DNA of 64,000 nucleotides from Myxococcales bacterium (GCA_031431215.1 JANPCZ010000013.1:8903-72902); one strand, 5' to 3'; numbered from the stretch's first letter, positions 1-64,000 are shown. Program-made: numbers and translations. The notes: generated by a model from the letters alone, not told the origin.

Positions 1-110
1 TCGACAACTGCCCGCACCGGTTGGTGGGTGCGACGCGCATACTTCTTGGCACGGGCGAGCAGCGCATCGGCGATGTCGAGCGTTGTTTTCACGTCACCCA
101 GCTTACCCAT
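1..110 (-). CDS. VapB-like antitoxin; N-terminal part only, 3' end cut by the window edge
   Basis: Hand translation of the minus strand from ATG (110-108) gives MGKLGDVKTTLDIADALLARAKKYARRTHQPVRAVV. This resembles the N-terminus of the antitoxin at 51403-51633 (MRTTLDIADHVLIEAKQLAARRR). Confidence 0.4.
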   Translation of the reverse strand, partial: MGKLGDVKTTLDIADALLARAKKYARRTHQPVRAVV

Positions 111-149
111 CCCACCTACTATGGGCAACCCAGCCGGGGCGCGCCCTAG

Positions 150-1499
150 CTACTTGGGCTTCGCCGCTGGCGTGGGCCAGTGCGGTGATTCGGTGCGCGC
201 CTCTGTGATGAACGCTTCCATCTGCGCGACCACCTTGGCGTTGCGCGCGGCCACGTCCGTGATCTCGCCGACATCGTGGCGCAGATCGTAGAGTTCCAGC
301 GGCTGCCCGGGTGCCTGCCGGATGCCCTTGAAGTCGCCGACACGCGCTGCCTGCTTGAAGCCGCCTTCGTGGAACTCCCAGTACAGCGGCGCATGCGGCC
401 GGGACTTGCCCGTGCGCAGGAGATCCCCCTGTGCCACGCCGTCGAGGCCTGCGGGCGGCTTCGCACCCGCCAGAGCTGCCAGCGTTGGTAGCACGTCCCA
501 GTTCGCCCACACCGCGTCGCTGACCTTGCCGGCCGGCACGCGCCCGGGCGCCCATACGATCATCGGCACGCGGATGCCGCCCTCGTACATCGCGCGCTTG
601 ATCCCGCGCAGAGCCCCGCTCGACTGGAAGAAGTTCGCGTCGTGACCGCCTTCTTTGTGGGCGCCGTTGTCGCTGGTGAAGAACACGACCGTATCCTGGG
701 CAAGCTTCAGCTCGCGCAGCAGATCCAGCAGCGCACCGACGTCGCGGTCAAGCCGCGTGACCATGGCGGCGAAATTGCGTTCCTGCTCGGGCCACGGCTG
801 GGCGGTGTAAGGCTCGTCGCTGGGCACCTGCATGCCCTTGTCCTTCTTCTCGTTGTTCGCGTGCGGGGTCGTGTAGGCCAGGTACAGGAAGAACGGCGCG
901 TCCTTGCTGCGCTGGACGAATTCCCGCGCCTCCTTGGTGAACAGATCGTGCGAGTAGCTGCCCGGCGCCAGGCTGACCTTGTCCTCATTCTTGAAAAGGT
1001 GATCGGTGTAGTAGTCGTGCGCGTGAACCTGATCCAGATAGCCGTAGAAATAGTCAAAGCCCTGCCTGGTCGGGACGCCGGTGGTGCCGGAATCGCCCAG
1101 CCCCCACTTGCCGACCAGCGCGGTGGCGTAGCCGGCCGACTTGAGCACCTCGGCCACCGTGACGTCGCCCGGTTCGAGCGGCACCGCCTTGCCGTTGCCG
1201 CGCACGCGCGCGTGGCCCTGGTGCAGCCCGGTCATGAGCGACGCGCGCGACGGCGCGCACACCGTGCTGCCCGCGTAGAACTGCGTGAAGCGCACGCCCT
1301 CGGCCGCCATGCGGTCGAGCCGCGGCGTCTTGATCTTCTTCTGCCCGTAGGCACCCAGATCGCCGTAGCCCAGATCATCGGCCAGGATGAACACGACATT
1401 GGGCTGCTTGCGAGGCGCAGCGGCCCTTGCGGGCGCAGGCGAGCCGGCCAGTGCGAGCAAGGCGACCACAGTGGTTCTGATCAAGCGCTGTTTCGTCAT
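150..1499 (-). CDS. Secreted sulfatase (arylsulfatase family)
   Basis: ORF 150..1526. Motifs FILADDLGYGDLGAYG and the CxPxR active-site motif (CAPSRASLMTG). The signal peptide starts at the internal ATG (MTKQRLIRTTVVALLALAG...ARA), so I prefer a start at 1499. Confidence 0.85.
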   Translation of the reverse strand: MTKQRLIRTTVVALLALAGSPAPARAAAPRKQPNVVFILADDLGYGDLGAYGQKKIKTPRLDRMAAEGVRFTQFYAGSTVCAPSRASLMTGLHQGHARVRGNGKAVPLEPGDVTVAEVLKSAGYATALVGKWGLGDSGTTGVPTRQGFDYFYGYLDQVHAHDYYTDHLFKNEDKVSLAPGSYSHDLFTKEAREFVQRSKDAPFFLYLAYTTPHANNEKKDKGMQVPSDEPYTAQPWPEQERNFAAMVTRLDRDVGALLDLLRELKLAQDTVVFFTSDNGAHKEGGHDANFFQSSGALRGIKRAMYEGGIRVPMIVWAPGRVPAGKVSDAVWANWDVLPTLAALAGAKPPAGLDGVAQGDLLRTGKSRPHAPLYWEFHEGGFKQAARVGDFKGIRQAPGQPLELYDLRHDVGEITDVAARNAKVVAQMEAFITEARTESPHWPTPAAKPK

Positions 1500-1568
1500 G
1501 ACGGGCCGGCATCCTAGCGCACGCACGCGGCGATTGACGAAGGTCCTGTTCGCGTACTGAATGCAGGT

Positions 1569-2456
1569 ATGACGAACTTCACACGACGCCAGTCCTTCGC
1601 TGCCGCCGGCCTGACGGCCCCATCATCGACCTGGTTCTCGCGCACGGCCCTCGCAGCGGCACCCGACGACAAGCGCACGCCGCGGATCGTGAAGAGCGGC
1701 CGGCTCAAGCAGTCGGTGTCGCGCTGGTGCTTCGGCAAGATCCCGATGCCGGAATTCTGCAAGGCGGTGAAGGCAATGGGCCTGACCGCGGTCGATCTGC
1801 TAGGCGAGAAAGACTGGCCCATCGTGCGCGACCACGGCCTCATCTGTTCGATGGCGTCGGGCTTCGGCGGTTCGATCCCGGAAGGCTGGAACAAGAAGAG
1901 CAACCACGACGCCCTGGTCAAGAGCCTGGAGGAAGGCATCCCGAAGGTCGCCAAGGCCGGCTACCCGAATGTGATCACGTTCTTCGGCAACCGCGTCGCC
2001 GGCATGAGTGACAGCGAGGGCATCGACAACTGCGTCGCCGGACTCGAGCGCATCAAGCAGGCCGCTGAGGAGAGCAAGATCATGGTCTGCGTCGAGCTAC
2101 TCAACAGCAAGATCAATCACGCCGGCTACATGGGCGACCATGCCGAAATCGGCCTCAAGGTCGTGAAGGCGATCAACTCGCCCTACGTCAAGCTGCTTTA
2201 CGACATCTATCACATGCAGATCATGGACGGAGACATCGTCCGCACCATCCGCGACAACATCAAGTGGCTGGCCCACTTCCACACCGGCGGCGTGCCCGGC
2301 CGGCACGAGCTCGACGACACGCAAGAGCTGAACTGGCGCACCGTCGCCAAGGCCATCGTCGACACCGGCTTCACCGGCTACCTCGCGCATGAGTTCGTTC
2401 CGGTTCGCGATCCGCTGACGTCGCTGCGCGAAGCGGTGGCGCTGTGCGACGTCTGA
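1569..2456 (+). CDS. Xylose-isomerase-like TIM-barrel protein (hydroxypyruvate isomerase-like) with Tat-type signal
   Basis: N-terminus MTNFTRRQSFAAAGL carries a twin-arginine motif. The body and C-terminus (HFHTGGVPGRHELD...GYLAHEF) are typical of the AP-endonuclease-2/xylose-isomerase-like fold. Confidence 0.7.
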   Translation: MTNFTRRQSFAAAGLTAPSSTWFSRTALAAAPDDKRTPRIVKSGRLKQSVSRWCFGKIPMPEFCKAVKAMGLTAVDLLGEKDWPIVRDHGLICSMASGFGGSIPEGWNKKSNHDALVKSLEEGIPKVAKAGYPNVITFFGNRVAGMSDSEGIDNCVAGLERIKQAAEESKIMVCVELLNSKINHAGYMGDHAEIGLKVVKAINSPYVKLLYDIYHMQIMDGDIVRTIRDNIKWLAHFHTGGVPGRHELDDTQELNWRTVAKAIVDTGFTGYLAHEFVPVRDPLTSLREAVALCDV

Positions 2457-2485
2457 TGCGCTCACATGGATAGCGTCAAGCTTCG

Positions 2486-3304
2486 CTAGCGGGGTTGCGC
2501 CACACCCGCCCTGCGCGCGGTCTCGATCCGCACACGCGAGGACGGTCCGCGCTTGCCCGAGCGAAGCGTGAAAGTACGCGCCCACACCGGCGCGATGGGC
2601 AACGCATGCACGCGTTCGCGAAAAGCGGCGAAGCGTTCCGGCTTCATCGCCGGCCCGATGAACGATATGGAACACAGGATGCGATCGAGGGTGGCACGGT
2701 CGACCATGGTCTCGTCATGGAACCGACGCTGCTGGTCGAGGCGGATCTTCGTGATGGCCGAGACCTGTGCGACCGATTGATCGACTTCGCGTGGTCTGCG
2801 CGGCGCGGCCGCTTCCATGATCTCCACCACGGCGCGCATGAACGGCGTGTCGGCGAACTCGCAGGTCACCAGCGCCAGCGTGCCATGCGGCGCCAGCACC
2901 CGGCGGATCTCGTGCGCCGCAAGTTGACGGTCGAGGAAGTGAAGCGCGTCGACCACCGCGACCAGATTCAAGCAACCGGTCTCAAGCGGCAACGCCTCAG
3001 CGGCGGCATGAACCGACCGAAGCGTGAGCGCGCGATCGAGCGCTGCCACCCGCAGTCGTTCGAGCATGGCGGCTGCCGGCTCGATCGCCACGACATCGAA
3101 GCCACGCGCCGCCAGCGGAAGCGCCAGATGCCCGATGCCCGCGCCAAGGTCACCTATTGAGCCGCCCTCAGTACCCGCCAACTCGGCGATGTCATCGATC
3201 AGCGCCGCCGGATACGCGGGACGCGCCTGGTAGGCATCCACCATGCGGTTGAACACCCAGGACGCCGGATCGTCGACGCGAATCTTGCGGCGGCCCAGGC
3301 TCAT
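2486..3304 (-). CDS. Class I SAM-dependent methyltransferase
   Basis: Internal start MSLGRRKIRV of ORF 2486..3739. Motif I is GDLGAGIGHLALPLAARGFDVVAIEP. The ATG at 3304-3302 overlaps the upstream gene's stop (ATGA). The upstream part of the long ORF is Arg/Gly-rich and overlaps the rhomboid gene. Confidence 0.75.
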   Translation of the reverse strand: MSLGRRKIRVDDPASWVFNRMVDAYQARPAYPAALIDDIAELAGTEGGSIGDLGAGIGHLALPLAARGFDVVAIEPAAAMLERLRVAALDRALTLRSVHAAAEALPLETGCLNLVAVVDALHFLDRQLAAHEIRRVLAPHGTLALVTCEFADTPFMRAVVEIMEAAAPRRPREVDQSVAQVSAITKIRLDQQRRFHDETMVDRATLDRILCSISFIGPAMKPERFAAFRERVHALPIAPVWARTFTLRSGKRGPSSRVRIETARRAGVAQPR

Positions 3305-4533
3305 GACGGCCCGGTCTGCCAGGGCTGCCCGATCGCGAACGCCAGCGCCAGCGCCACCACCAGCACCGCCGCCGAGACATACGCTCCGATAGCTACGGCG
3401 CGCGGCTCGGGCGCCTGCTCGTGCCGCCGCCCGCAGAGTCCGCCCATCGCGAGCGCGAATCCAGCCAACCCGCCGCCCAGGTGCGCCCACAGATCGATGC
3501 CGGGCAGGAACGACAGCGCACCATTGATGGCCAGCACCCCGAGCAAGCGCTGGCGCAGGCGCTGGGCGACCAGGCGAGGCAACGGTCCGCCCGGCCTCAG
3601 CACCATGCCGAAGCCCGCCGCCATCAGGCCCCATATCGCGCCCGACGCGCCGACCGAAAGCGGATTTTCTGCGATCAAGGCACTCGCCAGACCACCAGAC
3701 AGCGCACTCACCGTGAACACGATCAGATAGCAGCGCCACCCGATCAGTGCCTCAAGGAAGCTGCCGAAACTTACCAGCGCCAGCATGTTGAACAGCAGGT
3801 GCGGCACGTTGGCATGCAGGAACGCGTGCGACACCAGCCGCCACCACTGCCCCGCTACCACCAGAGCGGCACTGTTGGCGCCCATGCGCACCTGCGCCTC
3901 GATCAACGGCGGCAAGTTGCCGTCACCCTTGTAGGCGGCGTCGCCGCGGCCCCACAGCATGGTCAACATGTACAGCGCCACGCACACGCTGCCGAGCACG
4001 ATGGTCGCACGCGCCGGGCGCTTCTGCAGCGACGCCGCGAAACTGGCGGCCTCGTCGCGATCGCGCTCGCTGCGCAGGGCAATCGCGTGGAATTCCGCGG
4101 CATCGAGCGGTTGCACGACCGCCAGCCCACGCGCGGCCTTCTGCAAGATCCGCAAACGGCGGCCCGCCACCCACGACATCCGCCCATCGCGATCCAGGTG
4201 ATACACACCCAGGTGGCTCGGGCGCGGTGCGTGGCGGTCTGCCTCGGCCAGCGCCGCGCGTGCCTCGGCGCCGCCGCCCACCAGCACCACGAACAACAAT
4301 CCCCCGCGGTGCGACTGGATGATGCCGTCGAGGCTGGCGCGCAGATCGTCGCCCGGCGCCTCGCCGCGATCGAGCAACACCACGCCGGTCCCTTCGCCTG
4401 CCACTTCCACCACAGCGGCGGGCGGCCGGTGTTCCAGGAGGGTGAAAGCCGCGTCGGCGCCACCCGACGGGTTGACCAGCGCCGCGAGCAAGCGGTCGAA
4501 CAGGCGGGGTGGGGGCAAGTCGTCGGCGGACAT
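3301..4533 (-). CDS. Rhomboid-family intramembrane serine protease with a ~180-aa cytoplasmic N-terminal domain
   Basis: Motifs HAFLHANVPHLLFNMLAL and the catalytic GASGAIWGLMAA, plus multiple TM segments in the C-terminal half. Confidence 0.8.
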   Translation of the reverse strand: MSADDLPPPRLFDRLLAALVNPSGGADAAFTLLEHRPPAAVVEVAGEGTGVVLLDRGEAPGDDLRASLDGIIQSHRGGLLFVVLVGGGAEARAALAEADRHAPRPSHLGVYHLDRDGRMSWVAGRRLRILQKAARGLAVVQPLDAAEFHAIALRSERDRDEAASFAASLQKRPARATIVLGSVCVALYMLTMLWGRGDAAYKGDGNLPPLIEAQVRMGANSAALVVAGQWWRLVSHAFLHANVPHLLFNMLALVSFGSFLEALIGWRCYLIVFTVSALSGGLASALIAENPLSVGASGAIWGLMAAGFGMVLRPGGPLPRLVAQRLRQRLLGVLAINGALSFLPGIDLWAHLGGGLAGFALAMGGLCGRRHEQAPEPRAVAIGAYVSAAVLVVALALAFAIGQPWQTGPS

Positions 4534-4550
4534 CTGGGCGCTGACCGGAC

Positions 4551-5507
4551 CTACGACGTCACGAACGGATCCGCAAGGATATCGTCAGCCGACACGCCGG
4601 CCAGAAACACCTCCTGGCGCAGCCGTTCGACCACGTCGGGCGCACCACACAGGAACACGCGGCAGGTCCGCAAGAGCCGCGCCTGCGCGATGACGGCCGG
4701 CTCGATGCGCCCAACCGGGATGCCCGCAGCCGGATCGCCGCGCAGCACGTGCGGAACGTAGTGGAAGTTCGGGTGGCGCGCGGCGAGCGCAAGCAAGTCA
4801 TCGTGGGCGTAGAGGCCGGCGCGCGTCACGGCGCCGTGGTGCAGGAAGATCGCGCCCGTGTGCCCGCCCGCAAGCGCATCCCGCGCGATGCCAAGCAGTG
4901 GCGCAAGGCCGGTGCCCGTGCCCGCCAGCAGCAACGGCTCGGCTGGCCGGCCAGGCAGGTAGCAGCACTCGCCGGTCGGGCCACGCACGGTCAGCGTGTC
5001 GCCAACCTTCACGCTGTCGTGCAGGTACACGCTCATGTTGCCGCCGGGGAGCTTCTCGACGTGCAACTCGCCCAGCTCGTCGCCGGGCGCGCTGGCCAGC
5101 GAATAGGCCCGCGCCGGCCCACCCTCGCGCTCGACCCACACGAACTGCCCGGCACGATGGCCAAGCGGCGTCGCGGGCGCGAAGAAGATCCGCATGATGT
5201 CGGGCGCGGGTCGATCGATCCGCCGCACGGTCACGCTGGTCGCGGCCATCTCGTCGGGCCAGGTGACCGCGAGATCCTCGAACGGAACACACTGGCACGC
5301 GAGAAACTGTCCGTCCGCCACCTGCGTCGGCCGCAGACCCTTGCACGCGCGCTCGCCAGGACGGCCGCGAGTCGCCCGCATCCGGCACAACCAGCACGTG
5401 CCCGAGCGACACGAGAACGGCACCGCCACCCCCGCCCGGTGCAGCCGCGCCAGCACTGTCTCGCCGTCTTCACAGGCGAGAAGCGTACCCTTCCATGACA
5501 GGTTCAC
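4551..5507 (-). CDS. 2Fe-2S ferredoxin fused to an FAD/NAD(P)-binding ferredoxin reductase
   Basis: This is the C-terminal 318 aa of ORF 4551..6740. It has the cluster motif CRSGTCWLC...FLACQC, the FAD motif RAYSLAS and the NAD motif LLLAGTGTGLAPL. A GTG start at 5507 (VNLSWKG) was found by hand. The rest of the long ORF lies antisense to the SDR gene. Confidence 0.75.
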   Translation of the reverse strand: MNLSWKGTLLACEDGETVLARLHRAGVAVPFSCRSGTCWLCRMRATRGRPGERACKGLRPTQVADGQFLACQCVPFEDLAVTWPDEMAATSVTVRRIDRPAPDIMRIFFAPATPLGHRAGQFVWVEREGGPARAYSLASAPGDELGELHVEKLPGGNMSVYLHDSVKVGDTLTVRGPTGECCYLPGRPAEPLLLAGTGTGLAPLLGIARDALAGGHTGAIFLHHGAVTRAGLYAHDDLLALAARHPNFHYVPHVLRGDPAAGIPVGRIEPAVIAQARLLRTCRVFLCGAPDVVERLRQEVFLAGVSADDILADPFVTS

Positions 5508-5588
5508 CGACGCAGGATAGCGCGGCTCACACCCGCGGGCCCCGATCGGTTTGACAGCCAGGAGCCTTCGTTGGAGAAGACCTGCGCC

Positions 5589-6383
5589 ATGAGCGACGCA
5601 AGCGCGGCCGGGCCCACGATTCTGGATCAGTTCAGGCTCGACAAGAAGGTCGCCTGGATAACCGGCGGCACCAAGGGCCTCGGCATGGTCCTGGCCGATG
5701 CGCTGGCCAGCGTCGGTGCAGATGTGTTCATCACCAGCCGCAACGCCGACGAGGCGGCCGCCACCGCCGCCACCCTGGCGCGCAAGTACGGCCACCGCGC
5801 GCTGGGCCTTGCCGCCGACGTGACCTCCCCGGCGGCCGTCGACGCGGCGGTCGCGCGCGCGCACGCCGAACTCGGCGGCATCGACGTGCTGCTGAACAAC
5901 GCTGGCACCACCGTCCGCAAGTCGACCGTCGACATGCCGATCGATGACTGGAAGATGGTGGTCGACATCAATCTCAACGGGCCGTTCTATTGCAGCAAGG
6001 CCGTGATCCCCGCAATGGTGGCCAAGGGCTGGGGCCGCATCATCTACATCTCCAGCATCTTCGGGCTTGTGGGCATGCCCGGCCGCACCGGCTACGTCGC
6101 CACCAAGGGTGCCATCGTCCAACTCGCCAAGGCGCAGGCGCTTGAACTGGCAACCACCGGCGTGACCGTGAACTCGGTCTGTCCGGGCCCATTTGCGACC
6201 GCGCTCAACCGGGGCATCATGGAGGATCCGGAGAAGTACAAACAGTTCGTCGCGCGCATCCCGATGGGCCGCTGGGGCGAGATGCACGAGCTGCCCGGCG
6301 CGATCGTCTACCTGGCGTCGAACGCCGCCAGCTACGTCACCGGCACCAGCCTGGTCGTCGACGGCGGCTGGACCGCGCAGTAG
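5589..6383 (+). CDS. Short-chain dehydrogenase/reductase (SDR)
   Basis: Motifs ITGGTKGLG, NNAG and Y..ATKGA. ATG at 5589 is preferred over the TTG at 5571. Confidence 0.85.
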   Translation: MSDASAAGPTILDQFRLDKKVAWITGGTKGLGMVLADALASVGADVFITSRNADEAAATAATLARKYGHRALGLAADVTSPAAVDAAVARAHAELGGIDVLLNNAGTTVRKSTVDMPIDDWKMVVDINLNGPFYCSKAVIPAMVAKGWGRIIYISSIFGLVGMPGRTGYVATKGAIVQLAKAQALELATTGVTVNSVCPGPFATALNRGIMEDPEKYKQFVARIPMGRWGEMHELPGAIVYLASNAASYVTGTSLVVDGGWTAQ

Positions 6384-6396
6384 GTAAAGTAGAGCC

Positions 6397-7404
6397 ATGA
6401 CCGCCAACCAGCCGCCGCAGATTGCACATCGCCGCATGGGCGTGGCCGAGACGTCGTACTCGATGCGGCAGGCGAAAGGTGCCGGCAGCGCCGCGCATCC
6501 CGGCTTCCACGATGGCCTCGATCTTATCAAGCACGTCGCCGAGCTGGGCGGTGGCGGTGGCCAGGTCAGAGTCGCCGGCTGGGACACCGCGATGGCTGAA
6601 CGGGTGCGTGCGTTTTGCGAAAAGGCCGGCCTGTTCGTCGAGGGCCAGATAGGCCTGCCCAAGGACGCCGACGATGCCGCCCGCTTCGAGCGCGAGCTTG
6701 CGACTCTGAAACTCGCCGGCGGCCGGATCGCACGCACCATCCTGCACGGCGGCCGCCGCTACGAGGTGTTCGATTCGCTGCCCGCCTATGAAGCCTGGCG
6801 CAAACGCGCGTGGGAATCGCTGCGCCTGGCCGAACCCATCGTGCGCAAGCTGGGTATGAAGCTGGCCATCGAGAACCACAAGGAAGTGCGCATCGACGAG
6901 TTGCTCGACTTGGTCAAGCGCACCGGCAGCGAGGCCATCGGCATTTGCGTCGACACCGGCAACAGCATCGCGCTACTCGAAGATCCGTACGAGGTCGTCG
7001 AGGCCTACGCGCCGTTCGCGATGAGCGTCCACGTCAAGGACATGGGCGTCAAGGCGACGCCGGAGGGATTTCTCCTGTCCGAGGTCCCACTGGGCGACGG
7101 CTTTCTCGACCTGCCACGCATCGTGAAGCGCCTGCGCGCCGCCAACCCCACGATCGCGTTCAATCTAGAAATGATCACGCGCGATCCGCTGAGCATCCCG
7201 TGCCTGACCGACAAGTACTGGATCACGATGCCGGCGGTGCCGGCGCGCGATCTGGCGCGCACACTCGCGCTGGTTCGGGCCAAGGAAAACCCGGCCAAGC
7301 CCCTGCCCGCAATCACGGGCCTCGATCCCGCTGCCCGGCTCGCGTTCGAGGAAGACAACATCCGCAAGTCGTACGCCTACGCGCGCGCCAAGCTGGACCT
7401 GTAG
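6397..7404 (+). CDS. Sugar phosphate isomerase/epimerase (xylose-isomerase-like TIM barrel)
   Basis: Motifs LAIENHKE, ICVDTGNSIALLEDP and HVKD are typical of the family. The last 184 nt are duplicated at 10938-11121. Confidence 0.7.
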   Translation: MTANQPPQIAHRRMGVAETSYSMRQAKGAGSAAHPGFHDGLDLIKHVAELGGGGGQVRVAGWDTAMAERVRAFCEKAGLFVEGQIGLPKDADDAARFERELATLKLAGGRIARTILHGGRRYEVFDSLPAYEAWRKRAWESLRLAEPIVRKLGMKLAIENHKEVRIDELLDLVKRTGSEAIGICVDTGNSIALLEDPYEVVEAYAPFAMSVHVKDMGVKATPEGFLLSEVPLGDGFLDLPRIVKRLRAANPTIAFNLEMITRDPLSIPCLTDKYWITMPAVPARDLARTLALVRAKENPAKPLPAITGLDPAARLAFEEDNIRKSYAYARAKLDL

Positions 7405-7568
7405 CGGCGCGGCCGCGCTACCGCAGCAGCGCCCCGATGGCCTGGTACCAGACATTGGCTATGACAAGGTAGCCGGCGTCCTTGGGGTGAAGACGGTCCG
7501 CCATGAGCGCGGTTTTGTACCCGGCATCAGCCGTGAAGGCGCCGTACATGTCGACCAGGATGATGTGC
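7221..7568. repeat. Left copy of a 348-bp direct repeat (partner 10938-11285)
   Basis: Hand alignment of both copies. The repeat begins at GATCACGATGCCGGCGGTGCC and ends at GTCGACCAGGATGATGTGC. I counted about 19 mismatches. Confidence 0.9.
7418..7568 (-). pseudogene. 3' fragment of an SGNH/GDSL hydrolase gene (duplicate of the end of 11135-11983)
   Basis: Its translation ...HIILVDMYGAFTADAGYKTALMADRLHPKDAGYLVIANVWYQAIGALLR matches the C-terminus of the full-length gene (...HIILVDMYGAFTANPAYRTALMADRLHPKDTGYLVIASVWYQAIGALLR). Homology stops at the repeat boundary. Confidence 0.85.
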
Positions 7569-7575
7569 GGGTGGC

Positions 7576-8514
7576 ATGGTGAGGCTGGAGATCGTGCTCC
7601 ACCCGGACGAGGCCGCCGTCGTGCTGCAGGCGCTGGACAAGGCGCGGGAAGCGCTGCGCACCACCACCAACGTTTCCGCGGAAACGCCCCAGGTCGCCGC
7701 AGCCTCCGCGCCGACACCCCCGCCCACAACGGCAACCGCGTCGGCGACGGCGTCCACGCCCGCCCCCACCCCGACCCGCGCCGACGCCGTCATGGCCGTC
7801 GCCGACGCGTTCTTGGCCCTCCCCCTCTCGGCCGCCGCCAGCACCGCCAGCGCCAGCGCCGCCGGCCCAGGCCGGTACCAGGTCTTCGTGCACCTCGATC
7901 AGGATCCGTTCGCCGCGCCCGGCGCGCTGGTCGCGACACTCGCGGACGGTACGCGCGTTTCCGCGGAAACGCTCCGGCGCATTGCCTGCGACACCGGACT
8001 CGTCGGCGCCGCCCGCGACGAAGGCGCCTCCGTCCTGGACATTGGCCGCCGCACGCGCACCATCTCGCCAGCCTTGAAGCGGGCGCTGTGGCTCCGCGAC
8101 CGTGGCTGCCGGTTCCCTGGTTGCAGCAACACGCGCTTCCTTCACGGCCATCACATCCACCACTGGCTCCGCGGCGGCGCCACCAGCCTGGCCAACCTCG
8201 CCCTGCTATGCCCGGCCCACCACCGCCTGGTGCACGAAGGCGGCTACGCCGTCGAATGCTGCGCCAGCGGCGACCTTCTGTTCCGGGCGCCCGATCTACG
8301 CCCGATCCCGGTCGTACCACCCGCCGAGCTGGTTGCCGACGCGGTCGAAGCGCTTCACGAGGCCGCCGCTACCCGCGGCGTCGAGATCGGCCCCGACACC
8401 AACCTGCCCTGGTGGGACGGCACCGTGCCCGACTACACGTGGGCTACCGAGATCGTGCACGCTGCAACACGGCCGATAGGTTCACCGCTCGAACAAGGTG
8501 CGGGGCAGGCCTGA
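7576..8514 (+). CDS. HNH endonuclease of the DUF222 type, apparently 5'-truncated at the insertion junction
   Basis: HNH core is RDRGCRFPGCSNTRFLHGHHIHHWLRGGATSLANLALLCPAHHRLVHEGG. The upstream motif DIGRRTRTISPALKRAL is typical of DUF222-HNH proteins. The frame opens only 12 nt upstream (stop at 7561-7563), right at repeat end 7568. Confidence 0.75.
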   Translation: MVRLEIVLHPDEAAVVLQALDKAREALRTTTNVSAETPQVAAASAPTPPPTTATASATASTPAPTPTRADAVMAVADAFLALPLSAAASTASASAAGPGRYQVFVHLDQDPFAAPGALVATLADGTRVSAETLRRIACDTGLVGAARDEGASVLDIGRRTRTISPALKRALWLRDRGCRFPGCSNTRFLHGHHIHHWLRGGATSLANLALLCPAHHRLVHEGGYAVECCASGDLLFRAPDLRPIPVVPPAELVADAVEALHEAAATRGVEIGPDTNLPWWDGTVPDYTWATEIVHAATRPIGSPLEQGAGQA

Positions 8515-8703
8515 CTGGCGAATGATCGACATCAGCGTTCCGATCCTGAGCTCATCGTGAAGCGGCACCGGCACCGTGATCGTGGTCTCGCTGGTGCGCT
8601 TCTGCATGACGACGTGGCTGCCCCGTTGGCGAACTTCCGCGAATCCGTTCCCAGCCAGGACTGCGCAGAGCTGTTTTCCCGAAAAGGTTCTCAGGCTACC
8701 CAA
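8482..8703 (-). CDS. hicA: HicA-family mRNA interferase toxin
   Basis: Sequence SGKQLCAVLAGNGFAEVRQRGSHVVMQKRTSETTITVPVPLHDELRIGTLMSIIRQSGL. A probable TTG start at 8703 overlaps the hicB stop. Confidence 0.75.
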   Translation of the reverse strand: MGSLRTFSGKQLCAVLAGNGFAEVRQRGSHVVMQKRTSETTITVPVPLHDELRIGTLMSIIRQSGLPRTLFER

Positions 8704-8920
8704 CCGCAACCTCGAGCCGGGTGACAAAGACCTGGTCGTGCAAGCGCAGCTTGATCTCCGACTCGTCCGCGGTTTCGAAGAACAGTTGCAGAGCCTCGAC
8801 CAGGTTTCTGCTGGCCTCATCGATCGAGGCGCCCTGACTGACCACGTCTACCTCCGGACACAACGCCACGTACCCATCGCCTTCCTTCTCGATGATCGCC
8901 GTCATCTGCCTGGTTTTCAT
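8696..8920 (-). CDS. hicB: HicB-family antitoxin
   Basis: Sequence MTAIIEKEGDGYVALCPEVDVVSQGASIDEASRNLVEALQLFFE. The start is uncertain (ATG at 8971, 8920 or 8905). Confidence 0.7.
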   Translation of the reverse strand: MKTRQMTAIIEKEGDGYVALCPEVDVVSQGASIDEASRNLVEALQLFFETADESEIKLRLHDQVFVTRLEVAVG

Positions 8921-9038
8921 TGCCAAGACCATAGCATTCTTGGCGCCTACGGGAGGCTGCTCGACGCCCATGGCAGCGCGTTCGGGCCCCGCCGGACGTG
9001 TGACCGTACCTGTCGCATGCCGCGGTTAACCTTGGGGC

Positions 9039-10052
9039 ATGGGCCAACCCTTGTCTCTGGTGGTGTACGGCAGCGCGCTTGGCAAGACCTCCGAGCGCTT
9101 CGTGGTCAAGCAGCACGGCAAGGTCATCGAGGAGAAGCCGTTCTTCCGGGTCAGCGAGATCGTGGTGCCGTCGCGAGGCGTGTCGCTGTCCGCAGCGGCA
9201 CTGTTCGAGGCGGTCACGCGCGGCATCCGCGTATCTTTTCTCGGGCCGACCGGAACACCCTACGCCCTGCTGTCGTCGTCGGCGCTGGTCGCCACGGTGG
9301 AAACTCGCCGAGCCCAGCTATCGGCCTACGACGATCAGCGCGGCGTCGAGATCTCGCGCGCCATCGTGGCAGGCAAGATCCGCAACCAGGGCCGCCTCTT
9401 GCGCTACTTCCGCAAGTACGAGACCGAGGCCGAACCCGCGCGGGCCGAGGTCCTGCACGACATCGCCGACCAGCTCGATGCGCTCGCGGATGCGGCGGAC
9501 GCCATCACCGGCGCCACTATGAAGGAGGCCCGTTTCCGCCTGCTGGGCGCGGAAGGCGGCGCTGCCCGGGTGTACTGGCGGGGCGTCACGGCCTTGCTGG
9601 AAGGGTCTGCCCTGTTCACGGGCCGCAAGGGTCGCGGCGCCATCGACCCAGTCAACGCGCTGTTGAACTACGGCTACGGGGTCCTGTCGCAGGCGGTGTG
9701 GGGCGCGGTCCTGAACGCCGGCCTTGAACCGTATGGTGGCTTCCTGCACGTCGACCGTCCCGGCAAACCGTCGCTGGTGCTCGACCTGATGGAGGAGTTC
9801 CGGGCGCCCATCATCGACCGCGTCGTGTTCGCGATGTGCCGGCGCAGCGAGGGAATACGCGTTGAGGCCGGGCGGCTGGATGAAGGAACGCGGAGGCTGG
9901 TGGCAGATCGCGTGCTGGAACGGCTTGGCGCCGACGCCCGTTTCGGTGGCCGCCGCGTGTCCGTGCGGGCCATCGTGCAGGCCCAGGTGCGCAGCATCGC
10001 GGCTTTCGTGCGCGGCAAAGGCAGCTACCGTTCGTTCGCGTTTCAATGGTGA
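9039..10052 (+). CDS. cas1: CRISPR-associated endonuclease Cas1
   Basis: 337 aa. Motifs NALLNYGYGVL, GLEPYGGFLHVDRPGKPSLVLDLMEEFRAPIIDRVV and the N-terminal beta domain (VVYGSALGKTSERFVVK). The reading frame is intact. Confidence 0.9.
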   Translation: MGQPLSLVVYGSALGKTSERFVVKQHGKVIEEKPFFRVSEIVVPSRGVSLSAAALFEAVTRGIRVSFLGPTGTPYALLSSSALVATVETRRAQLSAYDDQRGVEISRAIVAGKIRNQGRLLRYFRKYETEAEPARAEVLHDIADQLDALADAADAITGATMKEARFRLLGAEGGAARVYWRGVTALLEGSALFTGRKGRGAIDPVNALLNYGYGVLSQAVWGAVLNAGLEPYGGFLHVDRPGKPSLVLDLMEEFRAPIIDRVVFAMCRRSEGIRVEAGRLDEGTRRLVADRVLERLGADARFGGRRVSVRAIVQAQVRSIAAFVRGKGSYRSFAFQW

Positions 10053-10065
10053 GGCACGTGGGCAC

Positions 10066-10360
10066 GTGGAGCTGCTGACTTTGGTCATGTACGACATCGA
10101 GGACGACCGCGTGCGCGGCAAGATCGCCGATGACTGCAAGGACGCAGGACTGGAACGCGTGCAGTACAGTGTCTTCCGCGGCACGCTGACCCGCACCCAT
10201 CGCAGCGAGCTGATCGCGAAGCTGACCGATCGCCTTGGGCGACCGGCGCGGCCGCTTCCTGGTGGTGGCCCTGTGCGAGCGCGACGTGCGTGACATGCGG
10301 GAACACATCAACGACATGCCGGGTACCGTGCCCGGGCGCGACGGGAGCGCGGCCGCGTGA
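10066..10360 (+). pseudogene. cas2: cas2 interrupted by a single-nucleotide frameshift
   Basis: Frame A gives VELLTLVMYDIEDDRVRGKIADDCKDAGLERVQYSVFRGTL...AKLTDRLG and then runs into a stop at 10291-10293. Frame +1 is open from 10226 and gives DRRGRFLVVALCERDVRDMREHINDMPG... with a stop at 10358-10360. Together they make a normal ~98-aa Cas2. Confidence 0.7.
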
Positions 10361-10440
10361 TGGAGCTGCGGGCAAGCGATCTACGCCAGTACCTTTACTG
10401 CCCCCGGGTCGTGTACGCTGCGCCGTCGCTCAAGCCGCAC
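10360..10440 (+). pseudogene. Possible cas4 5' stub
   Basis: The ATG at 10360 overlaps the restored cas2 stop (ATGA). Its translation MELRASDLRQYLYCPRVVY resembles the Cas4/RecB-like N-terminal motif (first cluster Cys in a CPR context). No further Cas4 similarity is visible, and the CRISPR starts 147 nt downstream. Confidence 0.3.
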
Positions 10441-10506
10441 ATGTTCTCGACAGCAGGCTCGATCTGCCGCCTTCCAAGGCCGCGGAACCGCAGTACAATC
10501 CGACCT

Positions 10507-10615
10507 CCAACAAGAACTTCCCCAACGAAGAGGGGACTGAAACGATCTGGCGCCGGTGGTTGGGGTGGACGTGATCTTTCCAACAGGAATTCCCCAACGA
10601 AGAGGGGACTTCGCT
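10507..10615 (+). CRISPR. Mini CRISPR array: 2 repeats and 1 spacer
   Basis: R1 (10507-10543) is CCAACAAGAACTTCCCCAACGAAGAGGGGACTGAAAC. The spacer (10544-10579) is GATCTGGCGCCGGTGGTTGGGGTGGACGTGATCTTT, 36 nt. R2 (10580-~10615) is CCAACAGGAATTCCCCAACGAAGAGGGGACTTCGCT, which is degenerate at its 3' end. The array sits directly downstream of cas1-cas2. Confidence 0.7.
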
Positions 10616-10685
10616 TTATCCCGCCCCCTTTTCTGTCAGCTCCCGCGGGCCCACGCTTCGCGGGACGCTTCGCGGGGCCCCGGCG

Positions 10686-10874
10686 CTACTGAGCGCAGCC
10701 GATCCGGTCGGTGCCGACCGCGATTTCATCGACCCACAGGTTGAAGCCGTCGGGATGCGAGGGCTCGGGGTGGGAGTTGTGCAAACCGAACAGCAGTTGC
10801 GCGTTGCCAGGCACGGTCCACGCTAGCTTTTGGCTAAAGCAAACAACACCCAGAATCCCGACGAAGGCGCGCAT
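10686..10874 (-). pseudogene. Relic ORF: C-terminal fragment of a secreted protein
   Basis: Hand translation gives MRAFVGILGVVCFSQKLAWTVPGNAQLLFGLHNSHPEPSHPDGFNLWVDEIAVGTDRIGCAQ*. Only the last ~40 aa look like a conserved C-terminal beta-strand region. The family is not identified. Confidence 0.3.
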
Positions 10875-10937
10875 TCCGACAGCGCTTCCGTTACGGGCGT
10901 AGCTTGTAGTGTTTGAAGTAGATGTTATCTGGGGAAA

Positions 10938-11121
10938 GATCACGATGCCGGCGGTGCCGGCGCGCGATCTGGCGCGCACACTCGCGCTGGTTCGGGCCAA
11001 GGAAAACCCGGCCACGCCCCTGCCCGCAATCACGGGCCTCGATCCCGCTGCCCGGCTCGCGTTCGAGGAAGACAACATCCGCAAGTCGTACGCCTACGCG
11101 CGCGCCAAGCTGGACCTGTAG
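10938..11121 (+). pseudogene. 3' fragment of the sugar phosphate isomerase gene (duplicate of 7221-7404)
   Basis: Its translation ITMPAVPARDLARTLALVRAKENPATPLPAITGLDPAARLAFEEDNIRKSYAYARAKLDL is identical to the end of 6397-7404 apart from one K-to-T change. Confidence 0.85.
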
Positions 11122-11285
11122 CGGCGCGCTCGCCCTAGCGCAGCAGCGCCCCGATGGCCTGGTACCAGACACTGGCGATGACGAGGTAGCCGGTGTCTTT
11201 GGGGTGAAGACGGTCCGCCATGAGCGCGGTCCTGTACGCGGGGTTGGCCGTGAAAGCCCCGTACATGTCGACCAGGATGATGTGC
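10938..11285. repeat. Right copy of the 348-bp direct repeat (partner 7221-7568)
   Basis: See the left copy. This copy contains the 3'-terminal isomerase fragment and the true 3' end of the SGNH hydrolase gene. Confidence 0.9.
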
Positions 11286-11983
11286 TTGCCTGCGGCGGCG
11301 CGGATCTCGACCAGCGGCGGCATGGCGTTGTTGTAGTCCCGTACGCGGCCGTTTGTGGTTTCGTCACCATTCGGCACGATCTGCGCCAGCACGATCAGTG
11401 CCTCGGGCGCGGCGGCGGTGATCTTGTCCAGCATCGCGCCCAGGCGCGCCGGTGCGTTCGCGAGGTCGAGCTTGATGTCGATGTCGTTGGTGCCGATCAT
11501 GAGCAGCACAATGTGTGGCTTGTGCGCCGCCATGACCCGGTCCACCAGCGGCGAGAGGCCCGCCCGCCCACCGCCGGGGTCGATGGTGAAACCCGAGTGG
11601 CCCTCGTGCAGGCGCGGAAAAACCGTGCTGTCGACCATGGCCGGACCGTTGCTGGCGGTGCCCACGAACGTGATCGTTTGCTTCTCGGCCAGGCTCATCC
11701 GAAATAGCGGCACCCGGTACCCACCGCCGCTCGATCCGAACCCTTCGGTGATCGAGTCGCCGAACGGCAGGATCCGGCACGCCATGCCGGCCGGTGGACA
11801 AGGGTTGTACAACGACGGCGATCCGTCCGGGCGATTCACCGTGACGGCGGGCGTGACCCAGTCAAGCGGCCCATCCGCGACGGCCGGCATGGCGTCGCCT
11901 GCATCGGCGCGAGGTCCACAGCCCGAAACCAGACCCAGCCAGAAAGCACCCGCGGAACCGACGGCGACAAGCAGCGTGCGCAC
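11135..11983 (-). CDS. SGNH/GDSL hydrolase-family lipoprotein
   Basis: Lipobox LVSGC, block I FGDSITEG, and later HSGF and GTND motifs. Confidence 0.8.
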   Translation of the reverse strand: MRTLLVAVGSAGAFWLGLVSGCGPRADAGDAMPAVADGPLDWVTPAVTVNRPDGSPSLYNPCPPAGMACRILPFGDSITEGFGSSGGGYRVPLFRMSLAEKQTITFVGTASNGPAMVDSTVFPRLHEGHSGFTIDPGGGRAGLSPLVDRVMAAHKPHIVLLMIGTNDIDIKLDLANAPARLGAMLDKITAAAPEALIVLAQIVPNGDETTNGRVRDYNNAMPPLVEIRAAAGKHIILVDMYGAFTANPAYRTALMADRLHPKDTGYLVIASVWYQAIGALLR

Positions 11984-12004
11984 TATCTCGACACGATCGC
12001 ACGG

Positions 12005-14896
12005 TCAGAACGCAGCGGCCAGCCCGACCCGCGCCGAGCGTCCATAGCGCGGCACGGTCGGCGACAGGACCTCCTCACCTACGGGAAACCCGGCGCCGTA
12101 GCCGCGCACGTCGAGGAGGTTGAACAGCCCGGCGAAGTAGCGCAGGCGCCATGCGCGGTACTCGCCCGACACGGTCACGTTCCACATGACGGCGTCGTCC
12201 ACGCGCTCGCCGGCGCGCGAGTGCCGGCCGGCATCGTAGAGCAACTCGTTACCGAGGCGCAGGAACGTTGGCACCAGGGCGTAAAGGCCGCGCACCGACA
12301 CCAGATGCGCCGGCGCATTGGCGAACGGCCGTTCCACCCCGTTTGCGTCGAGGGCGCGCACCCGCTGCCACGAGTACGAGAACACCAGCAACGTGGCGGC
12401 GCCCGGCTCCCAGCGCAACTCAGCCTCGGCGCCCAGGCTGCGCACGCGATCGGCGCGGTTCTTGTACACCAGCGCCTCGCTTGTCCCCGATATCGTGGTC
12501 GCGCCCAGTTCGATCAGGTGGTCGACCTGGTTGGCGAATACGGTCCCGACCAGGGCCACATCTTCCTCCAACGTGTGCACGTGCTCGATCTCGGCCGACA
12601 GGATGGTCTCGGGCGACAGGCTGACTGCCTGCACCTGGGTCGCGCCGCCGTCGTTGTAGAAACGCTCGTAGGCCGACGGCGCGCGGAACGCCCGACCGAG
12701 CAACAGCTTGGTGTTGCCGCCCCGGTAAGGCTGCGCGATGACCGCCAGGCGTGGATTCAGTGTTGAACCGAAGCTGTGCCGGTACTGATCGGCGCGCACG
12801 CCCAGATTCACCCGCAGCCAACCAGTCATGCGCCAGTCGTCGACCACGTAGCCCGACAGCACCAGCTCGCTGTCACCGCCAGCCTTGACTTGCGCAGCGC
12901 TGGACGGCGACCCCAGATCGATCTGGAACTGGCTCTGGGTCTCGCCGCCCACAGTCACACGCTGGCCCGCCAGCACGGGTAACTCCAGCCGCAACTCGCC
13001 GGTCACCCACTGGGCAGCAAACCGATCTGCCAGATCGTCGCGTGGCTTGCCGGCGTCGTCGGGCGTGAGCTTGTAGGTACCGCGGAAGCGGCTCATGTCG
13101 TAGGCCGCCCGGCCCGACAGCTTGAAAGCCCCCAGCGACGTGTCGCCCCGCAGCTCGGCATACGCACGCGTGTCGAGATAGTTCGTGCCCGGCTCTGCTC
13201 GGGTTTCGTAAGCTCCCGTCGGCACGTCCTTGTCACGCTGGTTCCAGCCCGCCCGCAGGGTCAGCGGCCCGACGCGTGCAGTGGCATCGGCATGATGGGC
13301 GCGTTCGACATCGCCTCGGCGCACCGAGGTGGCACCGTCCAGTAGCCGGTACTGCCGGTCACCGATCTGCCGCAACGAAGCCCCGCCAATCGTGATCTCG
13401 GACGCCTCGCCACGCGCGCTCAGCGTCGCCCGGCCCGACAGCAGGCCGAGCGATCCACTTTGCACCAGCGCCGAGCCGTGCGGCCCGCGCACCGGACGCT
13501 TGCTGACCACGTTGATGACCCCGAACAGCGCGGCGGTGCCGTACAGCACCGAGCCTGGCCCCCGCACCACCTCGATGCGCTCCACGTTCGACAGATCGAC
13601 ATCAAGTTCGTGCCCCACGAAACCCTGGCCGACCGTGATCTCGTTGTACGGGTGCCCGTCCACCAGCACCAGCACACGGTTGGTGTAATCGCCCGGCGGT
13701 GAGAAACCCCGAAAACCCACCGACTCATAGCTACGGTCGTTGGAAGCAAACGCGCCGCGGACTCCCGCCAGCGCCTCGCCCAAGGTGGTCCAGCCGAACG
13801 CCGCGATCTCGTCTGCGGTCACCACCTCGATGGACGCAGGGGCATCTTCAGCGCGCACCAGGCTCTTGGTCGCCGCCGTGATCTCGGGCTCCGCGCGCCG
13901 CAACCGCACCTCCAGATACGCGCGCTCACCCTTCTTCACACTGACGACCGCGCGGAAAGTCTGCCGCCCTTCCCTGCTAATCTCGACGGCGCGCTCGCCC
14001 TCGAGAACCCCTTCGACCACCGCCGGAGTGAAGCCCATCTCGCGGCCGTCGATTCGCACCAGCGCGCCGTCGATGTTGGCACGCACCACAAGAGCACCTG
14101 TCGGCGGCGCCGCCGGCACCAGCGGCACGTCGATCGGAACCACAGCGTCGGGCTGGACCTCGACCTCCACCCGCTCGGTCTGGAACCCTGCCGCCGACAC
14201 GAACAGGACATGGCGCCCGGGCACCAGGCGCACCGCACCGGGCCCGTGGTGCACCACCTCGCCGTCGACGAAATCGCGCCGCACGTCCGAAATGGCGGGC
14301 AAACGCCGCAGTTCGATGTGGCCATAGATGCGCTCGAGCACCGCCGTCGCCCGCGCCTCCTTGGCCTTGCCCACGTCCACCACGACCTCCACCGCCCGGT
14401 AGCCCTCGCGGTCGAGGACCAGCGTGACCTTGCCCTCGGGCAGCGCCAGCAACTTGGGGGTGCTGCCTAGCGCCCCCAGATCGCGCCGACCCACGTAGAT
14501 CACGGCACCCGGTGGCTCGGTCGTCACCGACACCAGGGCCAGGTGTGGCCGCAGGCGATCGATGGCAGCTTTGATGGTTGCACGCTCGGCGTCGACCTGG
14601 TTCGGTGTATCCAGCGCCGACCACAGACGAAACGCCTCGTCGTACAGCTTGAGCTGTTCGAGGCAGCGCGCGATGTTGAACTGCACATTGCGATTCGCGA
14701 CCAGACGGTTCGACGCGTAGTACGCGGTCAGGGCGTCGTCGAAACGGCCCTGCCGGTAAAACTGATTGCCGCGCACGAAGTGGAACTGCGCCTCATCGGC
14801 CACGTCGGCCGCTGCGGCCGGCGCCGCGAACGCCGGCGCGAGCGCGCCCACCATCAACGCCACGACCATCGACACGATCCGAACCGGCGAGGCCAT
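12005..14896 (-). CDS. TonB-dependent outer-membrane receptor with an N-terminal TPR plus ~3 PEGA-like domains
   Basis: Signal peptide MASPVRIVSMVVALMVGALAPAFA (ATG at 14896 preferred). A TPR-like segment is followed by PEGA-like units (VSVTTEPPGAVIYVG...EGYRAVEVVV and others). Plug motifs are IEVVTADEI, GFRGF, VLVDG and IERIEVVRGPGSVLYG. The barrel ends ...ARVGLAAAF. Confidence 0.8.
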   Translation of the reverse strand: MASPVRIVSMVVALMVGALAPAFAAPAAAADVADEAQFHFVRGNQFYRQGRFDDALTAYYASNRLVANRNVQFNIARCLEQLKLYDEAFRLWSALDTPNQVDAERATIKAAIDRLRPHLALVSVTTEPPGAVIYVGRRDLGALGSTPKLLALPEGKVTLVLDREGYRAVEVVVDVGKAKEARATAVLERIYGHIELRRLPAISDVRRDFVDGEVVHHGPGAVRLVPGRHVLFVSAAGFQTERVEVEVQPDAVVPIDVPLVPAAPPTGALVVRANIDGALVRIDGREMGFTPAVVEGVLEGERAVEISREGRQTFRAVVSVKKGERAYLEVRLRRAEPEITAATKSLVRAEDAPASIEVVTADEIAAFGWTTLGEALAGVRGAFASNDRSYESVGFRGFSPPGDYTNRVLVLVDGHPYNEITVGQGFVGHELDVDLSNVERIEVVRGPGSVLYGTAALFGVINVVSKRPVRGPHGSALVQSGSLGLLSGRATLSARGEASEITIGGASLRQIGDRQYRLLDGATSVRRGDVERAHHADATARVGPLTLRAGWNQRDKDVPTGAYETRAEPGTNYLDTRAYAELRGDTSLGAFKLSGRAAYDMSRFRGTYKLTPDDAGKPRDDLADRFAAQWVTGELRLELPVLAGQRVTVGGETQSQFQIDLGSPSSAAQVKAGGDSELVLSGYVVDDWRMTGWLRVNLGVRADQYRHSFGSTLNPRLAVIAQPYRGGNTKLLLGRAFRAPSAYERFYNDGGATQVQAVSLSPETILSAEIEHVHTLEEDVALVGTVFANQVDHLIELGATTISGTSEALVYKNRADRVRSLGAEAELRWEPGAATLLVFSYSWQRVRALDANGVERPFANAPAHLVSVRGLYALVPTFLRLGNELLYDAGRHSRAGERVDDAVMWNVTVSGEYRAWRLRYFAGLFNLLDVRGYGAGFPVGEEVLSPTVPRYGRSARVGLAAAF

Positions 14897-14900
14897 GGGT

Positions 14901-16568
14901 TCAGCGTTGGTCCTTGATGTCATCGAAGGCCGGTTTAGGCTTGCCCGCAGACCCAGCCGGCCTGGCCGAGGCCGGCTTACCGGGCGACAATTTCCGCAGT
15001 TTCGCTTTCAGCTTCAACCCCGGTGACGGCTGCGCCCTGATGGTCTCGCGCCGGTAGCCGTCGAGCGCGAACTCGAATGTGGCCGGCTCATCCGTGGCGG
15101 TGACACCGGGCAGCTTGAACAGCGCAGGCGTGGTTGCCACCACGACCCCACCCATCGTGACGGTGGCGCCCGCAGGCTCACTGTCGAGCCCAATCTCGAT
15201 CGGTGCCACGTCGGCTGCACGTGCGGCTACCGGCGCCACCGGTTCGGCCATGGGAGCCGGCGCAGCCGGTGCCGGCACGGCCAGCGCCGGTCGCGGGGCA
15301 ATGGCCTCGACGTCCGGGCCGGGCGCCGTGGTCTGCGTCCGGAACAACTGCCCGCCCGCCACCACCGCCAGCGCGACCGCCAGGGCCAGCCCACCCACCT
15401 TGATGGTCCACCCGCGCCGCGCGACCCGCACCGTGGTCGCCGCTGGCGGCCGATCGATGGTCACCCCACGCGACAGCGTGGTCATCGCCGACAGCGGCCG
15501 CGGCGCGATCGGCGCCGGCCGCGGTCGCGGCGTCTTGTACGGCGGCCCGGGCTCGGCGCCGCCGCCGGCCGCCACCAACTCGTCCTGCAGGTCGAGCAGG
15601 AACTCGTCCATGGTCGGGTAGCGGGTCTCGGGCAACTTCGCCAGCGCCCTCAAGATCGCCGCCTCCAGCGCCACGGAGATGGCCGGGCTGTGACCGCGCG
15701 GCGGCACCGGCGCCTGGTTGATGTGCATGTTGATCAGCGCCCCCACGCCCTCCGACAGGAACGGGGGCTCCCCGCACACCATCTCGTACAGAATCACCCC
15801 CAACGAATAGACATCGCTGCGAGCGTCGACTTCCTTCACACCCAGACACTGCTCGGGCGACATGTAAAGCGGGGTGCCCATGAGCACGCCGGTGCGGGTC
15901 CGATGCGACTGCCCCTCGGCGTTCTGCTGCAGCTTGGCGATGCCGAAGTCCAGGATCTTGACCTGCTTGTGCCCAGCTACCCGCGGGTTTTCGGTGAGAA
16001 ACAGGTTCTCGGGCTTGAGATCGCGGTGAATGATCTTCTTCTCGTGCGCCGCTGCCAGCGCCTCGGCCACCTGGCACGCCCAGTCGAGCGCGATGATGAT
16101 GGCGGGCCGATGCTCGCGCAGCTCGGCCTGCAGGGTCCGGCCATCGAGGTACTCCATCACAATGTACGGCGTGCCGTCGGGCAGGGTGCCGTAGTCGTAG
16201 ATGTCGACGATGCTCGGGTGATGAACCGCGTTCGACGCGCGCGCCTCGGTGAAGAAGCGACTGACCAGCTGCTTGTCGCGCGCGAGGTAAGGGTGCAGGA
16301 CCTTGATGGCCGCCTTGCGCTCGATACCCGGGTGGAGCGCCAAGTAAACCTTGCCCATGCCCCCTTCCCCGAGCAGCTCGCGAACCTGATAGTTGCCGAT
16401 GGTCGTGCCGATCAAACGCTGGCCCGGCGGGATTATCGGCCTCGAAAAACCAATTAGCAACGCGAGCGACACGCCAGCCTGCGCGACCGCCGCTTCAGTC
16501 GAGGCGGCAATCTTCGACACCGAGGCTGGCGCCGCTTCGGGCGCGCCTCTTGGCGTCGACTTCAGCAT
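14901..16568 (-). CDS. Membrane Ser/Thr protein kinase with a periplasmic C-terminal PEGA domain
   Basis: Kinase motifs GEGGMGKVYLA, HRDLKPENLFL, DFG and SPEQ. A Pro-rich linker is followed by TM GGLALAVALAVVAGG, then a PEGA-like IEIGLDSEPAGATVTMGG...DGYRRETI. Its stop lies 4 nt before the receptor gene's start. Confidence 0.85.
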   Translation of the reverse strand: MLKSTPRGAPEAAPASVSKIAASTEAAVAQAGVSLALLIGFSRPIIPPGQRLIGTTIGNYQVRELLGEGGMGKVYLALHPGIERKAAIKVLHPYLARDKQLVSRFFTEARASNAVHHPSIVDIYDYGTLPDGTPYIVMEYLDGRTLQAELREHRPAIIIALDWACQVAEALAAAHEKKIIHRDLKPENLFLTENPRVAGHKQVKILDFGIAKLQQNAEGQSHRTRTGVLMGTPLYMSPEQCLGVKEVDARSDVYSLGVILYEMVCGEPPFLSEGVGALINMHINQAPVPPRGHSPAISVALEAAILRALAKLPETRYPTMDEFLLDLQDELVAAGGGAEPGPPYKTPRPRPAPIAPRPLSAMTTLSRGVTIDRPPAATTVRVARRGWTIKVGGLALAVALAVVAGGQLFRTQTTAPGPDVEAIAPRPALAVPAPAAPAPMAEPVAPVAARAADVAPIEIGLDSEPAGATVTMGGVVVATTPALFKLPGVTATDEPATFEFALDGYRRETIRAQPSPGLKLKAKLRKLSPGKPASARPAGSAGKPKPAFDDIKDQR

Positions 16569-16844
16569 GGCAGCTGAAGATCTTTGGCGAGATCGCCGAT
16601 GGTACCAACAAGACGTCTACACCAGACGGTAAGGCAGCAAAGACGTGGGCTACGTCGGCAACACCCCCTCCGCCACCTGGGATGGTCCATCCAAGGCGGT
16701 TTTGCGCCACGTCAAGCTGATCTGAAGTCCTCACAATGCCCTGGCCACGTCCGATGGTTTGTGCGACTTTATACAAAGTAATGTCCGTGACTATTCATCT
16801 GGGCGGAACATCGGCCCAGACGGCCTCACCGGGGGACGGCTGAC

Positions 16845-18475
16845 ATGGGCAGCATGCGCGTCTTGCTGTCGCCGTTCCGAGCACAGCCTCACGAAGAGCC
16901 GCCCGAACCGGCGAAGTCATCGGGGCCTTCCCGCCGGGCGGCTTTCTCGAAGCGCTGTTCAGTCTGTGGTTACCGCTTCGAGGCGGATCTGGAGGTCTGC
17001 CCGCTCGACGGTGTCAAGCTGCCGCAAGAACGGCCCGAGGTCGGCCAGCTTGGCCCCTACCGCCTGGTGGAACGTCTGGGCATCGGCGGCATGGGCGCCG
17101 TGTACCGCGCCGTGCACGAGAAGGTCGGACGCGGCGTCGCGATCAAGATGCTGCACCTGTCGCTGATGTCGAACCGCATGATGGTGCAGCGATTCTTCGA
17201 CGAGGCGCGGGCCATCAACAAGATCCGGCATCCCAACGTGGTCGACGTCTACGATCTCGTGTCGGCCGAGGACGATCTCCACATGGTGATGGAGCTCCTA
17301 CGCGGCAAGGATCTGGCGAAAGTGCTGTCGGAAGGCCCACTGCCCGCCGCGCGCGCCGTCAACATCCTCGAGCAGGTGTGTGGCGCGCTGTACGCGGCAC
17401 ACGAGCGCGGCGTCATCCACCGCGATCTCAAACCCGCCAACGTGTTCATCACCCGGCGTGGCGAGATCGAGGATTTCGTCAAGCTGCTCGACTTCGGCGT
17501 GGCCAAGCTGGAACGCCCGAACGGCATGATGACCGCCGAGGGCATGACGGTGGGAACGCCCGAGTACATGGCGCCCGAGCAGGCCCACGGCAAGGCGGTC
17601 GACAACCGCACCGACATCTACGCGGTCGGATGCCTGGCCTACGAGATGCTGACCGGGCGCCACGTGTTCGACGGCGCCACACCGGCCGACATCATGGTCA
17701 AGCACGTCACGCAGCCTCCCGTACCCATGCGCCAGTGGAACCCGATGATCCCACCCGCGCTGGACGCGGCCGTGCTGCACTGCCTGGCCAAGCCGCCCGA
17801 GGCGCGCCCAGCCAACGCGATCGATCTCGCGCAGGAGCTCAGCGCCGCGATCGGCCGGCCGTTCGACGGCAGCGGCGCCTTCATGCGCTGGCGCGAGTGG
17901 AGCGATACGACGTCCGAGACCACTGGGCTCGGCCGCACCGCCGCCGGGATCTCGGGGACGCGCCTCCGCCGCGCTGCGGTCGCGTCGCGCCGCCGGCAGT
18001 GGCTGCTGGCTGCCAGCGCCCTCGGCTTCGTGATGGTCGCGGGCTTGCTGGCGTTGTCTTTTGGACGAGGCTCGCCGAAGCCGGCAGCGCCGGAGATCGT
18101 CCCGGACGTGGCGATGGCGCCACCGACACCGGCGATCGCGGGCAGGGCCAACGCACGAATACGCCTCCAATCGACCCCGCCGGGCGCCGATCTCTACGAC
18201 GCAAGCGGCAACAAGCTGGGCGTCACGCCGCTGGACATCGATCTGCCGCAAGAAGTCCGGCACCGGGTGCGCTTCGTGCGCGAAGGCTACCTGCCCGCCG
18301 AACGAACCATCCTGGTCGATGGTGACACGACCATCCTGGTCGAGTTGAAGGCCGAGCCGGTGCGCGGGCGGCAGGCGGCAGCCAACGGTCGGGAGCCCGG
18401 GACGACGCCGCCGGGTTCACGAACACGAAAGTCGGTGTTGAAGACCGGGTCCGGAACGATCAATCCTTTCGGCCC

Positions 18476-18479
<4 letters not shown>
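16845..18479 (+). CDS. Membrane Ser/Thr protein kinase with an N-terminal zinc-ribbon-like motif and a C-terminal PEGA domain
   Basis: Motifs CSVCGYRFEADLEVCPLDG, GIGGMGAVYRA, HRDLKPANVF, DFG and APEQ. TM is LLAASALGFVMVAGLLAL. PEGA is IRLQSTPPGADLYDASGNKLGVTP...REGYLPAERTILV. Confidence 0.85.
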
Positions 18480-19996
<1,517 letters not shown>

Positions 19997-20068
19997 ACCC
20001 AAAAGTTTCCGGCCGATGTAACCGATACTGGGTAGTGGGCGCCGGCTGAGCGCGCCAAGTCATTACCC

Positions 20069-23000
20069 TTGGACTCTGCTTCACGCACATTTGCTGTTGG
20101 GATGGTGCTGTCCATCGCGATCGCGCCGGGCTGCCGCGAGTCCACACCCGCCATCACGGGCGTCCAGATCACCTCGACCTGGACCGGCTCGGCGGTCGAG
20201 CAGCTCGAGTTCACCCTGGCGACCAGTGGCGGGCAACCAATCGGCGCGCCTGAAAAACGGCCCGCGATGGCCGCCGGAACCCTGGCCAGCGGGGTGAGCG
20301 TGGTGATTTATGTCGGCGACACTCTGGCGGGCCAGACCGTGCGCTGCCGCGTGCGCGGTTTCGCTGCCGGCCGCCCGGCGCGGACCGGTGAGAGCAGCGC
20401 CACGCTGGTGAAGGGAACCATCGTCGATGTGACCATCCCGCTCGCCAGGATCGGAGCCGGGGCCGGGGGAGCCGGTGGCGTCGGTGGTGAGGACGGCCAG
20501 GGCGGGACCGGTGGCAACGACTCGCCCGCGCCGCCCGCCGACGCTGCCGTGACCGGTCCGCAGAGCGACGCACCGGCCAGCGCGACCGATGCCGTTGATG
20601 GCCCGGCACCGGGTCCCGACAAAGCACCGGCCACCGATGTGACCGCCGGAACCACGCCCATCGGTGAGCCGTGCGGCGCTGCGGGCGAGTGCCGCAGCGG
20701 CTACTGCAGCGACGGCGTGTGCTGCAGCAGCGCGTGCACCGGGCTTTGTTTGGCCTGCGACGTACCGGGCAAGCAAGGCGCGTGTAGCGCAGTGCCTGCT
20801 GGGCTCGACGATATGGGCTGCGCGCGCGACACCGTCGAGAGCTGCGGCTTCGACGGCACCTGCGACGGCAAAGGCGCCTGCCGAAAATACCCCCCAGGTG
20901 CCCGCTGCTCGGCCGGGCGCTGCGCCGGTAGCACCATCGCGGCGGCCGGCGCCTGCGACGGCGCGGGCGCTTGCCGCTCGGGCAGCGTGCAGATCTGCGC
21001 GCCGTTCGCGTGCGATCCCACCACCAATCCGCCGCGCTGCCAGCCCAAATGCACCACCGCCGCCGAATGCGTGATGGGCCGCGACTGCGTCGCCGGAAGC
21101 TGTGGCAAGAAGTTCGATGGCGCCCAGTGCACCCTGCCCGGCGAGTGCGCCAGCGGATTCTGCGCCGATGGTGTCTGCTGCAACATGAAATGCGACGGTG
21201 CCTGCCTGTCGTGCGCGATGCCGGTGTCACTGGGCCTTTGTTCACCGGTCGGAAGCGGCGGCCAGGATGTGCGCGGCGTGTGCAAGGACCAGGGCGCCAC
21301 CAGCTGCGGCACCACCGGCACCTGCGATGGCGCCGGCGCGTGCGCGAAATACCCGGCCGGCGCCGTGTGCAAGCCCGCGGCGTGCACCGGCGAAACCGTG
21401 CTCATGAGCGCCGGCCGGTGCGACGGCATCGGTGCCTGCCAGATCGGCGCCGAGGTGTCATGCGCACCGTCGCTGTGTCGCTTCGGCGCCTGCACCCTGA
21501 CTTGCCAACGCAACGAGGACTGCGCGCCCGGAAGCCCGTGCGATCTGGTGGCGATGAACTGCGGCAAGAAAGGACTGGGCCAGGCGTGCAGCGACGCCGC
21601 CCAGTGCGGCAGCGCCTTCTGCGTCGATGGCGTGTGCTGCAGCGACGCCTGCGTGGGGCCATGCCGGTCATGCGCGGCCGGCCGAATGCCCGGACTGTGC
21701 ACGATGGTGGCCGCCGGCGCGGCCGATACGCGCGCCACGTGCAAGGACACCGGCGAGCCGTCGTGCGGGACCGACGGCACCTGCGACGGTAGCGGAGCCT
21801 GCCGCCGCTACCCCGCCGGCACGGTGTGTGGCGCAGGATCGTGTACCGGGGGTATGCGCACACTGGCCTCGACCTGCGATGCGGGCGGGATGTGCGCGGC
21901 GGGCGCGGTCACCAGCTGCGGTGCATTCGCATGCAATGGCCCGGTGTGCTTCTCGGGCTGTGGCAGCGACGCCGATTGCGTCGCGCCCAACGTGTGCGTC
22001 GGCGGTACGTGCGGCCTGCGCCCGAGTGGCGTGGCCTGCATGAAGGCCAGCGAGTGCGGCAGCGGCAACTGCATCGACGGCGTCTGCTGCGCTGCCATGA
22101 CCTGCGGCGCATGCACGGCGTGCAACGTGGCGGGGTCAGCCGGCGTGTGCGCTCCGGTAGCTACCGGAACCATCGACCCGCGCGGTAGCTGTACCGCCCA
22201 GCAGCCGGCCACCTGCGGCTCCGACGGCACCTGCAACGGCGCCGGCGGCTGCCGCAAGCACCTGGCCGGCACCGCGTGCGGTGGTGCCTCGTGTGCGGCC
22301 GGCGGCAGCACGGTCACCCTCGGCTCCGCGTGCGATGGCGACGGCACCTGCGTGAGCGGCGGCATGCAGTCGTGCGCTCCTTACAAGTGCAACGCCGCCG
22401 GGACCGCGTGCGCGACGACATGCGCGACCGTGAACGATTGCGTGGCACCTACCGCTTGCTCGGTGGTGGGCCAGTGCGGGACACTCAAACCCTCCGGTCA
22501 GACCTGCCTGCTGGGCCCCGAGTGCGCGACCGGCAACTGCGTCGACGGTGTGTGCTGCGCAGCCGCGTCGTGCGGAACGTGCCGGGCGTGCAACGTCGCG
22601 GGCAAGCTCGGCAGCTGCGCACCGGTTGCCGCCGGCACGGTTGATCCGCGTGCCGCGTGCGCCGTGACGGCGATATCCGGCTGCGGAACCGACGGCAAGT
22701 GCAACGGCGGCGGCGCCTGCCGCACGTACCCGGCCGGCACGGTGTGCACCGCCGGCTCGTGCTCGGGGACCAACACGGCCACGCCGCCGGCCCTGTGCAA
22801 TGGTAGCGGTGCCTGCGTGCAGCCCAGCGGAACTCTGGCTTGCGGCGCTTACAAGTGCGCCGCCGGTGTCTGCCCGCCAAGCTGCACCATCGACGCGGAT
22901 TGCGCAGCGGGGTACTTCTGCCTCGGCACCACCTGCGCCAAGAAGCCGCTCGGCGCTGCGTGCACCGCCAACACCGATTGCACCAGTAGCCACTGCACCG

Positions 23001-23401
23001 ACGGCGTATGCTGTGGATCCTCGGCCTGCACCAGGTGCCAGGCATGCAACGTCGCCGGCTTCCTGGGCACCTGCCACGATATGCCCAACGGGACGCCGGA
23101 CCCGAGGCCCACCGGGTGCGTCGCGGCCGCGGTGTCAACCTGCGATCTGGACGGCAAGTGCGACGGCGCCGGCGAATGTCGCAAGTACCCCGCCGGGACG
23201 ACCTGCGATACTGCCACATGCAGCGGTTCCAACATCACGCCCAAGGTGTGCGACGGCAAAGGCGCGTGCAAGAACGGCACGGTCATCCAGTGCGGCGTGT
23301 ACCGGTGCGACGCGGCCAACCCGGGCACCTGTTTCAGCATGTGCAGTTCCGCGTCCCAGTGCGCGACGGGCCTTTCGTGCCAGAACAACGTCTGCCAATG
23401 A
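20069..23401 (+). CDS. Cys-rich repeat lipoprotein (six ~152-aa Cys-rich units)
   Basis: Lipobox IAPGC with a TTG start. A Gly-rich linker is followed by six units of the form G..C....EC.SG.C.DGVCC...C.G.C..C...G..G.C..V..G..D....C......CG.DG.CDG.G.CR.YPAG..C....C.G... This is characteristic of myxobacterial cysteine-rich repeat proteins. Confidence 0.8.
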   Translation: MDSASRTFAVGMVLSIAIAPGCRESTPAITGVQITSTWTGSAVEQLEFTLATSGGQPIGAPEKRPAMAAGTLASGVSVVIYVGDTLAGQTVRCRVRGFAAGRPARTGESSATLVKGTIVDVTIPLARIGAGAGGAGGVGGEDGQGGTGGNDSPAPPADAAVTGPQSDAPASATDAVDGPAPGPDKAPATDVTAGTTPIGEPCGAAGECRSGYCSDGVCCSSACTGLCLACDVPGKQGACSAVPAGLDDMGCARDTVESCGFDGTCDGKGACRKYPPGARCSAGRCAGSTIAAAGACDGAGACRSGSVQICAPFACDPTTNPPRCQPKCTTAAECVMGRDCVAGSCGKKFDGAQCTLPGECASGFCADGVCCNMKCDGACLSCAMPVSLGLCSPVGSGGQDVRGVCKDQGATSCGTTGTCDGAGACAKYPAGAVCKPAACTGETVLMSAGRCDGIGACQIGAEVSCAPSLCRFGACTLTCQRNEDCAPGSPCDLVAMNCGKKGLGQACSDAAQCGSAFCVDGVCCSDACVGPCRSCAAGRMPGLCTMVAAGAADTRATCKDTGEPSCGTDGTCDGSGACRRYPAGTVCGAGSCTGGMRTLASTCDAGGMCAAGAVTSCGAFACNGPVCFSGCGSDADCVAPNVCVGGTCGLRPSGVACMKASECGSGNCIDGVCCAAMTCGACTACNVAGSAGVCAPVATGTIDPRGSCTAQQPATCGSDGTCNGAGGCRKHLAGTACGGASCAAGGSTVTLGSACDGDGTCVSGGMQSCAPYKCNAAGTACATTCATVNDCVAPTACSVVGQCGTLKPSGQTCLLGPECATGNCVDGVCCAAASCGTCRACNVAGKLGSCAPVAAGTVDPRAACAVTAISGCGTDGKCNGGGACRTYPAGTVCTAGSCSGTNTATPPALCNGSGACVQPSGTLACGAYKCAAGVCPPSCTIDADCAAGYFCLGTTCAKKPLGAACTANTDCTSSHCTDGVCCGSSACTRCQACNVAGFLGTCHDMPNGTPDPRPTGCVAAAVSTCDLDGKCDGAGECRKYPAGTTCDTATCSGSNITPKVCDGKGACKNGTVIQCGVYRCDAANPGTCFSMCSSASQCATGLSCQNNVCQ
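20663..23398 (+). repeat. Six tandem coding repeats of ~456 bp (Cys-rich units)
   Basis: Unit starts were read from the protein: GEPCGAAGEC, GAQCTLPGEC, GQACSDAAQC, GVACMKASEC, GQTCLLGPEC, GAACTANTDC. The period is approximate. Confidence 0.65.
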
Positions 23402-24036
23402 CCACGACCACGAGAAACTTGTTGGTCGCGGTTGCAAGTCTGGCCCTCGCAACGGGTCCGGCCATGGCGCAGGATCGCAAGGCCGACACCGCGGCAAAAG
23501 CGCACTTCCAGAAGGCCGAGAAGGCGTTCAACCTGGGCAAGTTCGAGGATGCCCTCAAGGGCTACGAGGCCGCCTATGATGGCAAGCCGCTGCCCGGCCT
23601 GCTGTTCAACATCGCCCAGTGCCACCGCAACCTGGGCAACCACGAACGCGCGCTGTTCTTCTACCGCCGCTACCTGGCGCTGGATCCGGCCACGCCGAAT
23701 CACGCGCTGGTCGAAGAACTCATCGCGGAGCAGGAACTCAGCGCCGACAGCAAACCCAGAGCCGGGCCAGCGGTCGCGCCGCTCGCGGCCAAGGCCGCGC
23801 CGACCACGTGGCCCGAATTGCCCGCCGCCCCCAACGCGAAGGCGGCCACGCCGGGCGGCGCGACGCTGGCCGGGACCGACAACCCGTCCGATCAGGCCGA
23901 AACACTGCCGGTGTACCAGCGCTGGTGGTTCTGGGGCGCGGTCGGCGCCATCGTCGTGGGTACGTCAGCGGCGCTGCTCATCCGGAGCGAGGGCAGCCCG
24001 CCGCGCGGCGATCTCGGCGCCATCGACTACCGGTGA
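23398..24036 (+). CDS. Secreted TPR protein with a C-terminal TM anchor
   Basis: The ATG at 23398 overlaps the upstream stop (ATGA). Signal peptide is MTTTTRNLLVAVASLALATGPAMA. TPR segment is AKAHFQKAEKAFNLGKFEDALKGYEAAY...FNIAQCHRNLG. C-terminal TM is WWFWGAVGAIVVGTSAALLI. Confidence 0.7.
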   Translation: MTTTTRNLLVAVASLALATGPAMAQDRKADTAAKAHFQKAEKAFNLGKFEDALKGYEAAYDGKPLPGLLFNIAQCHRNLGNHERALFFYRRYLALDPATPNHALVEELIAEQELSADSKPRAGPAVAPLAAKAAPTTWPELPAAPNAKAATPGGATLAGTDNPSDQAETLPVYQRWWFWGAVGAIVVGTSAALLIRSEGSPPRGDLGAIDYR

Positions 24037-24078
24037 CGAAACAAGCCATCCGGATAGCCTGGCTGTAGTCTGTGTGCG

Positions 24079-25536
24079 ATGGCATCGGTCGTGGTGGCGG
24101 CCCGGGTAAGCGTGGCCTTGCTGGCTTACACCGCAGCGTGCCGGCCGGCGCGCGAGGATTTCCGCCCGGCCACCTTCGATCTGGCGGCGGCACGGCGGAC
24201 CGAGGATCTGGCCGCCGTGGCGACACCGGATCCGCCGGTGCCTCGAGGCGGCCTGCGCACGTTCGACGTCAGCTACGTTTCGACCGAGTGGCGAAGCGAC
24301 GGCAGCGCGCGCCCGATCCACATCCACGGATTCCTCGCCGCGCCAGCGGGTGCGGGTGCGGGTGCGCGCGAACGCAAACCGGCGGTGGTGGTAGCGCACG
24401 GGCTCGGGGGGCAGGCCGACCCGCAAGTGGCGGCGGACCTGGCGCGGAATCTCGATATCGTGGCGCTGGCGATCTCGGCACCCGGATTGGGCGGCTCCGA
24501 GGGGCGCGCGGTCACGTTCGCGGATCCGACGCCGCTGTTCGATACCGTCCCCGACGCGCGCGGCAGCTGGCTGCACGCCTACACGCACGCGATCCTGCGC
24601 GCGGTGACATTTCTTGGCAGCCGGGACGAGGTTGACCCGAGCGCCGTGTTCTTGACCGGCGTCAGCATGGGCGGGCTCGCCGCCTTCATGGCCGGCGGCG
24701 TCGACGATCGGGTAGCCGGCATCTTGCCGGTGAACGCCGCCGGCGGATGGGCGGCGGCAGCGGCAGCAGGATCATGGTTGCGCAACCTGGTGGAAGCCGC
24801 GGCGGGCCGTACGCTGGCTTCGCCTGACGTGCTCGCGTTCATGGCGGCGTTCGATCCACTCGGCTTCGCCAGCCGGCAGCACGGCGCGGTGTACATGCTG
24901 GCGGGCGCGCAGGATGAGTTCTTCCCCATCGATCAGATCACCCGCACGTTCACCGCGGTGCGCGCGCCGGCTAAGAGTCTGGCGCTGCTAGCCGACTTCG
25001 ATCACGAGTGGTACTTCGCCACCGGCTGCCCGGCCGCGTGCATGCCCGGAGCGCCTGCACCAGCCGCCGTCGCTTGCCCGGCCACTTGCCCGACCGCATG
25101 TCCCCCCGGCGCGCGCTGGCCCTATTGTGGGCCTCACGGCAGCTACGATCGGCACGCCGATTTCATCGCCCGCTGGGCCCTTCTGCTGCGGGCGCTGACT
25201 AGCCGCCAAGCGGTTCCTCCCCGGCACGCATTCGCGCCCCCGCCGGCCGCGCCCGAGCTGCGTCGCGAAGGCGCCGAGATCATCGTGCGCGTCGCGGGCC
25301 CCGCGCCAGTGGCGTTGCGATTGGCCATCAGTGACAACGGCGGCTTCACCTACGGGCAGTTCCCGCTCGCGCGCGGCCGCGACGGCGTCTACCGCTTCGA
25401 CGCCGGTGCGCTGCCAAACGACGCCATCGTCTTCGCGGAGGCTGAAGCCGACAGCGGCGCCGTCGCGACCTCGGTGCCAGCCCTGCCGCCGGGCTTCCGC
25501 CCCAACATCCGTCCCTACCAGCCGGTGCGACGATAG
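24079..25536 (+). CDS. Alpha/beta-fold hydrolase (dienelactone hydrolase/peptidase S9-like)
   Basis: Motif VVVAHGLGG and the nucleophile elbow GVSMGG, with a Cys/Pro-rich insert further on. Confidence 0.6.
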   Translation: MASVVVAARVSVALLAYTAACRPAREDFRPATFDLAAARRTEDLAAVATPDPPVPRGGLRTFDVSYVSTEWRSDGSARPIHIHGFLAAPAGAGAGARERKPAVVVAHGLGGQADPQVAADLARNLDIVALAISAPGLGGSEGRAVTFADPTPLFDTVPDARGSWLHAYTHAILRAVTFLGSRDEVDPSAVFLTGVSMGGLAAFMAGGVDDRVAGILPVNAAGGWAAAAAAGSWLRNLVEAAAGRTLASPDVLAFMAAFDPLGFASRQHGAVYMLAGAQDEFFPIDQITRTFTAVRAPAKSLALLADFDHEWYFATGCPAACMPGAPAPAAVACPATCPTACPPGARWPYCGPHGSYDRHADFIARWALLLRALTSRQAVPPRHAFAPPPAAPELRREGAEIIVRVAGPAPVALRLAISDNGGFTYGQFPLARGRDGVYRFDAGALPNDAIVFAEAEADSGAVATSVPALPPGFRPNIRPYQPVRR

Positions 25537-25646
25537 CGAACCACGTCGACGACATCGCTTTCATTCGCAAGTAGCACGCAACCTCCCGGGCCCGGGACCG
25601 AAGACAGGCGCGGTCTTCGAAAATCCCAACTCACCAGGAGGTTCCC

Positions 25647-26210
25647 ATGCGTTCTCTATCGCGCGTCGTTCTCGCTCCCCTCGCCATCGCCGTGTGCACC
25701 ACGCTGCCGCTCGTCGCCGCCGGCTGTCTGGACCAGGATCCGCCAGCGCCCGAGCCTGCCCAGGCCATGCTGGCGATCTCGGTGATTCCGGCCGACGTCT
25801 CGTGCCTACGCATCACCGCCACCGGCCCCGGCCGGACGCTGGCGCGCGAGGTGTCGGTGAAATCAGGTGATCCGTTCACCGAATCGATGTCTGGCCTGCC
25901 GCTTGGCAGCGTCACCTTTGTCGGCGAGGCGTTCCCCGGCGGCTGCGACGTGGTGACCAAGTCGACCCTGCCGACGTGGGTCAGCGAGCCTGTGACGACC
26001 TCGATCATCGTGGGACGTCTGGTCACGGTGGCGCTGACGATGAACCGCAACGGCCGCGCCAAGGTCGGCGTCGAGTTCACCGACGAGCCCATCTGCAGCG
26101 TCGCGGGTCAGATCTGCCGCACCGACAGCGAGTGCTGCTCGCACAACTGCGGCGCCGGTTCCTGTCAGGCCACCGACGGCGGGGCCGACGGCGGTGGCGC
26201 CGCGATGTGA
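25647..26210 (+). CDS. Small lipoprotein with a C-terminal six-Cys knottin-like motif
   Basis: Lipobox LVAAGC. The C-terminus CSVAGQICRTDSECCSHNCGAGSC (nt 26094-26165) has spacing C-x6-C-x5-CC-x3-C-x4-C. Confidence 0.55.
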   Translation: MRSLSRVVLAPLAIAVCTTLPLVAAGCLDQDPPAPEPAQAMLAISVIPADVSCLRITATGPGRTLAREVSVKSGDPFTESMSGLPLGSVTFVGEAFPGGCDVVTKSTLPTWVSEPVTTSIIVGRLVTVALTMNRNGRAKVGVEFTDEPICSVAGQICRTDSECCSHNCGAGSCQATDGGADGGGAAM

Positions 26211-26394
26211 GGCAGCCGCCTGGCCAACAGCGCGAGTGACAACCCGGTTGGCGGGGTGGCGTGACGACGCTGCCTGGCCTTCCGGGTTTTCGCCTTCGTC
26301 AGGCGCAAGTTGCGATCTCATGGGCCGCAACGACGATTTCGCCGGCCGCGACACCCTCGCGGTAACGACCTTCACAGGGGCGCGGTCGCGCGAT

Positions 26395-27798
26395 TCAATA
26401 CCCGGAGCACTTACGAAGCAGGCCGGACTTGTGCGAAATGTAGAGGCACCCGCTTGGGCCGATGTGGAGTCGAGGCAGGCCACCGAAGACAACTCCGATC
26501 TTCGAACTGATCTCGACCCACGATGCGCCACCATCGGTTGACTTGAAGACTCTGCCCAACCCGACAGTCGCCAGAATTGCACCGGCGAGAATCGAGCCGT
26601 CTTTTTGGAACACCCAGCCGGAGATCTCCTCATAGGATGTCCCCTTGGTGGGGCGCCAAACGCCGGACGCGTCGGTTGGACGATGAAGTTGAATCGATCC
26701 GGTTCCGATGGCGTCCGGATCCCCAACAGCAGCGAGAACGTTGCCCGTGGCGGGATCCGTGGAAATCGCCCAGAGGTTTCCGTGGTAGTCCGTGGGCAGG
26801 CGCATAGAGTGGCGGATCAGGCCGAAGTCGGTCCAGTTGGCGCCACCGTCGGTCGACCGAACGAGCGAGCCGATTTCACCCCCCATCAGGAGCCCGTACG
26901 CGTTGGCCTCGATGGCGTAGGCCTGGCCAAGTGTCGCCGGCAATGTTGCGTTGATGGCGGTCCAGGTATGGCCGTGGTCAGTGGAATGATGAAGCACGGC
27001 CGAGTTGTCATTGATCGCGTAGATGCTGCCGCCTGAATCTTTTGTGAACCCGGTCATCGCGGTCGAGGCTCCCGGGATGCTGCTGGCGGCGGTGCAACCG
27101 GTGGGGCTGCAGTAATAGACCATCGGAGACGTAGCAATAGTGCCAGCCAGAACCTCGCCAAGAGCATTCACCGCCAGCGCGCCTACTCGCACCAAGAAGG
27201 TCGCACCAGGAACGGGCTTCCAGGTCGCGCCGTTGTCAGTCGATACCTGGAGGAAATGTGACCCGTCCGCACAGAAGATGGGGCCGGATGGCGTCTCGAC
27301 AACATCATAAACCCGGAATGTCGTCAGCACCTGCAGACCTGGGGTGCCTCCGCCACCGGTGCCAGCGCCGCCTGCCGAGCCACCCGCGCCGCCAGTTCCA
27401 CCCGCGCCACCGGTTCCGCCCGTGCCCGCGGTGCTTCCGCCCGATCCGCCACCTCGACCTGCGGCGCCCCCGGTTCCCGCACCGCCGGTGCCCGCGCTCC
27501 CTCCGCCCGTGCCCGCGGTGCCCGTGCCAGTTCCAGCAGTGCCCGCGGATCCCGCCGACCCTCCGGAAGGTCCGCCAGTCGAGCCGCCATTTGTCCCACC
27601 GGTTCCACCGCCCGTGGTCCCGCCCGCTGGAGCACTGGTTGTCCCGCCGGTTCCCCTGCCCGAGTTTCCACCGGCCGCGCCGGTTGTTCCGCCCGCCGCG
27701 CCTGTGGTCGCGGCATCAGCGCGATCCGCCCCGGAGGGATTACCCGCGGCGCAACCAACGACGAAGGCCAGGGCCAGGACTCGGGGAAACTCACGCAC
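26395..27798 (-). CDS. BNR/Asp-box repeat (sialidase/Ycf48-like beta-propeller) lipoprotein with a Gly/Thr-rich linker
   Basis: GTG start at 27798 (VREFPRVLALAFVVGCAAG lipobox). Four Asp-boxes are present: STDNGATW, STDHGHTW, STDGGANW and STDGGASW. The upstream 290 codons of ORF 26395..28668 have no signal or domain logic. Confidence 0.7.
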   Translation of the reverse strand: MREFPRVLALAFVVGCAAGNPSGADRADAATTGAAGGTTGAAGGNSGRGTGGTTSAPAGGTTGGGTGGTNGGSTGGPSGGSAGSAGTAGTGTGTAGTGGGSAGTGGAGTGGAAGRGGGSGGSTAGTGGTGGAGGTGGAGGSAGGAGTGGGGTPGLQVLTTFRVYDVVETPSGPIFCADGSHFLQVSTDNGATWKPVPGATFLVRVGALAVNALGEVLAGTIATSPMVYYCSPTGCTAASSIPGASTAMTGFTKDSGGSIYAINDNSAVLHHSTDHGHTWTAINATLPATLGQAYAIEANAYGLLMGGEIGSLVRSTDGGANWTDFGLIRHSMRLPTDYHGNLWAISTDPATGNVLAAVGDPDAIGTGSIQLHRPTDASGVWRPTKGTSYEEISGWVFQKDGSILAGAILATVGLGRVFKSTDGGASWVEISSKIGVVFGGLPRLHIGPSGCLYISHKSGLLRKCSGY

Positions 27799-28413
27799 CG
27801 AAGTCTTTGAGTGTAGTGGGGACAAGTGCCCTTTCCGCCCGGCGCCCGTCGCTTCAGGAAGGCCCGACAACTTTTCTTCCGTAGAGTTGACGATCTGCGC
27901 CAGATGATGCCCGAAAACGCAGCGCCTTGGTAGCAGACTCGCGCAAGGCCCGCGACGCCAGCGGCCGTGACTCCGGATCGGCTTCATCCGGCAACGCTGC
28001 ACCCATGCGCTGCGGATCTTTACTGACGCCTGGCTGACGGGGCGTGCTGCAGCAATGGCTTCAGCTGCACCACATGCGCCTGGCATCAGGCACAGGTCGC
28101 CGGCGGGGTTCTTCATGGTTTCGCGCTTCCTACCTGCAGACGGTAAGCTTCGACCCACTGTCCGTCGCCGCCCCTTTGGGCGACTGTCGTGAGGCACGCT
28201 CACCCGACAAGCGCCGTTCGTCGCATTCCCCGATGGATCGGCCACTGGGAATCCAATCTTGTAGATCCGTCCATCGTCAGCACCCGGTCGTGCAACGCGA
28301 AGCTGAACGGTGGGCTGGGCATTCATGTACCAGCAGATGATTCGCGCATGACCGATTGACCTCTCCCGCGTGACGTTTGCGCCGCCGCGGAATACTGCGG
28401 GCGGAGGCACACC

Positions 28414-29328
28414 ATGCGTAGGTTTCTCGCCACCGCGGTGTTTGGGGCGTGCGTGCTGATCGCGATGCCAGCGGGCGCCGAGCAGTTCGTCGCGGCGGAC
28501 GTCACGTACGTCCACAGCACGCAGAACACCAGCCATTCCCACTATTACCTCAAGCCATCCGCCGCCACGCCGCCCAGCTGGCGCAGCCCCGTCGACTACA
28601 CGACGGGGACCGTGTACATGCACCTCGAGGTCGAGACCAAGCCCACCAGCGACGCCGCGAAGATCCACGTCTGTTTCATCCAGGGAAATCCCGGCTACGC
28701 ATGCAGCACCTATTCGTCCCCGTTCACGGCGCCCGGCACCTACCGCTGGACCGCGAACGTGGTGTCGCTCTCGAGGAACGGGATCGTCGACTGGGCGAAG
28801 GGGATCCCCAGCCTGACCATCATCTTGACCGACGCCAGCCCGCGCAACGTGGGCGTCGAGGACGTCGGGCCGGAGATCGCGGCGCGCTTCATGCCGACCC
28901 GAATGCGCGTGGTCATCACGGTGGTTTCCGCAGGGGGCCCTTACGTTCCACCGCTGGCGAGCGCCGACGGAGGCGTGCCGGCTGACGGTCCGTCGTCACG
29001 AATTGACGCTGCGGCCGTGGATCGACTGTTCTCGACGGAGGCTGCGCCCCCACCAGCGACACCGGAACCAGCAACGTCCCCAGCACTACCTCCGCAGGGG
29101 ACTGAACCACCCGCCCTGCCACCCGCGCCGGCCCCGTCGGCGACCCAACCCCCGCGGGCCCCCACGTCCGATCCTGTCGCCGATCGAACCCTGCCGAACC
29201 CCGGACAATCGGGCGGCTGTGCCGTCACCGGCGGCGGCCCTGCGCCGGCGGGACTGGTCCTGATCTCGTTGGCAGCGCTACTCGCGCACCGCTTAACAAA
29301 AGAAAGAAAAACGCTGTCCCCGGCGTGA
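28414..29328 (+). CDS. Secreted hypothetical protein with a MYXO-CTERM-like tail
   Basis: Signal peptide MRRFLATAVFGACVLIAMPAGA, a Pro-rich linker, and a tail SGGCAVTGGGPAPAGLVLISLAALLAHRL. Confidence 0.6.
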   Translation: MRRFLATAVFGACVLIAMPAGAEQFVAADVTYVHSTQNTSHSHYYLKPSAATPPSWRSPVDYTTGTVYMHLEVETKPTSDAAKIHVCFIQGNPGYACSTYSSPFTAPGTYRWTANVVSLSRNGIVDWAKGIPSLTIILTDASPRNVGVEDVGPEIAARFMPTRMRVVITVVSAGGPYVPPLASADGGVPADGPSSRIDAAAVDRLFSTEAAPPPATPEPATSPALPPQGTEPPALPPAPAPSATQPPRAPTSDPVADRTLPNPGQSGGCAVTGGGPAPAGLVLISLAALLAHRLTKERKTLSPA

Positions 29329-29368
29329 CGTCGGGGGACCCGCGGAATAGCGAACCAGGAGGGAATCG

Positions 29369-31084
29369 ATGTCGTGTCGAAATGAACCCGCGGTGGCGGC
29401 CCGCTGGCTGGTCTCCGCCTTCGCCCTGGGCGGCTGTACAGGCCTGATCGGCCCGGTCAGCGGCGCCGAGACGGCGTCCCGACCCGCAGAAAGCGCCAGG
29501 GCAAATCCCGCTCCAGGGGTCCCCGCTTCAGGGCCCGGCACACCGTCCGGCCAGGCCGGCATGAACCCTGCGGCCCCACGCCCCGCACTGCCGGCCGCCG
29601 ACCTGGCGCCCTTTTCCGGCCTGCGGCGTCTGACCGTCGACGAGTACGACAATGCCATCCGCGATCTCCTGGGCGATGACACCCGCGGCGGCCGCTTGCT
29701 GTTGCCCGACGATCCGCGCATGCCATTCGACAACGACTACACCAACCAGGTCGGGTCGAAGGCGCTGGTCGAAGGCGCCGAACTGCTGGCCACCGACACC
29801 GCCGCGCGCCTGATGAAGGACACCGCGCGCCGGGATCGCCTGGTCGGCTGCAAGCCTGCCAGTCCCGCCGACGAAGCCTGCCTGCGCCGCTTCGTCGTGG
29901 CCTTCGGCCGGCGCGCACTCCGGCGCCCGCTGACCGACGAGGAAGCGAACCGCTTCGTGGCACTGCGGGCGGTGGGCCAGATGGCAGGCGATTTCTACGC
30001 CGGCCTGCGAGCGGTGGTCGAAGCGTTCCTGCAGCACCCAGAGTTCCTGTATCGGGCCGAGATCGGCAAGCCTGTCGCGGGGCAGCCCGGGCTGTTCGCG
30101 CTGGGCCCGTACGAGATGGCCGCGCGCCTTTCGTTCCTGGTGTGGGGTAGCGTGCCGGATGACGCTCTTCTTGATCGCGCGGCCGCCGGCACTCTGGCAG
30201 GCGACGGCGTGAGGATGGCCGCCGTCCGTCTGTTCGAAGATCCGCGGGCGCGCACCCGGATCGCGCGCTTCTTTGCGCTGTGGCTCGGATACGAGGAACT
30301 CAAGCACGATCCCGCGCTGGTGGCCGCCCTGCAAGCGGAGACCTCGGCGCTGATCGGCCGCGTGGTGTTCGACGAGCACCGGCCCTGGCAGGATCTCTTC
30401 CGCCTGGACGAAACATTCGTCTCCGACACGCTGGCCAAGCATTACGGATTGCCGGCCGCCGGTACGCAGGCCCGCTGGATCAAGTACGGCGCGACCGGCC
30501 GCCGGGGCCTGCTGTCCCACGGCAGCTTCCTGTCGGCGGGAGCCAAGGCGCAGGACACCAGCCCCACTCTCCGCGGCCTCTTCGTGCGTGAGCGCCTGCT
30601 GTGCCAGGAGGTCCCGCCCCCGCCGCCCAACGTGAACACCGACGACGTGATCCTGCCGGCCAATGGATCCCCGTGCAAGGCCGAGCGCTTTCGCGCACAC
30701 GGCGTGGGCGGTTGCGCCGGCTGCCACCAGCTGATGGACCCGATCGGGTTCGGGCTGGAAAACTACGATCGGGCCGGTCGTTACCGCACTGCCGAGGCCG
30801 CCCACCCCGAGTGCACCATCGACGGGCGTGGCGATCTGTCGGGAGTGGCGTTCAAGGGACCGGCCGAGCTGTCGGATCTGCTGCTTGGCAGCGGCGATCT
30901 CAACGCTTGCGTGACCAAGCAGCTTCACCGCTTCGTGGTCGGTCGGGCACACCTCGACATGGTCGATCGCCGGCTGATCGATGCTATCGCGGGCCGCGCG
31001 GGCAAGGGCGACGTCCGCTTCGACGAGATGTTGCTGGACATGATCTCGGCCCCCGCGTTCGCGCACCGACGGGAGGAACAGTGA
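29369..31084 (+). CDS. DUF1587/DUF1592/DUF1595/DUF1588/DUF1585-type protein (planctomycete cytochrome-c-like family)
   Basis: Motifs LRRLTVDEYDNAIRDLLG and the CxxCH motif CAGCHQLMDPIGFGLENYD (nt 30713-30727), with a lipoprotein-like N-terminus. Confidence 0.7.
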   Translation: MSCRNEPAVAARWLVSAFALGGCTGLIGPVSGAETASRPAESARANPAPGVPASGPGTPSGQAGMNPAAPRPALPAADLAPFSGLRRLTVDEYDNAIRDLLGDDTRGGRLLLPDDPRMPFDNDYTNQVGSKALVEGAELLATDTAARLMKDTARRDRLVGCKPASPADEACLRRFVVAFGRRALRRPLTDEEANRFVALRAVGQMAGDFYAGLRAVVEAFLQHPEFLYRAEIGKPVAGQPGLFALGPYEMAARLSFLVWGSVPDDALLDRAAAGTLAGDGVRMAAVRLFEDPRARTRIARFFALWLGYEELKHDPALVAALQAETSALIGRVVFDEHRPWQDLFRLDETFVSDTLAKHYGLPAAGTQARWIKYGATGRRGLLSHGSFLSAGAKAQDTSPTLRGLFVRERLLCQEVPPPPPNVNTDDVILPANGSPCKAERFRAHGVGGCAGCHQLMDPIGFGLENYDRAGRYRTAEAAHPECTIDGRGDLSGVAFKGPAELSDLLLGSGDLNACVTKQLHRFVVGRAHLDMVDRRLIDAIAGRAGKGDVRFDEMLLDMISAPAFAHRREEQ

Positions 31085-32535
31085 TGAGCATGAGCCCCTG
31101 GAAGCTGCATCGAAGAGCGGTCCTGCGGGGCATGGGAGGCGCCGCGGTGGTGTTGCCGGTTCTGGAGGTGATGGCGAACCGACGCGCGATGGCCGCCGCC
31201 CCGCGCCGGTTCGCGCTCCTGTACGGAGGCACCTCGCTCGCCGGTGACGGCAGCAGCCTTGCGAACGCGGTCGTCCCGACGGCCGCGGGCCCGGACTGGG
31301 AGCTGACCCGCGGGCTGCAACCGATCGGCACGCTGGGCGTGAAGCCTCTGGTCACCGTTGTCAGCGCGCTGAAGATCCCATGGGCGCAGGCCGGCGGCGC
31401 CGTGCCCGCTGCCGGGCGCCCGGTGAACTTCCACGGCTCCACCCTGGTGCCGCAGGCGACCGGACGAGCGATCCCGAAGGCCGATTCGAACGCTTCCGGT
31501 CCCAGCGCCGATCAGATCGTGGCCGATGCGATCGGGGCCGGCACCGCGCAGCGATCGATCGCGTTTCGCGTGCAACCGGTTTCCTACTCGGGCGGCACGG
31601 GCGGCAGCCGCGGGCGCCTGAGCTCGGGCAAGGGCGGCGCCACCATCGATCCGATCGTCAGCCCCCGGCTGGCGTTCCAGTCGCTGTTCGCGGGATTGGC
31701 GGCTCCCGGCGCAGGCACCGCGCCCGATCCCGAACGGGCGCTGGCGCTGTACCGGCGGCGCAGCGTTCTCGATCTCGTCAGGGGCGACACCGAACGATTG
31801 ACCCAGCGCCTGGGCCGCGCCGACAAGGTTCGTCTGCAACGCCACCTGGACGAACTGCGCGATCTCGAGCTTCGCATCGATATCGGCGGTGGGAAGGCGG
31901 CCACCGCCACGTGCGGCAAGCCGATGGATCCGGGAGTCGACCCCCCCATCGGTTCGAACCACGTGGTGGAGAACAATTCGCTGAAGTTCACCGCCGGGGC
32001 CGGTTACAGCAGCGAGGATCTGCGCGCGCAGCTCATCACCGACATGGTCGCGATGGCCTTCGCCTGCGATCTGTCGCGCGCGGCGTCCATCATGTTCACG
32101 ATGACCCAGTGCTTTATGAGCATGGAGGCGATCGGCGGGCAGAAGAGCGACATGCACCAGCTGGGGCACGGCGCGGGCAACCTACGTGACGTGGCCGACG
32201 CCGTCGCGTTTCACGTCAAGCACTTCGCCCGCCTCGTTGCGAAGCTGCGCGATACCGCCGACCTCGACGGACGCAGCGTTCTCGACAGCAGCGCGCTGGT
32301 TCTGGTGTTCGAGGGGGGACATGGATACGATCCTGAGGGCAACCGGATGATCAGCTCTCACTCCTCCGAGCGGATGATCGCTCTCGTCGCAGGGCGCGCG
32401 GGTGGCCTCAAACCGGGGCAACATCTGGTGGCCACCGACAAGCATCCGGCGCAGGTCGTGCTAGCGGCGATGAACGGCGTCGGCGTTCCCGGCCCTTTCG
32501 GGGAGATCACCACCCCGCTGGCCGGCCTGTCATGA
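31084..32535 (+). CDS. DUF1552-family protein with a Tat-like signal
   Basis: The ATG at 31084 overlaps the upstream stop. N-terminus is MSMSPWKLHRRAVLRGMGGAAVVLPVLE. The C-terminal MISSHSSERM region is typical of the DUF1552 partners of DUF1592 proteins. Confidence 0.65.
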   Translation: MSMSPWKLHRRAVLRGMGGAAVVLPVLEVMANRRAMAAAPRRFALLYGGTSLAGDGSSLANAVVPTAAGPDWELTRGLQPIGTLGVKPLVTVVSALKIPWAQAGGAVPAAGRPVNFHGSTLVPQATGRAIPKADSNASGPSADQIVADAIGAGTAQRSIAFRVQPVSYSGGTGGSRGRLSSGKGGATIDPIVSPRLAFQSLFAGLAAPGAGTAPDPERALALYRRRSVLDLVRGDTERLTQRLGRADKVRLQRHLDELRDLELRIDIGGGKAATATCGKPMDPGVDPPIGSNHVVENNSLKFTAGAGYSSEDLRAQLITDMVAMAFACDLSRAASIMFTMTQCFMSMEAIGGQKSDMHQLGHGAGNLRDVADAVAFHVKHFARLVAKLRDTADLDGRSVLDSSALVLVFEGGHGYDPEGNRMISSHSSERMIALVAGRAGGLKPGQHLVATDKHPAQVVLAAMNGVGVPGPFGEITTPLAGLS

Positions 32536-33098
32536 GCGAGGCGCCCACACCCGACGACGGCGACCTGGCCCGCCGGGTCCTGGCGGGCGAGACCCGCCTG
32601 TATGCCGAGCTGGTGCGGCGCCATCAGGACGCTGTCTTCCGTGTGGCCGCCGCCATGGTGGGCGACGCAGAGAGCGCCGACAACGCCGTTCAACAGGCGT
32701 TCGTGAACGCGTTCGAGCACCTGGACCAGTTCCGCCCAGACCATCCCTTCGGCCACTGGATCAAAGCGATCGCGCGCAATGTGATCCGCCAGCAGGCTCT
32801 GCGCACCGATCGAGAGCAACGGCGCCTCTCCCTGTACCGGGACTTCGTCGAAGTGGCGACGGCGCCCACGCAGGAGCGGCTCGCCGAGGAGCTGGGCATG
32901 GACGCCGCCCTGCGCGCCTGCCGGGAGGCACTCGCCCCCACGGCGGAGCAAGCGCTCGGCCTGCGTTACGAACGCGGATGCTCGATCGAAGAAGTCGCGG
33001 CGGCGATGGGACGGAGCGCGGCTGCCACACGCCAGCTCCTGTTCCGGGCGCGGATCGCGCTGCGCGACTGCGTCGAACGGCGGCTGGCGAGCGCATGA
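32532..33098 (+). CDS. ECF (sigma-70 family) RNA polymerase sigma factor
   Basis: ATGA overlap with the upstream gene. Region 2 is LYAELVRRHQDAVFRVAAAMVGD...QQAFVNAFEHLDQFR. Region 4 is LRYERGCSIEEVAAAMGRSAAATRQLLFRAR. Confidence 0.85.
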   Translation: MSEAPTPDDGDLARRVLAGETRLYAELVRRHQDAVFRVAAAMVGDAESADNAVQQAFVNAFEHLDQFRPDHPFGHWIKAIARNVIRQQALRTDREQRRLSLYRDFVEVATAPTQERLAEELGMDAALRACREALAPTAEQALGLRYERGCSIEEVAAAMGRSAAATRQLLFRARIALRDCVERRLASA

Positions 33099-34189
33099 GT
33101 GAACGCGCGGACGAGCTGCTGGCGCGCCTGACGGACGGCGAGCTGTCGTCGATCGAACTCGACGAGCTCGAGCGCATCAGCGCCGATGCCCCTGCCCCCG
33201 AACGCCGGCGGGCGATGCTCCTTCTGGAAACCGAGGCGGGCCTGCGCCGCGGCCGCAGCGTGGACGTCGCGCCCGCGGTCATGGGTGCAATCGGGGCCCG
33301 TCGAACGCGGGCCGTTGCGAACGTCATGGGCGAGGTGATCCGAGTCGAAGCCCGCGCGCGCGACAGATGGCAGCGGCGACACCACCGACGCGGCCGCACA
33401 ATCGCGAGAGCCGCAGTGGCCACCGCGCTGGTCGGCGCGCTAGCACTGGCCGGCGTGGGGGTGGTGCGCTTGTTGCGCGGCTCGGGTCGATCCGACGCCG
33501 TCGGTGGCGCGACCAACGGCGGCGGGCGGACCACGAAACCATCGGGCCTGCCCCAATGGCGTGCCGCCGGCAGTCCGGAGCCGGCCGAACTCGTGGTCGC
33601 CGGGCCGACACCCCCACCCTCCCTCCCGACGGGGCCCGCTGAGGCCGATCGCGGCGGTGTTTCCTCCGAGGGGATCGTGCTGTTCTCGTACGACTTCGAG
33701 GACGGCCTGATTCCAGCCGGCCTCGAAGCCGCCGCCGTGACGGCCGGTCCTCCGCGGGCCGACAACCGCTTCGTGGCGACGGGAGGCATCTCGAAGTGGG
33801 CGCCGCAGACCAACATGATTGCGTTCGACCTGCAGGCCACCGGACACTCAATCACACTCAACGACAGTCAGGTCCTCGTGTTCGACTACTGGGCCGGGCT
33901 CAACACACCCACACTGTTGTTGCAGGCGTTCAACAGCACACGCTCGCAGAACTTCCAATTCAAAGTGCGCGATCCGATCCGCGGACGCTGGACGCGAGCG
34001 ACGGTGCGTCTGGCCGATGTGCGGCGCAACGACGGCAGCGGGGGCCGACCGGCCAGCGGCGATCTGTTCGTCAACTTGATGATCTACGGTGGCCGACTGC
34101 CCGGCGGCGGCCTGTTCGTGGACAACCTGCGTGTCGTCGAGGCGCCGGCCGGCCAGGTGCCCGCCACCAGCTTCACGCCGCTGGAGTGA
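33095..34189 (+). CDS. Putative anti-sigma factor with an extracytoplasmic beta-sandwich-like sensor domain
   Basis: ATGA overlap with the sigma gene. The short N-terminal helix region (LLARLTDGELS) is followed by a single TM (AAVATALVGALALAGVGVV), a Pro-rich linker and a ~190-aa C-terminal domain. The call rests on position and architecture only. Confidence 0.5.
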   Translation: MSERADELLARLTDGELSSIELDELERISADAPAPERRRAMLLLETEAGLRRGRSVDVAPAVMGAIGARRTRAVANVMGEVIRVEARARDRWQRRHHRRGRTIARAAVATALVGALALAGVGVVRLLRGSGRSDAVGGATNGGGRTTKPSGLPQWRAAGSPEPAELVVAGPTPPPSLPTGPAEADRGGVSSEGIVLFSYDFEDGLIPAGLEAAAVTAGPPRADNRFVATGGISKWAPQTNMIAFDLQATGHSITLNDSQVLVFDYWAGLNTPTLLLQAFNSTRSQNFQFKVRDPIRGRWTRATVRLADVRRNDGSGGRPASGDLFVNLMIYGGRLPGGGLFVDNLRVVEAPAGQVPATSFTPLE

Positions 34190-34347
34190 ACTTTGTAGCG
34201 ACTCCTTCGCCTGCGCTGTTCCATGTTGCTCCAGGTCCAGCGCTACCGCGTCGATGCTGTTCCCCGCCCTCCTCACGATGACTCTGGCCGCGGTCAAAGT
34301 GGTCGCCATCAGCACCTTTCTCGCCGCTCCCGGCGGCGAAAGCCTCC

Positions 34348-34740
34348 TTAGCTCTGCGCCAAGCGAAGCTTCGAGTGTTTCGCGATCCGTGAAAAATCGG
34401 CGTCCTCGCTGAGCAGCGGCGCCGCGTTCTCGATGCAGCCCTGGGCGATGAGGCAGTCGATGGTGTGGGCGACCACGCCGCGGGCTCTCAGTTTCCGATT
34501 GAGGCGGGCGGCGTTCACATAGGTAGGGCCAGTCATCGGCAGCCGGGTCACCTCGGCCAGCGTCCGCCGCGCGACCTCGAACTCCCGGTCCAGTCGGAAA
34601 CCCTGGAGAACCTCGGTGATGACCAGATCCACGACGGCAAGAGGCTCATCCTGCTGCAGGGCCCGATGCAACCTGAGGGCCTGCGGCGTCTCGGATCCGT
34701 TGAAGTACGACACCCAGACAGATGAGTCGACGACAATCAC
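34348..34740 (-). CDS. vapC: PIN-domain toxin (VapC)
   Basis: Starts MIVVDSSVWVSYFNG, with conserved acidic residues, and overlaps the upstream antitoxin stop by 4 nt. Confidence 0.8.
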   Translation of the reverse strand: MIVVDSSVWVSYFNGSETPQALRLHRALQQDEPLAVVDLVITEVLQGFRLDREFEVARRTLAEVTRLPMTGPTYVNAARLNRKLRARGVVAHTIDCLIAQGCIENAAPLLSEDADFSRIAKHSKLRLAQS

Positions 34741-34940
34741 GTCCGGTCCCGCCGCCCGGCGCGAATGTCACCCTCCCAGTGGAGCTGCCCGCGAAGCGCT
34801 CGCAACTTTTCGTAAGTACGGCGCTGGCGCAGTATGTGCCTCAAAGCCAGATCCACCGCCTGGCGCTTGGAAGGCGCCCCCGTCGCCTTCATGACATCCG
34901 AGATGAGTGCGTCGTCGATCACGATATTGGTACGTCCCAT
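34737..34940 (-). CDS. vapB: VapB-family antitoxin (DUF2191-like)
   Basis: Internal start MGRTNIVIDDALISDVMKATGAPSKRQAVDLALRHIL, 67 aa. The ATG at 34940-34938 was verified by hand. Confidence 0.75.
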   Translation of the reverse strand: MGRTNIVIDDALISDVMKATGAPSKRQAVDLALRHILRQRRTYEKLRALRGQLHWEGDIRAGRRDRT

Positions 34941-35195
34941 GGTGTACACCAAAGTACCAAGGATTGGTGTATGGGCAACAGGCACCAGAAAACATGCGAC
35001 CACGCCCGGCGACGAGCGAAAAACGGGTACCCGCCGCGCTACAGATCGCGGGTCTCGTCGGGCTCGCGCGCTATGTCGAAGGCCTGCCGCGCGCGACCCG
35101 ACACCACCAGATCGAGCGCACGTTTGTAATAGTCGTTCAGGCGAAAATCCGCGGTCGACAGGCATTTCGCAGCGCTTTTCATTACACTCGCGCTC

Positions 35196-36257
35196 GTGCA
35201 GCTACCACACACCGCGATCACCGTCAGCCTGGGCGTTGCCCTCATCGCCTGCAAGCCCGACCAGCCCGCAGCGCCGCCACCCGCGGTGACAGCAGCGCCG
35301 CCACCACCACCATCATCCGGGGCGCCGGCCGCGGCCGCGAAACCGGCGCCCGGGCCGGCGCCCGCGGGCATGGTCTGGATCCCGGGCGGAACTTTCGTGA
35401 TGGGCGGTGACAACGAGATGGGCAACGATGCCCTGCCCCTGCACGAGGTGGCGCTCGAAGGCTTCTGGATGGACGAGACCGAGGTGACCAACGCTGCGTT
35501 CGCGGCGTTCGTGACCGCCACCGGCTATGTGACCACTGCCGAAAAGAAGCCCGACACCAAGGACTTCCCCGACGTGCCCGCCGACAAGCTGGTTGCCGGG
35601 TCGGTGTGCTTTCACGCGCCCAAGGAAGACGTGCCGCTCGACAACTTCTTCGCGTGGTGGCGCTACGACGCTGGCGCCGACTGGCGTCATCCCGAGGGAC
35701 CGAAGAGCAACCTGGGTGGCCGCGACAAGCACCCGGTCGTGCACCTGTCGTGGGACGACGCGGTGGCGTACGCGAAGTGGGCGGGCAAGCGCCTGCCCAC
35801 CGAAGCCGAGTGGGAATTCGCCGCGCGCGGCGGCAAGGCGCGCCAGCGCTTCGGCTGGGGCAACGAGCCCACCCTCGGCGGCAAGTGGCAGGCGAACGCC
35901 TGGCAAGGGCGCTTCCCGTCCGAAAACAGCAAGGCCGACGGCTTCTACGGCGCCGCGCCGGTGAAGTCGTTCGCGCCCAACGGTTACCGCCTGTACGACA
36001 TGGCAGGCAACGTCTGGGAGTGGGTGGCGGACTGGTACCGCCCCGACTACTACGCGAAAAGCCCGACCGCCGATCCGCGCGGTCCTGACGACAGCCTCGA
36101 TCCGGAGGAGCCGGGCGTGAAGAAGAAGGTGCAGCGCGGCGGCTCGTTCCTGTGCAGCGATCGCTATTGCTTGCGCTACACCAACGGTGCGCGCGGCAAG
36201 GGCGCCCCCGACACCGGCGCGTCGCACGTCGGCTTTCGTTGCGCGCGATCGCCGTAA
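35196..36257 (+). CDS. Formylglycine-generating enzyme (SUMF1/FGE-sulfatase domain) lipoprotein
   Basis: GTG start and lipobox LIAC. Motifs MVWIPGGTFVMGG, EVTNAAFAAFV, HPVVHLSWDDAVAYAKWAGKRLPTEAEWEFAARGG, NVWEWV and RGGSFLC. Confidence 0.85.
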   Translation: MQLPHTAITVSLGVALIACKPDQPAAPPPAVTAAPPPPPSSGAPAAAAKPAPGPAPAGMVWIPGGTFVMGGDNEMGNDALPLHEVALEGFWMDETEVTNAAFAAFVTATGYVTTAEKKPDTKDFPDVPADKLVAGSVCFHAPKEDVPLDNFFAWWRYDAGADWRHPEGPKSNLGGRDKHPVVHLSWDDAVAYAKWAGKRLPTEAEWEFAARGGKARQRFGWGNEPTLGGKWQANAWQGRFPSENSKADGFYGAAPVKSFAPNGYRLYDMAGNVWEWVADWYRPDYYAKSPTADPRGPDDSLDPEEPGVKKKVQRGGSFLCSDRYCLRYTNGARGKGAPDTGASHVGFRCARSP

Positions 36258-36473
36258 TGGCTTGCGCCTGACGAAGCGCAAGGCCGGTGCAACCCGCGCC
36301 TGTGAGACGCCGCACGAGCGTCGCCTTTGGTTACATCCCCCGGGTTTGTTGCGTGCTCCGTAGGGCAGCCTTACCATCGCAGGCTTCCCGAGAATTCCGA
36401 ACACCGTCTACCGTGGGCCCCGGTGCGCGGGTCGGATTCGCCGGGCTCGTCATTTTATGGGGGTTTTGTTGTC

Positions 36474-39400
36474 GTGAAATCCATTTGGCTGCTTCGTCGT
36501 CCTCGCCTGGCCCCAGTGGGCACCTCGTTGCTGCTGTTCTTGCCGCTGCTGTCGTGCCACGAGCCCGATGGCCCAGCGGGGCGTGGCGCTCGACCGCCGG
36601 CCGACGAGGTATCGGTCGTCCGACAAGCGTTGACCACCACATTGCTGGCGAAGGCCGCCACCTGGAAGTTCCTGGATAACGGCAGCGACCAGGGAACCGC
36701 CTGGAAGGAATCCGCCTTCAACGACAGCGCATGGGCGAGCGGCCCCGCTCAGCTCGGTTACGGCGACGGCGACGAAGCCACCGGGGTCGGCTATGGCGCC
36801 GCGATCAGCAACAAGTACATCACCACGTATTTTCGCAAGGCCTTCATCGTGGGCGACAAGAGCAGCCTGGTCGCGCTGAGTCTCAACCTGTTACGTGACG
36901 ATGGCGCTGTCGTCTACCTGAACGGGACCGAGATCGCCCGAAGCAACATGCCCGCCGGAGCCGTCACGTACACGACCCGCGCCTCGACCGCGATAGGCGG
37001 CGCCGCCGAGTCCACCTACAACCCGATCGCACTGCCGGCGTCGGCACTGGCGGCCCTGCAGAACGGTAACAACCTGCTCGCCGTCGAGATCCATCAGGAC
37101 TCGCCGACCAGCTCGGACATCAGTTTCGATGTCGAGCTGTTGGCGTCGGATTCCATCTCGGTAACGCGCGGGCCGTATCTGCAGATCGGGACGCCGACCA
37201 GCGGCATCGTGCAATGGCGCACCGATGTCGCCACCAACAGCCGCGTCAGCATTGGAGCGAGCGTGGGCACGCTCGGTACCACAATCGATGACCCGACCGT
37301 CACCATGGAGCACCTGGTCCGGGTCAACGGGCTGACCGCCAACACGAAGTACTTCTATTCAGTCGGCTACACCTCGGGGGCCGGGCGCGGCATCACACTG
37401 GCGGGTGGCGACACTGAAACGTTTTTCATTACGCCTCCTATGGCGGGCACCACCAAACCCACACGCATCTGGGTGCTCGGTGATCCGGGCACGGCTCCAC
37501 TGGGCGCGACCCAGAAGCTGAACCAGATGTCGGTACGCGACGCTTACAAGACCTTGAACGGCTCCCGCTACACCGACCTTTGGCTGATGCTCGGGGATAA
37601 CGCTTACCAAAGCGGGACCGATCCCGAGTTTCAAGCTGGTGTGTTCGATATTTACCCACAATGGCTGCGACAGTCTTTCCTGTGGCCGGCCATCGGCAAC
37701 CACGAAACCAATCAACTCACCACCCCCCCGCTCACCATTCCCTATTTCCAGATTTTCACCCTGCCCACGATGGCCGAGGCCGGTGGCTACAGTTCGGGCA
37801 CCGAAAAGTACTACTCGTTCGACTACGGCAACATCCACTTTGTGTGCCTTGATTCAATGACGTCATCCCGAGCCACCAGTCCGCCATCAGCGATGGTGAT
37901 CTGGCTGGTCAATGATCTGCTGCAGAACACCAAGCCGTGGCTGGTCACGTTCTTTCATCACCCGCCCTACACCAAGGGAACCCACGATTCGGACACCGAA
38001 GTCGAATCCGTCGAGATGCGGCAGAACATCCTGCCCATCCTCGAACAGGGCGGCGTCGATCTGGTCATGACCGGCCACAGCCACGTCTACGAGCGCTCCT
38101 TCCTGATCGACGGCCACTACGGCCTATCGACCAGCTTCACCAACGCCATGAAGAAGAACAGCGGCGATGGCCGGCCCGCCGGTAGCGGCGCCTACGTCAA
38201 ACCTTCGGCCGGCATCGCGCCTCACGAGGGCACGGTGTACGTGACTGCGGGCAGTTCGGGTCAGGTGGGCACAGGACCGCTCAACCACCCGGCCATGTTC
38301 ATCTCGCTATCGCGCCTGGGCTCGCTTGTCCTGGACATCGACGGCAACCGGCTGGACGCCCAGTTCGTGCGCGAGCTGGTCACCCCCAGCCCGACCGCAC
38401 CGACCGGCGTCGCCATCGACGATACCTTCACGATCCTCAAGGGGGTCCGCCCACCGGCCGCGCCGGCCATGCTACTCGCCACCGCAGTCTCGAACACCCA
38501 GATCAACCTGGCGTGGGTGGACGCGGCTAGCGACGAGACTGGATTCAAAATCGAACGCTCACCCGACGGCACCAGCTTCATGGAGGTAAGCACCGTCAGC
38601 GCCAACGTGGCCATGTTCTCGAACATGGGTCTTTCCGCCAACACCACCTACTTCTACCGGGTGCGGGCAACCAACGCGGCTGGCAATTCGGCCTACTCGA
38701 ACGTGGCCAGCGCAAAGACGCTGAACTGCACCGGCGAGATCTGCGATGGCAAGGACAATAACTGCGACGGCAAGATAGACGAGATCTTCACCGACAAGGG
38801 CACGACGTGCACCCTGGGCACGGGCGCCTGCGCCGCCACCGGCATCATGGCGTGTCGCGGAGATGGCATGGGCACCACCTGCAACGCCACGCCCGGAATG
38901 CCCAGCCTCGAGATCTGCGACGGCAAGGACAACGACTGCAACGGTGCCACCGACGAGCTGTTCCCCGACAAGGGCAGCGTGTGCTCGGCTGGCACCGGTG
39001 AGTGCGCGAGGTCCGGCACCAAGGAGTGCACAGTGGGCGGCGCGGGCACCATCTGCAACGCGACGCCCGGAATGCCCAGCCCCGAGATCTGCGACGGCAA
39101 GGACAACGACTGCAACGGCGCAACCGACGAGCTGTTCCCCGACAAGGGCAATACCTGCACCGGCGGCGTCGGCGAGTGCGCGCGCACCGGGTCGAGGCAA
39201 TGCGCTGGCGACGGCCGCAGCACGACCTGCAGTGCGACGCCGGGCACGCCGGTGCCCGAGATCTGCGATGGCAAGGACAACGACTGCAACGGCCAGACTG
39301 ACGAGCTTTTCCCCGACAAGGGCTCCGCGTGCTCGGCCGGCATGGGCGAGTGCAGCCGTATGGGCACGAAGACCTGCGCGACCGACGGTCGCAGCACGAC

Positions 39401-40352
39401 ATGCAACGTGGCGCCCGGCGGCGCCGTGGCCGAGTTGTGCGACGGCAAGGACAACGACTGCGATGGCCAGATCGATGAGGACTTCGCCGACCGGGGTGCG
39501 GCATGTGCGGCAGGCGTGGGCGGGTGCGTGCGCATGGGTATGAAGGTGTGCTCGGCCAACGGCGCGAGCACCGTGTGCGGCGCCATGCCAGCCGCGCCGG
39601 TTGCCGAGATCTGCGATGGCAAGGACAACAACTGCGACGGCCAGATCGACGAAGCCTTCGCCGACAAGGGCACAGGCTGCAGCGTCGGCGTCGGAGCTTG
39701 CGCGCGCAAGGGCACCCGCGCGTGCGCGATGGACGGAACCTCCACCACCTGCGGCGCCACGCCCGGGCTGCCCACGCCCGAGGCCTGTGGCGACGGCGTC
39801 GACAACAATTGCAACGGAGTGATCGATGAAAACTGCACGGCGGGTGCGGGAGGCTCGGGGGGCACAGGAGTTGGCGGATCCAGCGCCGGCGGATCTGGTG
39901 GATTCGGAGCCGGCGGCTCCGGCGCGGCGGGTGTGGGTGGTTTCGGCGCCGGTGGGCGCGGCGGCTTCGGCGGTGGTGGTACCGGTGGCTTCGGTGCCGG
40001 CGATGCCGGTGGCGGTGGTGCCGGTGCCGGCGGCAGCTTCGGCGGCAGCGGTGGCTCGATCGCCGGGGGCGGCGGGGGCACGATGGCATCCGGTGATGCC
40101 GGATCGGACATTTCGGCCCCGCGCACGGACGCCGGGACAGAGCGCCCACCGGCGCCAACGCCGCTGCCGGCAGGCAGTGCTCGCCTGGCCACACGGTCCG
40201 GCTGCGCCTGTGAACTCGGCGCCCCGAGCGCCCCTCGTAGGCCCGGCATCGCGCTGGGTTGCCTGTTGCCCACTGTCGCCCTGCTATGGCGGCGCCGACA
40301 CGGGAGGCGCCGCCATGAAGTCGGCCCCACGACGAAGGGCGACGCTGTATAA
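36474..40352 (+). CDS. Large surface protein: metallophosphoesterase (purple-acid-phosphatase-like), FN3, CDGxDNDC repeats, Gly-rich region and a MYXO-CTERM-like tail
   Basis: GTG at 36474 gives VKSIWLLRRPRLAPVGTSLLLFLPLLSC (lipobox). Phosphoesterase motifs are VLGDPG, GDNAY, GNHE, FFHHPPY and GHSHVYER. FN3 is INLAWVD...FKIERS...YFYRVRA. There are six full 58-aa CDGKDNDCNG units and one partial unit. The tail is SGCACELG...LLPTVALLWRRRH. Confidence 0.8.
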   Translation: MKSIWLLRRPRLAPVGTSLLLFLPLLSCHEPDGPAGRGARPPADEVSVVRQALTTTLLAKAATWKFLDNGSDQGTAWKESAFNDSAWASGPAQLGYGDGDEATGVGYGAAISNKYITTYFRKAFIVGDKSSLVALSLNLLRDDGAVVYLNGTEIARSNMPAGAVTYTTRASTAIGGAAESTYNPIALPASALAALQNGNNLLAVEIHQDSPTSSDISFDVELLASDSISVTRGPYLQIGTPTSGIVQWRTDVATNSRVSIGASVGTLGTTIDDPTVTMEHLVRVNGLTANTKYFYSVGYTSGAGRGITLAGGDTETFFITPPMAGTTKPTRIWVLGDPGTAPLGATQKLNQMSVRDAYKTLNGSRYTDLWLMLGDNAYQSGTDPEFQAGVFDIYPQWLRQSFLWPAIGNHETNQLTTPPLTIPYFQIFTLPTMAEAGGYSSGTEKYYSFDYGNIHFVCLDSMTSSRATSPPSAMVIWLVNDLLQNTKPWLVTFFHHPPYTKGTHDSDTEVESVEMRQNILPILEQGGVDLVMTGHSHVYERSFLIDGHYGLSTSFTNAMKKNSGDGRPAGSGAYVKPSAGIAPHEGTVYVTAGSSGQVGTGPLNHPAMFISLSRLGSLVLDIDGNRLDAQFVRELVTPSPTAPTGVAIDDTFTILKGVRPPAAPAMLLATAVSNTQINLAWVDAASDETGFKIERSPDGTSFMEVSTVSANVAMFSNMGLSANTTYFYRVRATNAAGNSAYSNVASAKTLNCTGEICDGKDNNCDGKIDEIFTDKGTTCTLGTGACAATGIMACRGDGMGTTCNATPGMPSLEICDGKDNDCNGATDELFPDKGSVCSAGTGECARSGTKECTVGGAGTICNATPGMPSPEICDGKDNDCNGATDELFPDKGNTCTGGVGECARTGSRQCAGDGRSTTCSATPGTPVPEICDGKDNDCNGQTDELFPDKGSACSAGMGECSRMGTKTCATDGRSTTCNVAPGGAVAELCDGKDNDCDGQIDEDFADRGAACAAGVGGCVRMGMKVCSANGASTVCGAMPAAPVAEICDGKDNNCDGQIDEAFADKGTGCSVGVGACARKGTRACAMDGTSTTCGATPGLPTPEACGDGVDNNCNGVIDENCTAGAGGSGGTGVGGSSAGGSGGFGAGGSGAAGVGGFGAGGRGGFGGGGTGGFGAGDAGGGGAGAGGSFGGSGGSIAGGGGGTMASGDAGSDISAPRTDAGTERPPAPTPLPAGSARLATRSGCACELGAPSAPRRPGIALGCLLPTVALLWRRRHGRRRHEVGPTTKGDAV
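38736..39836 (+). repeat. Tandem coding repeat, 174-bp period, ~6.3 units
   Basis: Unit starts (GAGATCTGCGA[CT]GGCAAGGACAA...) fall at 38736, 38910, 39084, 39258, 39432 and 39606, with a partial unit at 39780. The first ~65 nt of units 2-4 are nearly identical and the remainder diverges. Confidence 0.85.
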
Positions 40353-40358
40353 AGCGGA

Positions 40359-41408
40359 ATGATCCACTCGGTGCTCCTGGCAAACCTCGCCTTGATCTCA
40401 GCCACCCCCGCCCCTTCAGTCTCCGCCTTCAGCGCCGCCGTCGACACCGACGCCGCGTCGGGGCTGAAGGTCATCGTGCTCAAGTACGACGACGCGAAGG
40501 ACCCGACGCGCAGTCTCGCCGCCCGCGTGCTGCCCGAGGCGGGCGCCAATCTGTTCTCACTGAAGATCGGCGACGACGAGCTGATGCCCCAACCGGACAA
40601 GCTGGCCGACCTCAAGCAAAACAAGACCGGCACGCCCATCCTGTTCCCGACGCCCAACCGGGTGCGCGACGCCAGCTTCACCTGGGAGCGCAAGACGTTT
40701 TCCTTCCCGGCCAGCAGCGGCAAGAACTTCATCCACGGCCTGGTGCGCACGCGTCCCTGGTCCTTCGACCCGCCGACGGCGACCGAGACCGCCGCGACGG
40801 TGACCACGTTCATCGACTGGAACGCCGAGCAGCCCGACTTCGCGCGCTTCCCGATCAAGCACCGCCTCGCCGTCACGTTCACCCTGGGCAAGCAGGGCGT
40901 ACGCATCACCTACAACGTGGACAACCGCGACAGCACGCGCCTGCCGTTCGGGTTCGCGCTACACCCCTATTTCCGCATCCCGGCCGATCGCAACGACGTG
41001 TTCGTGCGGATTCCGGTCGCCCAACGTATGGAAGCGGTGGACAAGCTGCCGACCGCGAAGCTGGTCGCGGTGGCGGGATCGCCGTTCGATCTGCGTGAGC
41101 CGGTGTCACTCGACAAGCTAGATCTCGACGACGTGTACTTCGGCTTGACCCCGTCGGCGCTGCCCGCATTCGAGTGGCGCAGCCAGGGCATCCGTATGAC
41201 CCTGGGCGCCTCGAAAGAGTTCACCCACCTGGTCATCTACACGCCGCCCGGCAAACCATTCTTCTGCATGGAGAACCAGACCTCATCGACCGATGCACAC
41301 AACCTGTTCGCCCAGGGGCACAAGAAGGAAGCTCACCTGCTGGTGGCCGAACCGGGAAAATCGGCCGCCGGCTTCGTCGACTGGAAGATCAGCCGCACGA
41401 AGAAGTGA
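40359..41408 (+). CDS. Aldose 1-epimerase (galactose mutarotase-like) family protein, secreted
   Basis: Motifs NLFSLKIG, ILFPTPNRVRD, FIHGLVRTRPW and FALHPYFRIP, with a signal-like N-terminus. Confidence 0.7.
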   Translation: MIHSVLLANLALISATPAPSVSAFSAAVDTDAASGLKVIVLKYDDAKDPTRSLAARVLPEAGANLFSLKIGDDELMPQPDKLADLKQNKTGTPILFPTPNRVRDASFTWERKTFSFPASSGKNFIHGLVRTRPWSFDPPTATETAATVTTFIDWNAEQPDFARFPIKHRLAVTFTLGKQGVRITYNVDNRDSTRLPFGFALHPYFRIPADRNDVFVRIPVAQRMEAVDKLPTAKLVAVAGSPFDLREPVSLDKLDLDDVYFGLTPSALPAFEWRSQGIRMTLGASKEFTHLVIYTPPGKPFFCMENQTSSTDAHNLFAQGHKKEAHLLVAEPGKSAAGFVDWKISRTKK

Positions 41409-41423
41409 TCACGCGCCACCCGT

Positions 41424-42077
41424 TCACGGCGGTGCCAGCGGGCGTTCGACGACCTGCCCGCCGTCGAGCACGAACAGGCGATCCGCGAGCCGCCGGGTCT
41501 CGGCCAGATTGTGCGTGATGTGCAAAGTGGTCACGCCGGTGCGCACGCGCACCGAGCGCAACAGCGCGTACATCTCCTCGCGGGTGTCGTCGTCGAGAGC
41601 CGACAGCGGCTCGTCGAGGCACAGCACGCTGGGCCCGGCGGCGATCGCGCGGCCCAGCGCCACCCGCTGCACCTCGCCGCCGCTCAGCCCCGTCGGGTGG
41701 CGGTCGAGCAGGTGTGTCACCGATAGCAACTCGCCCAGTTCGCACACCCGCGCGTCGATCGCGGCCCGCTGCCACTTGCGCACGCCGAGCGCGAACGCAA
41801 GGTTCTGGTACACGGTCATGGTCCGGAACAGCACGCCGTCCTGGGGCACGAAGCCGATGCCGCGCTCGGCCGGCGGCAGGCGCGTGACGTCGCGGCCCTG
41901 CAGGACGATGCGCCCACTTTCGATCCGACGCAGCCCGCAGATGGCTTCGAGCAACGTGGTCTTGCCGCTGCCGGTGCGGCCCATCAACACCGCGTAGCCG
42001 CCGGCCGGCACCTCGAAGCCGACGCCAGCGAGCGCGAACGCGCCGGCGCGCACGGACAGGCCCGCGATGGCGATCAT
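41424..42077 (-). CDS. ABC transporter ATP-binding protein (short, no TOBE domain)
   Basis: Walker A GRTGSGKTT, signature LSGGEVQR, Walker B LCLDEP. Confidence 0.85.
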   Translation of the reverse strand: MIAIAGLSVRAGAFALAGVGFEVPAGGYAVLMGRTGSGKTTLLEAICGLRRIESGRIVLQGRDVTRLPPAERGIGFVPQDGVLFRTMTVYQNLAFALGVRKWQRAAIDARVCELGELLSVTHLLDRHPTGLSGGEVQRVALGRAIAAGPSVLCLDEPLSALDDDTREEMYALLRSVRVRTGVTTLHITHNLAETRRLADRLFVLDGGQVVERPLAPP

Positions 42078-42886
42078 ACGAACGGCCTCTGCAGCCCGAA
42101 CAGCCGGGCCAGCACCAGCACCACCACCGCCACCGTCACCATGATGAGCGACACCGCCACCGCGGCCTCGATGTTGCCGACCGACAGTTCCAGGAACACC
42201 GTGGTCGGCAGCACCTCAGTTCGCATGCGGGTGGCGCCCGCGAAGACCAGGATGGGACCGAACTCGCCCAGCGAGCGCGCCCACGCCAACGTCGCCGCGG
42301 TCAAGCGCCCGCGCGACGATTCGGGCATGGCCACGCGCCAGAACGCCTGACTGCGCGAGCACCCCAGCGTCAGCGCAACCTGCTCGGTGCGCGGATCGAT
42401 CTGATCGAAGGTCACGCGCATCGTCCGGATGGCGAACGCGCACGCCACCACGAACTGCGCCACGATCACCGCTGGCACCGCAAACGTGACCTGCACCAGC
42501 CGCTCGACCGCGCGGCCCACGGGCGACTGGAACAGGATCAGCAGACCAAGGCCCAGCACCAGCGGCGGCAGCACGATGGGTATGTCCAGCAGAGCATCAA
42601 CGACGGTCTTGCCGGGAAAGCGAAAGCGCGACATCAAATAACCCACCGGCACCGCGACCCACAGCGACAGGATCGTGGTCACCGTGCACGACAACAGGCT
42701 CAGCTTGATGGCGGCGCGGATCTCGGGGCTGCCGAGCGCCTTCCACAGGTGGCCTGGCGTGGTGAACGTACCCATCGCGACCAGCATCGCCGCGACCAGC
42801 ACCACGTAGACGGCACCCAGAGCGGCGAGCACAGTGAAGAACGGAACGTCCGAGCGCGCGCGGCCACCACCACCAGACACGGTCAT
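42074..42886 (-). CDS. ABC transporter permease (ModB/CysT-like)
   Basis: Multiple TM segments and an EAA-like loop (ARSLGEFGPILVFAG). It overlaps both neighbours by 4 nt. Confidence 0.75.
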   Translation of the reverse strand: MTVSGGGGRARSDVPFFTVLAALGAVYVVLVAAMLVAMGTFTTPGHLWKALGSPEIRAAIKLSLLSCTVTTILSLWVAVPVGYLMSRFRFPGKTVVDALLDIPIVLPPLVLGLGLLILFQSPVGRAVERLVQVTFAVPAVIVAQFVVACAFAIRTMRVTFDQIDPRTEQVALTLGCSRSQAFWRVAMPESSRGRLTAATLAWARSLGEFGPILVFAGATRMRTEVLPTTVFLELSVGNIEAAVAVSLIMVTVAVVVLVLARLFGLQRPFV

Positions 42887-43845
42887 GGCGCGGGCGCCCG
42901 CGGTGACATCGTCCCGCGCCCGTCCCAGTCAACCGCGCCGGGCACAGGCGCAAACCCGGCGCGCGCGAAGGCGAGTTGGCCGCGATCCCGCGCCGTCAGG
43001 TAGCGCGCGAACGCCAGCGACTCGGCCAGCCGCGACGGCGCACCGTCGTCGGGCGCGGGAGCGACCACGCCCACGGTGACCAGCTCGGGCGCGGCGAACA
43101 CGTCGACCTCGACCGAGGCGAGCCCGAACTGCCGCGGCAGCGAATCCCACACGATGCCCGCGTCGGCGGCGCCGATCCGCACCGCCTGCGCGACCTCGGT
43201 GACCGTGCCCGCAAATGACAGCGCCGCACCGCCGGCCCGGCTACGCGACTCCAGCCGATCCCAAGCGCCGATCCTGCCCAGTCGTTCCTTGACGGTGCGC
43301 CCGATCGAGGCCAGCTCGGGGTTGGCGAGCGCGACCCTGACATCGTCACGCAGCAGATCGTCGATGCCTCGCACGCCTTTCGGGTTACCTGCGGCGACGG
43401 CGATGACCGGGTGGATGCGGGCGACCGGAAACGCTTCTGTGACCAGGCCCAGCGCGAGCGCGCGATCGACGTACGAGGCGTCGGCCGCCAGGAAAAGCTG
43501 CGCGCGCCCCTTCGCCACCCGCAGCTGGGCGAGCAACTTTCCCGACGGACCCGGCTCGATCTGCACGCGCACGCCGACCTCGCGCTCGAAGGCCGTTGCC
43601 ACTTCCTGCACGGGTCGCACCACGCCGGCGGCGCACAGCAGAACCAGATCGCGCGATCCCACCGTCCCCGCGCCAGACCAGACCCCGTCAGCCGCCAGCC
43701 ACCCGATCAACACCGCCGCCACCACCACCGACGCAAGCGGCGCCCACAGAGGGTGCCACGCGCGGCGGCTGCGAGCTGGCAACGTTTCGACCATGGCGAA
43801 GGCTACAGCAGCGCAACTCTCGTCACGAAAGTGAAACGGTTGCAC
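42883..43845 (-). CDS. ModA-like periplasmic substrate-binding protein (molybdate/tungstate family)
   Basis: Sequence LVLLCAAGVVRPVQEVATAFEREVGVRVQIEPGPSGKLLAQL...LFLAADASYVDRA resembles ModA. The start may instead be the internal ATG at 43794. Confidence 0.6.
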   Translation of the reverse strand: MQPFHFRDESCAAVAFAMVETLPARSRRAWHPLWAPLASVVVAAVLIGWLAADGVWSGAGTVGSRDLVLLCAAGVVRPVQEVATAFEREVGVRVQIEPGPSGKLLAQLRVAKGRAQLFLAADASYVDRALALGLVTEAFPVARIHPVIAVAAGNPKGVRGIDDLLRDDVRVALANPELASIGRTVKERLGRIGAWDRLESRSRAGGAALSFAGTVTEVAQAVRIGAADAGIVWDSLPRQFGLASVEVDVFAAPELVTVGVVAPAPDDGAPSRLAESLAFARYLTARDRGQLAFARAGFAPVPGAVDWDGRGTMSPRAPAP

Positions 43846-43896
43846 ATGACAGGGTCGTACCTCGGCAGGCCGCGAAGCTCAATCTCCGTCGGAGAA

Positions 43897-44640
43897 TCAG
43901 CGTCGCCTGGCTAGCCCGCGGATCTTGATATCGCGCACGGCCGTACCCGTGTTGTAGGTCGCGATGCCGAGCGGGCGCGACGCTTCGACCTCGGGTCGGA
44001 TGCCGATGTGCCGACCACTGATGGCCGCGTCGACGACCTTTTCGTTGTCGATGAACGCCTGGACCTTGGCGGCCGTCACCCGCACGCGCACGCGGTACCA
44101 GCGGTCCTTTGCGAAGTTCATCAAGCGGGTGGTCTCGTTCTCGGATGCGTCCATGCCGTCCAGGCTGGACAGGCCGACCACGCCCCCGCCCCAACCCCCG
44201 ACAACAAACGACAGCGGATTCTTCGCCACCGGGAAGGTGAGCGCGCAAAAAAAATCGTCGCCGTCGACCTTCATGGCGTCCAGCGAGATCTCGTAGTTGA
44301 CAAGCGGCAACTCGCCGCCGGTCCAGGTAATACCGCTCAGCGGATCGCCGCGGCGAATGATGATCTGGTTATCTTGCACGCGCACGCCGCCTTCGCCGCC
44401 GAAGTTGGTGCTCTTCCAGTGCTGCAACGACTGGCCATCGAACAAGACCTGCCAGGCGTCGTCCCCCGGCGGCGGGGCCTCGGTCTCGGGCCGGGGTGAT
44501 GCGGCGGGCTCTGTCGTTGACCGAGGCGGCGCGGCTACGGCTTTGACCGGCACCCGCGCCGGCGCGTGAGCCTGGCAGGCAGCGAGATAGATCGCGGCGA
44601 CCATGCCAGCGGCAACTTCGGCGCGCACCATCGGCGGCAT
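43897..44640 (-). CDS. DUF1080 (3-keto-disaccharide hydrolase/LamG-like) domain protein
   Basis: Internal start MPPMVRAEVAAGMVAAIYLAAC. Motif WQVLFDGQSLQHWKSTNFGGEG...NYEISLDAMKV. Confidence 0.6.
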   Translation of the reverse strand: MPPMVRAEVAAGMVAAIYLAACQAHAPARVPVKAVAAPPRSTTEPAASPRPETEAPPPGDDAWQVLFDGQSLQHWKSTNFGGEGGVRVQDNQIIIRRGDPLSGITWTGGELPLVNYEISLDAMKVDGDDFFCALTFPVAKNPLSFVVGGWGGGVVGLSSLDGMDASENETTRLMNFAKDRWYRVRVRVTAAKVQAFIDNEKVVDAAISGRHIGIRPEVEASRPLGIATYNTGTAVRDIKIRGLARRR

Positions 44641-44824
44641 GCTAGCAGACCCCTTGCCGCTCGATTGACACTTGGGCCGAGACACAAGGCTTGGACTCCG
44701 TCGCGATGCGGGATCCGCAGCACGGGTGCGCATTCCGCATCGCGCGACCGGAGCTGCGAGCCGGAACATCGGCGCTAGAGCCACGCCGATGGCAAGGCAC
44801 GCAAAATGCACAGCGAGCGCCGAA

Positions 44825-45409
44825 ATGCCCAGCCTAGAAGCGCCCTTGGACCAGCACCCGGAAGCGCAACCCACGGACGGCGAGCTGGTCGCCGGCACGC
44901 TGGCTGGACAGCGCAGCGCTTTCGAGACCCTGGTCCGCCGCCATCAAAAGTCGCTCTATTTCGTCTGCTACCGACACGTCCTCGACCACGACGCCGCGGC
45001 GGATCTGGCGCAGCGAGCGTTCATCCGCGCGATGAACAACCTGCAAGGCCTGCGCAAGGCCGACAGCTTTCGCAGCTGGCTTCTGACCATTGGTACGCGC
45101 CTGTCCTTGAACCACCTGCGCGACGCCGCGAGGACCGTCAACCAGGACATCCCGGAATGCGCGGTGGTCCCCGAAGCCAACCGCTTGCTTGAGGCGGTGG
45201 AACAATCAAGAGCGCTGCAGGCTGCGGTCTCGACCCTGCCCAACCGTCAGCGCGCGGTGATGCAGCTTCGCATCTACGAAGAGCTGCCGTTCAACGACAT
45301 CGCGCGTGTGCTATCGACCACCGCGAACGCCGCGAAAGTGAACTTCCACATGGCGGTCAAGAACCTGCAACGACAGTTGGTCCGGCCCTCTGCGCACGGT
45401 GCTCGGTAA
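44825..45409 (+). CDS. ECF sigma factor
   Basis: Region 2 is FETLVRRHQKSLYFVCYRHVLDHDAAADLAQRAFIRAMNNL. Region 4 is LPNRQRAVMQLRIYEELPFNDIARVLSTTANAAKVNFHMAVKNL. The start is uncertain (44672, 44789 or 44825). Confidence 0.8.
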   Translation: MPSLEAPLDQHPEAQPTDGELVAGTLAGQRSAFETLVRRHQKSLYFVCYRHVLDHDAAADLAQRAFIRAMNNLQGLRKADSFRSWLLTIGTRLSLNHLRDAARTVNQDIPECAVVPEANRLLEAVEQSRALQAAVSTLPNRQRAVMQLRIYEELPFNDIARVLSTTANAAKVNFHMAVKNLQRQLVRPSAHGAR

Positions 45410-45454
45410 CCAGAGCTTTCAACCCACGTAAGGGCAAGGGCGCGAGCGCTTGCC

Positions 45455-46384
45455 ATGCTACGCTGCCGCCCCATGAAGCAGCTCGTCGCCGGCAGCATGA
45501 TGGCGCTTGTCCTAGTAGCAGCCGCCCTGGTACCGGCCGCAGCGGCTGAGCCGGCACGCAAGGTCGTGGCGGTGGGCACGCGGCCCGAGAGTGTCACCCG
45601 GGGCTGGGGCGGGCGCTGGTTCGTGACCGTGATGGGCGGTGACAAGGTCGCCGGCGACGGGGCGGTGCGCGAGATCGTCGGCACCGAGACCAAGGACTTC
45701 GCCACCGGCCTGGACGAGCCGAAGGGCATCTGCTTCACCGGCAAGTTCCTGGTCGCCACCGACCTCAAGCGGGTGTGGAAGATCGACGCCAAGGGCGACA
45801 AGACCATCCTCGCCGATGACAAGGCCTTCGGAAACCCGGTCAGCTATCTCAACGACACCGCGTGCGAGCCCGGCGGTCAGGCGGTGTACGTGACCGACAT
45901 GGGCGCCAACACCAAGATGCGCGATCCCCAGGGCGCGCTGTGGCCGCTGGACAGCACCGAGGCCAAGGCCCTGCCCGCCCTGGGCCGCGTGTACCGCATC
46001 GGGCTCGACGGCAAGGTGTCGGTGGCGGTCGACACCTCGGTCGATATGAAATGTCCGAACGGCGTCAGCGTCGCGGGCAAGGGCCGGCTTCTGGTGGGCG
46101 AGTTTTTCACCGGCAACATCCTCGAGGTCAGGGGCAAGAAGATGACCGTGCTGACCACCGGACTGCGCGGCGCCGATGCGGTCGAGGACGACGGCAAAGC
46201 CAACATCTATGTGTCGAGCTGGAGCCAGGGCAAGGTATGGAAGCTGGCCAAGGGCAAGAAGGATCCCGAGGTCATTGCCGAGGGCTTCCAGTCGGCCGCC
46301 GACTTCTACCTGGACCGCGCTGGCAAGCAGTTGCTGCTGCCCGACATGAAGGCCGGCACCGTCACCTTCATCCCGCTCAAGTAG
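45455..46384 (+). CDS. Secreted beta-propeller protein (SMP-30/gluconolactonase/LRE-like)
   Basis: Signal peptide is present. Motifs LNDTACEPGGQAVYVTD and CPNGVSVAGKGRLLVGE resemble SGL-family blades. Confidence 0.5.
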   Translation: MLRCRPMKQLVAGSMMALVLVAAALVPAAAAEPARKVVAVGTRPESVTRGWGGRWFVTVMGGDKVAGDGAVREIVGTETKDFATGLDEPKGICFTGKFLVATDLKRVWKIDAKGDKTILADDKAFGNPVSYLNDTACEPGGQAVYVTDMGANTKMRDPQGALWPLDSTEAKALPALGRVYRIGLDGKVSVAVDTSVDMKCPNGVSVAGKGRLLVGEFFTGNILEVRGKKMTVLTTGLRGADAVEDDGKANIYVSSWSQGKVWKLAKGKKDPEVIAEGFQSAADFYLDRAGKQLLLPDMKAGTVTFIPLK

Positions 46385-46393
46385 CCGGCGGCC

Positions 46394-47152
46394 TCACCGT
46401 CGCGGTTTCGACAGACGCGCCGCCAGCGCGTGCAAGGTGGCCTGGGCCTCGGGCGAAAACCAGCTTTCTGTGACCGCGTCCAAAGTCGCGGCATCGAGCG
46501 CGGCGAAGCTGGCAAGCAGCGGCTGCCGGGCGCGCCGGCGGGTCTCGGCCATGGCGATGGGCGGACGCGCGAGCAACTCGTTCGCCCAGGCGATTGCGCG
46601 CGGAACCACAGCGTCGACCGCTGCAACTTCGTCGACCAGGCCGCAGCGCAGGGCCTCGGCGGGGCCGATCAGCAAGCCGGGCACCGCCAGCCGTTCCGCC
46701 TGCCGCGCGCCGACCACATACGCCAGCGCGCGCAGCAGGAACTCGGGCACGGGCAGGCCGACCTGCACCTCGTTCAGCCCGACCACGAACGGCCCGTCGG
46801 CCAGCACGCGAAAGTCCGCGAACAGAGCCATTACGGTGCCGCCCGCGGGGCTGTGGCCGGTCAGACCGGCGGCGATCGGGATCGGGGAAGCGGCGATGGT
46901 CCGCATCAGGCCGAAGAAGCCCGCCCATGCCGCGCGGATCTGGGCCCGGTCGAGCGCCAGCCATTGCGGCACGTCGAGCCCGCCCGAGAACCGCCCCGGC
47001 GCACCCGAAAGCACGATGGCACCAGCACCCGCGGCCGGTGCATCGCCGATGGCGCGATCTATCGCCGTCACGAACTCGGGGCCCAGCGCGTTCACCGGCG
47101 GCCGCGCCAACCGCAGCTCGCGCACCCGGCCGTGATCGACGATGTCCAGCAT
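46394..47152 (-). CDS. Enoyl-CoA hydratase/isomerase family protein
   Basis: Sequence MLDIVDHGRVRELRLARPPVNALG...IVLSGAPGRFSGGLD...AGLTGHSPAGG. Confidence 0.8.
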   Translation of the reverse strand: MLDIVDHGRVRELRLARPPVNALGPEFVTAIDRAIGDAPAAGAGAIVLSGAPGRFSGGLDVPQWLALDRAQIRAAWAGFFGLMRTIAASPIPIAAGLTGHSPAGGTVMALFADFRVLADGPFVVGLNEVQVGLPVPEFLLRALAYVVGARQAERLAVPGLLIGPAEALRCGLVDEVAAVDAVVPRAIAWANELLARPPIAMAETRRRARQPLLASFAALDAATLDAVTESWFSPEAQATLHALAARLSKPRR

Positions 47153-47204
47153 CCGGGCAGTCTAACTGCGCCGGTCGGGGGTAGCGCCGGCTTTCAGCCG
47201 AGCT

Positions 47205-47939
47205 TCAGCTGCGACCGATGTCGAGGCTGCGGAGCTTCCACACCTGGGTGACAGCCTCCATGAAGATCTCGCCGCTCATCTTCGATTTACCGAGGACCCG
47301 GTCAGGAAAGACAATGGGCAGCTCGCGAATCTCGCAGCCGTGGCGCGCAGCCCGGTACTTGAGCTCGATCTGAAAGCAGTACCCGGTCGAGGTGACCTCA
47401 GAAAGGCCGATGGTCTCGAGCGCCTTGCGGCGAAAGCCGTTGAACCCGCCGGTCAGATCGCGCACACCGACCCCCAGGAGGAGGCGAGCGTAGAAGCTGC
47501 CCCCCCACGACACGAAGCGCCGCGCGGCGCCCCAGTTCTCGACATCGCCGCCGGGCACCCGGCGCGAACCCACCACCACGTCGGCGCCGTCCGCCAGCGT
47601 GCGTACGAACTCGGGCAGGTACGCAGGACGGTGGGAAAAGTCGGCGTCGAACTCGAAGATGTACTGGTACGGCCGCTCCAATGCCCAGGCGAACGCCGCC
47701 AGGTAGGCGCGGCCAAGGCCCTGCTTGCCGGGCCGATGCAGCACGTGCACGCGTGAGTCGGCGGCCGCCAACGCGTCCGCGATCTTGCCGGTGCCGTCGG
47801 GCGAGTTGTCGTCGACCACAAGCACATGCGCGGCCGGCACCGCGCGCAGCACCTGGGGCACCAGGCTGGGGAGGTTCTCGGCCTCGTTGTAGGTCGGGAT
47901 GCAGATGAGCGCGCCCGCGCCGTCGTGAGTTTCAGCCAT
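47205..47939 (-). CDS. GT2 polyprenol-phosphate mannosyltransferase (Dpm1/Ppm1-like)
   Basis: Internal start MAETHDGAGALICIPTYNEAENL. Motifs VVDDNSPDGTG, GKQGLGRAY and FDADFSH. Confidence 0.8.
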   Translation of the reverse strand: MAETHDGAGALICIPTYNEAENLPSLVPQVLRAVPAAHVLVVDDNSPDGTGKIADALAAADSRVHVLHRPGKQGLGRAYLAAFAWALERPYQYIFEFDADFSHRPAYLPEFVRTLADGADVVVGSRRVPGGDVENWGAARRFVSWGGSFYARLLLGVGVRDLTGGFNGFRRKALETIGLSEVTSTGYCFQIELKYRAARHGCEIRELPIVFPDRVLGKSKMSGEIFMEAVTQVWKLRSLDIGRS

Positions 47940-48199
47940 GCTGGAATCGCGGGCCCAATCTCCTCCGAGAGGCGCCTGCTGCGCAAGTGTGTGCGAAAGA
48001 CGGCGGCCCCAGGCCCGGTGTGACGCCCGCACTCCGAATCCCTGGTCCCCGCCTTGCACGGTCGCTGTCCGCGAATGATGAACCTTCCGGCCCACCTGGG
48101 ACGAGCACCAACCGGAGGCGTGCGACCGGCGCCTTCCGCACGGATCACTGCCGAATTGGCAGCTTGCCCACGACCGGCGCAAGCTAAGGTGGTCACGAC

Positions 48200-49486
48200 A
48201 TGACCGATGGGGGCAAGCCGGCTCGCGGCCGCATCGGCGGACTCTCGGGCAGCGCGCTGCTGGTGGCGGCGTCGCTCGGACCGCTCTTGCTCGCGAGCGC
48301 CATCTTCGCCGAGCGGGGCATCTCGCGCGCCGGCGAGGCGGTGCTGCGCGGCGAGGCCGAGGGCTGGGTGCGCGCCTTCTTCACCTGGCAGCCCGCCGGC
48401 CGCATGCTGCCCACAACCGTCGCAGATCTGACGGCCTTCCTGGCCGAGTACCAGTCGGCCGGCCTGCGCTACGTGGCGCGGGCCCAGCCCGACGGTCGGG
48501 TCGAAGCGGGCACCCCGGCTTCGGCGTTCGACATCGACAGCGTACCGGTTGCCCAGCACCTGCGGGTCGGCAACGTCATTCGCTTCGGCGTCCCCATGCC
48601 AAGCCGGCCGCCGCGCCCGACAGGTGGAATCGTTGGGCCACGGCCGCCACCACGGCCGCTCATCCCCGGCGAGCGGCCGCGTAGCATGCTGGTGTTCGAA
48701 TTCGAGCCGCGCGTCTGGCCCGAACTGGCGCGCGAGTCGCGTCGCATGGGCGTGCTGGCCAGCATCACCGCCATCGCCGTTGTGTTGCTCGCCCTGGGTC
48801 TGTGGCGATCGAATCGACGTCGGGAGACGCTGGAACGACAGGCGCAGCAGGATCAGCATCTGGCTTCGCTGGGCGAGATGTCGGCGGTCCTTGCGCACGA
48901 GATCCGTAACCCGCTGGCGTCGCTCAAGGGCCACGCGCAGCTACTGGTCGAGTCACTGTCACCCGGCGAGAAGTCGCACCAGAAGGCCGACCGCATCGTG
49001 CAAGACGCGTTGCGGCTGGAGCGATTGACGTCGGACCTGCTGGCGTTCGTACGCAAGGGTGATCTGACCCTGGCACCGGTGGACCTTCGCGATCTGGTCA
49101 AGGCCGCGGTTGCTGGCGAGGTGCCGCCGGAGCGCCTGCATCTGGCGCTGCCGGACCAGCCGCTGGTCGCCGCGGTGGATGCGCCGCGCATGCGCGAAGT
49201 CATCGAGAACCTGGCGCGCAACGCCGCTCAGATCGCCGACGGTCCCGTGGCGGTCGACCTGCGCGCCACCGACGACGGCGTCGAGGTAACCGTGCGCGAC
49301 CATGGCCCGGGCATTCCCGCCGGCCAGGAAGAGCGCATCTTCGAGCCGTTCGTCACCACACGCGTGCGCGGCACCGGCCTCGGTCTGGCGATCGCCCGCC
49401 GCATCGCGGTTGGCCACGGTGGCACCATCAGCGCTGCCAATCATCCCGACGGCGGCGCCCTGTTCCGCCTGTGGCTTCCGCGCTAG
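48200..49486 (+). CDS. Sensor histidine kinase
   Basis: Two TM segments. H-box [21 protein letters not shown]1 and G2 boxes are [15 protein letters not shown] and GTGLGLAIA. Confidence 0.85.
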
Positions 49487-49495
49487 GGTGCCACG

Positions 49496-50893
<1,398 letters not shown>

Positions 50894-50960
50894 AGCCGCA
50901 AGGGCCGACCGGCACGTTCGACTTCGTCCTCGACGTGTGATCCGAGAAGCAACGGTAGCG

Positions 50961-51392
50961 TCACGAAACCAGGACGTTGCGCCACCGTAGGCGGGGAAAG
51001 CGCTTGAATCCCGCGTCGGCGGTCCACCATTCGCAGCCGTGCTCCATCGCGAGAGCGGCCAGGTAGGCGTCCGTCGTATCGGCGCCACGGCTACCAGCCA
51101 CGGTGGCAAGGCCCTGGAAAATGCCCCAGTGCCGCGGGCCGGGCGCAACCACCACGGCATCGGGGTGATCCCGAAGCGAGTCTACGAATGCGAACGCACT
51201 CGCGAGGCTGGCGGGTTGCTTGAACACCCTCGGGTTGGTGGCGATACGAACCACCGCTGCCAGCACCAACTCCGAAACGGCGAATCGGTCCCCGCCTGCG
51301 ATGAGCCCCTCCATGCGAGCGCGGCACACCTCGTGATGAGGAGACTCGGGCATTCCGGCGCTCAACACCACATTGACGTCACACAGGACCAA
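50961..51392 (-). CDS. vapC: PIN-domain toxin (VapC family)
   Basis: Starts MVLCDVNVVLSAG and contains TDAYLAALAMEHGCEWWTAD. It lies 10 nt downstream of the antitoxin. Confidence 0.75.
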   Translation of the reverse strand: MVLCDVNVVLSAGMPESPHHEVCRARMEGLIAGGDRFAVSELVLAAVVRIATNPRVFKQPASLASAFAFVDSLRDHPDAVVVAPGPRHWGIFQGLATVAGSRGADTTDAYLAALAMEHGCEWWTADAGFKRFPRLRWRNVLVS

Positions 51393-51402
51393 GTCGAAAC
51401 CG

Positions 51403-51633
51403 TCACCTTTCCAGGAGATCGCTGGTATCGGTCAGGTCAACGCCTGGAAGGGGGGCACCGCCATCCATCATGCGCAGGCGGAAACGCTTGGCTCTTGGCA
51501 CCGGCGCGCTGTCTCCGGCGAGGTACCTCCTCAGGCTGTCCTCCACCAGGCGCGCAAGACTCAGGCGTCGGCGGGCCGCCAGTTGCTTGGCTTCGATGAG
51601 CACGTGATCGGCGATGTCCAGGGTGGTTCGCAT
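51403..51633 (-). CDS. vapB: VapB-like antitoxin
   Basis: Internal start MRTTLDIADHVLIEAKQLAARRRLSLARLVEDSLRRYL. Confidence 0.7.
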   Translation of the reverse strand: MRTTLDIADHVLIEAKQLAARRRLSLARLVEDSLRRYLAGDSAPVPRAKRFRLRMMDGGAPLPGVDLTDTSDLLER

Positions 51634-51702
51634 GGCATAAATATGTCTCACGCTTGTGCCGCGAGCAAGGCTTACACCGGCGCGCCAGGGAACCGGCGCG
51701 CG

Positions 51703-53307
51703 CTACGGCTTGACGTCGCGGAGCGCGATCAGCTTCGCGCGCATCTGATCCAGGTCGGTCTTGAGGCGCGTGACATCCCCTTGCCAGTTTGCGAACGCAG
51801 GGCCGTTGCTGTCGAGGCGCACCGCTTCGCTTATCTGCGCCGCCCACACGTCGATGTCGGCGCGCATGCGATCGGGATTGAAGGGACCCGCGAGCAACTG
51901 ATTCACCGCCGCCACGAACAGCGGCCGCCCCGCGAGCGCCAGGCCGCGGTACACGCGATCGCAGCCGGGGTGCATGATGTTGGTCGATGGTGGAAACGCG
52001 AGGAAACGCCGCGAACAGTCCGCTGGCGGCTTGTCCCACGGCGTGAGAATCGCCTTCTCGCGAGGGTCGGTGACATTGAATGTGAAGTCGAGATCCCACG
52101 GGATGAGCCACAACCGCTTCTCGGTCTCGGACTCGTAGATGTAGAAGTTGTGGTTGGTGCAGTTGGGAAAGCAATAGAACGTCAGCGGGCCATCCCAGTT
52201 GGACACAGCGTGGTCGATCACCAGCACCTTCATCAGGTAGTCGACGTTCATCCACGAATCGATGACCTTGGGCAGGTCGGCGGGGCTGGCGGCGTAAAGC
52301 GCTTGCTGGAATTCGAGGATCTTCGTTGGTGGCACGACCTTCTTAGTCGGGTCGGTGGGATCGGGCTCGTTGGTTTTCTGGCCTGCAACGTAGACCTTCG
52401 GATCGGCGGACTGCGGCCAGGTTTCCTTGTACAGGTTGCCGTCGCCAGCGCCGGGCCACCACAGACGGGTGAACCGGCCGTCAACTTCCTCAGTCAGGCC
52501 AAACAGACCCTTGTACGCGCCGTTGACGAACACCTTGGCGTGCACCGAGCGCGACGCCGGAATGCCGTGCTGGCGGAACATCTTGTACGCCAGTCGCTCA
52601 CGCAGGTGCGAGCCGTCGAGTTTGTGCGAGTGAAGGTTGATTTTCTTGAGGCCGTGAAACCGCTGGTTGACGTTGTACTCGGCGAAATCGACCTTGTACG
52701 ACAGCTTCTTGCAGGTGTTGACGTTGTTGACGAAGCAAGCGCGGAACGACGCGTACCCGCCCTTGTAGCGCAGACCTACCTGACCGGCATCCTCGCCATC
52801 TACAGTCAAGGTCGCTGGCACGTACAGCTCCATCAGTGCGGTGTCGTCGAGCTTCTTGAGATCGGCGGCGCTCAGAGTCAGGCGCCACTCCGACAGCTTC
52901 TTCTCGTCAAACACGAAATCGGTCGGGCTGGGCAGCGCGCCCGCGTCGCCAGCATCTCTAGCAGCACCGGCATCGAGGCCCGATCCGGCGGCTCCGGCGT
53001 CGGCCGCACCTGGCATGCCGGGCGGAGAGCTGGCATCCGCACCGGACACGCCGCCCGCACCCCCGGCGCCCTGAGGCGGTCGCCCGGGCATCACCACCGA
53101 GCCGCCGTCACCGCCCGTCATACCACCGGAAGGTCCATTGCCATTGGCCTTCCCGCCGCCGCCGCCGCCCGGCGCGCCCGCCCGGCCCGGCCGGGGGCCA
53201 CTGTCGACGCTGCCGGCTCCGCAACTCCCCAGGACAGGCAGCAAGGCCGCCAGAACAAGACCCGTGCGCAAGCTAGTCCTCATCGTCAACTGATAGTCCG
53301 CTGTCAC
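51703..53307 (-). CDS. CotH-family (atypical kinase) lipoprotein
   Basis: Lipobox LGSC and a Gly-rich linker. CotH-like core is KKINLHSHKLDGSHLRERLAYKMFRQHGIPASRSVHAKVFVNGAYKGLFGLTEEVD. Confidence 0.7.
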   Translation of the reverse strand: MTADYQLTMRTSLRTGLVLAALLPVLGSCGAGSVDSGPRPGRAGAPGGGGGGKANGNGPSGGMTGGDGGSVVMPGRPPQGAGGAGGVSGADASSPPGMPGAADAGAAGSGLDAGAARDAGDAGALPSPTDFVFDEKKLSEWRLTLSAADLKKLDDTALMELYVPATLTVDGEDAGQVGLRYKGGYASFRACFVNNVNTCKKLSYKVDFAEYNVNQRFHGLKKINLHSHKLDGSHLRERLAYKMFRQHGIPASRSVHAKVFVNGAYKGLFGLTEEVDGRFTRLWWPGAGDGNLYKETWPQSADPKVYVAGQKTNEPDPTDPTKKVVPPTKILEFQQALYAASPADLPKVIDSWMNVDYLMKVLVIDHAVSNWDGPLTFYCFPNCTNHNFYIYESETEKRLWLIPWDLDFTFNVTDPREKAILTPWDKPPADCSRRFLAFPPSTNIMHPGCDRVYRGLALAGRPLFVAAVNQLLAGPFNPDRMRADIDVWAAQISEAVRLDSNGPAFANWQGDVTRLKTDLDQMRAKLIALRDVKP

Positions 53308-53341
53308 TTAACGGTCAAGCGCGCTCTGGCCCCACGCGCCA

Positions 53342-54976
53342 TCACGGCAACGTCATCGCCCACAGGCCGTCATGTTCGGACGGGCGGCGTTTTCGCACCA
53401 CGAACACGACCGACGCCCCGGCATCGAGCATGCCGCAGGTTGTGCAGGCCGGCGCCACCACGAAATCGGATACCGAGCGCGCGACCTCGCGTACGATTCC
53501 AGTGTCGAGCTCATACAGCGTCAGTGCGCCGACTCTATCCTGCGATGACCAGTCGGTGATGGCGAGCACGCGCCGGCCCGCAGCCACGAACAGGGCATGC
53601 CGGCCGTCGGCTGAACCGCGGGCCCCCAAGAGACGAGCGATGCGCCGGGTGGCGCCGGTGGCAGGCCGGGCCGCATAAAGAGCCCAGTCCCGCGTCGAGA
53701 CACTGGCCGCGAACACGATCGACTCGGCACCGTCGATCACCTCGAACGCCTCGAGGTTTCGGCCCGGCGCCGACAGGCTCCGGGGCATCGCGTCCGGATC
53801 GTCGGTCGGCCGCGCGAGCAGAGTCGTGGTGTCGCCGGTGTCGCCGTCGACCACGGTCGTGTACGCGACGAAGTTGCCGTCGGTGGAGAACCTGGCGCGA
53901 GAGACGACGGCACCGAGAAGACCCGCCCGCAACCCGGCGCCCGCACGTACCAGATAGGCTGCGGGCCCAAAACGCGCGACCGCCACGCTCGCGCCGTCGG
54001 GCGCCCACGCCAGCGATGCCGGTTCGAACATGGCGTGGGCCAGTTCAACCTGCGGAATCGCGAACGCCGAATTCGAACTGGCGTCGCTGCGCATGAAATG
54101 CAACTTCGCGTGCGGCTCGGGCGTTGATTCGGATTGCACGACCTCGTAACACAAGAGACCCGCTGACAGTGGGTCGAACCCCAGGAAGCGGCACTGCGCG
54201 GGCAGTGGCACGCGTGGGGCATCGCGAGTCTGCGTGTCGACGACGAACCAGTCCTTGTCCAGCGTGCGTGGATCTGGCTTCGCGACGAGTACGCGCAAGT
54301 CCGCTGAATCGACGGCAAAACTACTGGCGACGCCGACCATTGCCAGGGCCTCCTCGTCGTTGCCGCCGGAGACTCGTTTGAGCACCCCTAGCGGGTCGAT
54401 GAAATACACGTACCCGCGCGGGCTGACCCATGGCTGCGCCACGACACCGAGCGCGCGGCGCACACCCTCCGCATTCACGAGATAGCCGACTGGCTTCGGT
54501 CCTGTCGCATCGAGAACCTGGACGAACACCTGATCGGCTGCGTGGGCGAAGGTTCTGACCTGATCGACGCGCCAGCTGACCGCGCCCGAATCGAGATCGA
54601 AGCGCGACAACGACACCGGCGAGCCCGGGGCCCACGTTGGCAGGGACTGCCCCGCGGGCGCCACCGGGTCGACCACCACGTAGGCCGCTCCGTGGCCGTC
54701 GACGTCCACCGGCCAGGCACCGCGATCAACCAGCTTGCGTGCCGGCCCGCCCGCGAACGGCACCGACCACAACTGCGCCACTGGTCGCTCGGGATCGCCG
54801 TCGATCCTGGGCACTTCGAACACCACCACGGGGCGGTCGCGGCCCGGCACGATCGCCATGCGGCCGACATCCCGCCCGGCCAGCAGTTGCAGTCCCGACG
54901 GTGGCGATGCCGCTTCCAGGCACGCCAGGGTCGGCGTCACGGTCGCGAGGACGAAAAGGCCGATTGCGCGCATCAA
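53342..54976 (-). CDS. Hypothetical lipoprotein with PD40/TolB-like beta-propeller features (paralog A)
   Basis: Lipobox TLAC. PD40-like segments are WAPDGASVAV and FSTDGNFVAYTT. Its C-terminus ...DGLWAMTLP is shared with paralog B. Confidence 0.55.
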   Translation of the reverse strand: MMRAIGLFVLATVTPTLACLEAASPPSGLQLLAGRDVGRMAIVPGRDRPVVVFEVPRIDGDPERPVAQLWSVPFAGGPARKLVDRGAWPVDVDGHGAAYVVVDPVAPAGQSLPTWAPGSPVSLSRFDLDSGAVSWRVDQVRTFAHAADQVFVQVLDATGPKPVGYLVNAEGVRRALGVVAQPWVSPRGYVYFIDPLGVLKRVSGGNDEEALAMVGVASSFAVDSADLRVLVAKPDPRTLDKDWFVVDTQTRDAPRVPLPAQCRFLGFDPLSAGLLCYEVVQSESTPEPHAKLHFMRSDASSNSAFAIPQVELAHAMFEPASLAWAPDGASVAVARFGPAAYLVRAGAGLRAGLLGAVVSRARFSTDGNFVAYTTVVDGDTGDTTTLLARPTDDPDAMPRSLSAPGRNLEAFEVIDGAESIVFAASVSTRDWALYAARPATGATRRIARLLGARGSADGRHALFVAAGRRVLAITDWSSQDRVGALTLYELDTGIVREVARSVSDFVVAPACTTCGMLDAGASVVFVVRKRRPSEHDGLWAMTLP

Positions 54977-54977
54977 C

Positions 54978-56672
54978 TCACGGCAACGTCATCGCCCGAA
55001 GCCCGTCTTGCTGCCACGGGTTGCGGTGCCGCACCACCAGCGCCGCCGGCGCGCCCGGATCTAACAAGCGGCAGGTCGGGCATGGCCGCGCGACCGCGAA
55101 GTCGGACACCGCGTGCGCCAGCACCTGCTCCGCGCCGGTGATCAGATCGAAAAGGACCAACGTGCCGTTGCGATCCTGGGTCGACCATTCAGTGATGGCA
55201 AGCGCGCGGCGACCGGACGTCTGCAAATGCGTGAGCGCCGAAAAGTCGTCGTCGGAGATGCGCACGAAGGTTCGACCCACGCCCTTTGCGACGAGCCGAT
55301 AGGCGCCGCTGGCCGGGTTGGCGACGTAGAAATCGTAGGTATCCGAGGCGAGTTCCGTCAAGTACCCGACCGGGTCGTCGCCCTCGACAAAGCGCAGGCT
55401 GAACCAGGCCGCCCCGGCGGGCGACAACGGTCGCGGCGGCGCCAGAAAGCCGATGTCCTGGGCGACGAGTTGCCACGAATCCTCGGACGTGGGCCTGGTG
55501 GGGGTCTGGTAGAGGAGAAAGCGCCCGTCGGGACTGAATGCCGGGTGGAGAGCATGGACGCCGACCCGACGCAGGGTCGGGTCCACGGTCGGCCGGAACG
55601 CGAACACGGCCTCGCCCGTGTGCAACACAGCGACGTCTCCCGCGGGTGCCCAGCGCAGATCGATGCCGATGTCGCCCTGACCGCTGACCACGAAGGCATC
55701 GTCCTTGCGCAATGGCACATCGAGCACCTCGTGATCGGTGACCGCGGCGTGAACCGCGTGCAGGCGCCAACGAAACCTGTCGGTGACATCCAGAAAGTAC
55801 AACCGCCGGTCGCGCGGCCCGAAGCCCAGAAACTGCGTGGCAGGCGGCAAGTCGATCGGAACCACGGTCTTCTCTTCCAGGTCGGCCAGCAGCCAGCGCG
55901 GCGGCATGGACAGCATGCGTGGCTCGACGGTCTGCTCGGGACTACCGGTCTCGGCCAGGACGCGTTTGTCACCGGGCTCGATCCAGTAGCGGCGGACGTT
56001 GGACAGGGGCAATGGCTCGACGTGCGCGTCGGGCCACGGCAGGTGGAACGCCTGGTTCGACGAGGTCAGGAAATAAAGTCCGCCCCGACTACCAACCTTG
56101 GCCTCACGCACAAGCTCCAGTTCACGCCGCTTACCCTCGGAGTCCACAACGAATCCGGGCCCGGCCTTCGGTCGTCCTGCGGACACCGGGTTGAAGAACT
56201 CGGTCGCCAGGAAAGTCTGGAAGAAGAACGAGTTGCCACCCAGGAAGGAAAAATTCGTGACGTCGGGGATGTCCTCCAACCGCTCGCCCGAGCCCAGCTG
56301 CACACGCTGCAGGTTGGCGCGCCGGCCTGGCTCCCACTGCACGCCCGAAACGCCGTCCTGCTTTTCGAGGTCGTGCAACACGAACGCCACACCCTGCCCG
56401 TCGACGTAGAGCGGACGCGCGCCGTTGTCGGCCAGCTTGCCGGGAATGCCCCCGGCGAACGGCACCGTCCACAGGCGCGGCGCCTCGGGGTCCGGCTCGC
56501 CGGTCCGCTTGGCGGTCTCATAGATCACGTGCACGTCGTCGCCCACCCGCACCACCCGCGGCGCCACCGCCTCCCGCCCCGGCAGCAGTGTGCGGCCTGC
56601 CGGCGGCGGCCCCGGCTGCAGGCAAGCCGCGACCAGCATGGGCAGCGCGCACGTGAAACACCCCCACCGCAT
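54978..56672 (-). CDS. Hypothetical lipoprotein with PD40/TolB-like beta-propeller features (paralog B)
   Basis: Lipobox VAAC. Segments FSPDGRFLLYQT and WAPAGDVAVL. C-terminus is ...DGLRAMTLP. It lies 1 nt from paralog A. Confidence 0.55.
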   Translation of the reverse strand: MRWGCFTCALPMLVAACLQPGPPPAGRTLLPGREAVAPRVVRVGDDVHVIYETAKRTGEPDPEAPRLWTVPFAGGIPGKLADNGARPLYVDGQGVAFVLHDLEKQDGVSGVQWEPGRRANLQRVQLGSGERLEDIPDVTNFSFLGGNSFFFQTFLATEFFNPVSAGRPKAGPGFVVDSEGKRRELELVREAKVGSRGGLYFLTSSNQAFHLPWPDAHVEPLPLSNVRRYWIEPGDKRVLAETGSPEQTVEPRMLSMPPRWLLADLEEKTVVPIDLPPATQFLGFGPRDRRLYFLDVTDRFRWRLHAVHAAVTDHEVLDVPLRKDDAFVVSGQGDIGIDLRWAPAGDVAVLHTGEAVFAFRPTVDPTLRRVGVHALHPAFSPDGRFLLYQTPTRPTSEDSWQLVAQDIGFLAPPRPLSPAGAAWFSLRFVEGDDPVGYLTELASDTYDFYVANPASGAYRLVAKGVGRTFVRISDDDFSALTHLQTSGRRALAITEWSTQDRNGTLVLFDLITGAEQVLAHAVSDFAVARPCPTCRLLDPGAPAALVVRHRNPWQQDGLRAMTLP

Positions 56673-56763
56673 CAGACGCCCAGTGTACCGCCCCGATCGG
56701 CACGGACGATGCTCACGCCCCCGAGGCGGCCCGCAGCATGCTTCATGCTACCTTCTCGCCACC

Positions 56764-57531
56764 GTGCTGCCTGACAAGGCACTTGGTTCCTTGGCCGCCG
56801 CGTACGGTCGCGCCTTGGTTGCGGCAGATGCCGCGCGGGTGGGCCAGACCCGCGCCGAGGAGCGACGCTTTCTGGCTGCGATAACCGCCCTGTGCGCCGG
56901 CGAATCGTATTTCCACAACGGCGAGAACGTGTTTCCGGTGGTGCTGGCTCACGTGGCGCCAACCGCCGCGGCGGATGTGCGGCAGCGCGTGCTCGGCCAC
57001 CTGCGGCTGACACTGGTCGATGCGTTCGCGTACGCGGTGCCGACGGCGGCGGCCCTGCGCGCGATCGCGGCTCTGTCACCCATCGTCGAGCTGGGCTGTG
57101 GCGGCGGCTTCTGGGCGTGCTCGCTCGCCGAGCTGGGCGCCGACGTGCGTGCATACGACGTCGCCCATCCGCTGGCGGGCGACGCGCGCGCACGCCACCG
57201 CGTGCCGCATCACCGCATCCAGGTTGGCGATCCGGCCACCGCCCTACCGCGCGAGCGCGACGCGCGCACGCTGTTGCTGTGCTGGCCACCGGGCGTTCTC
57301 GGCCGCGACGGCCGCCGCCCCCCGGGGCCCGCGTGCTTCTCGACCATGGGTGAGGACGCGCTTGAACGTTTTGCCGGTGAGCACCTGGTCTTCGTCGGCG
57401 AGTTCTCCGACTCGTTCGGCACGCCGCGCTTTTTCGCGCTGCTGGAACAACAGTTCGCGCTCGGCGAACGCCACGCCTTGCCCAACCTCGGTAAGTGGCA
57501 AGACGCTGTCTACCTGTACCGGCGCCGCTAG
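56764..57531 (+). CDS. Hypothetical protein with a SAM-methyltransferase-like motif I
   Basis: GTG start at 56764 (uncertain). Motif IVELGCGGGFWACSLAELGADVRAYD. No other motifs were recognised. Confidence 0.4.
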   Translation: MLPDKALGSLAAAYGRALVAADAARVGQTRAEERRFLAAITALCAGESYFHNGENVFPVVLAHVAPTAAADVRQRVLGHLRLTLVDAFAYAVPTAAALRAIAALSPIVELGCGGGFWACSLAELGADVRAYDVAHPLAGDARARHRVPHHRIQVGDPATALPRERDARTLLLCWPPGVLGRDGRRPPGPACFSTMGEDALERFAGEHLVFVGEFSDSFGTPRFFALLEQQFALGERHALPNLGKWQDAVYLYRRR

Positions 57532-57710
57532 CCCATTCGGGAACCAAGCGCCCACGGAGCGACGGCAATTCCTTTCACGCGACCGCCGCTGCGCGGATAA
57601 CATGCGACCCAGATGCGCGTCGCCCAGCTGATCGGAGCACGCCGCTTTCATCTCGCAGAGGTGTGCGTCCTGGCGGCCGACATCTGCGGCATCGTCCGAC
57701 TCGACGATCA

Positions 57711-59069
57711 GTGAGACACGCATTTCGCCCGCTATTGATCGCAAGCACGCTCGCTTGGGCGGCGCCTGCGGCTGCGCGGACACTCGAGCTGCCGAATGAT
57801 CTGGCGCGCGAGGTGGTGTCCGAGACGGTGCCGACCGCGTTTGCCCCCGGAGATCTGCGCGCCGAAGACTTCGTGGTCACATGGGTGGGCGAACCCCTGC
57901 CCGGCGTCCAGGCAGGGATCGTGCCCGGGACCCTGCAATGGGTGCGGGTCGCCGAGGTGATGTTGCTGCCGCGCGGGCGGCTATTGGTGACGGGCGAGAA
58001 CGTCGAAAACGCGCGCGTGACCGCCAGCGCGGCCACACAGGGCGCCGTCGCTGTCGCGGGACAGGTGGCCATCGAGCTGCCGCTCGCCCTGCTATCGGGG
58101 CCGCGCCATCGGATCGAGATCGTGATCGTGCGCGGTGGCCAGCAATTCACCGGCTCGCTACAGGTGCGCTTTGCGCCGCGCCGGCCAGCCACCGGCCCGC
58201 GCGTGTTTTTCGATCCAAGCTGCTCGCGCTTCGCGGTCACCGCTGATGTGGCCACCGGGCCGGATGACCGCTGGATGCTGGTCGGCTGCCGGCCCCTGCT
58301 GGTGAAGGACGCCGCGCACGCCACGACTGCGATCGACATGCTGGTGTACTGGGACGGCGCCGGCCCGTCGGTGACAGTGGACGGCGTCGACACGCCGGAC
58401 GTGGCGCCGGGTCTTTGGGCGCTGTCGGTGCGCGGAGATCCCGGCCAGACGCAGTTTGGCTCGGGTGACAGCCGCGTGACGCTCAGGTACCGCACTCCGG
58501 CGCGCTTCCGCCGTGGGTTCATCGGTGCCGGCGTGGGCGGGTACGCGCATCTGTTCGCCCTTGGGCCCGACCACAGCAATTCCTACGCGCCCCTGGTGAC
58601 CCTCTATGGTTCGTACTTCTTCACCGACGCCTTGCGACTGGTGCTGTTCGATGCCACCGCCATCGAGGCCCACGTCGCGAGCGATCTGGGACTCTACCTG
58701 CACATCGAGTGGTTCCGTTTTCTCGACCGCCGCATCGGCGTCAACCTTCTGCTAGGCGCGCACGTGCTGGGCTTCCGCTCGCAGGGCAGGCGCGACGATC
58801 GCTACAGCGTCCGTTTCAGCACCCCGCAAGGCCTCGAGGCCACCTTCACCGACGCCGGACCCACCGGCTACAACCTGACTGCCGGCGCGTTCGTGTACCC
58901 GAACGTCGCGGGACGCTCGTACTACAACATCTGGCTACGGTGGGGCCCGGCACGCTGGTTTGTCGAACTCAACTACATCGACTTCACCGAGAGCGTGAAC
59001 GCAGACCTTCACCTGCGCGCCCGCAGCGTCGGCCTGACCGCCGGGCTGCCGCTGCTGCGGTTCTTCTGA
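57711..59069 (+). CDS. Hypothetical secreted protein, possible outer-membrane beta-barrel
   Basis: GTG at 57711 gives VRHAFRPLLIASTLAWAAPAAA (signal). The C-terminal half shows alternating aromatic/hydrophobic strands and ends ...LTAGLPLLRFF with a terminal Phe. Confidence 0.4.
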   Translation: MRHAFRPLLIASTLAWAAPAAARTLELPNDLAREVVSETVPTAFAPGDLRAEDFVVTWVGEPLPGVQAGIVPGTLQWVRVAEVMLLPRGRLLVTGENVENARVTASAATQGAVAVAGQVAIELPLALLSGPRHRIEIVIVRGGQQFTGSLQVRFAPRRPATGPRVFFDPSCSRFAVTADVATGPDDRWMLVGCRPLLVKDAAHATTAIDMLVYWDGAGPSVTVDGVDTPDVAPGLWALSVRGDPGQTQFGSGDSRVTLRYRTPARFRRGFIGAGVGGYAHLFALGPDHSNSYAPLVTLYGSYFFTDALRLVLFDATAIEAHVASDLGLYLHIEWFRFLDRRIGVNLLLGAHVLGFRSQGRRDDRYSVRFSTPQGLEATFTDAGPTGYNLTAGAFVYPNVAGRSYYNIWLRWGPARWFVELNYIDFTESVNADLHLRARSVGLTAGLPLLRFF

Positions 59070-59209
59070 TCGCGAGGCAACAAGCCCTGGCGCGGCCGTT
59101 TCGAGGTACCGTGAACGCCACAACGGCCCGCGGGTGGTACGATGCCCGCAACGATGGCAGGCCCGGCACAAGCTAAGGCGTTGCCTGATCGCGGTAGCAG
59201 GAGGCAGGG

Positions 59210-60379
59210 GTGACAACGACGGATTACCGAGAGTTCAGGGTCCTGTACGTCGACGACGAGGTGGCCAACCTGACGGCGTTCCGCTACGCGCTCGACGGTC
59301 AGTTCCAGATCGAGATCGCGTCGAGCGGGGCCGAGGCCCTGGTCAAGCTGGCGTCGCAGCCGATCGCAGTGCTGCTGGCTGACCAGCGGCTGCCGGGCAT
59401 GACCGGAGCCGAGCTATGCGCCGAGGCAAGGCGCCGCTACCCGGACACGGTGCGGATGATCGTGACGGCGTATGACGACGTCACCCCTGCCGTGGCCGCC
59501 ATCAACACCGGCCACGTCGCCCGCTACATCCTGAAGCCCTGGCGCGAGGACGCCATGGCCGCTGTCCTGCGCGGTGGCATCGAGGACTACCGGCTGGCCG
59601 CACTCACACGTGACCTGCAGGGGCGGCTGGTGAGGGCCGATCAGCCGACGACCACCACGTACCTGGTCGGGCGCGTGTTGCACGACATAAGCAGCCCGGC
59701 CACCGCGGCGCACATGAACGTCCACGCTGCCCACGACACGCTGGGCGAGCTCGCACCCAATCTGCCCACGGCGCCCAGGGCTATCCTCGAGCAGGTGAAG
59801 GAGCTGCGTCTCGCGACCGACGATGCCGTACTCTCGGTCGACCATCTCATCACGCGCATCAACACGTTTCGCCAGCGCGCAACGAGCAGCGGCCCCAGCG
59901 AGGAGCCCAGCAGTATTGGTCAAGCCGTGCAAGCCGCCTGCATCCTGGTCCGCGGCGAGATCAGCCGGCGCGCCCGTTTGGTCCTGGATCTGGAAGGTGA
60001 TGCGATGGTGGCCGCCGATGCCGTGGCTCTGTCGCGGATCCTGGTGAACCTGTTGGCCCATGCCTGCGACTCCATCCTGCCGGGACTGCCCGAGGACAAC
60101 CAGATCGCGATCCGACTGGGCTGCGACCAACGGCGGGGCTGGATCGAGATCGAGGACACCGGTCCCGGCATCGCGCCCGAAGACCTGGCCAGGATCTTCC
60201 ACCCCCGCATCACCGACCAAGGCATCGGCCACGGCATGGGCCTGGGCATCGTGCACGAGATCGTGCGCAGCCTGGGCGGCACCATCACCGCAGGGGCGAG
60301 GGCCCACGGCCACGGCACCCGCTTCGTCGTCGAGCTGCCGCTGGCGATGCCGGCGCCGGCAGCGGAGCCAAGCGCGTGA
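59210..60379 (+). CDS. Receiver (REC) then histidine-kinase hybrid (paralog 1)
   Basis: GTG start preceded by AGGAGG. REC is VLYVDDEVANL...LLADQRLPGMTG...ILKPW. H-box-like is LHDISSPATAAH. HATPase is IEIEDTGPGI...GHGMGLGIV. Confidence 0.8.
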   Translation: MTTTDYREFRVLYVDDEVANLTAFRYALDGQFQIEIASSGAEALVKLASQPIAVLLADQRLPGMTGAELCAEARRRYPDTVRMIVTAYDDVTPAVAAINTGHVARYILKPWREDAMAAVLRGGIEDYRLAALTRDLQGRLVRADQPTTTTYLVGRVLHDISSPATAAHMNVHAAHDTLGELAPNLPTAPRAILEQVKELRLATDDAVLSVDHLITRINTFRQRATSSGPSEEPSSIGQAVQAACILVRGEISRRARLVLDLEGDAMVAADAVALSRILVNLLAHACDSILPGLPEDNQIAIRLGCDQRRGWIEIEDTGPGIAPEDLARIFHPRITDQGIGHGMGLGIVHEIVRSLGGTITAGARAHGHGTRFVVELPLAMPAPAAEPSA

Positions 60380-61692
60380 TGAAGATCGACTACCGGCAGT
60401 TCACGGTCCTCTACGTCGATGACGAGATGGCCAACCTGATGGCGTTCCGCTACGCCCTCGAAAGTGAGTTTCGGATCGAGATTGCGTCGAGCGCAGCGGA
60501 AGCGCTGGACGTGCTGGCGTCGCAGGAGATCGCCGTCCTGCTGGCCGATCAGCGCATGCCCGGCATGACCGGGGCCGAGCTGTGCGGCTATTCGAAGGTT
60601 CACTTCCCCGAAACCATGCGGATGATCGTCACCGCCTACGCCGACATCACGGCGGCGGCCGCCGCGGTCAACACCGGGCACGTGTTCCGCTACATCGTCA
60701 AGCCGTGGCGCGAAGAGGCCATGGCCGATGCCCTGCGCGGCGGCATCGAGGCGTATCACTTCGGCGCGATGACCCGCCAAGTGCAAAGCAAGATGATGCA
60801 GGCCCATCAACAGTCCACCACGACGTACCTGTTGGGACGCGTGTTGCACGAGATCAGCAGCCCCGCCACGGCCGTGCACATGAACGCCCACGCGATCCAG
60901 ACCACCTTGGGCGCGCTTGAGCCGTACCTGGCCCAGGCGGCCGATCCGGTAGGCAGGCAGGTCGGCGATCTGCGCCTGGCGACCGACGACGCCGTGGCCT
61001 CGATCGACCAGCTGGTCGCCCGCATCAACCGGTTTCGCCAGGGCGCGGCAAGTGACGGGCCCAGCGGCGAAGCCAGCAGCCTGGCGCAGTCCGCCCGGGT
61101 CAACGCCGCCGTGATCCGCAGCGCTCTGCGCCCGCGCGCGCGCCTGGTCATGGATCTTGAAAACGATTCAATGGTCGCCGCCGACAGCGTGGCCCTGTCG
61201 CAGATCCTGCTCAACCTGCTCAGCAACGCGTGCGAGGCCATTCCGCCCGGCCTGCCCGACGAGAACCAGATCATGGTCCGCGTGGGTGCCGATGCGAGCC
61301 GGGGCTGGATCGAGGTCGAAGACACCGGCCCTGGCATCCCGCCCGAGAAGATGCCCACGCTGTTTCACGCCCTGATTGACGGCAAGGGCGAGAGCCGCGG
61401 CATGGGCCTGGCCATCGTGCGCGAGATCGTGGAGGGACTGGGCGGCACCATCACCGTCGGTCCAGGAGCGCGCGGCCACGGTACCCGCTTCGTGGTCGAC
61501 TTGCCACTGGCTGACGCCGCGGTGGTGGCATCGAAGCAGGCGGCGGCGGGGGCGATGATGGCGGGCGTGGCGGCACGCGCGGAAGCGAAACCGCGCGCGG
61601 GGGTGGCTGGCGTCACCGGCGCTGAACCGACGTCAGCGCCGGTGCCCGAGCGCCCTGACGGCGAGTCGGGATCGGAGAAGGACGAGGGTTAG
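60376..61692 (+). CDS. Receiver (REC) then histidine-kinase hybrid (paralog 2)
   Basis: Overlaps paralog 1 (GTGATG). REC is VLYVDDEMANL...LLADQRMPGMTG...IVKPW. H-box-like is LHEISSPATAVH. HATPase is IEVEDTGPGI...SRGMGLAIV. Confidence 0.8.
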   Translation: MMKIDYRQFTVLYVDDEMANLMAFRYALESEFRIEIASSAAEALDVLASQEIAVLLADQRMPGMTGAELCGYSKVHFPETMRMIVTAYADITAAAAAVNTGHVFRYIVKPWREEAMADALRGGIEAYHFGAMTRQVQSKMMQAHQQSTTTYLLGRVLHEISSPATAVHMNAHAIQTTLGALEPYLAQAADPVGRQVGDLRLATDDAVASIDQLVARINRFRQGAASDGPSGEASSLAQSARVNAAVIRSALRPRARLVMDLENDSMVAADSVALSQILLNLLSNACEAIPPGLPDENQIMVRVGADASRGWIEVEDTGPGIPPEKMPTLFHALIDGKGESRGMGLAIVREIVEGLGGTITVGPGARGHGTRFVVDLPLADAAVVASKQAAAGAMMAGVAARAEAKPRAGVAGVTGAEPTSAPVPERPDGESGSEKDEG

Positions 61693-63980
61693 AGCACCGC
61701 GGGGGCCGCCACATGGGTCCGCGACAGTGGCAGCTTCACGACGAACAGCGCTCCGCCCAGGTCGGAGCGGCCAACGGTGATAGTGCCGCCGTGCTGGAGC
61801 ACCACCTGGCGCGAGATCGCGAGACCCAGGCCGGTGCCTTCACCGGCGGGCCGGGTGGTTGCGAAGGGGCCGAAAATCCACTCGGCCCGCCCGGGATCGA
61901 CGCCCGGCCCTGAGTCACCCACCTCGAGCAAGAACGCTCCCTCACGCAGGCCGGCATGCACCCGCACGGTGCCCCCGGACGCCACAGCTCGAAGCGCGTT
62001 GTCGATGAGGTTCAGGAAGACGTGGTTCATGTCGCCGGGTCTGCCATCAAGTTCGATGGCCTCGTCGATCTCGGTCTCGATCTTCACATTGTCTGAAACC
62101 CTCGATTCGACCAGGCGCAGAGATGCTTGCAGCCCGTCCGACGGCTTGAACCGCGCAACATCCTCGCGATCGATGCGCGATAGGTCCAGGAGGTCCACGG
62201 TCAACCGTTCGACCCGGCTCGCGCTGTCGATCATGACTCCCATCATCTCGTCGGAGCGCGGATCCATCGATGCGGCCAGCTTGCGCCGCATCGCCGGTAA
62301 CCCACTGAGCAGGGCGGCGAGCGGGTTGCGTACCTGGTGCGCAATGGAGGCGGCGAGCACCCCGAGCGAGGCCAGTCGCTCGCGGTGGGCCATCTCGCTC
62401 ACCATGCCGCGAAGGCGCACCTGAACACCCAGGCGGGCCAGCAGCTCGCGGCCGTGGAATGGCTTGGCGACGTAGTCATCAGCGCCCGCCTCGAAGCCTT
62501 CGAGCACGCGCCCCACGTCACGCCGTGCGGTCAGCAACAACACCGGCAGTGAACGCGTCTCGTCCAGCGTCCGCAGCCGCCGGCACAGCTCGAATCCATC
62601 CATGCGGGGCATCGCCACGTCGCTGACGACGGCATCGGGGCGCGCAGCGAGGATGAGGGCCAGCGCTTCCTCGCCATTGCGCGCGGTCTGCACGCGGTAC
62701 TGCGCCGCGAGCACGTTTGCGACGAAGTCACGCAGATCGTCGTCGTCCTCGACGACCACCACCAGGGGAGCCGAGGCGTCGGGGCCGGGCCAAGAGGTCG
62801 GGCGGTCGAGCGGCGAGCTGTTGCTCTTCGCTATCGCTTCAGATGGCATCGGCGCCGCGATCGCTGCGGTGACCACACCCGGTCCGGGCAGCACTGCCGA
62901 CTCCTCCGCGGCAGGGGCGGTCGCCATCGTCCGGGGCACGGTCAGGGCGAATATCGAGCCGGTGCCCTGCGTGCTACGCACCGAAGCTTCGCCGCCGTGC
63001 AACCGGGCCGCCTCGCGCGCGATCGCCAGGCCCAATCCGGTGCCGCCCTTGCTCGTGCGAGCGTCGCTGCCCTGGGCAAATCGATCGAAAACCTTGGGCA
63101 GATCATTGGGCCCGATTCCAACCCCATCGTCTTCCACCTCGAACACCACGGAACCTGAGACCTCGCGGACACGAATCTCCACCCGGGTCCGGGCATATCG
63201 CAGAGCGTTCGCCACAAAGTTAGACAGCGCTGTCTCGATCCAGGCCGAATCCATCGACGCCGGCGCAAGCATCGTTGGCGCGCCGGTGGTCAGCGCAACA
63301 TTCCGAGCAGCCGCCGAGGCAACAAAACGCGATGCCACACCGCTGGCGAGCGCAACTGGGTCCGTGGGCGTGCGGGCAAGTTGGGTCTTGCCCGCGTCCA
63401 CCTTGGCGAGATCGAGCAACTGGCTGATCAGCTCCAGCAGACGAACCGCGTTTCTCTGCATCGTCTCGACGGATTTCTGCATCCCGCCGGGAGGCTCCCG
63501 TCCAGACACCAGGTATTCGAGCGGGCCCAGAATCAGCGTCAGCGGGGTTCGCAACTCGTGTGAGACGTTCGAAAAGAAGTCAGTCTTCGCCCGATCGAGA
63601 TCCCGTATCTGGCTGAGCGCCTCGCGCAACTCGTGAGTTCGCCGCTCGACCTTCTGCTCGACTTCGGCCTTCGCCTCGAGGAGTTCGGCGTAGCGCTGTT
63701 CGTTGGCGACGGAGGCCCGTCCCAGGGCGTCATACACACTACCCAGGTCGCCGATCCGATTCTGAAGAACACGACGAAGCTCGTGGCTTCGCCCAACCCC
63801 CCAGCCCCCCATCGCAGCCATGGCTGCTACCGCGGCGAAGAGTGCTCCTGGCAGGTCAACGAAAGGCGTGATTGCAACACTGCCGCCGATGCCAAGCAGC
63901 AATCCGACCCAGGACCATAGGGGCCGGCGATGTTCTTCCCAACGAACGTCATAGACACAGGCCTCATCGCCTCTAAGCAT
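61689..63980 (-). CDS. Hybrid sensor kinase with two kinase cores: TM, HisKA-HATPase, REC, HisKA-HATPase
   Basis: First H-box is FFSNVSHELRTPL with [12 protein letters not shown] is VVVVEDDDDL...VSDVAMPRMDG...AKPF. Second H-box is IAHQVRNPLAAL with GTGLGLAIS. Confidence 0.85.
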   Translation of the reverse strand: MLRGDEACVYDVRWEEHRRPLWSWVGLLLGIGGSVAITPFVDLPGALFAAVAAMAAMGGWGVGRSHELRRVLQNRIGDLGSVYDALGRASVANEQRYAELLEAKAEVEQKVERRTHELREALSQIRDLDRAKTDFFSNVSHELRTPLTLILGPLEYLVSGREPPGGMQKSVETMQRNAVRLLELISQLLDLAKVDAGKTQLARTPTDPVALASGVASRFVASAAARNVALTTGAPTMLAPASMDSAWIETALSNFVANALRYARTRVEIRVREVSGSVVFEVEDDGVGIGPNDLPKVFDRFAQGSDARTSKGGTGLGLAIAREAARLHGGEASVRSTQGTGSIFALTVPRTMATAPAAEESAVLPGPGVVTAAIAAPMPSEAIAKSNSSPLDRPTSWPGPDASAPLVVVVEDDDDLRDFVANVLAAQYRVQTARNGEEALALILAARPDAVVSDVAMPRMDGFELCRRLRTLDETRSLPVLLLTARRDVGRVLEGFEAGADDYVAKPFHGRELLARLGVQVRLRGMVSEMAHRERLASLGVLAASIAHQVRNPLAALLSGLPAMRRKLAASMDPRSDEMMGVMIDSASRVERLTVDLLDLSRIDREDVARFKPSDGLQASLRLVESRVSDNVKIETEIDEAIELDGRPGDMNHVFLNLIDNALRAVASGGTVRVHAGLREGAFLLEVGDSGPGVDPGRAEWIFGPFATTRPAGEGTGLGLAISRQVVLQHGGTITVGRSDLGGALFVVKLPLSRTHVAAPAVL

Positions 63981-64000
63981 GCATTTAGGGTGTTCAAGCT

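Follow-up and report, generated by a model that had tools for sequence, protein, structure and literature searches.

Between two convergent genes of a Myxococcales bacterium lies an inserted segment that is bracketed by direct repeats of both gene ends, is absent from a relative and is cut through a gene at either end. By its gene order and homologies, the segment is a colinear, decaying remnant of the promoter-distal end of a CRISPR-Cas locus resembling type I-B. It carries no mobility genes, and its two flanking repeats have diverged as a mosaic. The locus reads as a real one-off recombination scar, not as a new kind of mobile element. As its origin we tentatively favour a single duplicative insertion, made without dedicated machinery, together with homologous exchange with a relative diverged by roughly 10%. 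All positions refer to the window, the whole stretch of 64,000 nt that was analysed.

The direct repeats and the empty site

The repeat copies, A and B (Table 1), align over 348 nt without gaps. They differ at 19 positions (94.5% identity), i.e. they are not identical, and the homology ends sharply on both sides. No other long, high-identity dispersed repeat is present in the window. Each copy comprises two gene ends on either side of a 13-nt spacer: 184 nt from the 3' end of a xylose-isomerase-like gene and 151 nt from that of the converging SGNH hydrolase gene; in copy A, the isomerase stop codon occupies 7402-7404, the spacer 7405-7417 and the SGNH stop codon, on the minus strand, 7418-7420. 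The inner flanks are dead gene ends, and the outer isomerase and SGNH genes are intact. An initial annotation, made from the sequence, had given exactly these repeat coordinates and the same content, with an SGNH part of about 150 nt.

That annotation also proposed that the flanks be used to find an empty site, and this search succeeded. A contig of 3,014 nt from a relative (L164, ENA ERZ27247924) contains the isomerase gene, 13 nt, the SGNH gene and the next gene contiguously, with no cargo. It is about 90-93% identical to the window flanks (91% in the 3' part of the isomerase gene, 89.6% in the SGNH gene), and window positions 6946-7568 and 10942-11913 give collinear, overlapping alignments on this one continuous 3-kb sequence. 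The proposed insertion into an ordinary convergent pair thus has its cargo-free counterpart, and recombination between copies A and B would, as predicted, give back exactly the L164 arrangement. As in a Campbell-type integrant, the flanking direct repeats are a chromosomal segment and the empty-site allele contains one repeat copy. L164 could have shed an insert through repeat recombination instead of never having carried one.

Table 1. Features of the inserted segment and its flanks (window coordinates).
Feature	Position	Strand	Remarks
Xylose-isomerase-like TIM-barrel gene, intact	6397-7404	+	335 aa; Pfam AP_endonuc_2, E=1.3e-21; last 184 nt within copy A
Direct repeat copy A	7221-7568	.	Isomerase 3' end, 13-nt spacer, dead SGNH 3' end
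SGNH hydrolase allele, dead 3' fragment	7418-7568	-	49 codons and stop; 15/151 nt differ from live copy
Inserted segment	7569-10937	.	3,369 nt; absent from L164; colinear with CRISPR-Cas loci L082 and L083
DUF222/HNH endonuclease gene, N-truncated	7576-8514	+	312 codons left, about 147 missing; Pfam HNH and DUF222
hicA-type toxin gene	8482-8682	-	Pfam HicA_toxin, E=3.3e-17, 62.8 bits (cutoff 27), full-length domain
Putative hicB-like antitoxin partner	8696-8971	-	91 aa; assigned mainly by position upstream of/overlapping hicA
cas1, intact	9039-10052	+	337 aa; Pfam Cas_Cas1, E=2.5e-68; NCBIfam cas1, 241 bits
cas2, +1 frameshift near 10236	10087-10360	+	Halves in different frames, both align to L082/L083 Cas2
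cas4, first 20 codons	10357-10416	+	Remainder of the gene deleted
Leader remnant and CRISPR	10481-10612	+	Leader end and first repeat 86% identical to L082
Leader remnant	10481-10506		
CRISPR repeat	10507-10543		37 nt
CRISPR spacer	10544-10579		36 nt
Degenerate terminal repeat	10580-10610		Without 3' GAAAC
Cip1-like/concanavalin-like protein gene, 3' end	10686-10937	-	83 codons and stop; cut at right junction
Direct repeat copy B	10938-11285	.	Dead isomerase 3' end (10938-11121), spacer, live SGNH 3' end
SGNH/GDSL hydrolase gene, intact	11135-11983	-	Pfam Lipase_GDSL_2, E=1.1e-22

The inserted CRISPR-Cas segment

Both ends of the cargo are truncated genes, as had been noticed. On the left, the DUF222 match covers profile positions 163-306 only (Pfam), and the reading frame starts at an internal methionine just inside the junction; DNA homology to the HNH gene of the L082 locus begins at 7568, the junction base, with colinearity from about codon 148. 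On the right, residues about 35-82 of the Cip1-like fragment match the extreme C-termini of proteins of 166-323 amino acids that bear Pfam Polysacc_lyase-like/Laminin_G_3 domains.

The cargo between these ends had been listed as HNH, hicBA, cas1-cas2 and a CRISPR. This content stands, with the refinement that the HNH gene is truncated, cas2 frameshifted, cas4 a remnant and the CRISPR minimal. The HicA toxin domain expected of a HicAB pair is present (Pfam); the probable start of hicA, proposed from the sequence, is a TTG that lies within the last bases of the gene before it. Its putative hicB-like partner has weak matches only (Pfam PHD_like, E=0.002, below the cutoff; PDB 2yzt, E=0.03). The adaptation module is not intact: cas1 is whole, and its product shares 77-78% amino acid identity with Cas1 of type I-B-like loci, but the Pfam/NCBIfam Cas2 match is to the first half of cas2 (the frameshifted sequence is identical in a separately assembled contig, L001), and a deletion has taken cas4 beyond codon 20 together with most of the leader, about 0.6 kb of sequence in relatives. 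With two CRISPR repeat copies in the window, one full and one degenerate, the array retains a single spacer, for which no significant phage match was obtained. The HNH remnant (939 nt) and cas1 (1,014 nt) contain no frameshifts relative to their homologues.

Myxococcota-like type I-B-like loci (L082, L083 and the P0122 contig) have the same series of DUF222/HNH, small variable genes, cas1, cas2, cas4 and leader, and likewise a 37-nt repeat ending in GGGGACTGAAAC. In these relatives effector genes are present; cas3, cas5, cas7, cas8 and cas6 were found neither in the insert nor elsewhere in the 64-kb window. What had been taken for a defence or mobile cassette is instead the decaying tail of such a locus. 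Nor does composition back the description of the segment as foreign: it is host-like, with a GC3 of 0.85 for cas1 and HNH, as in host genes, and a tetranucleotide distance that ranks at the 28th percentile among windows of equal size, and no plasmid or viral relatives of the segment were found. Because its composition matches the host, the source may be the same or a closely related lineage; searches of protein and contig collections found no donor locus or circle. A Pfam scan of all cargo reading frames recovered HNH/DUF222, HicA, Cas1 and Cas2 only, with no transposase, integrase, recombinase or polymerase gene. No inverted repeats pair the two cargo ends, and there is no tRNA in the window.

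Mosaic divergence between the repeat copies

Mismatches between copies A and B are concentrated towards one end: the isomerase part (184 nt) has one, the spacer three and the SGNH part (151 nt) 15. The skew is significant (1/184 against 18/164; Fisher p=1e-5), and a maximum chi-squared analysis places a mosaic breakpoint after 7411 (permutation p=0.003). Exact runs common to both copies reach 113 nt (7299-7411). In a three-way comparison with L164, the isomerase parts of A and B have 18 differences from L164 in common. In the SGNH part the three sequences form an equidistant star, with 8, 6 and 6 lineage-specific changes for A, B and L164, the halves of A and B being as far from each other (15/151) as from L164. 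Six of the eight changes specific to the dead copy-A fragment are at codon position 3 (p=0.02; the codon-position statistics are based on 8 and 15 sites, with L164 as the sole outgroup). This third-position bias suggests that the fragment was part of a functional gene when it diverged. A Campbell integrant is expected to have copies that are uniformly diverged or identical, which these are not. Neither the divergence of the copies nor the uneven placement of the mismatches had been mentioned in the initial annotation.

Origin of the arrangement

In the sequence of events that we tentatively prefer, a contiguous stretch of some 3.4 kb, which may at first have measured 4 kb or more, would have been copied or captured into the region of the 13-nt gap between the isomerase and SGNH genes. 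The piece would derive from a type I-B-like locus in the same or a closely related lineage, specifically its promoter-distal part, and extend from the middle of DUF222/HNH across the hicA toxin pair, cas1, cas2, cas4 and the array as far as the following gene. It would have been joined by two non-homologous junctions, 7568/7569 and 10937/10938, the second lying 348 nt upstream of the first, so that the target was duplicated. The product would be a tandem duplication carrying inserted sequence where its two copies meet, an outcome expected of template switching during replication or of end-joining with fill-in, and no element-encoded enzyme would have taken part. Later, or as the insertion allele spread, homologous recombination with a relative diverged by about 10% may have ended in copy B near the isomerase stop codon, so that the live SGNH gene now stands for one allele and the dead copy-A fragment for another, with the isomerase pieces still near-identical. 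The cargo itself is in decay, with most of cas4 deleted, cas2 frameshifted and a single spacer left in the array. If the insert were lost through recombination between the repeats, the intact putative toxin-antitoxin pair might impose a cost. Duplicative insertion requires one event more, in which a recombination tract ended inside copy B within a stretch of about 115 nt.

Template switching of the FoSTeS/MMBIR type gives tandem duplications with inserted junction sequence; most known cases are structural variants in eukaryotes, humans among them, and bacterial examples are rarely documented. As here, a short tandem duplication has a templated piece of another locus at its junction, and the breakpoints ignore gene boundaries. 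There are also parallels to illegitimate or homology-facilitated illegitimate recombination (HFIR) of DNA entering the cell (PMC3240628) and to transformation merodiploids formed by interchromatid pairing (PMC3784515), which integrate without element-encoded enzymes and combine non-homologous joints with homologous exchange, duplication as a by-product and DNA from relatives. HFIR classically pairs a homologous end with an illegitimate one and is usually accompanied by a deletion, and pneumococcal merodiploids are tandem duplications of 100-900 kb bordered by pre-existing IS repeats (PMC3784515), whereas here two illegitimate joints surround 3.4 kb and the duplication is of 348 nt.

Campbell-type integration, the mechanism put forward initially, is a serious competitor even if we consider it unlikely, since single-crossover integration is the textbook source of long target duplications on either side of an insert. 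A non-replicating circle of DNA from a related cell, made of the CRISPR-locus piece and a 348-nt isomerase/SGNH patch, would have entered the resident site by one RecA-dependent crossover, the patch and that site becoming the flanking direct repeats, and heteroduplex repair around the crossover would have equalised the isomerase halves. The structure fits exactly: the repeat would be as long as the patch, both outer genes are intact and L164 has the empty site, just as Campbell merodiploids have flanking direct repeats of hundreds of bp, intact outer genes and dead inner ends, and return to wild type by repeat recombination. The dead SGNH fragment, diverged like an orthologue from another lineage and with coding-type substitutions, would suit a relative's patch, and linear DNA entering E. 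coli can be ligated into a circle and integrated by single crossing-over (PMC3240628). However, simple integration leaves the near-identical isomerase halves beside SGNH halves diverged by about 10% unexplained. A donor diverged to that degree predicts about 18 differences in the 184 nt of the isomerase part, where one is found, and both recombinant copies would need mismatch repair in the same direction across that whole part. Two illegitimate joints would still be required to make the circle, along with a crossover between 348-nt sequences diverged by 10%, and the searches yielded no circle, donor, origin or plasmid backbone.

We regard it as improbable that the insertion is about as old as the split from L164, which would never have had the insert or would have lost it cleanly, with the SGNH halves diverging in place and recent intragenomic gene conversion affecting the isomerase half only. 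The star-like relation of A, B and L164 in the SGNH part would be expected if the event dated back to the split, three lesions have accumulated in the cargo, and a precise deletion between the repeats is scarless, so that L164 is no proof of ancestral emptiness. Against such age, a dead fragment should change faster and at random codon positions, but the copy-A fragment has changed no more than its live counterpart and most of its changes are third-position; the dead isomerase fragment is off at a single site; and the HNH remnant and cas1 are free of frameshifts. Direct repeats of 348 nt placed 3.4 kb apart should not last so long unless loss is selected against.

An assembly artefact carries a similarly low probability. 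It could take the form of a graph loop, the chromosome being empty and the cargo with a hybrid 348-nt copy being a separate molecule or locus, or of a real insertion with a strain switch in copy B, making the mosaic an in silico product. The integrated state and a chromosome plus circle yield the same short-read graph, the exact runs common to A and B are long, and strain-level variants of the cargo occur in two runs, the cargo being present also in SRR20217213. The left junction was recovered in a separate assembly, in which the Logan contig L001 (SRR20217180, perhaps built from reads that also gave the window contig) joins 7491-7568, with copy-A-specific bases, to the cargo; L001 terminates in a 32-nt stretch common to A and B, as at a graph branch, and the right junction was not recovered in any independent contig searched. 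Both odd junctions unite unrelated sequences and so must be present in reads, a 3.7-kb molecule without a replication gene would not persist at assembly-level coverage, and nothing else in the window appears duplicated or misjoined.

Transposons duplicate 2-15 bp of their target and casposons about 14-15 bp, and in both, as here, the directly duplicated target flanks the insert. The duplication of 348 nt, together with the lack of a transposase, an integrase and terminal inverted repeats, upholds the earlier view that it is not of the transposase type. The same features lead us to reject a transposon or IS; an integrase-type island or prophage fails for want of a tyrosine or serine recombinase and of a tRNA in the window, the repeats here being 348 nt of two gene ends and not short att cores, and a casposon for want of a family B polymerase and inverted repeats. 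Movement by an enzyme of the segment's own (as a transposon, Cas1 casposon, integrase element or by HNH homing) is thus highly improbable despite the intact cas1, HNH nuclease domain and putative toxin-antitoxin pair, as both insert ends cut through genes, the HNH gene itself is truncated, and Cas1 groups with CRISPR adaptation Cas1 proteins, which in relatives belong to an ordinary type I adaptation module beside cas2, cas4 and an array.

The direct repeat and its empty site

The two copies of the direct repeat align over 348 nt without gaps, and their similarity stops abruptly on both sides. The outer copies complete the isomerase and SGNH hydrolase genes, while the inner copies are dead gene ends. 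Within the 64-kb window, the pair is the only long dispersed repeat of high identity.

Features of the insertion locus, and of other repeats in the window, with corresponding positions on contig L164
Feature	Window position (strand)	L164 position	Description
Short-chain dehydrogenase gene	5571-6383		adjoins the isomerase gene
Isomerase gene	6397-7404		xylose-isomerase-like TIM-barrel
Copy A	7221-7568		direct repeat, left
Isomerase part of repeat			last 184 nt of the isomerase gene
Spacer part of repeat			13 nt between the converging gene ends
SGNH part of repeat			last 151 nt of the SGNH gene
Dead SGNH fragment	7418-7568 (-)		within copy A
Insert	7569-10937		3,369 nt
Truncated DUF222/HNH gene	7576-8514		within the insert
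Cip1-like fragment	10686-10937 (-)		last 252 nt of the insert
Copy B	10938-11285		direct repeat, right
SGNH gene	11135-11983 (-)		intact SGNH/GDSL hydrolase, converging on the isomerase
Aligned segment 1	6946-7568	1-623	
Aligned segment 2	10942-11913	280-1251	
Aligned segment 3	11916-13568	1362-3014	
Cys-rich repeat ORF	20069-23401		1,110 aa; repeats at 20667-23227, period about 456 nt
Cys-rich repeat ORF	36327-40352		1,341 aa; six in-frame tandem repeats of 174 nt at 38735-39778
Tandem paralogue pair	59210-60379, 60376-61692		adjacent, same strand

In genome and metagenome contig collections, the isomerase protein has no match closer than 58% identity, and among 160 distant isomerase loci the SGNH gene is not an isomerase neighbour. 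The empty site was reached solely via the closest SGNH homologue, P0242, on L164 (ENA contig ERZ27247924, 3,014 nt). This contig, 90-93% identical to the window flanks at the DNA level, carries the isomerase 3' end, the 13 nt, the SGNH gene and the next gene in unbroken order. As this is the arrangement that recombination between copy A and copy B would give, the 3,369 nt between them are an insertion, although the L164 lineage would look identical had it lost the segment cleanly through repeat recombination. The initial annotation had the repeat right to the base, down to the gene parts that it comprises; the cargo-free relative that it suggested looking for is L164, and the ordinary convergent pair that it expected from recombination between the copies is precisely the arrangement found there. 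A native CRISPR locus beside the SGNH gene, followed by two deletions, was rejected, the same 972-aa outer-membrane-receptor-like gene lying upstream of the SGNH gene in the window and in L164.

The short-chain dehydrogenase gene is a conserved isomerase neighbour in 63 of the distant loci fetched and the SGNH gene is not, so the isomerase/SGNH adjacency is lineage-specific. The SGNH gene of L164 contains about 108 extra nt (window 11913-11916 against 1251-1362 of reverse-complemented L164), encoding a Gly/Ala-rich linker after the signal region; because of this linker the SGNH proteins are only 73% identical, despite about 90% DNA identity elsewhere.

The insert as the tail of a CRISPR-Cas locus

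In DNA alignment, the insert follows the tail of a type I-B-like CRISPR-Cas locus in colinear order. In relatives, such loci run in the order WYL regulator, cas6, large subunit, cas7, cas5, cas3, DUF222/HNH gene, small variable genes, cas1, cas2, cas4 and CRISPR; their cas7 is of the Cst2/DevR kind, the type I-B model scores above cutoff, and their 37-nt repeats end in GGGGACTGAAAC, as does the window repeat. Homology to the HNH gene sets in at the very base of the junction, some 147 codons after the gene's start, and only the second half of the DUF222 profile is matched in Pfam and NCBIfam. Next in the alignment come cas1, cas2 and 20 codons from the start of cas4; then about 0.6 kb, comprising the remainder of cas4 and most of the leader, is absent, and beyond this gap lie the end of the leader, a complete repeat, a spacer of 36 nt and a degenerate terminal repeat. 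The cas1 gene is intact, its nearest relatives being 77-78% identical at the protein level, and cas2 has a +1 frameshift near 10236 (both recognized by Pfam/NCBIfam). A complete HicA toxin domain is also present (Pfam), with a 91-aa partner ORF upstream of and overlapping hicA that gives only weak antitoxin matches. The rightmost part of the insert encodes the C-terminus of a Cip1-like/concanavalin-like protein, homologues of which are 166-323 aa long. With homology starting mid-gene on one side and only a C-terminus left on the other, the insert cuts through genes at both ends. The cargo is a non-functional remnant of a type I-B-like CRISPR-Cas locus. No part of it has a second copy elsewhere in the 64-kb window, its spacer has no significant phage match, and a promoter and terminator scan was uninformative.

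The left junction is reproducible. A 2,982-nt Logan contig from SRR20217180 corresponds to window 7491-10472 with 3 SNPs; it joins 78 nt of copy A, with all copy-A-specific bases, to the HNH remnant and also carries the cas2 frameshift. A 945-nt contig from SRR20217213 covers the hicA region with 4 SNPs. Both runs are possibly the window's own source. Look-ups by exact protein returned no further contig for the isomerase, either SGNH version or the HNH remnant, nor for the dead isomerase ORF at the right junction or the Cip1-like fragment, which leaves the right junction without independent support. The 3 SNPs of the SRR20217180 contig (7655, 7669 and 7830) are all confined to the truncated HNH remnant, in its low-complexity N-terminal part, and two of them alter its protein; the 2 kb with the hicA pair, cas1 and cas2 have none, a hint that constraint on the remnant is relaxed.

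The composition of the insert is that of the host: GC3 of the HNH and cas1 genes is 0.85, the same as in host genes, and its tetranucleotide distance from the window average lies at the 28th percentile of same-size windows. A plasmid search gave nothing meaningful, just short cas1 stretches at 70-86%; viral contigs contained no Cas1 above 41%; and no donor locus is on record in the collections searched, the closest Cas1 being 77-78% identical. The host probably belongs to Myxococcota, class Polyangia, to go by the names of SGNH homologues at 52-59% identity. Given this composition, the insert probably came from this very genome or from one fairly closely related to it. The initial description of the segment as foreign is not borne out by this composition; its account of both cargo ends as truncated genes holds (the HNH N-terminus and the N-terminal part of the Cip1-like protein are missing), as does its view that so long a duplication is not a transposase-type target-site duplication, the insert having neither transposase nor terminal inverted repeats.

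All three relatives fetched have a DUF222/HNH gene of 418-435 aa between cas3 and cas1 (L082, 7670-8956; L083, 8170-9477; the third on the P0122 contig), and the truncated window copy occupies the same locus position. Its recurrence there suggests that the gene is a conserved accessory of such loci rather than a random insertion; a full-text literature search for DUF222, HNH and CRISPR together found nothing relevant. The L082 array (11998-18045) has more than 60 repeats of 37 nt and is broken at 15497-16716 by an IS3-type insertion sequence with HTH_Tnp_1 and rve genes, beyond which the array resumes.

A mosaic repeat and the origin of the insertion

Copies A and B differ at 19 positions, distributed unevenly (Fisher p=1e-5): the 184-nt isomerase part has 1 of them, the 13-nt spacer 3 and the 151-nt SGNH part 15. 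In an unbiased maximum chi-square scan, the breakpoint falls after 7411 (permutation p=0.003). On small counts and with L164 as the single outgroup, 18 differences from L164 are common to the two isomerase pieces, which have 1 between each other; the dead SGNH fragment, the live gene and L164 are equidistant (8, 6 and 6 lineage-specific changes, respectively), the dead and live pieces differ at codon positions 1/2/3 by 3/3/9, and of the 8 changes found only in the dead fragment, 6 affect third positions (p=0.02). Judged by this codon pattern, the dead fragment resembles the terminal part of another SGNH allele that was once functional, and not a decayed copy of the present gene.

Every viable model needs two non-homologous joints, 7568|7569 and 10937|10938; the models differ in the origin of the duplication and of the mosaic. 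We tentatively prefer a model in which the 348-nt target was duplicated in tandem and a piece of a CRISPR-Cas locus, templated or captured, came to lie at the duplication junction; either a switch of replication template or end joining with fill-in could have made the joints. A relative diverged by about 10% would later have taken part in homologous exchange, the insertion allele being imported into, or partly overwritten by, that empty-site relative. Since homology stops at 10938, the right-hand crossover would then lie in or beyond copy B; placed about 80-190 nt inside it, it would leave the two isomerase pieces with a single lineage of origin and the two SGNH pieces with different ones, exactly the observed mosaic.

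Campbell-type single-crossover integration is less probable. The overall structure would follow from it directly and the diverged SGNH half would be explained; E. coli is documented to circularise linear DNA that enters the cell and to integrate it by a single crossover (PMC3240628). Yet from a diverged patch one would expect about 18 differences in the isomerase half too, so the model further requires mismatch repair of both recombinant copies in the same direction. It is improbable that the insertion is old and that gene conversion has recently homogenised the isomerase half: this reading agrees with the star-like SGNH distances, but coding-type substitutions in the dead fragment and a frameshift-free 939-nt HNH remnant and cas1 fit it poorly, and 348-nt repeats are expected to be unstable. 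We give equally little credence to an assembly loop or strain chimera, even though copies A and B have exact runs of up to 113 nt in common and the SRR20217180 contig ends in a 32-nt stretch common to both.

The toxin gene pair is intact while the rest of the insert decays, which suggests that loss of the insert by repeat recombination may be penalised. A more speculative reading, to which we assign a very low probability, makes the insert plus one 348-nt patch a recombinase-free, toxin-antitoxin-stabilised hitchhiker that excises as a circle by repeat recombination and re-enters genomes. Re-entry into related genomes would be by single-crossover integration through the captured chromosomal patch, much like a natural suicide vector, and would carry CRISPR adaptation genes from one lineage to another; in copy A, the diverged SGNH half would be patch sequence inherited from a previous host.

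A self-mobile element is hardly credible. The insert contains no transposase, integrase or polymerase gene, no terminal inverted repeat and no tRNA, and the window offers no tRNA or att-like context; the structure belongs to no transposon, casposon or integrase-island family. Homing does not duplicate its target, and here the HNH gene is itself truncated, so HNH homing was rejected. Off-target integration by Cas1-Cas2 was likewise rejected, as it duplicates about one repeat length, against 348 nt here.

Relation to known processes, and other repeats in the window

The structure behaves as a single-crossover merodiploid or a duplication-insertion structural variant would. Single-crossover integrants are common in the laboratory; to our knowledge, such events are rarely caught in wild genomes. 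The insertion is real, with an empty-site allele now known, and is an instance of known recombination outcomes. It provides a clean natural case of DNA gained with a long target duplication and without a mobility enzyme, the empty-site allele being present in a relative. The dead SGNH fragment may be the fossil of a second allele, recording homologous exchange at this site between lineages about 10% apart. The cargo exemplifies the fragmenting and scattering of CRISPR-Cas loci: an orphan cas1 and a one-spacer array retained beside a toxin gene bear on counts of orphan cas genes and mini-arrays in metagenome surveys. Current concepts are unchanged, and the value lies in a documented case and a caution for annotation. 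The nearest bacterial processes on record are transformation-linked merodiploidy of pneumococcus (PMC3784515) and homology-facilitated illegitimate recombination (PMC3240628); both differ from this insertion in scale and joint type.

The remaining repeats of the window are in-frame Cys-rich repeats and one adjacent pair of paralogues. The two Cys-rich repeat ORFs presumably encode large, repetitive secreted proteins; the 174-nt units of the longer one are 62-73% identical. The tandem paralogues have 70-77% DNA identity.
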